From the human T2T-CHM13v2.0 reference genome, Homo sapiens: a stretch of DNA of 64,000 nt. The position numbers and the translations under genes are program-made. This document shows positions 1-64,000 of this stretch, in pieces (within the stretch, counting starts at the first letter, position 1; each line of letters starts with the position of its first letter). Under the pieces are notes generated by a model. That model was given only the letters and a program-made list of their open reading frames with translations. It had not been told where the DNA came from and did not search any database. The DNA lies in assembly GCF_009914755.1 (NCBI RefSeq), contig NC_060934.1; one strand, 5' to 3'.

Positions 1-1299
1 TGGCAAGCAGGGGGGGTGGTAGGGGCATGTTTCAGCCCTATTTGTGTTACAGCTCTTTCAGTCCCACCATTCAGGGGGTCCTGAGTTCTTGTCCCACATC
101 CAGGAAGAATGAAATATGTAGACGACTGGAGGGTGAGCAAGGTGAAGAAGTCCTTTATTGAGCAACAGTACAGCTCTCAGGAGACCCAAAGTGGGTAGCT
201 CCTTTCCACAGGCAGGTTGTCCCAACAAGTGATCAGCCCTCAGTGGAGAGGAGACCCCCAGTGGGTAGCTCCTATCTTCAAGCAGATTGTCCCAATGAGT
301 GTGCAGCTCAGTGGAGAGCAGACCTGGAGTGGGTAGCTCCTATCCACAAGCAGGTAATCCCAAGTGTGCAGCCCTCAGCAGGGAGGAAACCTGGAGTGGG
401 TAGCTTCTATTCACAGGCAGGTTGTCCTGACAAGTGTGCAGCCCTCAGCAGAGAGGACACCCAGAGTGGGTAGCTCCTATCCGTAGGCAGGTCATCCTGA
501 CATCTGTCCCAGTCTGGCTGAGTCCTGGGTTTTTATGGGCTCATAAGGGAGGAAGTGTATGCTGATTGGTCCATGGGCGGCCATGGGTGGGCCCAGAAAA
601 AGCACCATAAGTTCTCACTCTGGGCTGTGGACACCACCTGGAACTGACAGGTTGGCCCCCAGGCTTCAGGCCCTCCCTGGCTTCAAGGTGGTGCTTCACT
701 GGGACTGCCCCTTTCTGCCCAGGGGCCTATCTGCTTCCTGCTGCCATCTGCGTGTCATCCACGGCCCCTGGGCTGTTTGTGCTGAGGGGAACCCACAGGC
801 CCATGCTAAGCAACCCTCAGCACCATCCTCTTCAGCCTCCCTCCCATGCTCATTGGCCCCCAAAGTCTGGAGGAGGCCCAGGCAGCAGGGGGCTGGCATG
901 TTGGTGCCACCCTGAGCACATCCACACCTAACCAGGTCACAGCAGCACCTAGGCTTGGCCACAACTTTGTTCTGGAGTGGGTGCCAGGAGCAGGGAGAGG
1001 CCAGGCAGTAGGAGCAGGCACTTCTGAGCTTGCAGGGGTGAGGGGAAAGGAGTGGGGTGCAGGGGGTTGGGGAGTGGGGGCCATGGGGTCCTGGGCCCCC
1101 AAACTGCAGGGATGCCTAGGTCTGCAGCTACAGCTGGGCAGCTGTAGCTGTGCCTGGGAGGGTGGGGCTCCTGACCTGCCAACTCGGAAGGGGACAGGGC
1201 TCCCACCATCTCCATGGAGTACACAGTCCTGGTCACACCTCCCCTGGTGCAGCTGGCGTCTTCGCAGAGGCCACTCCAGATGGGCCGCTGCTGCCATCA
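1..1299 (-). mobile_element. MER52-family (ERV1) solo LTR, runs off the left edge of the window
   Basis: The reverse complement of the right end reads TGATGGCAGCAGCGGCCCATCTGGAGTGGCC, the MER52 5' terminus as recalled. The body is GC-rich with internal GTGGGTAGCT repeats. Confidence 0.75.
172..502. repeat. Five diverged ~69-bp tandem units inside the MER52 LTR
   Basis: The core GTGGGTAGCT recurs at 191, 261, 329, 396 and 466. Confidence 0.9.
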
Positions 1300-1708
1300 G
1301 AATCAGTAAACATATCCTTTTGTGGAAAATCATTTTTGAACAGTGTATAAGTAGCTTTCAGCTACATAAACCAAGTGATACAGAAAAGATGCTTTTGTTC
1401 TTTGGGACTTGAATTGGAATTATTTTACTTTCCTTTTACATTTTTAAAATGTTGTTCATAGGGTCAATTAATATCTAGTGAGTATTGATAATATGCAGTC
1501 TAGTTTCTAACACTGGGAAAGATTGGAAACTCATAAAAGATGTTGTCCATGGTGCTTGACTATAGACAAACATTTTCCATTGGCTCCTCCTAAATTGCAA
1601 GTTCTCCAATCTTTGCTGTGTTCAGACTTGTAAAATAGCTCACTAGTTAATGAGAGAGACCTCAACATGAGAGAACTAAAAACCAAAGAAGATGCTATGT
1701 TATTATTA

Positions 1709-2491
1709 CAGGTGGAGCATCCATTATCCAAAAATCCAAAATCCAAAATGCTCCGGGATTCAAAGCATTTTTGGGCCAACATGAAAAATTCCATTCTGAC
1801 CTCATGTGACAAGTTGCAATCAAAATGCATGTGTACAACACACAGTTTATTCAGCGTCCCTAAGAAAGAACCTCCCAGCCCCCTTCAGCTGTGATGTATG
1901 TTTTCTACATATGATATATGTTTTCTATCCTCAGATTCTCACATAAAAAATACCTTGTACAGTAACTTTTTAATCAAAACACAGCATCGTAGGTGGAGAC
2001 TGAAAGCCTGCTGTTGTTTGTTGTTGCTGTCATTTAACAGCTGACGCAGATATTCCAGTGATGCTACGGTGCTGTTTAGTTACACTAAACACATTCTTTC
2101 TTACTGTATTAATGATATGTCTTTTTTTATGTAAAATTCTTATGTGTGAATTAATGTAAGAAAATGACTGTGTATTGGTAGCATATAAATTCAGAGTCAA
2201 GAATGATGGTGATGCCAAACAACCACAGACTATCCACATGTGTGGCTGAGATAGTGACACCTTTACTTTCTGATGATGGTTCAGTGTACACAAACATTAT
2301 TTTATGCACAAAATGATCTAAAATATTATATAAAATTACCTTCGGGCTATGTGTATAAGGTGTATATGAAACACATATGAATTTCATGTTTAGACTTGGA
2401 TCCCGTGCCTGAAATATTATGTATATGCAAATATTCCAAAATCTGAAACACTTCTAGTCCCAAGCATTTTGGATAAGGGATACTCAATCTG
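1709..2491. mobile_element. Tigger4/MER46 (TcMar-Tigger) DNA transposon deletion derivative
   Basis: Imperfect TIRs CAGGTGGAGCATCCATTATCCAAAA ... TTTTGGATAAGGGATACTCAATCTG, with TA on both sides. Confidence 0.8.
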
Positions 2492-2832
2492 TACTTTGTG
2501 TTATCTTGAGTGGAAAATAAGGGGGCTTTATAAAAAAATGTTTTACTCATGTCTGACTATTTTCCATTTCCCAGTTTCTAATTAAAGAGGGTCTACCAAG
2601 TAACCTCATAAATCTGTTCCAGAGCAAGAATGGTCTACAAAGTGTTCTGTGACTTAATGTCTGTGTTTGCCAGAAGCTCTGTATATTGCCCTGAGAACTG
2701 CAGAGAGAATTGCTTTTGTGTAATTATTCTGAGATAGCAGCATCTGTAAAACTGCAGAGTGCATCAAGATTACCATGCAACATGCTTTACAAATATTCCT
2801 GAAGTGTATCTAGTCTATCCAGGACAGAGAAA

Positions 2833-2977
2833 TAAGGACTGGGGAATAAGGTGTGGGTGGCTATGAATGTCAAATAAAATATCTTTGTTTATAACCATCA
2901 AGTTTACTCCCACACATTCTCTATTTTTATATTATCTTCAACCCTCCTGTTCACGTGATGTGTTTCCAAAATACTCA
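2833..2977 (+). repeat. Local direct repeat, copy 1 (~145 bp)
   Basis: TAAGGACTGGGGAATAAG...ATCTTCAACCCTCCTGTTCA...ATACTCA aligns end to end with 3796-3941, roughly 85% identical by eye. Confidence 0.9.
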
Positions 2978-3297
2978 GTGTCAGCTTTATGAACACAGGA
3001 ATCACAACTTGTATGTCAGGATCCTAACAAGGGCATTCAAAATGGAATGATTCAAAGACAGCTGATTTGCAAACAGACTATTTAACAGTTGTTGGGCAGG
3101 GGAAGCATAAGATAGTGCAGTAGCCCCAGGTAGTAGCAGTTCAGCTGTTAACCACCCTTAGGCTCAGAGAGATGAGATTGTTACTGGAAAATGGAAGGAG
3201 AAAGTCTCACAGAAGCTTCCCTGAAAGGAAAATTATTCCTTAGTAGACTGACACAGCCTGCTCCAGGCAGTCCCAGCAGGGAGAGAACCAAAGAAAT

Positions 3298-3615
3298 TGG
3301 AAACCATCATTCTCAGTAAACTATCGCAAGAACAAAAAACCAAACACCGCATATTCTCACTCATAGGTGGGAATTGAACAATGAGATCACATGGTCACAG
3401 GAAGGGGAATATCACACTCTGGGGACTGTGGTGGGGTGGGGGGAGGGGGGAGGGGTAGCATTGGGAGATATACCTAATGCTAGATGACGAGTTAGTGGGT
3501 GCAGCGCACCAGCATGGCACATGTATACATATGTAACTAACCTGCACAATGTGCACATGTACCCTAAAACTTAAAGTATAATAAAAAAAAAAAGAAACTT
3601 AAAAAAAAAAAAAAG
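3298..3615 (+). mobile_element. 5'-truncated young L1 (L1PA2-like), 3' UTR only
   Basis: L1 3' end with the GAG diagnostic (TAGATGACGAGTTAGTGGG, not the Ta ACA), a poly(A) tail, and TSD AAAGAAAT at 3290-3297 and 3616-3623. Confidence 0.88.
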
Positions 3616-3795
3616 AAAGAAATAATTACTCTACCATCACTTTCTCCATCCTTTCAATCTCCTGCAGGTGCCGCCTGTCAACAAAACCCAACCAGTAGCC
3701 GGAGGACACTGGAACCGGCAAGTATAGTCTCTGCTGTAAACCTCCCACTTTATAGGGCAGGGTGGAGAATAATGGAAAGTGGAACTCAGGGGAGT

Positions 3796-3941
3796 TAAGG
3801 AATGGGGAATAAGCTGTGGGTGGCTATGAGTATGAAACTTAAAATATCTTTGTTTATGAACATCAAGTTTACTCCCACAAATTATCTATTTTAAAATTAT
3901 CTTCAACCCTCCTGTTCATGTAATGTGTGCCCCAATACTCA
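3796..3941 (+). repeat. Local direct repeat, copy 2 (~146 bp)
   Basis: TAAGGAATGGGGAATAAG...ATCTTCAACCCTCCTGTTCA...ATACTCA, matching 2833-2977. Confidence 0.9.
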
Positions 3942-4014
3942 ATACTACATGGGAGATATCCTTCATATGATCTTTATCCACTCTCCTTTGGAAGAGGAAA
4001 ATAGGAGGTCCAGG

Positions 4015-4242
4015 ATTGTAGTTAGGAGTGCAGACTCAGGGGTCAGGCTGCCCACATTCAAGGCAAAATCTACAATTTGCTGGCTGTGCAAACTAGTGTA
4101 AGATTTTTAACTTCTTCTTGAGTTAGAGTTCTCTTCTGTAAAATAGAATTAATATTGTCTAGGGACATCTCAAATTTTGGATAAGATAATATGTGTTAAG
4201 TGCTTAGAATAGTGCCTTGCACTCAATAGATGTTAGTTGATT
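4015..4242 (+). mobile_element. MIR SINE
   Basis: MIR core-like TCTGTAAAATAG and 3' GTGCTTAGAATAGTGCC...CTCAATAGATGTTAG. Confidence 0.65.
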
Positions 4243-4583
4243 GTGTTTTTTAAATATTTTTCCTGACAGTAATTTTTTTTATAAATCCAATTTATTTGCT
4301 GATTATTAATGGATTCTAGTTACTATGTAGGTTCAATATAGTTACCATTTTGGTATGTACTTTCAAACTTGTTTTCCTCTGATACATAATTTCACAAAAA
4401 TAGGCTCAAGCTATATATATTATTTAGTTATCTACTTTTATTCCCACTCAATAGTAGAAATCTAAATATGTCATTCAGTATTTTTTGAAATCATTTTTAA
4501 TGGTTGCATGTATTATTTTGTCATCTGGAGTTACAATGATTTACTTTAAATCATTTGAATGATGTACTTTATTTAAAAATGCT

Positions 4584-4862
<279 letters not shown>

Positions 4863-4894
4863 TTAAATGATTTACTTTATTTAAAAATACTTAG

Positions 4895-5249
<355 letters not shown>

Positions 5250-7631
5250 TCACTAGGATCATGTCCTAGAAACAAAACTTTTAGGTCTAATGTAGGTATA
5301 TCTTTAAGGATTTTTTTTTTGCTCTAATTAATATTTTATTCTTCTCTTCAACATTGTGCAAAGGCTTCAACATATTCGACAAATAAAACTTTGATGACAT
5401 AATCATTAATTTTCTCTGAAGTCAACCATATAATACTTTAAGATGACATGAAAGTTTGTACATGAGAGACTGGAGTTTCTGAAGCTTATATGTTCCTCTT
5501 TTGGGGAAATTTAAAGCGATGCGTTGGCAATACAGCAATGCAATTGTAGCTTCAAAAATATTAATTTCCTTACCAAAGGTTAATGTCCTATAACTGACTC
5601 TCCATACTTTGCTGTATTAAAAATTTGGGGGAGGATGAGGTTTTTTTAAACTTTATTCTTTACTAAAATGTGAGACTAATTTTTAGTAATGAATCTGCAG
5701 GTACAGATTTGTAGGTAGCAACCTGATGAGTTTACAGAGCCACTAAGGTCTTCAGTTGTGGGTATGTGGGCCTAGACTTTGGAGACACACAGCTTTGTAT
5801 TCTGGTCAGACATAAGTTGTGTGACCTTTACTCCAATTTCTTCCTCTTTGAAGGATTGCTCAATTATGTCTGTGCAAAGTGCAGATGGACCTTGGTGAAT
5901 AGCTGTGGATTATTAAAACTTAACCAGGTGGTCACTCCAAATTAGCTACTATTCTAAATGTCTTTTCCTTGGAGAAAGTTGACACATTCCCTAGCATGTG
6001 GTGTGCCACAATATATTTGACAAATGTTATATTGTCTATTTGTGTTGGTAAAGATCAGCTGAAGCAGTTTGCTTCCACCAGTCAGGGCCAGAAATCCACC
6101 TTCATTGTCCTATTTTAGGGATATGTAATTCTCCAGAACTGCAAAGATTTTTACCTGCCAAAACTTATCACTTCTCCATTTCACAATACATCATGTGGTC
6201 CAATGTGATACTGACAGTATTTGCTGATTTAGACCAAGTAAGCAGGAAATAGCAAGCATTCTAGACACCTTGGCAAGACACAAGTGGGTGGGAAATAAAC
6301 CCCTTATAAATTCAGAGGACTGCCACCTTATTGCAATTTCCAGAAGTCCATTTTCTGGAGCATGTTGATATATCCTTTCCAATATGAAGGATACATTTCT
6401 GTATCTGTTTTCTTCTACCACTGAAAAAGAGGCACTGATCCTAGTGGACCTCTTTGGAGGTCAACATATACCTCATTTGGGCCTGCTCCTCTAGCCCACT
6501 TCCTGAATAACCATAAAGGCTGCCAGCTTTGAGTAGGGCCCAGAACAAGAGAATGCAACAGCTCTAAGCTAAAGGCAAGCTGCTCTGCTACTCATGTTAT
6601 ACGACCCAACAGATCTGATGGTGCTCGAAGTGTCTGTGACAGATAGGGAGGCTCTATGGCACCTTTAGCAGGTAAATCACAGAAGATACCCTTAGGATCT
6701 TGGAGCACAGCTATGTCATCCCCTGCAGATAACTATTCTTTTGATGAACAGTGGCTGGCTTACTTTGGGGCTCTAGTAGAGACTGAATGTTTAACGATGG
6801 CCCAAGACCTGAGCTATGAATTGGATGTTATCTGACCCATCAAACCTTAAAGTTGAGTGTGCACAGCAGTATTCCATCACATGGAAGTGGTAAATGAAAT
6901 TAGACTTATGTAGGTCCTGAAGGCACAAGTCACATGAGCAAGATTCCTGTGACCCCTACTCATACTACATTGCCCCTTCTCTCTCATCTGTCTTCTCATG
7001 GGGAGTTCCATGTGACCAGTTGACTGAGGAAGAGACTATTTGGTCTACTTTATAGATGGTTCTGCACAATACACTGGCATCACCCAAAAATGGCCAATGC
7101 AGTACTCCTGTCACATTTAGGGATGATTCTGAAGGACAGTGGTTATGGGACATTCCCCCAGTGGAAAGAGCTTTGAACGGTTCACCTGGATGTTCATTGT
7201 TCCTAGAAGGAGAGATGACCAGAGTGATGGATTTACATTGATTTGTAGCTTCATTAACCTGGAAAGTAAAACTGTCCCCAGCCACTTTGTACTCCTTATG
7301 CTAATTAACCAGCAGGCTTAAAAAAGGTGATTATTGTTCTGATGGGTGATTTATCCTGGCTATGAAGGGAAAATGGGGTTGCTACCACACAGTGAGGGTA
7401 AGGAGGAGTATGGTGGCTTGCAGGAGGTCTTCTGGGGTGCCTCTTTGTATTTCCATATCCTGAAATCAATATTAAAATGAAAACAATTCAATGCAGTGAG
7501 GACTGCTAATGGCAGTGACCCTTTAAGAATGAAGGTATGGGACAGCTCACCAGATAAGGAGTCATGACAAGAACCAGTGTTTGCCAAGGGCAAGTGTAAT
7601 ATGGAACAGGTGGTAAAAGAAGGAAGTCATA

Positions 7632-7944
<313 letters not shown>

Positions 7945-8902
7945 ACTTTTGTTTTAAGCTCAGGGGCACATATGCACAATGTTCAGGTTTGTTACATAGG
8001 TAAATGTGTGTTATGGGGGTTGATTGTACAGATTCTTTCACCATCCAGGTATTAAGCGTAGTACCCATTAGTTATTTTTCCTGATCCTCTCCCTCCTCCC
8101 ACCCCCTGCCCTCCAGTAAGCTCCAATGTGCATTGTTCCCCTCTATGTGTCCATGTGTTCTCATCATTTAGCTCCCTCTTATAAGTGAGAACATGCGGTA
8201 TTTGGTTTTCTGTTCCTGTGTTAGTTTGCTAAGGATAATGGCCTCCAGCTCCATCCTTGTCCCTGCAAAAGACATGATCACATTCCTTTTTATTGCTGCG
8301 TAGTATTCCATAGTGTATGTGTACAACATTTTCTTTATCTAATCTATCATAGGGGCATTTAGGTTGATTCCATGTCTTTTCTATTGTGAATAGTGCTGCA
8401 ATGAACATATACGTGCATGTGTCTTTATAATAGAATGATTTATACTCCTCTGGGTACATACCCGGTAATGGGATTGTTGGGTTGAATGGTATTTCTGCCT
8501 TTAGGTCTTTGGGGAATCACCACACTGTCTTCCACAATGGCTGAACTAATTTACACTCCCACCAACAGTGTAAAAGTGTTCCTTTCTCTCTACAACCTCG
8601 CCAGCATCTATTATTTTTGGACGTTTTATTAACAGCCATTATGACTGGCGTGAGATGATATTTCATTGTGGTTTTAATTTGCATTTCTCTAATGAACAGT
8701 AATGTTGAGCTTTTTTCACTTGATTGTTGTCTGCATGTATGTCTTCTTTTGAGAAGTGTTTGTTCATGTCCTTTGCCCACTTTTTAATGGAGTTGTTTTT
8801 TTCTTATAAATGTGTTCCTTACAGATGCTGGATATTAGACCTTTGTCAGCTGCATAGATTGCAAAAAGTTTCTCCCATTCTGTAGGTTGTCTGGTCACTC
8901 TG
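7945..8902 (-). mobile_element. L1PA (about PA10-13) 3' fragment, antisense, inserted in the Alu tail
   Basis: Minus-strand ORFs 8229-8459 and 8517-8780 match the L1 ORF2 C-terminus (FIAALFTI..WNQPKCP; [17 protein letters not shown]). Confidence 0.88.
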
Positions 8903-9686
8903 AAGATAGGTAAAAGAAAGAAGTTATAAACACTAGCTACAACCTTGTGCCCTGTCATAGAAATGAAGACTAAACAGTTAACATCAGAATTCCTCTTTTG
9001 GTGGAGGGGAGGGAAGCATAAGGAATTCCTTTCTATTTTTCTCTTTTTTTTTTGTAAAAGAAATTAACTTGATACATTTTCTAGAGTCAGAGTAGAACAT
9101 ATTGTCCCTCATTATAGGAGGAAGATGAGAGGATGAGCTGAGTGTCCTCTGGAAAAATGGAAATGGAGTCAGAGGTAGGGGTTGCTGGATGAGCCAGAGG
9201 AAGCATTTGTGGCACTATGTGTGACTGTTTTGGGGGTACTGGGAAGTTAATATCACATCTGGATCAACACAAGTGGCATAAACACAGTGTCAATGTAGCA
9301 GGAGCTCAGGAGACCAGGAGCACTGGAACCCAATTTACCTAGGCTTCTGTAAAGCATCAACAAAGGCTCTGAGAAAACAGAGCTGATGGTTAAGAACATT
9401 TTGACACCCTGGAAAGTGTTGTGCTGAGAAAAATATTGTGAATTGGGGAGCTGTGAGGAGCCTGCTAGGGAAAGAAGAATCACAACTGACAGGACAGTAC
9501 TCATAATCTAGTCAAAGGTTTTAGCCAATGTAAAGACAGATAACATGTGTGGGTATTCATTGAGATATTCCTGAGCTGTAGGTCATTTACAGCAAGAAGG
9601 CAGATTTGAAATAAAACCAGGTATTTTATTGGGCCTCATTTCTTCAAGATGCTCTGTGAACATGAAGAATTCATAGGGCCAGAGAG

Positions 9687-9893
9687 CAAAGGTTAACACA
9701 CTACAGCTCGTGGGCTGAAACCAGTCTGCCACCTGTTTTTGTAAATAAAGTTTTATTGGAATTTGTATTGTCTATGACTGCTTTTACACTACTTTTACAG
9801 CACAGTTGAGTAGTTGATACATAGACCATACTGCCCACAAAGCCGAAGAAAATATTTACTATTTAGCTCTTAACAGAAAAAGTTTGCCACTGC
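9687..9893 (+). mobile_element. MER58A-like hAT-Charlie MITE
   Basis: CCACCTGTTTTTGTAAATAAAGTTTTATTGGAA...AAATATTTACTAT...GAAAAAGTTTGCC. Confidence 0.75.
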
Positions 9894-10914
9894 CACTATA
9901 GAACAGCATTATAGACATAAGTCACATTCCTGGGATCCATGAGACACATAAAACTATAGGAACTACTGGAGTTTGTGTGCCAGTGGCCCTTGGACAAAAG
10001 TGCAGAAGCTCACTGGGGGATTTTTTGGTTATTTGAAATGATTTAACATTTCCTGTGAGATATAATTTAATTAAGTAATAATAAAGGTCTAAAGTAGAGC
10101 AAAGGATTGCTTTCTATTGTCTCTTTTAAAGAACACAGGAAACTCACCTTTTAATGTCCAAATGATAAAGAAAAACTTATATGTGGGTATCAACATTATC
10201 AATCATTTGGAGATGATTAGAGAAAAAACAGATTACCTCAATGGAGAGGAGCAGTGACGGGGTATGTGTACGGTGCCTGAGTCCAGACAGTCTTTTGTGT
10301 TGGATACAACTCTGCTCAGTTCTGAAAGGCAGCCCAGAAGTTAAAGAAAGAGACTGTTGGGTTGAACATCTGAGAAACTAGGACACATCATGTCTTTATA
10401 GTGATTTGATTAAAATATAAAGGATTTTTTTGGAAAATGCTTTTGACTGATGCCTGTCCCTTAGTATCCTGGGCTCACTGACCCTATAAACAATCCCGTT
10501 TATTGCTGCTGAAATCTAGCAGGTTGAGAGGTATTTTCCCTAATCCTTGAACAATGACAAGAGACTAGGGATAAGGATGGCCACCAGAACTCCCAGCAGG
10601 TACTGGAATTTCTGTGTCTGATGGGTGGGAGGTGACCTCTGTTGAGACAGACTTTATTGGAGTTTTCTTCCTCCTATAACACACAAAGATGCAGAATGAA
10701 TTAATTTGTTGATGCTGCTGCATTATTAGAAGAGGCTTCTGGTGCTATGACTTCTGCCATCATTGCAGAAGTCAAGAATGCATTTTATTCTTTAATGTTT
10801 TCTTAAAATGAAAAGGCATTCTATCTTAAGAGACACTGCCAAAAGGCTCACATGACAGTGTCTGAGCTAGGTAAAGAAGTAGAGTTGAAACTGTCGGGGC
10901 TTTATAATAAATAA

Positions 10915-11518
10915 TGTCTCAACTCAGCTAGGCTGAACTGTGTTTCCCAGAATTTCCTCGTGTTTTCAGTCAGGATGAGTCAGTAGACATTTTTGCATGT
11001 GATTTAGAGGGTGGAAAAGAAGCAACTATTTAGCCTTTTTATGCTTGGAACGTTCAAGCAGTTGTGTTTGTGAACCACAGAATACTATGGCCCATCTCCT
11101 GGGTTAACTCCTTGGTGTACCAGACCTGCAACTACTCCAACTTCCCCTGAATCCTCCTTCAGCATCTCTGAATCCTGGGCCAGGTGTGTAGTTAGCTCCA
11201 TGATGAAGGGCTCCTGCTTCTCCTGCAGGAGGGGTTAGAGGCAGTGAGAGCTGACTTGGGTTCTAGTCCGTATTTGTGGAACTGCAGCTCGTGGTTGTGG
11301 TTCCAGCCTGTCCTTGTCCTGCCCACTGGACATTCATCCATCTTCCCATTTTTTCCACCTGCCTTATGTACTTGAAGCTTCAGTACCAGACATGAAATCA
11401 AGAGCCTTACAGAACCGGCTTGGCCAGCTCCCACAATTGCATAAGATCAAATACCCAAAAGAAACGTGTATATCCCTTCCAGTGGCTCTGCCTCTGTTGC
11501 TGGATCCTGACTAATACA
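10915..11518 (+). mobile_element. ERVL-class solo LTR (MER54/73/74-like)
   Basis: TG...CA ends, CTAGGCTGAACTGTGTTTCCCAGAAT near the 5' end and CCTGACTAATACA terminus. Confidence 0.5.
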
Positions 11519-11938
11519 CAATCAGAGATATCGAGTGAAACTGGGATTAGAAAACTAGTGATCTACTTTCATTTCTGCCAATTCTGGCTCTGTCGTTTTG
11601 TGAAAATTATTTTACTTTTTTAAGCCTCAGTTTTTTTAAAGTATATGCCTTTTACCAAATGATCCTCTCAAATTTCATTCCAGCTCTAGGGCTATCAGGT
11701 GACTTGATGATTGTATGTCCAGATATACCAGATGCTTCATAAATAACTTTCTAACTGCAGTGTATGGAGATTATGTTATGATTGCATCTATTTTAATACT
11801 ATCTTTGATGCTCAAGTACATAGCTTGTGTGAGAATAATGCCAGCTCAGTTCACAGTACAACCTTTCTACTCCATAGTATAATTTTGTAGAGGATGTTAA
11901 GCTTTAAAAGGTAGAGTTGTAAAAGGTAGGCTCTGGAT

Positions 11939-12109
11939 AGGGCTGGGACTAGATAGGTAAGGTAAGCAAGGCACTTAATGCACATTAAGAAGACACTCAC
12001 TCTCACGTCTTGCAAATGTGTGGTCAGCACTTGAACTACCTGCAGAGTAAGTATCTCCTTAAATTTTATGCCCTAGGCCCTCACTCACTTCACCCTCATC
12101 CAAGTCCTG
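11939..12109. mobile_element. Palindromic hAT-Tip100 MITE (MER96-like)
   Basis: AGGGCTGGGACTAG ... CACCCTCATCCAAGTCCTG with decayed internal symmetry. Confidence 0.5.
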
Positions 12110-12539
12110 ATTTCTAGAGCCAGACTGCTAGGTTTGAAGCAAAGATCTTCTACTTGCAAGTGTGATTGTAGTTACAGCCTCTGTTATTTTGTTATACCAG
12201 CCTGAGCTAAGACATTTCTCAACTTTTTCCAGAAACTCAATTAGCAGCCAGGCTCTTTAACAGCAGATAGACACAAATTCAAAAGTATCACACCACATTA
12301 TGTTCCACATACAGTATTGGTTAACTATAATACACCAAGTAATGGCATTGCCCTATCTTGAGATATCTTTATGGATTAGAGGGGAACATTTTAAAATAAG
12401 AGCTGTAAAACTGTACTGTTGTAGAGCCTTAGATGATCAAATGACCTTAACCAAGTTTCTGATTAGTTTAACAGTATCGTTGGAAGAGACTTATTTTTCT
12501 GTCTACCAAACTGTAAGGCATTTGAGGGTAGGATCCATC

Positions 12540-12810
12540 TAATAATAATAACATATGCCAGTTATTTAATATTTAGTGGCTGCAAAGTGTTATTCTAAGT
12601 GGTTTGCATGTATAAAGTCATTTAATCCTGACAACTCCATTAGATTTTTAATTGAAAATTAGAATATCAATTAATTAATAATTACCATTATTATTCCCAT
12701 TTGATAGATGAGGAAACTGCAACAGAAATACTAAATAATGGCTAGAGGAGCTAGCGAGTGGCAGGTCTGAGGTCGAACGAAGGCAGCCTAGCCCCCAGAG
12801 CCCTGTCTCG
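12540..12810 (-). mobile_element. MIR SINE
   Basis: CCCATTTGATAGATGAGGAAACTG, the MIR core in antisense. Confidence 0.65.
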
Positions 12811-13099
12811 ACCCTCCGTCTCATTCACTGCTGAATCCCTAGTACTCACCCCAGAGCTCATCAGTTGGCTTCACTAAATGTTTATTGAATATATACCTAA
12901 TGGCTGTTTTTATTAGATGAATGCCAAACCCAGTCACATAAACTTACTGTGTATTAAAAGAAGGAAGTATCCAGGAAATGGGGGTGAAAATGTCATTTAG
13001 AAACAGAGGAGGAAAGTGATGGAAGAATAAAGCCTGCATGCAGTAGGAAGGTTCGCTGGGAGTGGAGTGGCTGCAATACGAGAGGAAATAGCGTTACTG

Positions 13100-13310
13100 C
13101 ATTTCTGCATTACTGCATTTTTACTTACAAGTGTGCGATCTTATACAAGTTATGTAATCCTTTTGAGTCTGCTTTCTCGTATTTAAAAAGCAGATAATCA
13201 CAATATATATCATAAAGCTGTTTCAGAGGTTAAACACATATTTTAAGTAAAACACCTAAGAGGGTTACTGGCACATCGGTAGGGATCAATAAATGTTAGC
13301 TATCTTTAGT
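13100..13310 (+). mobile_element. MIR SINE
   Basis: 3' CTGGCACATCGGTAGGGATCAATAAATGTTAGCTAT. Confidence 0.55.
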
Positions 13311-16300
13311 TTTACTTGCATTATACGCAGAACATTAGAGGCATGGAACAGTGTCTGACACATGGTTGAAATTCAATATATATTGACTGAGTGAATTAAT
13401 GAATGAATAAAGATGGATCCATAAAGATAAATGGATGGCTAGATGGACAAAGTATGTTTTCTGAGTTCAGCTTCCCTAAAAAATACAGAGAATACAGAAA
13501 ACAACCACTGAAAAATTATTGGCAATTATCTCTATATTGGAGGAAACAATTTAGAACAACCTCTGCTGGTCATGATTGGGTTCAGGGATATGACTGGATT
13601 GGAGGCAGTAAGGTGACTTCTTTCATTCATCTTCCAAGAAAACAAAGTACTACTATATTTGAACTTACCTGGTAACTTTTACTCTATGTTGTTGTCGTTG
13701 TTTTCAAAAATAAACAAACCCCTCCCCACTCTTTCCTTTCTCTTGTTTTCATTTGTGTTTTTTTAAGTGTTTCGTGCTCACTTACCTAAATTACAAAGGT
13801 AACTTGGAAACACAGGGGTCTACATAATACGAGGTATAAGGGATTATGTACTGCCATTGTGAGAACCCCTCATACAATCCTGCCTTTTTTCTTTAGTTTC
13901 CCTCTTTTTGATCAGATTATGCTCCTGGTGTAAATCAGGCTCAGGACCAAGAGCCCTGGTGGGACCAGCAAGAGGGACACAGCAGGAAAAAGAAGAACAA
14001 TTCCTACCAAAGCATGTTACTAAGTTTCTTTCTCTCAGGAAGTAATAACAGGAATGTTTTCATTTTCTCAGTTCTAATGATTTCATACTGAAAGAGAAAA
14101 AATAAGTCACAAGACCAGTGATCTCCATGGCTGGATTGGCTCCAAGAGAAAAAATCCATGACAAGAATAGCTGGGAGTTGAGTCACTGTGCCCAGAAGTT
14201 CTGCAAACATGATTCAGGAGGTAATTCTCTCTGCTTTAGTGTAGCAGGAAGGTGTGGAGAAGGGTCCACTAACATGTATTAACAGCGTGCAGTTTGCCAG
14301 GCACCATCCCTGAGGCTTTTCTTGGTTTAGCTGATTTAATCCTTACAATAAACATCTGTGATAGGAAGCAGAGGGAAAGAGAGGTTAAGCAAGTTCCCCA
14401 GGGCCACACAACTAAAATGCTGCTCTATTTTGCTTCAGACCTGGAAGACCTGGCAATGTTATCTTAGTTTGGAATATTAACCAAAAATATAAAATTACAA
14501 AGACAGGCTCCAAATAGTTCTTTATGCTTTGGAAAAGTAAGAAGTCTCATAAAATATAATTGAATTGTGAAAAATGTAAAATCTTCAGTCTAGGTTAAAA
14601 AAAGTAATTATGGAAGAACACAAAATATATATTACTTACATATGTGTTATAGTAATATTATTTACATATGTTTATATTTTAAAATATGTAATATAAAATT
14701 ACTTTTATATATAGTATAATTAAAAGAATGTACATGGTCTAAATATATTTTGATAAAAATAATATATAGTCTTCTTTCATATGCACACACACACAGAGAC
14801 ATATATATAATGGAAACATACAGAATGGTAACAGGTTTTTACCAACAATTGCTTGTAGCTAATGTAGAACATACTTGAGAAAATGGCTTCTGTGAAAGAC
14901 CAGTTAGTACCAAAATAATCTGGCCCAGAAAAATAGCCACCATTCTTGACTACATTAATAGAAATAGAATAACCCCCAAAGGGAGATGAGAAGCATTCTA
15001 AAGTGCACTGATCATGAGTTTCTATGTGATGATTTGTGTCCATTTGGAGCTCCAGTGCTTTAAAGCTGAAATGAACCCTGGCCTTTCACCACCCTCCCTG
15101 CCCATAGTATGGTATATCCTCTTATTCCTTCCCTCTTAGCTTACTGAGAGTGTAATTTCCAACCAGTTAAGCCAAAGAGGACTATTTTCTAGAAAAGGAG
15201 AGAGAGAATGAATTAGCAGATAAATGAAGAGTGTGAGGGAGGCCTTTGGTGGTCCTAGGGTTGGAAGAGAGTTTTGGAGAAGCATTCAGGGATTTGCTTT
15301 CTACCAGGTGGCAGAATATAGGGAAAGATGGGAGTGTAAGGGGTTTGCATTTATGGAAGGATTCCAGATTTCTAAATGTATTGGCAGGAGCCAAGTTCCT
15401 GTCATGACCCTTGATTGGAGACCAGGGCTTCGAGCCAAACCACAAGGGATGATAGAGAACAATTGATAGAAAAATTCATTCATTTCCTGAGAAAGTAATA
15501 GGAAAATATAAACCCACAAACAAAAAGTGACCTTCCCATGCTCCCAGAGGGGTAACAGAATTGACAGTGGAAGGAGGGATTTTCCAGCCTAAACCTGGCC
15601 TATACACACTGTACTTAAGTAAGGAAGTGGGAAATGGTAGCCAAGTGTGAATTAAATAGCAACTCAACACCATTTTGGACAAAAAATGGGGCCAGGATTT
15701 AAGACATGGTGTGAAGCATCTGGTCAATTTCTTTGACCTGGAAATTCTAATTTCCGGAATGCATCGTATTGAAAAACCCACACAATTGTACAAAGACGGA
15801 CATACAGTGATATTCACTTCAACATTGTTTGTAATAGTGATAATCTGAAAATGACTTAAATGTCCAGCAAAAATACATTAATTAAACATTAAAATATGCC
15901 TATTAAATGTTGTCCTTGAAAAAAAATAGCAAGATTATAAGTACTGACATGGAGAGATACCCAAGATTTATCATTGAATTGAAAACCACAGCTACAAAAC
16001 AACATGGATGGGGAGTGATTAAAGCACATTATGATCCAAGTTTAACTTCAGACTTTTATTTTGTTTATACTGATGAATTTATAATATATAGATTTTTATT
16101 TTTATAATTAGAAAACATATGCAAAAAATTTAAGGGTATCAATGTGTAGCAAAGAAAAAAACAAAAGGAAGAATCTCCCTCCATAGTCAGGTAAAAAGTG
16201 AACGTGCTCTCAGGCAAACAGGAAAGGTTCCTTGAGACACTAGAAGGCAGGGGAGGGGTCTCCTGGGTACATTCTCCCTTCGCCTCCCACTGCCTCGCCT

Positions 16301-16967
16301 GGCGTTAAACACAGCTGGATTACATTTCTGCTTTCAGAAGTTTGCACTCAGAGTGACGGTCTCTCCTAGGAGGGGACCCTCAATTCTAATTTTGTGATCT
16401 GCCATCTCCAAACACTGTCCCCATTTTAAGTTGGTCCCAGCTTCACCCATTCATCTCCAGTCAGAGTTTCTCATGTTGGTTCTGCTGATTTCTGCTACTT
16501 TTGACCGTAGCCCATATTTATGTGTCGGTTGGAAGTCTGAAGTTTTCTTCACCATCTGGTTTCACTAAAGATAGAATGTGTGAGGATGTTTTATCTGATG
16601 CCTTCTTCCTCGTTATTATTCCAAAGTAGAAATTTCTGACTAAGCTGCTCCAGTGTTTTTTAATGGTATCATTTCTGAAGTTGGTTTCAATGGCCAATTT
16701 TGGAATTCATGGCTGAATATTAATTCTGTTTACCTCTTTGCATTCCAGCTATTATAATCCCAATTTACCCTAAAGAAACTCTTGCCTCAGATATTATAGG
16801 TGAAAAGTCTTAAACAAAGAAGTACAAGAAGAAAAAGCACGTTAATATATTTCCAACTATGGTCATGCCACAGAGGAAATAATAAATAACTTTGGTTTTA
16901 AAAACAGTGGCTATTTATGATTTTAAAAAGAAGGCAAATATTTGTCTGTTAAGTATTTGCAACTCTT

Positions 16968-17369
16968 GAGAAGGATTCCCTCCTTGACCAAACTTTAGGC
17001 AGGTTCCTTTTTAGTCAGAGCCCTCTTCTTGACTAGGCCTCAACATGGCTCTCATCCTTCTCCTTCAGAGACCAGTTTTAGCAAAGAATCCTGCTGAGCC
17101 ACTTTATCAAGAATGCCCCCCCACCCTGATATACAATTAAGTACTTCTTTCCCAGGCCTTGATATCTAAGCAAGTTCTTTTTAGTAATTTTCTATCCACT
17201 CCTTCATCCAGCCTGTTGACTACAAATCCACACTTGTTGTATTCAGTGTTGAGTTTAGTCTTTCTCCCATATTGCAATAGTCTGTCTCTCTCATTGTAAT
17301 AGTCTTGAAAAAAAATAAAAGTCTCTCTTGACATTTTAACAGGTGCCCACTGCAAAATTTATCTTTAAC
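16968..17369 (+). mobile_element. MER31-family (ERV1) solo LTR
   Basis: TCCTTGACCAAACTTTAGGCAGG...GACTAGGCCTC...TTTTAGCAAAGAATCCTGCT, with AATAAA near the 3' end. Confidence 0.7.
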
Positions 17370-18176
17370 TCCACAAGGTTGCTATCAATACTCAACACTT
17401 TACAGATGTGGAAACTAAGGCTCCAATAGATCAAGTAATTATCCAAGGTCAAACCACTGGTAAGTGGTAGGAACAGATGTGAACTCAAGCACTGATATTC
17501 CAGAAACCAAACAAACACTTCGCTACTGCACTTTTTGTCTGACTTTCTCAGCTCAATAGTTTGTGAAAACATCTCAGTTTGGAACCAGTTTAGGTCATAA
17601 ATGCCAGTTTTAGGGAAAGTATTAGGCAGGATGTATGATGATGGTATTTGGCAATAAGCCACACTATTGGGGTATGAAATCCAGTCCTCTGGCATGAACA
17701 TCATAGGGCCAGCTACTGAGAACTATACATACTATCCCTACTTAGTGTTCCTGGCTGAGATATTCAACCCTGGCTCTTGGTTCTCCATCAGAATAAACAG
17801 TTATGGTACTATTAGAGTTTTCCCTTTAGTGTTCCATGTGCATTCACATGCAGGGTCTACACTGTTGCTGTTGATGAGGCAAGAGTTAATCAACTTTACT
17901 CTTCTCATTCCACAGAGATGGAAACCAAGGCACAGAACTACTGTGACTTTCCCAGAACCTCAGACCTAGACTGGTTTGCACCTTGAACTTGATTCCAGGA
18001 TATGGATTCATGAAATGTTAGTCATCATATTTCATACTGAGAAAGGTCCTGGAAGGATCATCCAGACCAACGATTTTTATTTCTCTGAGCATAAAACTGA
18101 GACCTGTTTTATGATTTATCTAATATCACAAACAGTTGGTGACAGAAGTAGGAAATACAGCTGAGGCCAAAACTCA

Positions 18177-18563
<387 letters not shown>

Positions 18564-18893
18564 CTAAGAGCTTCACAACAAGCCTATGAAATAGGTGCTA
18601 CCACTCTTTACAGATGAAGAACGGATGCAAGTTCACACAAGCAGTGCATTTCAGAGTTGAAATCAGAAACTATATAGTTTAGATCCAGAGACTTGCTGCA
18701 CTTAAGGAACACACTGAACAAGGGAAGTTCTAGAATTGGGCAGACCTGGACTTCTGTCCTTGGGCATATCACTTAAGTTCTCTGAATCTTCTCTTACTCA
18801 TCTGTTAAATGGCCATATTTCACATGAGTGTAAAATGGAGTAAATTAGGTAAGTCCTATAAAGCCCTGAGCAAAAATTCTCAATCAATATTAG

Positions 18894-19291
18894 TGTTGAA
18901 TTAAGTTTCACTTAAAGCTGCCTCCTTGCATATTTTAAGTTCACCCTGACAGTTTTTCTGTACATAGTAAACTATAACCTAACTGGATGTGTAAACAGAC
19001 TGTAACCTACTCCTGTGCCACTCACAGTTTTGGCCAATCAAAGGTGGCCAACCATTCAAACCATGTTAAAATAAGGCAAATGCTGGGCTGTAACCAACAC
19101 TTCCATTTCTGTACCTCACTTCTGTTTTTTATAGGTCATTTTCCTTTTTCTGTCCATAAATCTTCTACCAGGCAGCTGCACCGGAGTCTCTCTGAGGCCA
19201 CTCTGGCTCGGAAGTCTGCCTGATTGGTGAATAATTCTTTGCTCAATTAAACTCTACTAAATTTAATTTGTCTAAGGTTTTTCTTTTAACA
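18894..19291 (+). mobile_element. MER57-family (ERV1) solo LTR
   Basis: TGTTGAATTAAGTTT...CTTTTAACA, 4-bp TSD TTAG, CCAAT box, CATAAA TATA-like box and ATTAAA. Confidence 0.8.
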
Positions 19292-19513
19292 TTAGCTACT
19301 GATGTCACTATTAATATTAGCTAGTGATGACAACAGTTCTCCGGAATCCACCCTAGTCCTGTGGTCATTTTTAGATTTCTGGTTCTCTGACCACTACATT
19401 GCTAATCCTCCTTCTAGTAAATTTTCATCTACCTTGAACTTCCTTACACACTATTCCCCCTAAACGTTGTTCCAGTTGAGTGCCCAGCCAGAAAGATTAA
19501 AGCTCTCCCTGCT

Positions 19514-19749
19514 GAAATCTCCTTTCCCTCCAGCAGGAAACCAGTGTAGTTATGTTGTTTGTACTTGCCAGGATACACTTCCATTTCATATTTGCAAGTA
19601 CACATAAAGGTATCCTTCATCAGCAGCACAGTGCTTCCTTTCCTCTGAATCTGCCATCAGCTCAGGCAGATTTCTAAGCAGCAAATCAGCCTTTGCCAGA
19701 ACACTGCAGGACACCAGTGCAGCGCCCAGCCTGCGACCATGAGGTAAAG
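19514..19749 (+). promoter_or_regulatory. IFIT-type distal promoter and first exon (candidate alternative IFIT2 exon 1)
   Basis: CATAAAGGTATCCTTCA aligns with the IFIT2/IFIT3 TATA segments. GCAGATTTCTAAGCAGCAAATCAGCC aligns with the IFIT3 5' UTR. It ends CTGCGACCATGAG|GTAAAG versus IFIT2 CTGCAACCATGAG|GTAAAT. Confidence 0.75.
19739..19743 (+). CDS. IFIT2: Coding ATGAG of the putative distal first exon; splicing to 41830 would give identical IFIT2 protein
   Basis: Kozak ACCATG, the same 5-nt coding micro-exon and the same phase-2 GT donor as the proximal exon. The splice is inferred, not observed. Confidence 0.55.
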
Positions 19750-20571
19750 GATTTTTTCTTGCATTTATCCCTTGAAATTATGTTGTGTGCCTTTGAAAAC
19801 CTCAAGGTAGATTTTCTTAGGTGCTGGATTTGGGCATCTGCTTAAATATTTAACATATCTTAGAGAATACTTGTTTCTTGTTAATTCAGGCATTTTAAAA
19901 TCTGTGGCGCTTCCAGACTCATATCAACATTCCCTGATGGAAGCCTTTAGCAATCCTAACCAGGAAGTGGCCAGAGCCTGGAGCCAGAGACGAACGTCCC
20001 TCATAGGAGGGGTTGCTGGAGGAGGAGGGGCAAATCTATTTCATTCTGTCCTTGCAGGCACATTTTCATCAGTTAATGATGCAAACCAGGCTGAAACGTT
20101 CTTAACAAGCATGTGTGTTTCTGTTTTTCATTTGAAAGTCAGGAGCATGAGGCTATATTCATCATAGAGGCAGGGTTTCTCTGTGTCAGAGCTCAGCATT
20201 GGCAGCTCTAGCAAAGGACAGGCTGCATTTAGCTGGTTCTTTTCTAAGGAGCCACAGTCAGGCACTAAACCAGCATCTACACCTCTGAGGCCCCTAAAAG
20301 CCTCCAGTGAAGCTGGGCTTGATCAGACCTCAAAAAGATCTCCCTTTGCATTTTGCTCTTAGTTCTCAGTGATCTTTAAAAAATAATAATAATAAAAAGA
20401 TTAGAATCATGAAAGATTTTTCTCAGGATATGAATACTATAGGCACACTAAAGAAACTTTGGAAAAATGCCAGCAAGTATAAGCGAAAAAAAATCATACT
20501 GCCCCTTATATCACCCACTGAAATTAAAATATTTAAACATTATGCTTCTGTGTACACCTGTATACGCTATA

Positions 20572-20970
20572 TGTCAGGCCTCTGAGCCCAAGCTAAGCCA
20601 TCATATACCCTGTGACCTGCACGTATAAATCCGGATGACCTGAAGTAACTGAAGAATCACAAAAGAAGTGAAAATGGCCTGTCCCTGCCTTAACTGATGA
20701 CATTACCTTGTGAAATTCCTTCTCCCAGCTCTTCCTGGCTCAAAAGCTCCCCCACTGAGCACCTTGTGCCCCCCACCCCTGCCAGCCAGAGAACATCCGC
20801 CTTTGACTGTAATTTTCCACTATCTACCCAAATCTTATAAAAACAGCCCATCCCATCTCCCTTCACTGACTCTCTTTTTGGACTCAGCTCGCCTGCACCC
20901 AGGTGATTAAAAAGCTTTATTGCTCACACAAAGCCTGTTTGGTGGTCTCTTCACATGGACGCGAGTGACA
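20572..20970 (+). repeat. 5' LTR7 (LTR7B-like)
   Basis: TGTCAGGCCTCTGAGCCC start, TATAAAA box, ATTAAA at 20906-20911. About 92% identical to the 3' LTR by hand count. Confidence 0.93.
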
Positions 20971-20972
20971 TT

Positions 20973-20990
20973 TGGTGCCGTGACTCGGAT
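20973..20990 (+). other. Primer-binding site for tRNA-His
   Basis: TGGTGCCGTGACTCGGAT is the 18-nt complement of the tRNA-His(GTG) 3' end including CCA. Confidence 0.95.
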
Positions 20991-21499
20991 CGGGGAACCT
21001 CCCTTGGGAGATCAATCCCCTGTCCTCCTGCTCTTTGTTCCAAGAGAAAGATCCACCTACGACCTCTGCTCCTCAGACCAACCAGCCCAAGGAACATCTC
21101 ACCAATTTTAAATCGGGTAAGTGGCCTGTCTTTACTCTCTTCTCCAATCTCTCTCACTATCCCTCAACCTCTTTCTCCTTTCAATCTCGGCACCACACTT
21201 CAATCTTTCCCTTCTCTTAATTTCAATTCCTTTCCTTTTTTGGTAGAGATACGGGAGATGTGTTTTATCTGTGGACTCAAAACTCCAGTGCTGGTCACAG
21301 ATTCGGGAAGACAGTCTTCCCTTGGTGTTTAATCACTGCAGAGATGCCTGCCTGATTATTCACCCACATTTCATTGGTGTCTGATCACCGTGGGGATGCC
21401 TGCCTTGGTCATTCACCCACATTCCCTTAGTGGCAAGGCAATTGTGGGGACACCTGCTTTGGCTGCTCACCCACATTTGCAGCCCAGGGCTGCTCACCC

Positions 21500-21740
21500 A
21501 ACCCCTTCTCTCCATGTCTCTACCCTCTCTTTTCTCTCCACTTTCCTGGGGGGCAAGGACCCCCTACCCCTTCTCCACTTTCCTGGGGGGCAAGCACCCC
21601 CCACTCCTTCTCTCTGTGTCTCTACCCTCTCTTTTCTCTCCACTTCCCTGGGGGACAAACACCCCACCCCTTCCCCATGTTCCTGGGGTGCAAGAACCCC
21701 CCACCCCTTCTCTCTGTGTCTCTACCCTCTCTTTTCTCTG
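21500..21740. repeat. Pyrimidine-rich alternating tandem repeats in the HERV-H leader
   Basis: TGTCTCTACCCTCTCTTTTCTCT occurs three times and CCTGGGG(G)...CAA four times. Confidence 0.8.
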
Positions 21741-22695
21741 GACTTGCCTCCTTCACTATAGGCAAACTTCCACCCTCCATTCCTCCTTCTTCTCCCTTAG
21801 CCTGTGTTCTCAAGAACTTAAAACCTCTTCAACTCACACCCGACTTAAAACCCAAATGCCTTATTTTCTTCTGCAATGCCACTTAACCCCAATACAAACT
21901 CGACAGTGGTTCCAAAGAGCCATAAAATGGCACTTTTGATTTCTCCATCCTACAACACCTAGATAATTTTTGTCGAAAAATGGGCAAATGGTCTGAGGTG
22001 CCTGACGTCCAGGCATTCTTTTACACATCGGTCCCTCGTCCCTCCCTAATCTCTGTTCCCAATGCAACTCATCCCAAATCTTCCTTCTTTCCCTCCTGCC
22101 TGTCCCCTCAGTTCCAACCCCAAGTGTCACTAAGTCTTTCCAATCTTCCTTTTCTACGGACCCATCTGACCTCTCCCCTCCTCCCCAGGCTGCTCCTAGC
22201 CAGGCCGAGCCAGTTCCAATTCTCCCTTAGCCTCCGCTCCCCCACCCTATAATCCTTCTATCACCTCCCCTCCTCACACCCAGTCCAGCTTCCAGTTTCG
22301 TTCTGCGACTAGCCCTCCCGGACCTGCCCAGCAATTTCCTCTTAAAAAGGTGGCTGGAGCTAAAGGCATAGTCAAGGTTAATGCTCCTTTTTCTTTATCC
22401 AACCTCTCCCAAATCAGTTAGCGTTTAGGCTCTTTTTCATCAAATATAAAAACCCAGCCCAGTTCATGGCTTGTTTGGCATCAACCCTGAGATGCTTTAC
22501 AGCCCTAGACCCTGAAAGGTCAAAAGGCCGTCTTATTCTCAATATACGTTTTATTACCCAATCTGCTCCCAACATTAAATAAAACTCCAAAAATTAAATT
22601 CCGGCCCTCAAACCCCACAATAGGATTTAATTAACCTTGCCTTCAAGGTGTACAATAATAGAGTAGAGTCAGCCAAGTAACAATGTATTTCTGAG

Positions 22696-22911
22696 TTGCA
22701 ATTCCTTGCCTCCACTGTGAGAGAAACCCCAGCCACATCTCCAGCACACAAGAACTTCAAAATGCCTAAGCCGCAGCAGTCAAGCATTCCTAGAGGACCT
22801 TCTCCATCAGGATCTTGCTTCAAGTGCCAGAAATCTGGCCACTGGGCCAAGGAATGCCCACAGCCCGGGATTCCTCCTAAGCTGTGTCCCATCTGTGTGG
22901 GACCCCACTGA
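22696..22911 (+). pseudogene. HERV-H gag nucleocapsid fragment
   Basis: Zinc knuckle CFKCQKSGHWAKEC. Confidence 0.85.
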
Positions 22912-23079
22912 AAATCAGACTGTCCAGCTCACCTGGCAGCCACTCCCAGAGCCCCTGGAACTCTGGCCCAAGGCTCTCTGATTGACTTCTTCCAAGATCT
23001 TCTGGGCTTAGTGGCTGAAGACTGACACTGCCCGATCACCTGAGAAGCCTCCTGGACCATCACAGATGCTTTAGGTAAC

Positions 23080-25535
23080 TCTTACAGTAGAGGGTAAGTC
23101 CATTCCCTTCTTAATCAATACAGAGGCTACCCACTCTGCATTACCTTCTTTTCAAGGTCCTGTTTCCCTTGCCTCCATAACTGTTGTGGGTATTGACGGC
23201 CAGGCTTCTAAACCTCTTAAAACTCCCCAACTCTGATGCCAACTTGGACAACATTCTTTTATGCACCCTTTTTTAATTATCCCCACCTGCCCAGTTCCCT
23301 TATTAGGCTGAGACATTTTAACCAAATTATCTGCTTCCCTGACTATTCCTAAACTACAGCCACATCTCATTGCCACCCTTCTTCCCAACCCAAAGCCTCC
23401 TTCATGTCTTCCTTTCATATCCCCCCACCTTAACCCACAAGTATAAGATACCTCTACTCCCTCCTTGGTGACTGATCATGCACCCCTTACCATCCCATTA
23501 AAACCTAATCACCCTTACACCACTCAATGCCAATATCCCATCCCACAGCACGCTTTAAAAAGGATTAAAGCATGTTATCACTTGCCTGTTACAGCATGGC
23601 CTTTTAAAGCCTATAAACTCTCCTTACAATTCCCCCATTTTACCTCTCCAAAAACCAGACAGGTCTTACAGGTTAGTTCAGGATCCGCACCTTATCAACC
23701 AAATTGTTTTGCCTATCCACCCTGTAGTGCCCAACTCGTACACTCTTTTGTCCTCAATACCTCCCTCCACAACCTCTCCACAACCCAGTATTCTGTTCTG
23801 GATCTCAAACATGCTTTCTTTACTATTCCTTTGCACCCTTCATCCCAGCCTCTTTTCACTTTCACTTGGACTGACCCCGACACCCATCAGGCTCAGCAAA
23901 TTACCTGGGCTGTACTGCTGCAAGGCTTTGCGGACAGCCCCCATTACTTCAGTCAAGTCCAAATTTCTTCTTCATCTGTTACCTATCTTGGCATAATTCT
24001 CCATGAAAACACATGTGCTCTCCCTGCTGATCATGTCTGACTAATCTCCCAAACCCCAACTCCTTCTACAAAACAACTGCTTTCCTTCCTAGGCATGGTT
24101 AGGTATTTCCACCTTTGGATACCTAGTTTTACCATCCTGACTAAACCATTATGTAAACTGACAAAAGCAAACCTAGCTGACCCCATAGATCCTAAATCCT
24201 TTTGCCACTCCTCTTTCCATTCCTTAAAAACAGCCCTAGAAGCTGCCCCCATGCTAGCTCTCCCTAACTCATCCCAACCCTTTTCGTTACACACAGCGAA
24301 AGTACAGGGCTGTGCAGTCAAAATTCTTACACAAGAGCCAGGACTGCATCCTGTAGCCTTTCTGTCCAAACAACCTGACCTTATTGTTTTAGGCTGGCCC
24401 CCACCCCCATGACTGTATCTCTCTGATCTACCTGACATTCACTCCATTTCCCCATATTTCCTTCTTTCCTGTTCCTCATCCTGATCACACTTGGTTTATT
24501 GATGGCAGTTCCACCAGGCCTAATCTCCACTCACCAGCAAAGGCAGGCTATACTATAGTATCTTCCACACCTATCATTGAGGCTACCACTCTGCCCCCTC
24601 CATTATCTCTCAGCAAGCCAAACTCATTGCCTTAACTCGGGCCCTCACTCTTGCAAAAGTACCACACATCAATATTTATACTGACTCTAAATATGCCTTC
24701 CATATCCTGCACCACCATGCTGTTACATGGGCAAAAAGAGGTTTCCTCACTACGCAAGGGTCCTCCATCATTAATTCCTCTTTAATAAAAACTCTTCTCA
24801 AGGCTGCTTTACTTCCAAAGGAAGCTGGAGTCATTCACTGCAAGGGCCATCAAAAGGCATCAGATCCCATTGCTCAGGGCAATGCTTATGCTGATAAGGT
24901 AGCTAAAGAAGCAGCTAGCATTCCAACTTCTGTCCTTCACGGCCAGTTTTTCTCCTTCTCAATGGTCACTCCCACCTACTCTCCCACTGAAACTTCCACC
25001 TATCAATCTCTTCCCACACAAGGCAAATGGTTCTTGGACCAAGGAAAATATCTCCTTCCAGCCTCACGGGCCCATTCTATTCTATCGTCATTTCATAACC
25101 TCTTCCATGTAGGTTACAAGCCACTAGCCCACCTCTTAGAACCTCTCATTTCCTTTCCATCATGGAAATCTATCCTTAAGGAAATCACTTCTCAGTGTTC
25201 CATCTGCTATTCTACTGCTCCTCAGGGAATGTTCAGGCCCCCTCCCTTCCTTACACACTAAGCTCGGGGATTTGCCTCTTCCCAGGACTGGCAAATTGAC
25301 TTTACTCACATGCTTCAAGTCAGGAAACTAAAATCCCTTTTGGTCTGGGTAGACACTTTCACTGGATGGGTAGAGGCCTTTCCCACAGGGTCTGAAAAGG
25401 CCACCATGGTCATTTCTTCCCTTCTGTGAGACAAAATTCCTCTGTTTGGCCTTTCCACCTCTATACAGTCTAATAACGAACCGGCCTTTATTAGTCAAAT
25501 CACCCAAGCAGTTTCTCAGGCTCTTGGTATTCAGT
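23080..25535 (+). pseudogene. HERV-H pro/pol (RT, RNase H, integrase) fragments
   Basis: LDLKHAFFTIPL and QGFADSPHYF (RT), WFIDGSS (RNase H) and DWQIDFT (integrase). Broken by stops, frameshifts and deletions. Confidence 0.88.
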
Positions 25536-26348
25536 GGCGCCTGGTTTTACCTCAAACTGCCACCCTTAAGTCTCTGTTTGAACGGATAGAAGATCTTTGG
25601 TGACAAAGTATACTCTAATACTTTCACCCCGATGAAGTCCTATTCTTTACTTTTACACTTACTCTTATTCTCGTTCCCATTCTTAGGCCACCCTCTACCT
25701 CTCCCCAGCTATCTCCACCACACTATCAATCTCAGTCACTCTCTCCTAGCCATTTCTAATCCTTCTTTAACAAACAATTGCTGGCTTTGCATTTCTCTTT
25801 CCTACAAAATCGCTGAGGCCTTGACTTACTCACTGCTAAAAAAAAAGGGGGGGGGGGACTCTGTATATTTTCACATGAAGAGTGCTGTTTTTACCTAAAT
25901 CAATCTGGCCTGGTATATGACAACAATAAAAAAAACTCAAAGATAGAGCCTAAAAACTTGCCAACCAAGCAAGTAATTACACTAAACCCTCTTGGACCCC
26001 CTTGGACACTCTCTAATTAGATGTCCTGGGTCCTCCCAATTCTTAGTCCTTTATTATCTGTTTTTCTCCTCCTCTTATTTGGACCTTATGTCTTCCATTT
26101 AGTTTCTCAATTCATCCAAAACCGTATCCAGGCCATCACCAATCATCCTATACAACAAATGCTCCTTCTAACAACCCCACAGTATCACCCCTTACCACAA
26201 AATCTTTCTTCAGCTTAATCTCTCCCACTCTAGAAGCAGCCCTGAGAAACATCGCCCATTATCTCTCCATGCCACCCCCAAAATTTTTGCTGCCAACACT
26301 TCAATACTATTTTATGCTATTTTTCTTATTAATATAAGAAGACAGGAA

Positions 26349-26747
26349 TGTCAGGCCTCTGAGCCCAAGCTAAGCCAACATATCCCCTGTGACCTGCACG
26401 TATAAATCCAGATGGCCTGAAGTAACTGAAGAATCACAAAAAAAGTGAAAACGTCCTGTCCCTGCCTTAACTGATGACATTACCTTGTGAAATTCCTTTT
26501 CCTGGCTCATCCTAGCTCAAAAGCTCCCGCACTGAGCACCTGGTGACCCCCACCTCTGCCAGCCAGAGAACAACCCCCTTTGATGTAATTTTCCACTATC
26601 TACCCAAATCTTATAAAACGGCCCCGGCCCTATCTCCCTTCACTGACTCTCTTTTCAGACTCAGCCTGCCTGCACCCAGGTGATTAAAAAGCTTTATTGC
26701 TCACACAAAGCCTGTTTGGTGGTCTCTTCACGTGGAAAAGAGTGAAA
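26349..26747 (+). repeat. 3' LTR7 (LTR7B-like)
   Basis: Direct repeat of 20572-20970, with ATTAAA at 26683-26688. Confidence 0.93.
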
Positions 26748-27699
26748 CTATATAAAATAGATTTCTTTGGAAAATATTTCAAAGTTAAGGGTGTATGTTA
26801 CAGTTGGTTTCATCTTATCCTTTCACTTAACATTATATTGTGAGTGTTTTCTGATATTATTACAATTTTTCAATGACATGGGTATTGAGAGCTTCATAAT
26901 AATATTGCAAAATATGGATGTAGGATGTAGGATGACTTCTCGGTCTCCTTTCTTTGTTCTTTTTTTCATTTCCTTTCTTCCATCCTTCCTTCCTTTCCTC
27001 CTTCATTCCTTTTTTCCTTCCTTCTCTCCAATCCTTCCTCTTACTTCCTTCCTTTGTTCCTTCCCTCCATTCTCTTCTTCCTCATTTTTTCCCCTTCCTC
27101 CCTGCCTTCCAGATTCCTTCCTTTTTAGCTTAATTAAATGTATACATTCACATCATTTAAATAGTCAACGTGATCTACAAGGTAGGAGACATAGCAACCC
27201 CCTTCCCCATTCCACCCTATTTCCCAGTCTCCAGAGGTAACCACATATAACTCTTTTGGTGCCTATTTTGTGATTTGTTGCCACACCCTGAGATTCTTCC
27301 ATGCTGTCTTTTTTCAGTTTAAAGTATTTATTATAGTTAACCTACCACAATACATGATACCATGATACACATGAGTTATATAGTCTTAACTAGCCTTTTG
27401 ATTTTTTTTTCCTTTTAAGCATGAGACCACAAGGAGTCACATACTGACCTTTAGGCAGGACAGTGCTTTACTCAGAAATCCCTGACCATGAGCTGAGTGC
27501 AATGATTCCTTGACTGTGGGTTGGCTCCCCTGGGAAAGGTCCCATTATGTTCTATGTTTGGGAAGAAGTGTATACATGGTTATTTAGGGCCAGAGCAGGA
27601 TACTGTTGTGGAAACAACTCATGATCCTTCCAAATTAGTGTTTCCCCTTCATAATATGAAGTCGTCACCAGGAAGGGGGCTTCCTACTCTGCAGCTACA

Positions 27700-28020
27700 T
27701 GAACTAACCTTCACTTCTCCCCAGGTGGGCCATGAACTAGTGCTTCCTAATAGAATGTGAGTGAATGTGATGTATGTCATTTCCAAGTAAAGATGGTTAA
27801 GAATCAGGTGTACCCTCTTTACTCTCAATTTCCAGGCTCTAGGGGATGGTAGAGTCACAGGATGGAAGAACTCTGTGTCCTTGAATCATTGCATGGAAGA
27901 GAACTGGAAGTTGCCCAGGAACACCAGCCTTGGACAGTTATGTGAACAAGAAATAAACTTCTTTTACAGTGTCATTTATGTTTTTGAGCATCTTTGTTAC
28001 AGCGGCTAGGTGTATACTAA
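27700..28020 (+). mobile_element. Old MLT1 (MaLR) LTR
   Basis: AATAGAATGTGAGTGAATGTGATG...GAAATAAACTTC...TTTGTTACAGC. Confidence 0.6.
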
Positions 28021-28511
28021 TTCAGGGATTCTGTGATAGCAATATTTCTTCTTCTTTTGAGTAGGTTTCCAAAACTTGATTTTCCACAATTCTGAAATAT
28101 TTTGGTTCTGGGATAAACTTTTCTACTCTTTTGGCAGCACAAAGATCCCTTTGTACAGAGGCACTGATTTGTCTTCTTCTGGAGTAGCATCCCAGTTTCT
28201 CACTGTGGCCAACAAAGCGAATAAAAAGAAAAAAAGGATCTGAAATAGCAATCCAGCGGCAGCCACCAATACCTGATAATACTATAGTCAAAGCTCCACA
28301 TTAGAGAACAGACCACTTTCAGGTGAGTGGCCCCTGGCCCTAGAAGTAAGTGGTATTCAAAGATGGTAAATGGTATGGGTGGCAGTAGAAGGTAGTAATA
28401 ACTAACCCTTATTGGGCATTTACCATGTGCCAAGCACTGTTCTCAGAGCTTTATACATAGTAGTCCACTCAATCTCCACAAAACCCTATGTGGTAAATAC
28501 TAACATAATTC

Positions 28512-28797
28512 CTTTTTCTTTTTTAGAGACCTAGTCACGTTCTGTCACACAGGCTGGAGTACAATGGTGCAATCTTGGTTCACTGCAGCCTCAAACTCCT
28601 GGGCTAAAGCAATCCTCCTGGGTAGCTAGGAGGACAGGCTCATGCCACCATGCCTGGCTACTTTTTTTTTTTTTAATTGTAGAGATAGGGTCTTGCTATG
28701 TTGCCCAGACTTGTTTCAAACTCCTGGCCTCAAGCAATTCTCCTGCCTCTGCCCCTCAAAGTGCTGAGATTACAGACATGAGCCACTGTACCTGGGC
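28512..28797 (-). mobile_element. AluJ, antisense, inserted in a MIR
   Basis: T-rich start followed by reverse-complement Alu with CACTGCAGCCTCAAACTCCTGGGC. Confidence 0.88.
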
Positions 28798-28844
28798 ACA
28801 ATTCTCATTTTAAAAATGAAGAAATTGAGGCACAGAAAGGTTTC

Positions 28845-29204
28845 TAATATGGTTTGGCTTTGTGTCCCCACCCAAATCTCATCTCAAATTATAATCCCCA
28901 TAATCCTCATGTGTCAAGGGCAGGACCTGATGGGAGGATTGGATCATAGGGGTGGTTTCCCCCATATTATTCTCATGATAATGAGTGAGTTTTCATGAGA
29001 GCTGATGGTTTTATAAGCATCTGACATTTCCTCTGCTTACATTCACTCCCTCCTGCTGCCTTGTGAAGAAGGTGCCTTGCTTCCCCTTTGCCTTCTGCCA
29101 TGATTGCAAGTTTCCTGAGCCCTCCCCATGGAACTGTGATTCAGTTAAACCTCTTTCCCAGTCTCAGGTAGTATCTTTCTAGAGTATGAGAACAGACTAA
29201 CACA
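28845..29204 (+). mobile_element. THE1 (MaLR) solo LTR
   Basis: ATATGGTTTGGCTTTGTGTCCCCACCCAAATCTCATCT...GACTAACACA, with 5-bp TSD GTTTC. Confidence 0.88.
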
Positions 29205-29343
29205 GTTTCCATCTCTATTACTTAACAGCAGCAGTCAGATCCCGGCCCCCTTTTCTCCACCCATATGTAATTCCTCTTACGGTCTCCACTTACTCTTTTT
29301 TTTCCCCATGGACTTGTCCCATATTGTCTAATTTATTTATTAT

Positions 29344-29523
29344 TGTATTAGTCTACATTGGCTGCCATAATGAAAAATCACAGACTAGGTGGCTTAAGCA
29401 ACAGAAATCTATTTTCTCACAGTTCTAGATGCTAGAAGTCCAAGTTGGTTTCTGGTGAGACCTCTCTTCCTGACCTGGAGATGGCAGCCTTTTCTTTATC
29501 TTCACATGGCCTTTCCTCTGTGT

Positions 29524-29574
<51 letters not shown>

Positions 29575-29784
29575 TCTGAGGTCTCTTCTTTTTCTTCTTG
29601 TTTGTATGAAGACGTCAGTGTTACCAGATTAGGGGTTACCAGATTAGGGGCCCCACCCTTAAGACCTCATTTAACCTTAAATACCTCCTCACAGGCCCTA
29701 TCTCCAAACAAAGTTACGTTGAGGGTTAGGGCTTCAATGATGAATTTTGGGAAAGGAGTTGGGAACTCAATTCAGTCCAAAGCA
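29344..29784 (-). mobile_element. MLT1A-like MaLR LTR
   Basis: TGTATTAGTC...GGTGGCTTAAGCAACAGAAAT...TCTCACAGTTCTAG...AATTCAGTCCA. Confidence 0.75.
29529..29572. repeat. (GA)22 microsatellite
   Basis: Perfect GA run. Confidence 0.95.
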
Positions 29785-29789
29785 GTTGT

Positions 29790-29942
29790 TTATTGCCATC
29801 TCTTCCTGATAGAATATAAGCTCCATGAAGACAGAGATCTTTGTGTACTGATGTATCTTAAGAGCCTAGAATGGTGCCTGGCACATAGTAGATTCTCAGT
29901 AAGTATTGATTTGATGAACGAATGGTGAATGAATGAATGAAA
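29790..29942 (+). mobile_element. L2 3' end
   Basis: TAAGCTCCATGAAGACAGAGA...GTGCCTGGCACATAGTAG...TGAATGAATGAA. Confidence 0.75.
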
Positions 29943-30113
29943 CAAATACTCCTAGTGTTCTAACAGGGATAAGTGTACAAATTGTCCCAGCAGAAGTTTA
30001 TTTAGCATGGTCTTATTTCTGAATAGGACTATGGAAAGATAAAGTCATTTACCCGCATCAAGTTTCCACTCAAAGACTGCCCAACTGCAGTCTAAAAAAT
30101 TAATGCTGAAAAA

Positions 30114-30497
30114 TGTCTTAGTCCATTTTTTTCTGCTATAACAGAATACCACAGATGGGCAGATTGGGAGATTGGGTAATTTATAATGAACAGACATTTA
30201 TGGACACATGGTTCTGGAGGCTGGAAAGTCCAAGATCAAGGGGCCACATCTGGCCAGGGCCCTCTTACTGGGTCATCCCATGATGGAAGGGTAAATAGGG
30301 GGTGAGGGTGAGCAAGAGAAGGTTGAAGTCATCCTTTTATATGGAACTCCGTCCCTCAATAATGGCATTAATCTATTCAAGAGGACAATGCCCCCATAAC
30401 CCAAATACCTCCCATTAGGTCCCACCTCCCAACACTGCCACATTGGGGATCAAGTTTCCAACACATGAACTTTGGAGGACATATTCAAACCACAGCA
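30114..30497 (-). mobile_element. MST (MaLR) solo LTR
   Basis: TGTCTTAGTCCAT...GCTATAACAGAATACCACAGA...CATATTCAAACCACAGCA. Confidence 0.8.
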
Positions 30498-30549
30498 AGA
30501 AGAAATGGTGTTTAATTAATTTTTGAAAAAAGAATAAGAATGGGGAGCT

Positions 30550-30957
30550 GGCCAAGTGCTGTGGCTTATGCCTGTAATCCCAGCACTTTGGGATGCTGAA
30601 GCAGGAAGATCAGTTGATCCCAGGAGTTTGAGAGCAGCCTGGGAAACATAGTGAGACCCTATCTCTACAAGAAATAAAAAATTAGCTGGGTGTAGTGGCA
30701 CTCATCTGTGATCCCAGCTACTCAGGAGACTGAGGTGGGAAGATCACTTGAGCCTGGGAGGGAGGTCAAGGCGACAGTGAGCTCTGATTGCGCCACTGCA
30801 CTCCAGCCTGGGTGACAGAGCAAGACTCTGTCTGAAAAGAAAAAAGAAAAAAAGGAAGAAAGGAAAGGAAATGAAATGAAAGGAAAGGAAAGGAAAGGAA
30901 AGGAAAGGAAAGGAAAGGAAAGGAAAGGAAAGGAAAGGAAAGGAATGGAAAGGAAAA
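30550..30957 (+). mobile_element. AluJ with tail expanded into a (GGAAA)n microsatellite
   Basis: Alu body to ~30835, pentamer array ~30855-30955, and TSD AAGAATGGGGAGCT on both sides. Confidence 0.9.
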
Positions 30958-31656
30958 AAGAATGGGGAGCTATTTTATTAACTATATCAATATTTTTGAA
31001 GTTCATGTGGAAGACCATTTTAAACGTGTATTTGTGAATGAGTACAGAAGGGAATGTCATATAGGTGGGAACACATTGTTTTCAAATTACAGCCCATTGT
31101 GGGGATCAAGAGAACCCACTGGGCTACCTAAGTATTCCTCTAACAAGTGCGAATACTATTGAACAGTCACCAGCTCTTCTAGGTGGACAAAACTTCAGTT
31201 AAAAATAGACTCAAAACAAAAAAGAGGGTCAAATTTTTTAAAAAATCTCAAGGAAAAAGCATAGAGTTTCATTTTATAGAAGTAAAAGTATTTTTGCTTA
31301 CATTCAATATATTATTTGGTTCTCAGACTTTAGCATCCATTATAATTATCTGGAAGGCTTATCAACACCTAGATTTCTGGGTCCCACACTGGAATTTCTG
31401 ATTCTATCAGTCTAGAATGGGGCCTAAGAATTTGCACTTCCAGGTGATGCTGATATTGCTGGTGGCAAGTAGCAATATGAGAATTATTGCATTATACCAT
31501 CTGTAGTTGATGTAACCCATTCCAGGAACAGGAAGCAAATCTATATTCTATATAAATGAAATCTATTGTTCTAGGAAATATGAACAGGGCCTATATTCCA
31601 GGAAAAAGACACATATATATTTGTAGCAACGAGGTTAGGCAGAACTCTTTCTAATA

Positions 31657-31880
31657 AGTTTCATTTTCTCAAAATAGAAATAACACCAGGAGAAAGTTGG
31701 TTTTCCTTTTCAGTTGCTATTTTGCAATCACATTGCATGCATAGTCTCACACTAACCCAGCTACTAAATCAGCTGATGCATACCTGCTGTGGTAACATTA
31801 TATACAGGCACTAGCCATACAAATTTCTGAAGTGTAAATCAGTATCTCAACCATTTCAAAGCACAGTGACCATGGCAAAA
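31657..31880 (+). promoter_or_regulatory. Relic IFIT-type promoter/first exon with intact ISRE but no splice donor
   Basis: ISRE AGTTTCATTTTC (31657-31668), second TTTCCTTTTC (~31702-31711), ATCAGCTGATGC (31768-31779, identical in the IFIT3 promoter), TTATATA (31798-31804), TTTCTGAAG..AAATCAG, then ACCATG-GCAAAA at 31869-31880. Confidence 0.65.
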
Positions 31881-32073
31881 CCTTTCTCTATGCTTCTCCC
31901 CAACCAGTACCTTTATTCACAAGATTTTAAAATTCCTATCCAATAGTTTTCTTGAATACTGAGTTCAAAAAATAAATCAAACCAAACCCACAGCATTTCC
32001 ACTTTCCTATTTCAGCATTTCTTAAAAACCTAACATACATTTCTGTAAGTACCTAATAGAACTTGTAAATAGA

Positions 32074-32385
32074 AGCCAGGCACTGTGGCTCATGCCTGTA
32101 ATCCTAGCACTTTGGGAGTGCTTCCCAAGGCGGGCAGATCCCTTAAGGCCAGAAGTTCATGACCAGACTGGCCAACATGGCAATACCCCATCTCTACTAA
32201 AAATACAAAAATCAGCTGGGCCTGGTAGCTGGGCCAAGTAGCCAGCTACTTGGGAGGGTGAGGCACGAGAACTGCTTGAACCCGGTAGGCAGAGGTTGCA
32301 GAGAGCCAAGATCTCACCACTGTAGTCTAGCTTTGGCAACAGAGCGAGACTGTCTCAAAAAAAAAAAAAAAAAAAAAGAAGAAGA
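32074..32385 (+). mobile_element. AluS
   Basis: Alu dimer, poly(A), TSD AGAACTTGTAAAYAGAA. Confidence 0.9.
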
Positions 32386-32824
32386 AGAACTTGTAAACAG
32401 AAAAGGAACTTGAAACTCTTGCGTAAGACACAAAAGTAAGGGTTTCCAACTGGGACAGGCTTAGCTGTGCATCCTAATCAAAGGGTGGAGACTTTTTAGG
32501 AAGGATAGTTTCTTTTTCCTCCCTGCCCTAGGCAGAAAAAAAATTATGGTAAATAACTTTTCCCAAGACTGAATAACCTACCTTAACAACCTCAGTTTTG
32601 CTGGAGAATGTGTTCTATCTGTGCTTTGTGTAATTTTCTGACCTCAATCTTTGAGGTACTATTATTTTCTTTTGGGCCTATATACATGATTACCCCCTTT
32701 GTGACTAAGGGTATGAATAAGGAAAATACATTTCTTCTATCATTACAAAACACTATGGCTGTACATTGTGATTTGGGGATGTCAAATACCAGGGCAACAA
32801 GCAGGGATTTAAAATATGGTGGGG

Positions 32825-36429
<3,605 letters not shown>

Positions 36430-36496
36430 GGGGGAAAATATTGTGGGGCTTGGGGAAGCCAAGAACATAAGGAGATGTTAGGAATTGTTTGGCTTA

Positions 36497-36870
<374 letters not shown>

Positions 36871-37423
36871 TTAATAATTATAATAGAAACTAGCATTTAC
36901 TTATTACTGCCAGGCATTATTCTAAGGACATTTCACGTATTCTCTCATTTCATCCTCCCAACACCACAATAAACCAGTAGTTGTATTATTCCCAATTTAC
37001 AAAACCGAAGCAGAGACATTCAATAATTTTCCCCAGAGTTTCATAGCATAAAGGTGGAAGCTGATTTCAAATCCAGATAGACAGACATCACTGCCCATGC
37101 TTCTAATCATGTATTCATTTAGTCAACAACTACTTTTGGAATGCTTGCCATACCATGCAATGTGCAGGTTGTTTTGCAGGGACTGGAGATTCAGCAATGA
37201 TTCAGACTAAAATCCCCTGCCCTGTCGAGGCTAAATAACTGCTCCTTACAGTGGCCTGTGGATCATATTGGTATAAGGCAGAGCAAAGATGGGTTAATAT
37301 GGTAATCACAAGGCAGGGAGCTTTGTAAATGTGTCCTCCTAGGAGTTGTGCTCCCTTGATGCCATCAGTACATTCCACAAAGAGGAAGTTCTTCTAACTC
37401 ACTACGCAGCTGGGCTTGGCTCT

Positions 37424-37745
37424 TACTCAAGAGCATTTTGGGGTGAAAATATCTAAGTTTACCAGCCCTTGTGCAAATCTGAGATGAAGGACTACATTAA
37501 AAGTAAAATTCACCTTAGCAGGAAGTGGGGTTTGCTATTCTGTGTATATCTTTAACAGTATCTGCTGAAAAGAACCCTTTTGTTAAATAATTGTATTACA
37601 AGTCCCCAACTTAATCTTTTCGAATATGAAATAAGAGAGGGACAGTGCACAAGAGCAATGTCCCCAGACCCATCTTTAAGTGAAGCACCAGGCCGATGAA
37701 ACATCCCTCTCTGCTGCCTTCTTTCTCTGATCACAACTCAGCTCC
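37424..37745 (+). repeat. Inverted repeat, left arm (322 bp), upstream of the IFIT2 promoter
   Basis: Reverse complement of 38237-38562. Hand alignment gives 12 substitutions and 2 indels (3 bp and 1 bp). Confidence 0.97.
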
Positions 37746-37762
37746 GGAGGAAAAAGAGTCCT

Positions 37763-37787
37763 CTAAAGTATAATAAAAAGAAAAAAA
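37763..37787 (+). mobile_element. Ultra-short L1 3'-tail insertion (25 bp)
   Basis: CTAAAGTATAATAAAAAGAAAAAAA matches the L1PA terminus TAAAGTATAATAA(A)n and lies between perfect 13-bp repeats GAAAAAGAGTCCT (37750-37762 and 37788-37800). Confidence 0.75.
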
Positions 37788-37803
37788 GAAAAAGAGTCCT
37801 GCC

Positions 37804-37830
37804 AATTTCACTTTCTAGTTTCACTTTCCC
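37804..37830 (+). promoter_or_regulatory. IFIT2: Tandem ISREs of the IFIT2/ISG54 promoter
   Basis: AATTTCACTTTCT followed by AGTTTCACTTTCCC, the classical ISG54 ISRE. Confidence 0.95.
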
Positions 37831-37835
37831 TTTTG

Positions 37836-37891
37836 TAACGTCAGCTGAAGGGAAACAAACAAAAAGGAACCAGAGGCCACTTGTATATATA
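37836..37891 (+). promoter_or_regulatory. IFIT2: IFIT2 core promoter: CRE-like TAACGTCA, E-box TCAGCTGA, TATA box
   Basis: TAACGTCA at 37836-37843, TCAGCTGA at 37841-37848 and TATATATA at 37884-37891. TSS expected ~37915. Confidence 0.75.
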
Positions 37892-37991
37892 GGTCTCTTC
37901 AGCATTTATTGGTGGCAGAAGAGGAAGATTTCTGAAGAGTGCAGCTGCCTGAACCGAGCCCTGCCGAACAGCTGAGAATTGCACTGCAACC

Positions 37992-37996
37992 ATGAG
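37992..37996 (+). CDS. IFIT2: IFIT2 coding exon 1 (ATG AG)
   Basis: ACCATGAG|GTAAAT donor. Joining to 41830 gives MSENNKNSLESSLRQLKCHFTW, the IFIT family two-exon structure. Confidence 0.95.
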
Positions 37997-38236
37997 GTAA
38001 ATATTTTCCCTTCGTATTCGGTAGTGCTGTTGAGTCATCTTGTCCAATGCAAATCCTGAGAAGCTATGTTCCCAAAGAGGGCCAGCTCCATTTTAGTGTT
38101 TGTTTATAGCCTTACTATGCCTCTACCTCTGTTGGTTGTAAATCTGTCTTACCAATGGTGGTTTGTTCCCTCCTGAACAATTTTCTGCTTCACACTGGCA
38201 AGCTTCCTAAATTCATCTCCAGAACTGCACGCCTGG

Positions 38237-38562
38237 GGAGTTGAGTTGCAATCAGAGAAAGAAGGCAGCAGAGAGGGATGATGTTTCATCGGCCTGGTGC
38301 TTCACTTAAAGATGGGTCTGGGGGCATTGCTCTTGTGCACTGACCCTGTCTTATTTCATATTTGAAAGGATTAAGTTGGGGACTTGTAATACAATTATTT
38401 AACAAAAGGGTTCTTTTCAGCAGATACTGTTAAAGATATACACAGAATAGCAAACCCCACTTCCTGCAAAGGTGAATTTTACTTTTAATGTAGTTCTTCA
38501 TCTCAGATTTGCACAAGGGCTGGTAAACTTAAATATTTTCACCCCAAAATGCCTCCTGAGTA
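38237..38562 (-). repeat. Inverted repeat, right arm (326 bp), in the IFIT2 intron
   Basis: Reverse complement of 37424-37745. Confidence 0.97.
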
Positions 38563-39086
38563 TGAATTAGAGATGGAGTGCTTGGAGAAAATAGTTCTGT
38601 TCTCACCTCTAACATTCCCTTCTATCCCCAAAACATGAGACTGCCCTGGAGAGGAAGTGTTAGCTCATTGAATAGGAAGGGAAATATTTTCTCCAGTTTG
38701 AAGGTGGGGTGGCCGGACCTGGTTGCCTAACCCTCATCCTGGGAGCTCTGGAATCCCGTGTTACCAACCCCTGTGCTTACTTCCTATGAGACACCTTGCC
38801 TTCTGTCTGTGAGGTTCCTGATTTCTCTTCTTGAAACGATATTATTTCCTGCTAGTCTAAATGTTCTGCCTGATTTCAAAAAAAAAAAAAAAAGATTTGA
38901 GATATTTACAGATTTCTTTTTTTTGTAGTCACCCAGAATCTATAGAACCCTTTTCTTATTTCTTAGAATTTTAGCATGGTCTTATCTTAGAATTTTTCCC
39001 ATTACAATACAGACCCATCTGTCCTTTCTTTCCTTAATTCTTTATCTATTGTGACTTTCACTGGGCATTGCCCTTGTGCCCTAAGA

Positions 39087-39260
39087 CAGTGGTTCTCAAA
39101 ATTGAGCATGCATAAAAATTGCCTGGACAGCTTATTAAGGACAGAGTCCTAGGGTTGACTCCCCAGAGATTCTCATTAAGTGGGTCTGGGTTAGAGTCTG
39201 AGGATGTGTGTTTCTAAAAGGCTCCTCAGTGATTCTGAGACTGCGGTGGTAGCATTAGTT
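39087..39260. mobile_element. MER5A-like hAT-Charlie MITE
   Basis: CAGTGGTTCTCAAA...CCCCAGAGATTCT...GGTCTGGG...TTTCTAA. Confidence 0.7.
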
Positions 39261-41829
39261 CTGAGCCTGGTTGATAATGTCACTGTGGCTTTCATCCAGA
39301 TAAGAGGCAAAGGAAGAAATTGTTGTTGTTGTGTATACAACTGGAACTTCTATAGGAATCGGGAGAATAGGTCCTCACAAGCCAGAGCCCAGGAAGCAAG
39401 TGTCTGGCATCAGCTTCTCTAACTTACCAGTGGAAATAAAAACCCAAAATCAAGCAGTGAAGTTGGATGCCTTTTAAATGGCTGCTCAAAGGGCTTTTAC
39501 CTAAGTGTGTATATTAAATATCTCTATCCTGCAAATGCACAATAGACTTTATGTTTTATATGGTGGAGATAACCTCAATTCTATTTACTCTCTCTGTTTC
39601 TTTTGTAAAATGAGAAAGGAGCTAAGGAGTTTATGTGTTAAGGGAATGAGCTCCCAAACTCAACTGGAAGTTGGAAATAGAATTGAGAGGGAGCAAGGAA
39701 GCTATAGTGAGTCTTCAGGTGTTAGGATGCGTGCTGCACATGCTTGGGGTCTGAGAGTGGTCATATTCTGTAGGACTCACCATATTCTGTAATGAATGCA
39801 GTAGAGAGTGTGACTGAGATGCACATGGAGAAAACACAGGGTCTGAGCCCTCCAAGCTCCCCAGTGTCCTGTTCTGATCCTCCTGGGGTCACTACAGTCC
39901 TACCCATGGTCCTGTGAAGCACTCTAGTAACTTTAAATCAGTTCCTGCTCACCTCTGTTTCTTGGAACAAATGGAGACTTAACTATCCCAGGCAGAATAA
40001 ACAAACAAACAAACAAAAATAGGATGGAAAATAGGCAGGAGTTTATAGGAAGGACCCGCCTTCCATTCAAAGCTCCAAATAGGTCTTAGCAAAGAGCCAG
40101 GTTGTCTAAGTCCCTTGATGTAACTAACCCCAGGCGCGGGAGCCCCGGAGAGTGCTTGGCTTGGTATCAGGCATCCTAATGGCAGATGCATTCCCGTTGA
40201 AAAGCTCATGTCCAAACAGATCTGTTTTTATTCTTAGTGAGGTTACAGGAAGATTCCCAATCAAAATGGGAGTGGGAAGCAGTGGTATAAAAAGTGGGAG
40301 AGAGAGGGGCAGTTAGAAAGAGGGGTCACATAATCTTCTATCTAGACATATGTTTCATAAGTGATCCTGCCACATTGCATGACATTCCAGATATCTATTG
40401 GTTGTATAAGAAGCCATACTATTTAGAAATACAGCTCCTGATACAAGGGTTGCTGTATAGATACCACGAAAAAAAAATTTAAATAAGAAAAGGCAACATT
40501 ACAGAGACTCCAATACACAGACAGTGTTGAGAAATAATTTGGGGCATAGAATACTATTTATCTCCAAAGTAATTCGAAATACAGGCTTTTGCTCATTTGT
40601 CTGTTCTCTGGGTTTTTTCGGGTTTTTTTTGTTGTTGTTTTGTTTTGTTTTTTGGTTTGGTTGATTTTGGTTTATTTATTTATTTTGAGGACCAACACTA
40701 AAGGGAATGGAAAATCTTTCCAGGAGAGTCATAAGGGTACCCTAAAGAAAAAAGAGCTCTTTCTATAAGAAAAGGAGCTAGTGGCCTTGTGAGCCTTCCC
40801 TGTAGCTGCACTTCTTGCCCCTTATTATAAAAGCAAAACCCAGAAGAGAAAAATAAAATTTCAAAAAAAAAATTAAAACAATAAAGTACAAAATTATTAA
40901 TAGAGCAACTCAATGAGATGTGTTAAGAACAGAAATCACCAGTTTAAGAAATAGAGGTATGGGGGGGAGGGGAGGAAAAAAAATTACATTTTATTCCAAA
41001 ATAAATGTTTAAGACATTGCTAACATAAATAATACTTGAAATTAAATGAGAGAATAATACAAAAGCAGATAAAATGAGTAAAAATTAAGAATGGTTGAAA
41101 ATAAGATTCAAATGGTTAAAATGGAAAAATTCACAGAAAAAAATGAGAATGTAGCATGTTAAAGTAATAAACCAATACAAAATAAAACCAATCTGATAAA
41201 AGCTCAGAAAGTTTGAATAGACAAAATAAATGAAGGATATATTAAAAGCTGAAATAGACAGAAAATCGAAAGTGATAAAGATTTCTTTAAAGGCAAATGA
41301 AGGAGAACTAAGGAATTAAGAATATCAAAGATAAAATGAAGCTGCATTTCGGAGGGATGAGAAATTAAAATCACCATGGCAAAACATTAAAAGAATAAAA
41401 AATTATAAAGCTGAAATTTTCAAAGTACAAAAGTAAAGCTAGGGAAGAATGAAGAACAGAAACAGCAATGAAAAAGACTTACTTCTTTAAAACTACATAA
41501 ATAAAACCAAGCCTCCACAGAGACCCTCGAAAGCAGAGAGGGCAGAGCTGTTTAACAAAAACTGTCTTATTCATGAAAACCTAGCCACAGACTCAGAGAA
41601 CAACCCACTGCCCTCGCCCTAATTCTTCTGCTGCCCACAGTCCCTAAACTCCTGCTACCACATGCAGGAATTAACAATAAGGAAAAACATATTATAGAAA
41701 GAAAAGAAGGGGAGTTTCTTTGATTTGTGTTAACAGCCTTTAGGAGGAGGAGCATTTTATTTGCCATGCTCCCATTTCTTGACATATAAATCTGTGTCTC
41801 AAAGTCCATCTTTGTGTTTTTCCCTACAG

Positions 41830-43243
41830 TGAGAACAATAAGAATTCCTTGGAGAGCAGCCTACGGCAACTAAAATGCCATTTCACCTGGAACTTGATGG
41901 AGGGAGAAAACTCCTTGGATGATTTTGAAGACAAAGTATTTTACCGGACTGAGTTTCAGAATCGTGAATTCAAAGCCACAATGTGCAACCTACTGGCCTA
42001 TCTAAAGCACCTCAAAGGGCAAAACGAGGCAGCCCTGGAATGCTTACGTAAAGCTGAAGCGTTAATCCAGCAAGAGCATGCTGACCAGGCAGAAATCAGA
42101 AGTCTGGTCACCTGGGGAAACTATGCCTGGGTCTACTATCACATGGGCCGACTCTCAGACGTTCAGATTTATGTAGACAAGGTGAGACATGTCTGTGAGA
42201 AGTTTTCCAGTCCCTATAGAATTGAGAGTCCAGAGCTTGACTGTGAGGAAGGGTGGACACGGTTAAAGTGTGGAGGAAACCAAAATGAAAGAGCGAAGGT
42301 GTGCTTTGAGAAGGCTCTGGAAAAGAAGCCAAAGAACCCAGAATTCACCTCTGGACTGGCAATAGCAAGCTACCGTCTGGACAACTGGCCACCATCTCAG
42401 AACGCCATTGACCCTCTGAGGCAAGCCATTCGGCTGAATCCTGACAACCAGTACCTTAAAGTCCTCCTGGCTCTGAAGCTTCATAAGATGCGTGAAGAAG
42501 GTGAAGAGGAAGGTGAAGGAGAGAAGTTAGTTGAAGAAGCCTTGGAGAAAGCCCCAGGTGTAACAGATGTACTTCGCAGTGCAGCCAAGTTTTATCGAAG
42601 AAAAGATGAGCCAGACAAAGCGATTGAACTGCTTAAAAAGGCTTTAGAATACATACCAAACAATGCCTACCTGCATTGCCAAATTGGGTGCTGCTATAGG
42701 GCAAAAGTCTTCCAAGTAATGAATCTAAGAGAGAATGGAATGTATGGGAAAAGAAAGTTACTGGAACTAATAGGACACGCTGTGGCTCATCTGAAGAAAG
42801 CTGATGAGGCCAATGATAATCTCTTCCGTGTCTGTTCCATTCTTGCCAGCCTCCATGCTCTAGCAGATCAGTATGAAGAAGCAGAGTATTACTTCCAAAA
42901 GGAATTCAGTAAAGAGCTTACTCCTGTAGCGAAACAACTGCTCCATCTGCGGTATGGCAACTTTCAGCTGTACCAAATGAAGTGTGAAGACAAGGCCATC
43001 CACCACTTTATAGAGGGTGTAAAAATAAACCAGAAATCAAGGGAGAAAGAAAAGATGAAAGACAAACTGCAAAAAATTGCCAAAATGCGACTTTCTAAAA
43101 ATGGAGCAGATTCTGAGGCTTTGCATGTCTTGGCATTCCTTCAGGAGCTGAATGAAAAAATGCAACAAGCAGATGAAGACTCTGAGAGGGGTTTGGAGTC
43201 TGGAAGCCTCATCCCTTCAGCATCAAGCTGGAATGGGGAATGA
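41830..43243 (+). CDS. IFIT2: IFIT2 coding exon 2: interferon-induced protein with tetratricopeptide repeats 2 (ISG54), 472 aa in total
   Basis: Acceptor TTTTTCCCTACAG|T. Intact ORF with the IFIT signature LKCHFTW, TPR helices, EEGEEEGEGE and C-terminus SASSWNGE*. Confidence 0.99.
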
Positions 43244-45119
43244 AGAATAGAGATGTGGTGCCCACTAGGCTACTGCTGAAAGGGAGCTGAAATTCCTCCA
43301 CCAAGTTGGTATTCAAAATATGTAATGACTGGTATGGCAAAAGATTGGACTAAGACACTGGCCATACCACTGGACAGGGTTATGTTAACACCTGAATTGC
43401 TGGGTCTTGAGAGAGCCCAAGGAGTTCTGGGAGAGGGACCAGATTGGGGGGTAGGTCCACGGGCTTGGTGATAGAATTATTTCTCGATTGACTTCTTGAG
43501 TGCAATTTGAACTGTAACATTTGCTTAGTCACCTTTAGTGGAGTAATCCACTGGGCTTGTTTCTATATTTATATAAAGCAGCCAAATCCTTCATGTAATA
43601 TTGAAGTCCATTTTTGCAATGTTGTTCCATACTTGGAGTCATTTTGCATCCCATAGAGGTTAGTCCTGCATAGCCAGTAATGTGCTAAGTTCATCCAAAA
43701 GCTGGGGGACCAAAGTCTAAATAGGGCTCAGTATCCCCCATCGCTTATCTCTGCCTCCTTCCTCCTCCTTCCCAGTCTATCATCAACCTTGAGTATTCTA
43801 CACAATGTGAATTCAAGTGCCTGATTAATTGAGGTGGCAACATAGTTTGAGACGAGGGCAGAGAACAGGAAGATACATAGCTAGAAGCGACGGGTACAAA
43901 AAGCAATGTGTACAAGAAGACTTTCAGCAAGTATACAGAGAGTTCACCTCTACTCTGCCCTCCTCATAGTCATAATGTAGCAAGTAAAGAATGAGAATGG
44001 ATTCTGTACAATACACTAGAAACCAACATAATGTATTTCTTTAAAACCTGTGTGAAAAAATAAATGTTCCACCAGTAGGGATAGGGGAAAAGTAACCAAA
44101 AGAGAGAAAGAGAAAGGAATGCTGGTTTATCTTTGTAGATTGTAATCGAATGGAGAAATTTGCAGTATTTTAGCCACTATTAGGAATTTTTTTTTTTTGT
44201 AAAATGAAGACTGAACTCTGTTCAAATGCTTTCATGAACCTGGTTTGAGACGGTAGGAAAGCAACAAAACGTGGGAACCTGGTGACTAAGGGCCTGGTGC
44301 AAGGACTTGGGAAATGTCATTGATAATAGATGGTGGGGTTTTCCCCCCTTTAGAAATGTTGGATATTAAGTGATATAAACACTTCTTTTAACTCCGAAAA
44401 TCTTCTGAGAAATCACAAAATTCACGGTATGCTTGGAACGATTGAGATTTTCTAGGTAGATGCTGAATAGCCTAGACATCAAAGTTGGTGTGAACCAAAA
44501 TAGAGTCAGCTGACCCAGCATCAGCCACACTCTGGGTTGGAAAATGTTTGCCTGTTGGAATTAATTTAAGCTTAAGTATATATCAACATTATTTTATTGT
44601 GCAATTAAAACAATACAAATTCATGGTTTTTTAAAGTTAAAAATTCTAACCACTGTAACAACAGTTTTTGTGTTATTTTCTGTATTAAACATCTTGTTGC
44701 ACGCATTTGAGGTCATCAGGGTGCAAAATTTGTATTCCTGAAAATGTCATATATTTTCATTAATAAATAACCTAAATATGATAAAACATAAAGCAGTGTT
44801 CTGGTTCATCTGGAATTTTGCTGTACTTTAAATCTTTCAGACTCAGCTACTGATAAATGAAACGTTACACAGGTGTGAACCAAATCCAAATAACCTCGAC
44901 TGGTCTACTATCATAATCACCTGAACAGAACAAAACTTTTTCCTCAGCTTTAAGAGTCCAGGGCTTCGGATAACAGCTGCCATCTGCCACCTGCTACCAT
45001 TGACCTACGTGAACACAGACATTCTGTCTCCACCTTGATGGTGGGTGGGCTGCTCCCCTTTTCTTTGTTAAATTTTGTGCTTTCATCACATTTTCTCTAT
45101 TCTGACCTCTGTTATGAGA

Positions 45120-45125
45120 AATAAA
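45120..45125 (+). terminator. IFIT2: Probable main IFIT2 polyadenylation signal (other AATAAA at 44059 and 44762)
   Basis: AATAAA followed by CA ~13 nt later and a T-rich tract. It implies a ~1.9-kb 3' UTR, consistent with the ~3.4-kb mRNA as recalled. Confidence 0.65.
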
Positions 45126-47095
45126 AGTCACTGATTCCATTTTATGCCCCATCCTGGACGCAATCCAAATGCATGTTAAAGAGTCTTCCCTATTAAGTAA
45201 AGAATAGGAAGAGACAAGAAGGCCCAAAATCTCTATTATTTTTCAATAGGCCTCTAATGGAAAACACAAATCACACCAACTGCAAAGGTAAACTCATTTC
45301 ATTGGATCAAAATGGACAAGTGTATGTTTCAGGGGAAGATCTAGCTCACCTTGATCTGAGTAAATTAGGACTACATCTGGTGCCTGGGAAGGAACACCAC
45401 ACGTATTCTGAGTGGAAGGTTAAAATGGACAGGTATGCCGACCTTGAGAGAGGACCCTTGGTACCTGTGTGTGCTAAAGATGGATGTATGTAATCTTGTC
45501 CTTGCATGTCATGCCTCCAGTCCCTTGCTGGAACAGGACCCTTAGTGGGAAAACAGCAAGAAGGGTAGAAAAGGGAAACATAACATATTACACTTAATAT
45601 GAGGGCTTAAAGTTAACAAATGATTGGAAAACAATGAAAATTATGTACATAGCTCCAGTTTCCTGAAATTTCACTATCCAAGAATAACAAATGAAGTCAC
45701 ATTAATTGGGCTTGACTTGTAATTCCCAGCCTTTTAGCCACATTTCCCGGGGCAGGACATTTGACTCCCTTCATATATTCATCCAACACGGCAAGCCCCT
45801 AGTAGATGTCTCCTATGTGCTCATGAACCCGTTTATCAGAGTTATCGGACCACATCTGCTACTTATGTAGCTTCAACACCCATATCCATCAATGACCATT
45901 GCCCCTAAAACTGCCTTCAATACATTTCACATTCTCTGTATTTGATTGCCACCTTGAGAGTACTAATATCTCTGCCAACAATGTTTTCAAGTGTGTTAGT
46001 GCCAGTGAAAGAGTGAGAAGAATTCCTCTTATCTCTGTGTTGGTTCCAAGTAGTTCTTATTTATTTCTCTGCCTCAGAGTCCTCAGTGAAAAAGATTCAT
46101 CACTTCTGCTTGTCTTTCTCCATAGAGCTCAGACACAGTCCCTGGGGACAGCTGACCTTGAGTCATGCTGCACTTTCACCTTCCTTCATACCCTATGTCA
46201 ATTGACATATCCAATACAACTGGATCCAGTGCAACTGGAAGACTGGAAGCATTAGAATTCTGATTATAACACAGATAGGCCTTGTGTTAGGATCCCTACC
46301 ATACGTGCAATCAACCTTGGATGCCAATCTGAGGGTTGCAGTTTGCAACCTACATTTGCCCTATTGCCCTTTTTGGAAAAGGGACTAACTTAGACTAATA
46401 TGTAAGAAATTTTCCCCATGATTAATAGTGCAGCTACCTCATTGCTGATTATCTACACCTTCTAGGGAGGCTGCAAAGAGGGAAACCCACTAAAATCCTT
46501 AGATGTACCTAGGTGCATGCACTTGTAAGAGAGGCATTCTCAGCTCTACATGGGGCCTCCCTTCAGCTGCTTTACATACAGGACTTAAGACTAGAGAAGA
46601 GACCAGAGGCAGGATTTGTTGGAAGCCTGTGGAAACAAATCCCAAACAGTTCTGCTTCTCCTCTGGTTCTCTGTAGGCTGCTGTTGAAAAGGAGGCTACC
46701 AAACAGGTAAACGATACAAATAGACCCCAGAGCCTTGGTTTATGTCTCACTTGTTTTGGAAACATAATGAGTCATAGTTTGTGTTATTTCTGAGTAAAAT
46801 GTAAAAATACACAGTAAATTCTGCCCTGAACCTAGAAATTCCTGAAACCCTTCTAGAGATCTGGAAATTGGCCCCAGTGTGTTTATACAGATATAATCTA
46901 ATTAAAATATTTGAAAAGTCTTTCTTTACCTTTCCAGAATCCTGGATATCCCAAGTAAATGAGCCTATTTATGTTCTGCTTTTGATTCACAGATATTACA
47001 GAGCAAAGGCACTGTGATATAAAACCACTGAGCACACATTTTCCTTTCTCATTTTTAAATTAAACTTACTAATTTGTCATCAAGCACTACATTTA

Positions 47096-47413
<318 letters not shown>

Positions 47414-47946
47414 ACCCTCAAACCTACTTGTACGTTTTTTGCATTTAGTGAAACACCTACATAAGTTGGAGCTTTAAAACATATGTATAAAACTTTGTAA
47501 TATATCTTCTAATTGTTGATTAAGGAAAACTAGAGTTCACTAGAATATTTAAATAGAAACATTTTAAATAATGATTAAGGCTTTTAGGTTATGGAAAAGA
47601 GTTGATTTGTCTAGGTGTTAAAAAGGAAATTATTATTTCCACTAGCAATGTATGAGAAATACTGTTTTCAGCATCTTCACCAATACTGAATGTTACCAGT
47701 CTTTAATTTTTGTCAATCTGATGAGTGCATGCATATATTTCCAAAAAAGGCACTGGCGTATAGATCACAGAAAAATAAAATGTTCAAGTGTGGAATCTGT
47801 ATGACGGAAATCCTCTCCACACCCAGAATGCTAGTTTTCTCTCCTCTCTCTCTGTCTGTCCCCACCATCTCTCTCTTCCTTTTTCTCTCCTTCTTTCTCA
47901 CTTTTATCTTCCCTTTACGTCTTCTTCCTTCAAGTTTCTCTTTCTA

Positions 47947-48332
<386 letters not shown>

Positions 48333-48442
48333 ATAATTCAATAAAGACTTTCTAGAATCACTTTCTTCTGATCAAAATTCCAAAGAAATATCTGTTTGTC
48401 TCATTTCAAGTCAATATCCATTACCAATAGAATCCAGTTGAC

Positions 48443-48727
<285 letters not shown>

Positions 48728-48954
48728 TCATATTCCAGAGAAAGCAGGGGCTTAGAGTGCATGCTTTCTGCAGGAATGAGAGCAAATTATCCAAGAAGGA
48801 GACATGGGAGGAGGGAGAAAATGACTGGCAGAGGACATGGCTTGCATACCTAGAATACACTCTAGCTTTCAATCACACGAGCACACACTTTTGTGTGTAG
48901 TCCAGCACTGTCTTACATGTTATTACCTGTAGAATATCTAGAGTTCTAACTAGA

Positions 48955-49135
48955 CCAGTATTTCTCAGACTTTAATGTGCAGTGCCTACTTTCATGTGCA
49001 CAATCACCTGAGGATCTTGTTAAAATGTAGACTATGATTCAGTAGATCTGGGTGGAGCCTGAGACTCTGTATTTCTCACAAGCTCTCAGGTCAAAACAAG
49101 GCCTGTAGTCTGTAAACTACACCTTGAATAGCAGA
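48955..49135. mobile_element. MER5-like MITE
   Basis: CAGTATTTCTCAGACTTTAATGTGCA...ATCACCTG...GATTCAGTAG...ACACCTTGAATAGCA. Confidence 0.6.
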
Positions 49136-49312
49136 GGTATAGACTGAACTGCAACCAATTCAATCTGGTTCCATTTTTCAGTTTATCCTTTAGTCAGAAA
49201 TGAAGATCATACCAGCACATTTTCCTTCCTACAGCCTTCTCTCTCTTTCAGTAACTCATCTCTTGAGATCTCAGATAAGAAAATCTGTATTACCTCAAAA
49301 ATAAGTATGTTT

Positions 49313-49910
49313 AATGTAAAATGGTGCAGCCACTTTGGAAAATAGTTGGACAGTTCTTCAAATGGTTAAACATAGTTACCATATGACCCAGCAATTCCAT
49401 TCCTAGATACATATGTAAGAAAAAGGAAAACATGAAAACATAGGTTCACACAAAACTTGTGCATGAATGTTCATAGCTGTATTATTCACGATGGCCAAAA
49501 AGTGGACCCATCAACTGATGAATTGATAAATTAAATATGGTAGAGCCACATAATGGAATATTATTTGGAAACAAAAATAAGTGAAGTACTTACTGATACA
49601 TGATACAACACAGATGAACCTTGAAAACATGCAAAGTGACAAAAGGCAATTTAAAAAGTCACATATTGTATGATTCTGTTTATATGAAATGTGGAACGGA
49701 GGCAAATTTATAGACACAGAAAATAGATTAGCAGTTGCCTAAGGCTAGGGGAGGGGGTTGTGACGATGGGAGATGACAGCTTGAGAATGTTCTATAATTG
49801 ATTGTGGTGCTGGTTGCATAACTGTGAATATAATGAAAGCTATTGAATTGTATACTTTAAATGAGTGGATTATATGATATGTGAATTATATTTTATTATA
49901 GCTGTTAAAA
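49313..49910 (+). mobile_element. L1MB-type 3' fragment
   Basis: AATGTAAAATGGTGCAGCCACTTTGGAAA...CATATGACCCAGCAATTCC...GAATTGTATACTTTAAA. Confidence 0.75.
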
Positions 49911-50255
49911 ATGGGCACTCTTATTCCAAATATAATAAAGAAAATTTTTCTTTTGTTATCTATTTTTACTTCTAAGTTTGTTTTCATTGTGTTGTATCCT
50001 TATTAGTAGCATTTTGAATACTGTCATTGCTTTCACATTCGGTAGATATGTTAGATAAGTTATGTATTCTATTTTCTGAGTTGGGTGTGCTATGAAAATC
50101 TGGTCCCATCTGATTTTATATTTAAATACTCATACGCAGGAACCTTACTGATTGGCAAATTGGCACAAAGAAAGAGTCCAAATACAGAAGAGAATTTGAC
50201 TCCATATGTAAGTTCAAATCTGCATGTGTACAAGTTTAAGAATAATGTGAATTTA

Positions 50256-50583
<328 letters not shown>

Positions 50584-51790
50584 TCAGTCACCATGTGCAA
50601 CTGTTGCAAATACTGCTAATTCATGAGTACTTTTTGAGCCAGGAATTAGAACAAAAAGAAAAGCAAGAAAATGGACAATAGGTCCTACTGTACTGGAAAA
50701 ATAATTATTCATTACATAAGAATCTATTGCATTCTGGTGAAAGACAGTCTTTGAGCAGTTTGCTGAATTTGCCTTTTCTCTGATCTTTATTGCTACAATC
50801 CTCTCTGAACTCCAAAGCAGAATCTGTCTCTAAAAATCAGCTCCCTCACAATGCACAAACATGCATGATATAATCTCCATTCATTGTGAGCAAAGAAGGG
50901 AAGATAGGCAACTTTTCCCTGGGCTGGATGTTTAGGGTTTCAAGTCCAATTCTACCAGAATTAAGCACTGGATTCTGAGTAACAGAGGTGCTATTTGTTC
51001 TTTCAAAATTTTACATGTTTGTATCTGTGATATATGGGACCCTCTAAAGCACGGGGCCAAAGGCACCTTCTAACTGGGTATAAGGATGGTATTTATACCA
51101 TTTATGATATCACAAATATATGTACCTTTTATAAAGATATGTCACTTTATTATCACCAAGATAACAAATTGTTAAGTTAAACAACCAATCAGAATTAGAC
51201 TTTTCCAAGTTGCAGGTTTCTTTCTTAGACTATAACAACCTCTGAACTCGAAGTATCTCATGAGACTCTGTTGTTGGAAACACCATATGTCATGTTAATT
51301 TTGCTACACAAGAGTCTCTGCTTTGTGCAGCTACAGGATGGAGGAAACGCTTCTAGCTAACAATTCCTTCGTTATCAAATTAGTCATGACAACTATACTC
51401 CCTAGGTTTTTATGAATATTTACATCATGGTTGGGAAGTATTATAAAAATGAAAAGAAAAAAAAACCTCTCAGGGTAGTATCAACTCCTTCAGAGCTCAA
51501 AGCATAAATATATAATCCATCCATTAAACAATAATATGTGTATTACTTTTGCCCATTTTACAGCTGGGTAAACTAAATTATTATCCAGAGCTTGGAAAGC
51601 TAAACAGCTCACAGATTCCTCCAGGGCCTGGCTTCGTATGTTTAGTGTGAGGCAAAAAGGAAATTCTGGCTCAATGATATGGCCCCTGGAAAATTCGAGA
51701 ACTAGTAAAGTAAACAGAGATAATTAAATCTAGGTCTCTAGGTCTAAATTTACTTCTGGGGGACAATTTACTGGACAAAACTACTATTTT

Positions 51791-51855
51791 TTTTTATTAT
51801 ACTTTAAGTTTTAGGGTACATGTGCACATTGTGCAGGTTAGTTACATATGTATAC
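51791..51855 (-). mobile_element. Very short (~65 bp) antisense L1PA 3' end
   Basis: TTATTATACTTTAAGTTTTAGGGTACATGTGCAC... flanked by TSD AAAACTACTATTTT (51777-51790 and 51857-51870). Confidence 0.9.
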
Positions 51856-51964
51856 TAAAACTACTATTTTTTTTACAAAACATTTTGGAAGTCTTTCATA
51901 TAACCGGCTCCCAGAAACCCCTACATCAGAATCTCCTAGAGACATTATTAAAAATGCAGTTTCA

Positions 51965-58090
<6,126 letters not shown>

Positions 58091-59870
58091 AAAAATGCAG
58101 TTTCAAGCTCGGGGTTAAGATGGTAAACTAGAAGCAACTCATGTGCCAGGCTATCACGGAAAGGAAACAAAAGGGCTAGTGAGCATTGACCCTGCAGGCC
58201 AATCATCTGAGAAATCATGTCAGGGATTCGGGATCCTTCAAGATGTAAGGGGATTACAGAGAGCAGAAAGGGGTGAAGCTAGATACCAGCCTGTCCGGGC
58301 TCAGCGTGGATCCAGGAGAATTTCTCCAACACTGGAAAGGGTGAGTGAGTGAGAACCCCCTAGGGGATTCACACTCTCGACAGGGACCTGTGCAAGACTG
58401 GAAATGGGAGAATGCCCCTGAAACCCCTGCCCACCCCCGACCCCACCACCGTGCTTCTAGACTGAGGCAGAGAGCCCCCCAGACATTTTGGAGGGCAACT
58501 CTCTAGTCCAAGGAGACTTCTGCAAGCCTTGTGCCCCCAAGAAGACCAGCACTGGTGCCATAGCCCAATAAAGGCTGCAGTCCCAGTGCCTAGGAGCAGT
58601 AAGATTGCCCCATCTCAAACCCTTTCTGGATGGGGCTTGGTGCCAGCTTCCAGCCTACTGGTCCTACTTCTCTGTCTGAACTCAGCCAGTGACCATAGCC
58701 TCCTGTTCTCCCAGGAAGCACCTGGAGGGCAAGACAGGTGACTACATCTACCCCTGCCACTGGTTGCCAGGCAGGCAACACTTGCTAGAGCTTCCATCCC
58801 AGTGGTTCCACTTCTGTCTGAATTCAGCCAGAGAGCACAGCCTCCTGTTGTCCTGGGAAACATTCAGGCAAGGTAGGCAACCCCACCTACCCTGGCCTCT
58901 TGTAGCCAGGCAAGCCATGCCTGCTAGAGCTTCCAATTTATGTCCCACAGCCAAATTCTCATTTCCCATTCCTTTATAAAATTCTTGTTTCTGTTGGTTC
59001 AACATACACAAATCAATAAATGTGATTCACCACATAAGCAGAACTTAAAACTGAAACCACGTGATCATCTCAATAGATACAGAAAAGGCTTTTGATAAAA
59101 TTCAACATCCATTAATGTTAAAAATCCTCAACAAACTAGATATTGAAGGAACATACCTCCAGATAATAAGAGCCATCTATGATAAACCCAAGGTCAACAT
59201 CATACTGAATGGGCGAAAGCTGAAAGATTTCCCCTTGAGAACTGGAAAAATACAGGGATGCCCACTCTTAGCACTCCTATTCAACAGAGTACTGCTAGCA
59301 TGAGCAAGCAGGCAAGAGAATGAAATAAAAGGCACCTAGATAGGAAGAGAGGAAGTCAAACTATCTATCTTTGCAGACAATTTGATTGCATACCTAGAAA
59401 ACCCCCACGTCTCTACCCAAAAGCTCGTAGGTCTAATAAACAGCTTCAGCAAAGTTCCAGGATACAAAATCAACATACAAAAATGAGTAGCATTCCTATA
59501 CACTAACAAAATCCAAGCCGAGAGCCAAATCAGGAAGACAATCCCATTCACAATAGCCACAAAAAGAATAAAATACCTAGAAATACAGCTAACGCAGGAG
59601 GTGAAAGATCTCTACAATGAGAATTACAAAACATTGTTCAAAGAAATCAGAGATGACACAAACAAATGGAAATGCTCATGGATAGGAAGAATCGATATTG
59701 CTAAAATGGCCATACTACCCAAAGCAATTTACAAATTCAATGCTATTCCTAACAAGCTACCAATGACAGTCTTCATAGAATTAGAAAAACCTATTTTAAA
59801 ATTCCTATAGAACAAAAAGTGCTCAAATACCCAAAGCAATCCTAAGCAAAAAGAACAAAGCTGGAGGCAT

Positions 59871-60077
59871 CATGTTACCTGACTTTGAACTATACTATAA
59901 GGCTACAGTAACCAAAATAGCATGGTACTGGTACAAAAACAGACACATAGACCAATAGAACAGAATAGAGAGCCCATGTTACCTGACTTTGAACTATACT
60001 ACAAGGCTATAGTAACCAAAATGCATGGTACTGGTACAAAAACAGACACATAGACCAATGGAACAGAATAGAGAGCC
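59871..60077 (+). repeat. 104-bp tandem duplication inside the L1 ORF2 relic
   Basis: CATGTTACCTGACTTTGAAC...AATAGAGAGCC at 59871-59974 and 59975-60077, differing by 3 substitutions and 1 indel. Confidence 0.93.
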
Positions 60078-60638
60078 CAAACTTAAGGGCACACACCTAC
60101 AGCCATCTGATCTTCAACAAAGCTGACAAGAACAAGCAATGGGGAAATGATTCCCTGTTCAATAAAGGGTGCTGGGATAACTGGCTAGCCATATATAGAA
60201 GACTGAAATTGGACCCCTTCCTTACATCATATATGGAAATCAACTCAAGATGGATGAAATGTAAAACCTAAAAATATTAAAACCCTGGAAGATAACCTAG
60301 GAAATACGATTCTCAACATAGAAACCAGCAAAGATTTCATGATGAAGACACCAAAAGCAACTACGACAAAACCAAAAATTGACAAACGGGACCTAATTAA
60401 ACTAAAGAGCTTCTGATAGCAAAAGAAACTATCAACAGAGTAAACAAGCAACTGACAGATGGGAGAAAATATCTGCAAACTATGCATAACCAAAGGTCTA
60501 ATATTGAGAATCTATAAGAAACTTAAGCAAATTAACAAGCAAAAAAGCAAACAGCTCCATTAAAAAGTGGGCAAAGGACATGAACAGACACTTTTTAAAA
60601 GAAGACATGCATGCGGCCAATAAGAATATGAAAAAATA

Positions 60639-60965
60639 TGTGGTGTTTGGTTTTCTGTCCTTTGTGATATTTTGCTGAAAATGATGGTTTCCAGCTTCAT
60701 CCATGTCCCTGCAAAGGACACAACTCATCCTTTTTTATGGATGCATTGTATTCCATGGTGCATATGTGCCACATTTTCTTTACCCGGTCTATTGGGTTGG
60801 TTCCAAGTCTTTGCTATTGCAAATAGTGCCGCAATAAACATATGAACCAACATGGCACATGTATACCTATGTAACAAACCTGCACATTGTGCACATGTAC
60901 CCAAGAAATTAAAGTATAATAATAAAAAAAGAAAATAAATTTCTTCCTTCAGATACCCTAAAAAA
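60639..60965 (+). mobile_element. 5'-inverted (twin-primed) L1PA insertion with short 3' transduction
   Basis: Inverted L1 piece at 60639-60844, sense 3' end at 60846-60930, non-L1 tail at 60931-60959, then poly(A). 17-bp TSD AAGAATATGAAAAAATA at 60622-60638 and 60966-60982. Confidence 0.85.
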
Positions 60966-61743
60966 AAGAATATGAAAAAATACTCAATATCATTAATCAT
61001 TAGAAAAATGCAAATCAAAACCACAATGAGATATCATGTCATACCAGTCAGAATGACTATTATTAAAAAGTCAACAAAAATAACAGATGCTGGTGAGGTT
61101 ACAGAGAAAAGGGAACACTTACAAACTGCTGGTGAGAATGTAAATTAGTTCAGTCACTATGGAAAGCAATGTGGTAATTTCTCAAAGAACTTAAAATAGA
61201 AGTACCATTCAACCCAGCAATCCTATTATTGGGTACATACCCAAAGGAATATAAATCATTCTGCCATAAAGACACATGTTCAAGTATGTTCATCATAGCA
61301 CTATTCACAATAGCAAAGACATGGACTCAACCTAAATGCCCATCAACAGAAGACAGGATAAGGGAAATGTGGTACATATACACCATGGACTACTATGCAG
61401 CCACAAAAAAAAGAATATCATGTCCTTTGCAGTAATGTGAATGGAACTGGAGGCCATTATCCTAAGTAAACTAATGCAGGAAGAGAAAACCAAATACTGC
61501 ATGTTCTCACTTATAAGTGGGAACTGAACATTATGGACACAAAGAGGGGAACAACAGACACTGGGGCCTACTTGAGGGTAAAGAATGGGTGAAGAGAGAG
61601 GACTGAAAAACTACCTATCATGTACTATGCTTATGAGTGGGGTGACTAAATAATCTGTACACTAAAGCCTCATGACATGCAATTTACCTAAATAACAAAC
61701 CTGTACGTGTATACCTGAACATAAAATATAAGTTAAAAAAAAA

Positions 61744-62600
61744 CCTACAATGAGATATGATCTTACCCTAGTTAAAATTGCTTTTATCCAAAAGACAGGC
61801 AATAACAAATGCTGGCAAGGATGTGGAAAAAAGGAAACTCTTGTACACTGTTGGTGGGAATGTAAACTATTATAACTACTATGGATAACAGTTCGGAGGT
61901 TCCTCAAAAGACTAAAAATAGAACTACCATATGATCCAGTAATCCCACTGCCAGGAATACATCAAAAAGAAAGGAAATCAGTACATCAAAGAGATATCTG
62001 CACTCCCATGTTTATTGCAGCACTATTCACAATAGCCAAGATTTGGAAGCAACCTAAGTGTCCATCAGCAGAAGAATGGATACAGAAAATGTGGTACATT
62101 TACACAACGGAGTGCTCTTTAGCCATAAAAAGAATGAGATCCTGTCATTTGCAACAACATGGATAGAAGTGGAGGTCATTATAAGTGAATTAAGCCAGGC
62201 ACAGAAAGACAAATTTTACATATTCTCACTTGTTTGTGGAAGCTAAAAATATTAAGACAATTGAACTTATGGAGATAGAGATTAGAATGATGATTACTAG
62301 AGGCTGGGAAGAGTAGTAGCGGGGGAAGTGGGGATGGTTAATGGGTACAAAAATATACTTAGATAGAATTAATAAGATCTAGTGTTTGTTAGAACAAGAG
62401 GATGACTATAGTCAACAATAGTTTATTGCACATTTCAAAATAACTAAAAGAGTATAATTGGATTGTTTGTAATACAAAGAATAAATGCTTGAAGTCATTT
62501 ACCCTGATGTGATTATTACTCATTGTATGCTCGCATCAAATATCTCATGTACCCCATAAATATATATATCTACTATGTGTCCACAAAAAATTTTTAAAAA
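61744..62600 (+). mobile_element. L1MA/L1PB-type 3' fragment
   Basis: A second ORF2 C-terminus and 3' UTR (GATATCTGCACTCCCATGTTTATTGCAGCAC...ATCTCATGTACCCCATAAATATATA). Confidence 0.8.
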
Positions 62601-62667
62601 TAATAAGAATTGGCTTAAAAAATGCTGTTTCCTGGGCCCCACCCTAGACTGATGGTCAGATACCTAA

Positions 62668-63615
<948 letters not shown>

Positions 63616-63706
63616 TTAGGAATGCTTCCACATTCTCTCAAACAAATTTTAGTCACAGTTTTGAATAACGTACTCTGGCTCAGCCATTGCAGGTCTCAAG
63701 CCGTTA

Positions 63707-63842
63707 GGTTTCATTTTCCTCCTCCCAACGATTTTAAATTAGTTTCACTTTCCAGTTTCCTCTTCCTTCCCCTAAAAGCAATTACTCAAAAACGGAGAAA
63801 ACATCAGCTGATGCGTGCCCTACTCTCCCACCCCTTTATATA
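63707..63842 (+). promoter_or_regulatory. IFIT3: IFIT3 promoter: ISREs, E-box, TATA
   Basis: GGTTTCATTTTC (63707-63718), AGTTTCACTTTCC (63741-63753), AGTTTCCTCTTCC (63754-63766), TCAGCTGA (63804-63811) and TTTATATA (63835-63842). Confidence 0.88.
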
Positions 63843-63941
63843 GTTCCTTCAGTATTTACTTGAGGCAGACAGGAAGACTTCTGAAGAACAAATCAGCCTG
63901 GTCACCAGCTTTTCGGAACAGCAGAGACACAGAGGGCAGTC

Positions 63942-63946
63942 ATGAG
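63942..63946 (+). CDS. IFIT3: IFIT3 coding exon 1 (ATG AG); exon 2 lies beyond the window
   Basis: GTCATGAG|GTCAGT downstream of an ISRE/TATA promoter. IFIT3 is the next gene after IFIT2 in the cluster (established gene order). Confidence 0.85.
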
Positions 63947-64000
63947 GTCAGTGAAATAAGAATGCATAATCATGCTTGTTTTTGAGTGCAAATTGTAAGT

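What the first reader, a model, noticed from the sequence alone, without database searches (positions are those of the whole stretch)
19514..19749. Orphan IFIT-type first exon 18 kb upstream of IFIT2 with intact ATGAG|GT but decayed ISRE
Seen: CTGCGACCATGAG|GTAAAG differs from IFIT2 CTGCAACCATGAG|GTAAAT at 2 of 19 positions. The 5' UTR segment GCAGATTTCTAAGCAGCAAATCAGCC resembles IFIT3 GAAGACTTCTGAAGAACAAATCAGCC, and CATAAAGGTATCCTTCA resembles both TATA segments. At the ISRE position there is only AATCTCCTTTCCC. An ETS/PU.1-like CACTTCCATTTC (~19576) and TTTGCAA are present instead. I see no IFIT exon 2 before 41830. Inference: this is a duplicated first exon producing identical IFIT2 protein under different, possibly interferon-independent or cell-type-specific, control. 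I recall gene models extending IFIT2 about this far upstream, so the exon may be annotated; its paralogous origin is the point of interest.
Basis: partly seen in the sequence, partly recalled or inferred. Interest (0 to 1): 0.7.

Follow-up and report, generated by a model that had tools for sequence, protein, structure and literature searches.

The report
Spare IFIT first exon upstream IFIT2
An old duplicate of the antiviral IFIT genes' start exon sits 18 kb before IFIT2, has lost the interferon switch, and is catalogued as the start of a non-coding RNA; it would give normal IFIT2 protein if it were spliced on to IFIT2, which is likely rare and was not shown here.

Summary
A profile built from six other IFIT first exons scores 19658-19765 at 40.8 bits (E 5.8e-12). 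The orphan scores 30-47 bits against five-exon profiles, within the range of held-out real exons (15-67). ATGAG|GT is intact and no ISRE remains. No IFIT exon 2 remnant lies upstream of IFIT2.

The exon is already annotated, but as non-coding. GENCODE ENST00000448897 (RP11-149I23.3) starts in it and splices 19743->27836, where the ATG meets a stop after 3 codons. RefSeq's predicted LOC124902477 splices the same donor into a HERV-H-like LTR.

A direct 19743->41830 splice would give the identical 472-aa IFIT2, but no call shows that junction. My recollection that Ensembl extends IFIT2 this far was not confirmed.

Spare first exons recur in the cluster: IFIT3 has two, and IFIT1 and IFIT1B carry decayed ones. 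I did not find the paralogous origin in print.

A 330-bp, 94% inverted repeat brackets IFIT2's own promoter and would fold any read-through RNA. Verdict: real, modestly new; the IFIT2-coding role is unproven.

The parts
19482..19765 (+). Paralogous IFIT promoter / first-exon / early-intron cassette
   Evidence: Alignment to IFIT3 from about 19482; profile hit 19658-19765, E 5.8e-12
19556..19590 (+).
   Evidence: Alignment; no ISRE within 2 mismatches
19603..19609 (+). CATAAAG, non-canonical TATA-like box; IFIT2's 28-nt TATA-to-start spacing would put the start near 19631 (inferred)
19651..19743 (+). First exon of GENCODE ENST00000448897 / RP11-149I23.3. Start inferred from the 232-nt length with a 3' end at 27974 (19621 if the end is 27944). 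Also the 3' end of exon 1 of predicted LOC124902477
   Evidence: PMC5133950 supplement row; mapping; hub annotation
19739..19749 (+). ATG in good Kozak context and splice donor AG|GTAAAG (same 9-mer as IFIT1B's donor)
18894..19291 (+). Solo LTR-like dispersed repeat (TG...CA, 4-bp target duplication) about 340 bp above the inferred start; family (MER51/MER57-like) recalled, not tested
   Evidence: 2531 first-look candidates, 40 scored; the 39 other copies 79-83% identical; ends
20572..26747 (+). HERV-H-like provirus (family name recalled) inserted 830 bp below the donor; LTRs 364/397 identical, about 20-37 My; 5-bp target duplication. The 5' LTR supplies annotated exon starts 20888 and 20934 and a poly(A) hexamer at 20906
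   Evidence: hub annotation
27836..27974 (+). Terminal non-coding exon with AATAAA at 27952, inside an old dispersed repeat (MaLR-like, recalled)
   Evidence: 8 other genome matches at 71-86%
37421..37750 (.). Left arm of the inverted repeat around the IFIT2 promoter and exon 1
   Evidence: only the two arms match genome-wide
37914..37996 (+). IFIT2 canonical first exon (ISRE-driven), in the 480-bp spacer of the inverted repeat
   Evidence: Hub annotation
38232..38565 (.). Right arm of the inverted repeat, in IFIT2 intron 1
41830..43243 (+). IFIT2 exon 2 coding part; the only acceptor tested that gives a long frame from the orphan ATG (472 codons)

Best explanation
This is an old duplicate of the IFIT promoter and first exon that has lost its ISRE and is annotated as the start of a spliced non-coding RNA; its transcripts are likely caught mostly by repeat-derived acceptors and poly(A) signals downstream, and only a minority would reach IFIT2 exon 2 and give normal IFIT2. 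Shown: paralogy, intact ATGAG|GT, ISRE loss, annotated junctions to 27836 and 20888, stop after 3 or 7 codons on those junctions, and identity of the protein on a junction to 41830. Inferred: that the cassette arose by duplication of the first-exon unit alone, as at IFIT3, IFIT1 and IFIT1B; that it is driven by non-interferon inputs; that trapping dominates; and that some RNA escapes over 22 kb to IFIT2.
For: Paralogy. Annotated first exon with junction 19743->27836, and primers mapping at 19684-19704 and 27925-27946. RefSeq's predicted model ends an exon at exactly 19743 (hub table), with GT-AG ends. Poly(A) hexamers at 20906, 26683 and 27952 lie between the orphan and IFIT2. Spare cassettes recur: a second ATGAG|GT exon with a perfect ISRE 4.5 kb inside IFIT3, and decayed copies 2 kb above IFIT1 and 3.6 kb above IFIT1B. 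No exon-2 debris, although IFIT6P is easily detected. The transcript's probe moves opposite to OAS1 in two cell-line pairs.
Against: No call measures junction proportions, so 'mostly trapped' reflects annotation, not counts. RefSeq's model starts at 15228, not in the cassette. The array probe has 50 of 60 bases in the 27836 exon, so LTR-started RNAs could give the signal; the text does not say whether this RNA was among the 22 of 26 confirmed by qPCR. The orphan is as well preserved as working exons (30-47 bits vs 15-67), while the IFIT1/1B relics (not detected to 27 bits) lost ATGAG|GT; this hints at selection on a coding role. Neutral retention of the 8 invariant bases is still 4-43% depending on the assumed per-site rate. 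Homology is limited to about -190..+170, which cannot separate cassette from whole-gene duplication.
Confidence: 0.55

Rival explanations
1. A conserved distal promoter of IFIT2: in some cell types it supplies interferon-independent IFIT2 by splicing 19743->41830, and the non-coding RNAs are by-products.
For: Identical 472-aa product. Of the acceptors tested only 41830 gives a long frame; 0 of 22 AG sites near the proximal exon do. Intact Kozak ATG and donor. Mouse, dog and horse IFIT2 have three-exon models (PMC3688568 section 6) and mouse has an exon upstream of its two coding exons (PMC3355090 passages). Recalled only: Ensembl's IFIT2 span begins near window 19,550-19,620.
Against: No junction evidence in any call. 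The mouse upstream exon is non-coding and its orthology is untested. The only IFIT2 row in the human macrophage splicing table searched is the canonical intron (file cut when stored). A provirus with acceptor and poly(A) signal was tolerated 830 bp below the donor.
Confidence: 0.25
2. The leftover 5' end of a whole IFIT gene whose coding exon was deleted; it is unconnected with IFIT2 and persists neutrally as a lncRNA promoter.
For: The orphan is not close to any one paralog (tree unresolved; local scores 31-60 against the six). Gene birth, loss and conversion are frequent in the cluster (PMC4887208 passages). IFIT6P shows such decay.
Against: No exon-2 trace in window 1-41500 or the 20 kb upstream. 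Doubled first exons without a second coding exon occur at three other IFIT genes.
Confidence: 0.14
3. The cassette acts on IFIT2 in cis rather than by coding: its transcription, or the read-through RNA folding on the 330-bp inverted repeat, tunes the proximal promoter.
For: An RNA spanning 37421-38565 is predicted to fold into a duplex of 315 Watson-Crick pairs (-688 kcal/mol) with the proximal exon in the loop.
Against: Arm mismatches show no bias to G-U on the + strand (5 G-U, 4 A-C, 6 other). Annotated transcripts end 9.4 kb before the repeat.
Confidence: 0.05
4. Chance resemblance around a common ATG and splice donor.
For: ATGAGGT occurs 10 times in the window on both strands.
Against: E 5.8e-12; E 4.4e-5 with the core masked; 0 of 1000 shuffles reach the score.
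Confidence: 0.01

Closest known systems
RP11-149I23.3 / ENST00000448897 (GENCODE lncRNA) and LOC124902477 (RefSeq predicted)
   Same: The orphan exon is their first exon or donor (hub table).
   Different: The five papers in which I read passages on this RNA or its recalled alias AL353751.1 list it only as a differentially expressed lncRNA; IFIT2 did not occur in the four main texts searched for it.
Canonical IFIT first exon (5' UTR + ATG + 2 nt, ISRE promoter; PMC3688568 passage)
   Same: Homologous UTR, Kozak ATG, AG|GT donor in the same phase.
   Different: No ISRE, doubtful TATA, no coding exon of its own, documented splicing only to non-coding exons.
IFIT3's two alternative first exons (second one's annotation recalled)
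   Same: Duplicated first-exon cassettes upstream of one coding exon.
   Different: Both IFIT3 cassettes keep a perfect ISRE and lie 4.5 kb apart; here the spare is 18 kb away, ISRE-less and separated by retroelement traps.
IFIT1B promoter
   Same: Intact first exon without a typical ISRE (PMC3688568 passage); same donor 9-mer.
   Different: IFIT1B has its own coding exon.
Mouse Ifit2 upstream exon 1 and mouse Ifit1b distal start (PMC3355090, PMC7762956 passages)
   Same: An extra upstream first exon on an Ifit gene.
   Different: The mouse Ifit2 exon is non-coding and joins the proximal exon; orthology to this cassette could not be tested.

Membership tests
IFIT first-exon cassette | Sequence homology to IFIT 5' UTR / promoter | tested here: met
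   E 5.8e-12; within held-out range
IFIT first-exon cassette | Exon ends in ATG + 2 nt followed by GT donor | tested here: met
IFIT first-exon cassette | ISRE(s) within about 200 bp upstream | tested here: not met
   None within 2 mismatches in 400 bp; IFIT1B also lacks a typical one
IFIT first-exon cassette | TATA box 25-30 bp above the start | tested here: inconclusive
   CATAAAG at 19603 only; offset differs from paralogs
IFIT first-exon cassette | Transcribed as a first exon with a used donor | tested here: met
   Annotation-level: GENCODE model starts in it and crosses 19743->27836; no raw reads or CAGE seen
Alternative first exon of IFIT2 | In frame with IFIT2 exon 2 | tested here: met
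   472 codons, identical protein
Alternative first exon of IFIT2 | Observed junction 19743->41830 | not testable with these tools
   No RNA-seq access; literature and supplement look-ups found none
Alternative first exon of IFIT2 | ATG/donor conserved across mammals | not testable with these tools
   No other mammalian genome is held
IFIT unprocessed pseudogene (IFIT6P-like) | Decayed exon 2 downstream | tested here: not met
   (IFIT6P control 886 bits)

The most novel reading that the evidence does not exclude
A mammal-wide, ISRE-free second promoter makes full-length IFIT2 without interferon in particular cell states. Its 22-kb pre-mRNA folds the 330-bp inverted repeat into a duplex that loops out the normal first exon and steers splicing straight to exon 2, while primate retroelement insertions divert part of the output into a lncRNA.
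Probability: 0.12. Interest if true: 0.7.

Novelty: new variant of a known kind. Interest (0 to 1): 0.36.

Why it matters
At the least, it reinterprets a lncRNA that recurs in cancer expression lists (RP11-149I23.3) as the output of a duplicated IFIT promoter, and shows that spare first exons are a repeated feature of the IFIT cluster. If the junction to IFIT2 is used, IFIT2 has an interferon-independent route to expression that gene-level counts cannot see; one junction query tests it.

Tried and rejected
Chance match: rejected.

Exon-2 remnant upstream of IFIT2: none.

Recent copy of IFIT2's exon 1: rejected; identity is 66% over 97 nt, no more than between other paralogs.

Placing the orphan on a tree of 9 cassettes: unresolved; only the two relics group with support, so they count as one loss event, not two.

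A mouse-like route through the proximal exon: 0 of 22 AG sites in 37780-37990 give a frame longer than 63 codons from the orphan ATG.

ETS, C/EBP, GAS, NF-kB, AP-1 and HNF1 pattern scans gave no strong site in the core promoter.

G-U strand bias in the inverted repeat: none.

A genome-wide profile search could not be run, so the genome-wide control is a DNA search (1 match, itself) and a pattern search.

Literature: nine completed searches (listings read only) plus one search gave no paper on the exon's origin or on the inverted repeat. Supplement searches of PMC11133395 and PMC8191339 had no IFIT2 row. PMC5358891's filtered CAGE tables showed p1@IFIT2 and no peak at the orphan's hg19 position (filtered lists, so not evidence of absence). 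HERVH_10q23 mentions could not be tied to this provirus.

Full report
What was checked. The window is human chr10 around IFIT2. The orphan 19-mer at 19731-19749 differs from IFIT2's at 2 of 19 positions, and the next-best site in the window has 4 mismatches. A pattern covering both matches exactly 2 places in the genome (designed after the fact). Local alignments of the 351-bp cassette score 57 against IFIT2 and 61 against IFIT3, with 0 of 1000 shuffles reaching either.

Paralogy. I fetched 120 kb of flanking genome and found the ATGAG|GT exons of IFIT1B, IFIT1 and IFIT5 at their annotated starts, plus a second one with a perfect ISRE inside IFIT3 (its annotation as an alternative first exon is recalled). 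A profile from these six, without the orphan, hits 19658-19765 at 40.8 bits, E 5.8e-12. In leave-one-out tests the orphan scores 30-47 bits and the held-out real exons 15-67; with the core masked it keeps E 4.4e-5. The same profile finds two more decayed cassettes, above IFIT1 (E 3.4e-6) and IFIT1B (E 0.0016), both without ATGAG|GT. They are each other's closest relatives (100/99 support), so they are one loss. The orphan's place on the tree is unresolved.

Promoter. No ISRE within 2 mismatches lies in the 400 bp above the orphan ATG; 5 of 6 paralogs have a perfect one and IFIT1B does not, as PMC3688568 also states (passage). CATAAAG at 19603 is a weak TATA; with IFIT2's spacing it would place the start near 19631. 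A solo LTR-like repeat ends at 19291.

No coding exon of its own. tblastn and blastn in the window, a genome-wide protein search (9 matches: five genes, IFIT6P twice, chr13 twice) and an exon-2 DNA profile (IFIT6P control 886 bits, nothing in window 1-41500) find no remnant.

What it is spliced to. A supplement row of PMC5133950 lists GENCODE ENST00000448897 (RP11-149I23.3), 232 nt, hg19 chr10:+ 91043555-91051882, with a probe across the junction. The junction is 19743->27836, the primers map at 19684-19704 and 27925-27946, the start is about 19651, and the ATG meets a stop after 3 codons. The terminal exon lies in an old dispersed repeat. The hub's RefSeq table has predicted LOC124902477 using the same donor into 20888, inside the 5' LTR of a HERV-H-like provirus at 20572-26747 (family name recalled; LTRs 364/397 identical, about 20-37 My), with a stop after 7 codons; the exon start at 20934 would give 60. 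So the exon is annotated and its donor is used, but the documented products are non-coding.

Expression leads. The probe rises 42x and 9x in metastatic nasopharyngeal lines while OAS1 falls 2.2-2.6x. The probe has 50 of 60 bases outside the orphan exon, and the text does not name this RNA among the 22 of 26 confirmed. It also appears in liver and ovarian cancer lists (PMC9741990, PMC9254473 passages). AL353751.1, recalled as the same gene, is listed among TGF-beta-linked lncRNAs (PMC8322425 passages) and in an astrocyte list (bioRxiv 10.1101/2025.10.16.682876 passage).

The IFIT2 question. A direct splice to 41830 gives the identical 472-aa protein; 0 of 22 AG sites near the proximal exon give a long frame. 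I recall Ensembl extending IFIT2 to about here, but the search for those identifiers returned 0 papers and supplement searches showed only the canonical intron or nothing. Mouse, dog and horse IFIT2 have three-exon models (PMC3688568 section 6), mouse has an exon upstream of its coding exons (PMC3355090 passages), and mouse Ifit1b has a distal start (PMC7762956 passages). Orthology could not be tested. Retention of the core is only weak evidence of selection: 4-43% by chance for 8 bases under the rates tried.

Inverted repeat. Arms at 37421-37750 and 38232-38565 (94% overall, 97% over 273 nt) bracket IFIT2's promoter and first exon and match nowhere else in the genome search. No other cassette has a flanking inverted repeat of such identity (others 71-89%). 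An RNA spanning both arms is predicted to form a duplex of 315 pairs, so any orphan-to-IFIT2 pre-mRNA would loop out the proximal exon. There is no G-U strand bias, and a search found no paper on it (listing only).

Verdict. A real, old, ISRE-less IFIT first-exon duplicate, already annotated as a lncRNA start. Its paralogous origin was not found in ten searches, which miss most subscription journals. Most likely it mainly feeds non-coding RNA, with minor escape to IFIT2 (0.55). A physiologically important second IFIT2 promoter remains open (0.25) and is testable with one junction query. PMC4887208 was read as passages only, for cluster turnover.

Noticed in passing
window 37421-37750 and 38232-38565: 330-bp inverted repeat, 94% identical (99-bp perfect run), unique in the genome search, bracketing the IFIT2 promoter and exon 1. 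The left arm lies in the first exon of antisense lncRNA LOC105378419, so both divergent transcripts carry the same sequence. Candidate for gene conversion, a polymorphic inversion or dsRNA.
   Followed up: partly
L008:5547-5622 (window-relative about 126,550) and L006:9135-9402 (about 110,130-110,400): Two decayed IFIT first-exon cassettes upstream of IFIT1 and IFIT1B, 63% identical to each other over 385 columns, both lacking ATGAG|GT; the IFIT1B one retains ISRE-like sites although IFIT1B's own promoter lacks a typical ISRE.
   Followed up: partly
window 20572-26747: HERV-H-like provirus (name recalled) with both LTRs and a 5-bp target duplication, sense to IFIT2; supplies acceptors, donors (21116, 23074) and poly(A) hexamers to LOC124902477.
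   Followed up: partly
window 18894-19291: Solo LTR-like high-copy repeat just above the orphan promoter, not in the hub's list of longest masked stretches; possible regulatory input.
   Followed up: partly
L005:7119-8843 (window-relative about 98,120-99,840): IFIT6P homology extends beyond its annotated span (98452-99345) at both ends, with a gap of about 325 bp near the 3' end; the first-exon profile found no cassette for it.
   Followed up: no
window 63794-63847 and L002 about 3164-3216: Short inverted match (54 nt, 78%) between IFIT3's first promoter and its early intron; significance unknown.
   Followed up: no

What the first reader, a model, noticed from the sequence alone, without database searches (positions are those of the whole stretch)
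19514..43243. System view: an array of three paralogous first-exon cassettes feeding one constant IFIT2 coding exon
Seen: cassettes at 19.5-19.75, 31.65-31.88 and 37.8-38.0 kb, and IFIT3 at 63.7-63.95 kb, share a TATA / TT(T)CT(G)AAG / CATG layout, and three share TCAGCTGA between ISRE and TATA. Established: IFIT exon 1 encodes only ATG+AG, so any such exon is in frame with any IFIT exon 2. Inference: first exons act as interchangeable promoter modules that are duplicated and lost independently of coding exons, loosely like variable-first-exon clusters such as UGT1A, but changing regulation rather than protein. Cross-gene splicing (e.g. 37996 to IFIT3 exon 2) is also frame-compatible. The distal cassette lies outside the inverted repeat, so it could still supply IFIT2 if the proximal one were flipped.
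Basis: inference. Interest (0 to 1): 0.7.

Follow-up and report, generated by a model that had tools for sequence, protein, structure and literature searches.

The report
Leftover first exons around IFIT genes
Two decayed copies of the IFIT starter exon lie upstream of human IFIT2: one has lost its splice site and likely survives only as an interferon enhancer, and the other keeps its splice site but is predicted to splice mainly into an old retroviral insert, so this is likely not three working first exons for one gene.

Summary
This is the human IFIT locus. The 19.7 kb cassette is a real IFIT exon-1 paralog (held-out profile E 4e-11). It keeps ATGAG|GT but has no ISRE or TATA. The 31.8 kb cassette is a weak, probable paralog (E 3e-3, missed by the annotated-only profile). 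It keeps an exact ISRE but has no splice donor, so it cannot be an IFIT first exon. RefSeq's predicted model splices the 19.7 donor into a younger HERV-H-like provirus, not into IFIT2. One published junction table (cut when stored) shows only the canonical IFIT2 junction. 'Three cassettes feeding one exon' is therefore not supported; a minor 19.7→IFIT2 isoform remains open. The broader idea holds: 194 kb of the cluster has 11 exon-1-like modules and 6 coding exons, and IFIT3's two first exons are known. Two more donorless copies precede IFIT1B and IFIT1. The IFIT1B one coincides with a published Mediator/NS1-bound 'enhancer'. Best reading: old tandem promoter–exon-1 duplicates that became second promoters, enhancers or relics. 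New member of a known kind; interest 0.35.

The parts
19543..19762 (+). c19.7: old IFIT promoter/exon-1 paralog. Exon block about 19659-19743 preserved; ATG 19739 is the only ATG in 19560-19743; donor ATGAG|GTAAAG at 19743/19744; ISREs and TATA decayed
   Evidence: nhmmer E 1.8e-7 to 4e-11; exon block 44.9 bits held out, promoter block undetected; motif scan; ATG count; the donor is the end of exon 1 of RefSeq model LOC124902477 (annotation given with the finding)
20572..26747 (+). HERV-H-like provirus on the same strand as IFIT2. It carries the RefSeq-model acceptors 20888 and 20934, donors 21116 and 23074, and ATTAAA signals at 20906 and 26683; a likely splice/poly(A) trap for c19.7 RNA
   Evidence: LTR pair 367 identities, 30 mismatches; 5-bp target-site duplication at 20567-20571 and 26748-26752; RVT_1, RT_RNaseH_2 and RNase_H hits in 3 of 4 natural frames scanned. 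The family label rests on recalled LTR7/tRNA-His primer-site features; no repeat library was on hand
31640..31897 (+). c31.8: probable, heavily decayed promoter/exon-1 paralog. Exact ISRE 31657-31669, TCAGCTGA 31769, TATATA 31799, TTTCTGAAG 31824, ATG 31872 with no splice donor; candidate enhancer relic
   Evidence: E 3.1e-3 (9-member profile without it) and 3.7e-4 (4-member set chosen after the fact), decoy best 2.9 and 7; z 4-7 to IFIT3a and c110.4; motifs; stop at codon 25
37421..37745 (-). Left arm of an inverted repeat: a derived, inverted copy of IFIT2 intron-1 sequence placed upstream of the promoter
   Evidence: 312 identities, 13 mismatches, 4 gaps with the right arm; longest perfect run 99 bp; two matches in the genome search
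37804..37996 (+). IFIT2 working promoter and exon 1: ISREs 37804 and 37817, TATA 37884, ATG 37992, donor 37996/37997
   Evidence: RefSeq NM_001547.5 (annotation given); motifs; canonical junction with up to 1975 reads in one table
38237..38565 (+). Right arm of the inverted repeat: ancestral intron-1 sequence
   Evidence: 38247-38480 matches IFIT3 intron 64234-64471 at 64% in the same orientation and offset
41830..43243 (+). IFIT2 coding exon 2, phase-2 acceptor; the only IFIT coding sequence in the window
   Evidence: 472-aa ORF with exon 1; tblastn and nhmmer find no other IFIT coding remnant in the window (next-best E 0.47 and 2.9)
63707..63946 (+). IFIT3 upstream promoter and exon 1 (three ISREs, TATA 63837, ATG 63942); closest match to both c19.7 and c31.8 among the window's cassettes
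   Evidence: RefSeq NM_001549.6

Best explanation
The 19.7 and 31.8 kb stretches are decayed copies of the IFIT promoter-plus-first-exon module, likely left by old tandem duplications of that module: IFIT2 runs from its own exon at 37.9 kb, the donorless 31.8 kb copy likely acts at most as an interferon enhancer, and RNA from the ISRE-less 19.7 kb copy is predicted to splice mainly into the provirus 830 bp downstream. Because exon 1 codes only ATG+AG, a copy of promoter, exon 1 and the start of intron 1 is a complete in-frame module once made (shown: phase). Such copies arose several times (shown: 11 modules against 6 coding exons; inferred: early in placental evolution, from 40-60% identity). 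They met three fates. (1) A second working first exon: IFIT3, shown in print. (2) Donor lost, ISRE-like sites kept, enhancer role: the 110.4 kb copy is a published Mediator/NS1 peak; the role is inferred for 31.8 and 126.6. (3) ISRE and TATA lost, ATG and donor kept: 19.7 kb, a likely weak interferon-independent start. Its RNA would give normal IFIT2 if it crossed 22,086 nt to 41830, but it first meets the proviral acceptors and poly(A) signals. A low level of 19.7→IFIT2 splicing is compatible with this reading.
For: Cluster census: exon-2 copies are IFIT2, 3, 6P, 1B, 1 and 5. Exon-1-like modules are those six genes' own, a second IFIT3 exon (68.5 kb), 19.7, 31.8, 110.4 and 126.6 kb. Homology runs into the start of intron 1 (IFIT3a-IFIT3b z 10.6; c19.7-c126.6 z 6.2; c31.8-c93.2 z 5.4). 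No coding remnant follows the orphans, although the IFIT6P remnant is found easily (E 3e-53). Three orphans lack the donor. The 'IFIT D' ChIP amplicon of PMC8609347 maps exactly to L006:6233-6354, inside c110.4; the paper calls such peaks enhancers and lists D among the Mediator peaks. IFIT3 promoters act as enhancers on IFIT2 (PMC8602369 passages). RefSeq model exon 15228-19743 joins 20888. The IFIT2 acceptor appears only in the canonical junction in the stored junction table.
Against: c19.7 keeps ACCATGAGGTAA exactly, has no upstream ATG in about 180 nt and scores 44.9 bits held out against 52-88 for the training exons. That looks like selection on an IFIT2-coding use, not pure decay. Horse, dog and mouse IFIT2 are reported with three exons (PMC3688568; PMC3355090), hinting at a conserved upstream start. 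From memory only, untested: Ensembl/GENCODE starts IFIT2 at hg38 chr10:89,283,694, about window 19,560, which would mean an annotated 19.7→IFIT2 isoform. The junction table is cut, covers one study and lists only called events. No activity data were seen for c31.8, and its paralogy is modest. The tree resolves only two pairs. No other mammal could be searched.
Confidence: 0.62

Rival explanations
1. c19.7 is a real, maintained alternative first exon of IFIT2 (two, not three, cassettes), giving interferon-independent expression of the identical protein in some tissue.
For: Exact ATG/donor retention with good Kozak context and a clean leader. Same phase as exon 2. IFIT3 precedent. Three-exon IFIT2 in horse, dog and mouse. 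Recalled, untested Ensembl gene start near 19,560.
Against: No ISRE or TATA. The RefSeq model diverts the donor into the provirus. No such junction in the stored table (0 hits for its hg19 position). The 22-kb intron holds a sense provirus and 29 AATAAA plus 19 ATTAAA. In mouse the coding region lies in exons 2 and 3, so the upstream exon there is non-coding, unlike c19.7.
Confidence: 0.22
2. The orphans are the 5' ends of whole IFIT genes whose coding exons were later deleted.
For: IFIT clusters show frequent gene birth and loss (PMC4887208 passages). c19.7 is not sister to IFIT2's exon 1 (support low). c110.4 and c126.6 are each other's closest relatives (bootstrap 100), so at least one orphan was copied with its neighbouring gene.
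Against: No exon-2 trace between 19.7 and 41.8 kb, or between c110.4 and IFIT1B's exon 1, or c126.6 and IFIT1's (one isolated 120-bp nucleotide hit at 105.3 kb lies upstream of c110.4). c126.6 and c110.4 lie only 1.9 and 3.6 kb before working exon 1s. IFIT3's two exon 1s show that exon-1-only duplication happens.
Confidence: 0.12
3. One reading: three interchangeable working first exons, UGT1A-like choice, cross-gene splicing, and backup after promoter inversion.
For: Tandem order and frame compatibility; a 95% inverted repeat does bracket the IFIT2 promoter.
Against: c31.8 has no donor. No cross-gene junction appears in the IFIT rows shown from the stored table, and the chr13 retrocopy is cognate (one case). 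The repeat's longest perfect run is 99 bp, and a search for an IFIT2 inversion returned 0 papers.
Confidence: 0.04

Closest known systems
IFIT3 dual promoters/first exons (P1, P2)
   Same: Paralogous ATG+AG first exons in tandem before one coding exon; two junctions to one acceptor, 1580 vs 91 reads in one sample (PMC8260223 supplement rows); both tested by deletion (PMC8602369 passages).
   Different: Both IFIT3 copies keep ISRE and donor. Upstream of IFIT2, one copy lacks the donor and the other lacks ISRE/TATA.
Epromoters and promoter-derived enhancers in the IFIT cluster
   Same: IFIT promoters act as enhancers on neighbours; a donorless exon-1 paralog (c110.4) coincides with a published Mediator/NS1-bound enhancer.
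   Different: In the passages read, those papers do not note that the enhancer is a fossil first exon. No activity data were seen for c31.8 or c126.6. Promoter-to-enhancer repurposing in mammals is known in general (recalled, no call).
Variable-first-exon clusters (UGT1A, clustered protocadherins; from established knowledge)
   Same: Tandem paralogous first exons in front of a shared exon, with some pseudo-exons.
   Different: IFIT exon 1 codes no variable protein, only one IFIT2 exon 1 is shown to be used, and no promoter-choice mechanism is evident.
Host-exon capture by a sense-strand endogenous retrovirus (HERV-H chimeric transcripts; recalled. An ERVK-7 case was seen only as a search listing, PMC12159678)
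   Same: An upstream cellular start splices into an acceptor inside a provirus (RefSeq model LOC124902477).
   Different: Here the upstream exon is a stranded IFIT first exon; the model is predicted, not curated.

Membership tests
Variable-first-exon cluster (UGT1A type) | Tandem paralogous first exons upstream of a shared constant exon | tested here: met
   c19.7 strongly, c31.8 weakly, homologous to IFIT exon 1; a single exon 2 in the window
Variable-first-exon cluster (UGT1A type) | Each counted exon has an in-phase splice donor | tested here: not met
   2 of 3 have ATGAG|GT; c31.8 has none
Variable-first-exon cluster (UGT1A type) | Several first exons are spliced to the constant exon in vivo | tested here: inconclusive
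   Only the canonical IFIT2 junction in one cut table; the RefSeq model sends c19.7 to the provirus; no RNA data could be searched directly
Variable-first-exon cluster (UGT1A type) | Variable exons encode different protein domains | tested here: not met
   Exon 1 gives ATG+AG only (PMC3688568 passage)
IFIT first exon/promoter: c19.7 | Sequence homology to established IFIT exon 1s | tested here: met
   E 4.3e-11 held out, no decoy hit at E<=10
IFIT first exon/promoter: c19.7 | ATG+AG followed by a GT donor | tested here: met
   19739-19745
IFIT first exon/promoter: c19.7 | Two or three ISREs within 200 bp upstream of a TATA box | tested here: not met
   No ISRE within 2 mismatches and no TATAWAD. 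IFIT1B, a real gene, also lacks ISREs
IFIT first exon/promoter: c31.8 | Sequence homology to established IFIT exon 1s | tested here: inconclusive
   Missed by the established-only profiles; E 3e-3 with nine others; z 4-7 pairwise
IFIT first exon/promoter: c31.8 | ATG+AG followed by a GT donor | tested here: not met
   ATG is followed by GCAAAACC
IFIT first exon/promoter: c31.8 | ISRE upstream of a TATA-like box | tested here: met
   Exact ISRE at 31657 (1 of 6 exact matches in the window), a 2-mismatch site at 31699, TATATA at 31799
Interferon-responsive enhancer (c31.8) | Induced factor binding and effect on IFIT2 expression | not testable with these tools
   No ChIP, ATAC or reporter data for this site; peak A of PMC8609347 has no coordinates in the text seen
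HERV-H provirus (20572-26747) | Paired LTRs, target-site duplication, pol domains | tested here: met
HERV-H provirus (20572-26747) | LTR7 family and tRNA-His primer site | not testable with these tools
   No repeat library; label recalled. A locus named HERVH_10q23.31a is listed upstream of CH25H (PMC11925782 passage), which fits but gives no coordinates

The most novel reading that the evidence does not exclude
The IFIT cluster built its regulatory landscape by copying first exons: donorless fossils at 31.8, 110.4 and 126.6 kb are working interferon enhancers, and the ISRE-less 19.7 kb exon is a conserved interferon-independent start for normal IFIT2 whose output was throttled in primates when a retrovirus inserted behind it and captured its splice donor.
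Probability: 0.18. Interest if true: 0.62.

Novelty: new member of a known kind. Interest (0 to 1): 0.35.

Why it matters
IFIT genes are core antiviral genes with studied enhancers, yet the ten searches run here found no paper describing these orphan first-exon copies. Recognising them gives specific testable elements: three candidate ISRE-type enhancers, one already matching a published Mediator/NS1 peak, and one candidate interferon-independent IFIT2 start. It also offers a clean example of promoters turning into enhancers by losing a splice donor. It does not amount to a new kind of system: tandem first exons are known for IFIT3, and the protein does not vary.

Tried and rejected
Looked for exon-2 remnants behind the orphans by tblastn and nhmmer: none in the window. 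Genome-wide DNA searches with the IFIT3 and 19.7 cassettes returned only themselves; that tool is too insensitive for 50-60% paralogs, so this says nothing on rarity. Weak profile hits at 115.5 kb (Alu-containing), 93.8/94.0 kb and 97.3 kb were dropped as exon-1 candidates after reading them; the IFIT6P exon 1 is at 93.1-93.25 kb. An alternative donor for c31.8 at 32044 was rejected because of an in-frame stop. A tree of 11 modules resolved only c110.4+c126.6 (100) and c93.2+IFIT1B (98), so no distal/proximal subfamily or order of events is claimed. The chr13 retrocopy was tested as a fossil of cross-gene splicing: cognate IFIT1 exon 1 plus exon 2. A tiled nhmmer flank scan timed out and was replaced by blastn. 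No tRNA genes. Folding the inverted repeat gave the expected long stem and no further information. Searches for Ensembl transcript ids, the LOC names and the recalled hg38 start gave 0 papers. Three IFIT reviews/papers were not held. The supplement search of PMC13392291 had 0 hits.


Full report
Setting. The window is human chr10 (G000:C10:90148001-90212000), holding IFIT2 and the first exon of IFIT3. I fetched the surrounding cluster, window coordinates -20,000 to 174,000 (194 kb in all). Places over 64000 below are in that extended numbering.

Checking the cassettes. The four stretches align over the exon part. A profile from IFIT2 and IFIT3 alone finds the 19.7 kb cassette at E 3.1e-9 and the 31.8 kb cassette only at E 2.9. 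Against IFIT3, c19.7 scores z 7-8 and c31.8 z about 4. In both cases 0 of 680 window tiles score as high, but for c31.8 the margin is one point (204 vs 203). c31.8 has no similarity to IFIT2 (z 0.6-1.5). A profile of six established exon 1s gives c19.7 E 4.3e-11 and misses c31.8. A nine-member profile without c31.8 finds it at E 3.1e-3, against a best reversed-sequence decoy of 2.9; a four-member set that I chose afterwards gives 3.7e-4. In another run a decoy reached E 0.073. So c19.7 is certain and c31.8 probable.

Neither orphan is complete. c19.7 keeps ATGAG|GTAAAG and has no other ATG in 19560-19743. It has no ISRE within two mismatches and no TATA. Its exon block scores 44.9 bits held out (training exons 52-88), while its promoter block is not detected. 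c31.8 is the reverse: an exact ISRE at 31657 and a TATA-like box, but GCAAAACC after the ATG. The nearest donor-like site lies behind a stop at codon 25. It cannot serve as an IFIT-type first exon.

Where the 19.7 donor goes. 830 bp downstream begins a sense-strand provirus, 20572-26747. It has LTRs with 367 identities and 30 mismatches, a 5-bp target-site duplication and pol domains in 3 of 4 natural frames scanned. The HERV-H label is recalled. LTR divergence of 7.6% suggests roughly 15-35 million years on recalled rates, far younger than the cassette. The RefSeq predicted lncRNA LOC124902477, given with the finding, ends an exon exactly at 19743 and splices to 20888 or 20934 inside the 5' LTR. 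Reaching IFIT2 needs a 22,086-nt intron. In the human junction table of PMC8260223 (supplement file 4, cut when stored; I saw matching rows only) the IFIT2 acceptor occurs in one row, the canonical intron. The hg19 position of the 19.7 donor has 0 hits in that file or in all 16 held files; two further files were too large to read. The same table does list IFIT3's alternative first exon. This is weak negative evidence from one study. Against it, I recall, without any call, that Ensembl starts IFIT2 near window 19,560; searches for those ids and that coordinate found no paper. PMC3688568 (passages and section 6) reports three-exon IFIT2 in horse, dog and mouse. PMC3355090 (passages) places the mouse coding region in exons 2 and 3. 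A minor or ancestral distal start is therefore plausible but unshown.

Cluster census. tblastn finds 6 coding-exon copies: IFIT2, IFIT3, IFIT6P, IFIT1B, IFIT1 and IFIT5 (the genome search adds only chr13). Profiles find 11 exon-1-like modules: c19.7, c31.8, IFIT2, IFIT3 at 63.9 and 68.5 kb, 93.2 kb (before IFIT6P, E 1e-3, donor kept), 110.4 kb (E 6e-5, no donor), IFIT1B, 126.6 kb (E 4e-7, no donor), IFIT1 and IFIT5. Homology extends into the start of intron 1 for several pairs, so the copied unit is promoter, exon 1 and a few hundred bases of intron. Aligned identities are 35-69%, and only c110.4+c126.6 and c93.2+IFIT1B are supported pairs. The first pair means that at least one orphan travelled with its gene, in line with the IFIT1/IFIT1B duplication and conversion described in PMC4887208 (passages). 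All five intact acceptors share one phase, so the frame argument is right. The only fossil mRNA, the chr13 retrocopy, joins IFIT1 exon 1 to IFIT1 exon 2.

Function of donorless copies. PMC8602369 (passages and supplement rows) shows that both IFIT3 promoters have enhancer activity and are needed for timely IFIT2 induction. In PMC8609347 (passages and section 9; figure not visible) RSV NS1 binds three enhancers near IFIT2 and IFIT1B, and peaks B-D coincide with Mediator. Its 'IFIT D' primers map exactly to L006:6233-6354, inside c110.4. 'IFIT B' maps to 45432-45551, unrelated to the cassettes; peak A has no coordinates. One fossil exon 1 is thus an occupied regulatory site. The same role for c31.8 and c126.6 is inference from their ISREs.

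The inverted repeat. Arms 37421-37745 and 38237-38565 are 95% identical, with a longest perfect run of 99 bp. The right arm is ancestral intron, matching the IFIT3 intron, so the left arm is a derived inverted copy.

Comparison and verdict. The arrangement works like the known IFIT3 double promoter and like promoter-derived enhancers. It fails two defining tests of a UGT1A-type cluster (donors, variable protein). Ten full-text searches found no description of these orphan exons. Subscription papers, three IFIT papers not held, closed bioRxiv supplements (one long-read interferon preprint, two passages read) and genome-browser annotation were out of reach and may already cover c19.7. Best explanation 0.62: relic tandem modules with split fates. 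Novelty: new member of a known kind. Interest 0.35.

Noticed in passing
L006:6090-6398 (window-extended 110.1-110.4 kb): Donorless IFIT exon-1 paralog 3.6 kb upstream of IFIT1B exon 1; contains the published 'IFIT D' NS1/Mediator ChIP amplicon.
   Followed up: yes
L008:2386-2621 (126.4-126.6 kb): Donorless exon-1 paralog 1.9 kb upstream of IFIT1 exon 1, with a 1-mismatch ISRE; sister of the 110.4 kb copy.
   Followed up: partly
L004:9121-9258 (93.1-93.25 kb): Decayed exon 1 of pseudogene IFIT6P, still ATGAG|GT, closest to IFIT1B exon 1 (bootstrap 98).
   Followed up: partly
window 63765-63850 and L001/L002 at window-extended 64160-64250: IFIT3's promoter core (E-box to TATA) has an old inverted copy in its own intron 1 (63 of 84 aligned bases, z 10.5). 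With IFIT2's repeat, two IFIT first exons are bracketed by independent inverted duplications; unexplained.
   Followed up: partly
window 37421-37771: The antisense lncRNA LOC105378419 starts at 37771 and runs through the left repeat arm, so both divergent transcripts from the IFIT2 promoter carry the same 325-nt sequence in the same sense. The arm sits where IFIT3 has its third, distal ISRE, which IFIT2 lacks.
   Followed up: no
L002:1634-2046 (window-extended 65634-66046, minus strand): A solo LTR 85% identical to the provirus LTRs lies in the IFIT3 intron between its two first exons.
   Followed up: no
window 56073-57241 and window-extended 101165-102329: A 1.17-kb pair at 96% identity in inverted orientation flanks IFIT3 and IFIT6P, within repeat-masked sequence; a possible substrate for a 45-kb inversion, not examined.
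   Followed up: no
L026:1324-2906 (G000:C13): Processed IFIT1 retrocopy with cognate exon 1 fused to exon 2, 85% identical to IFIT1.
   Followed up: yes
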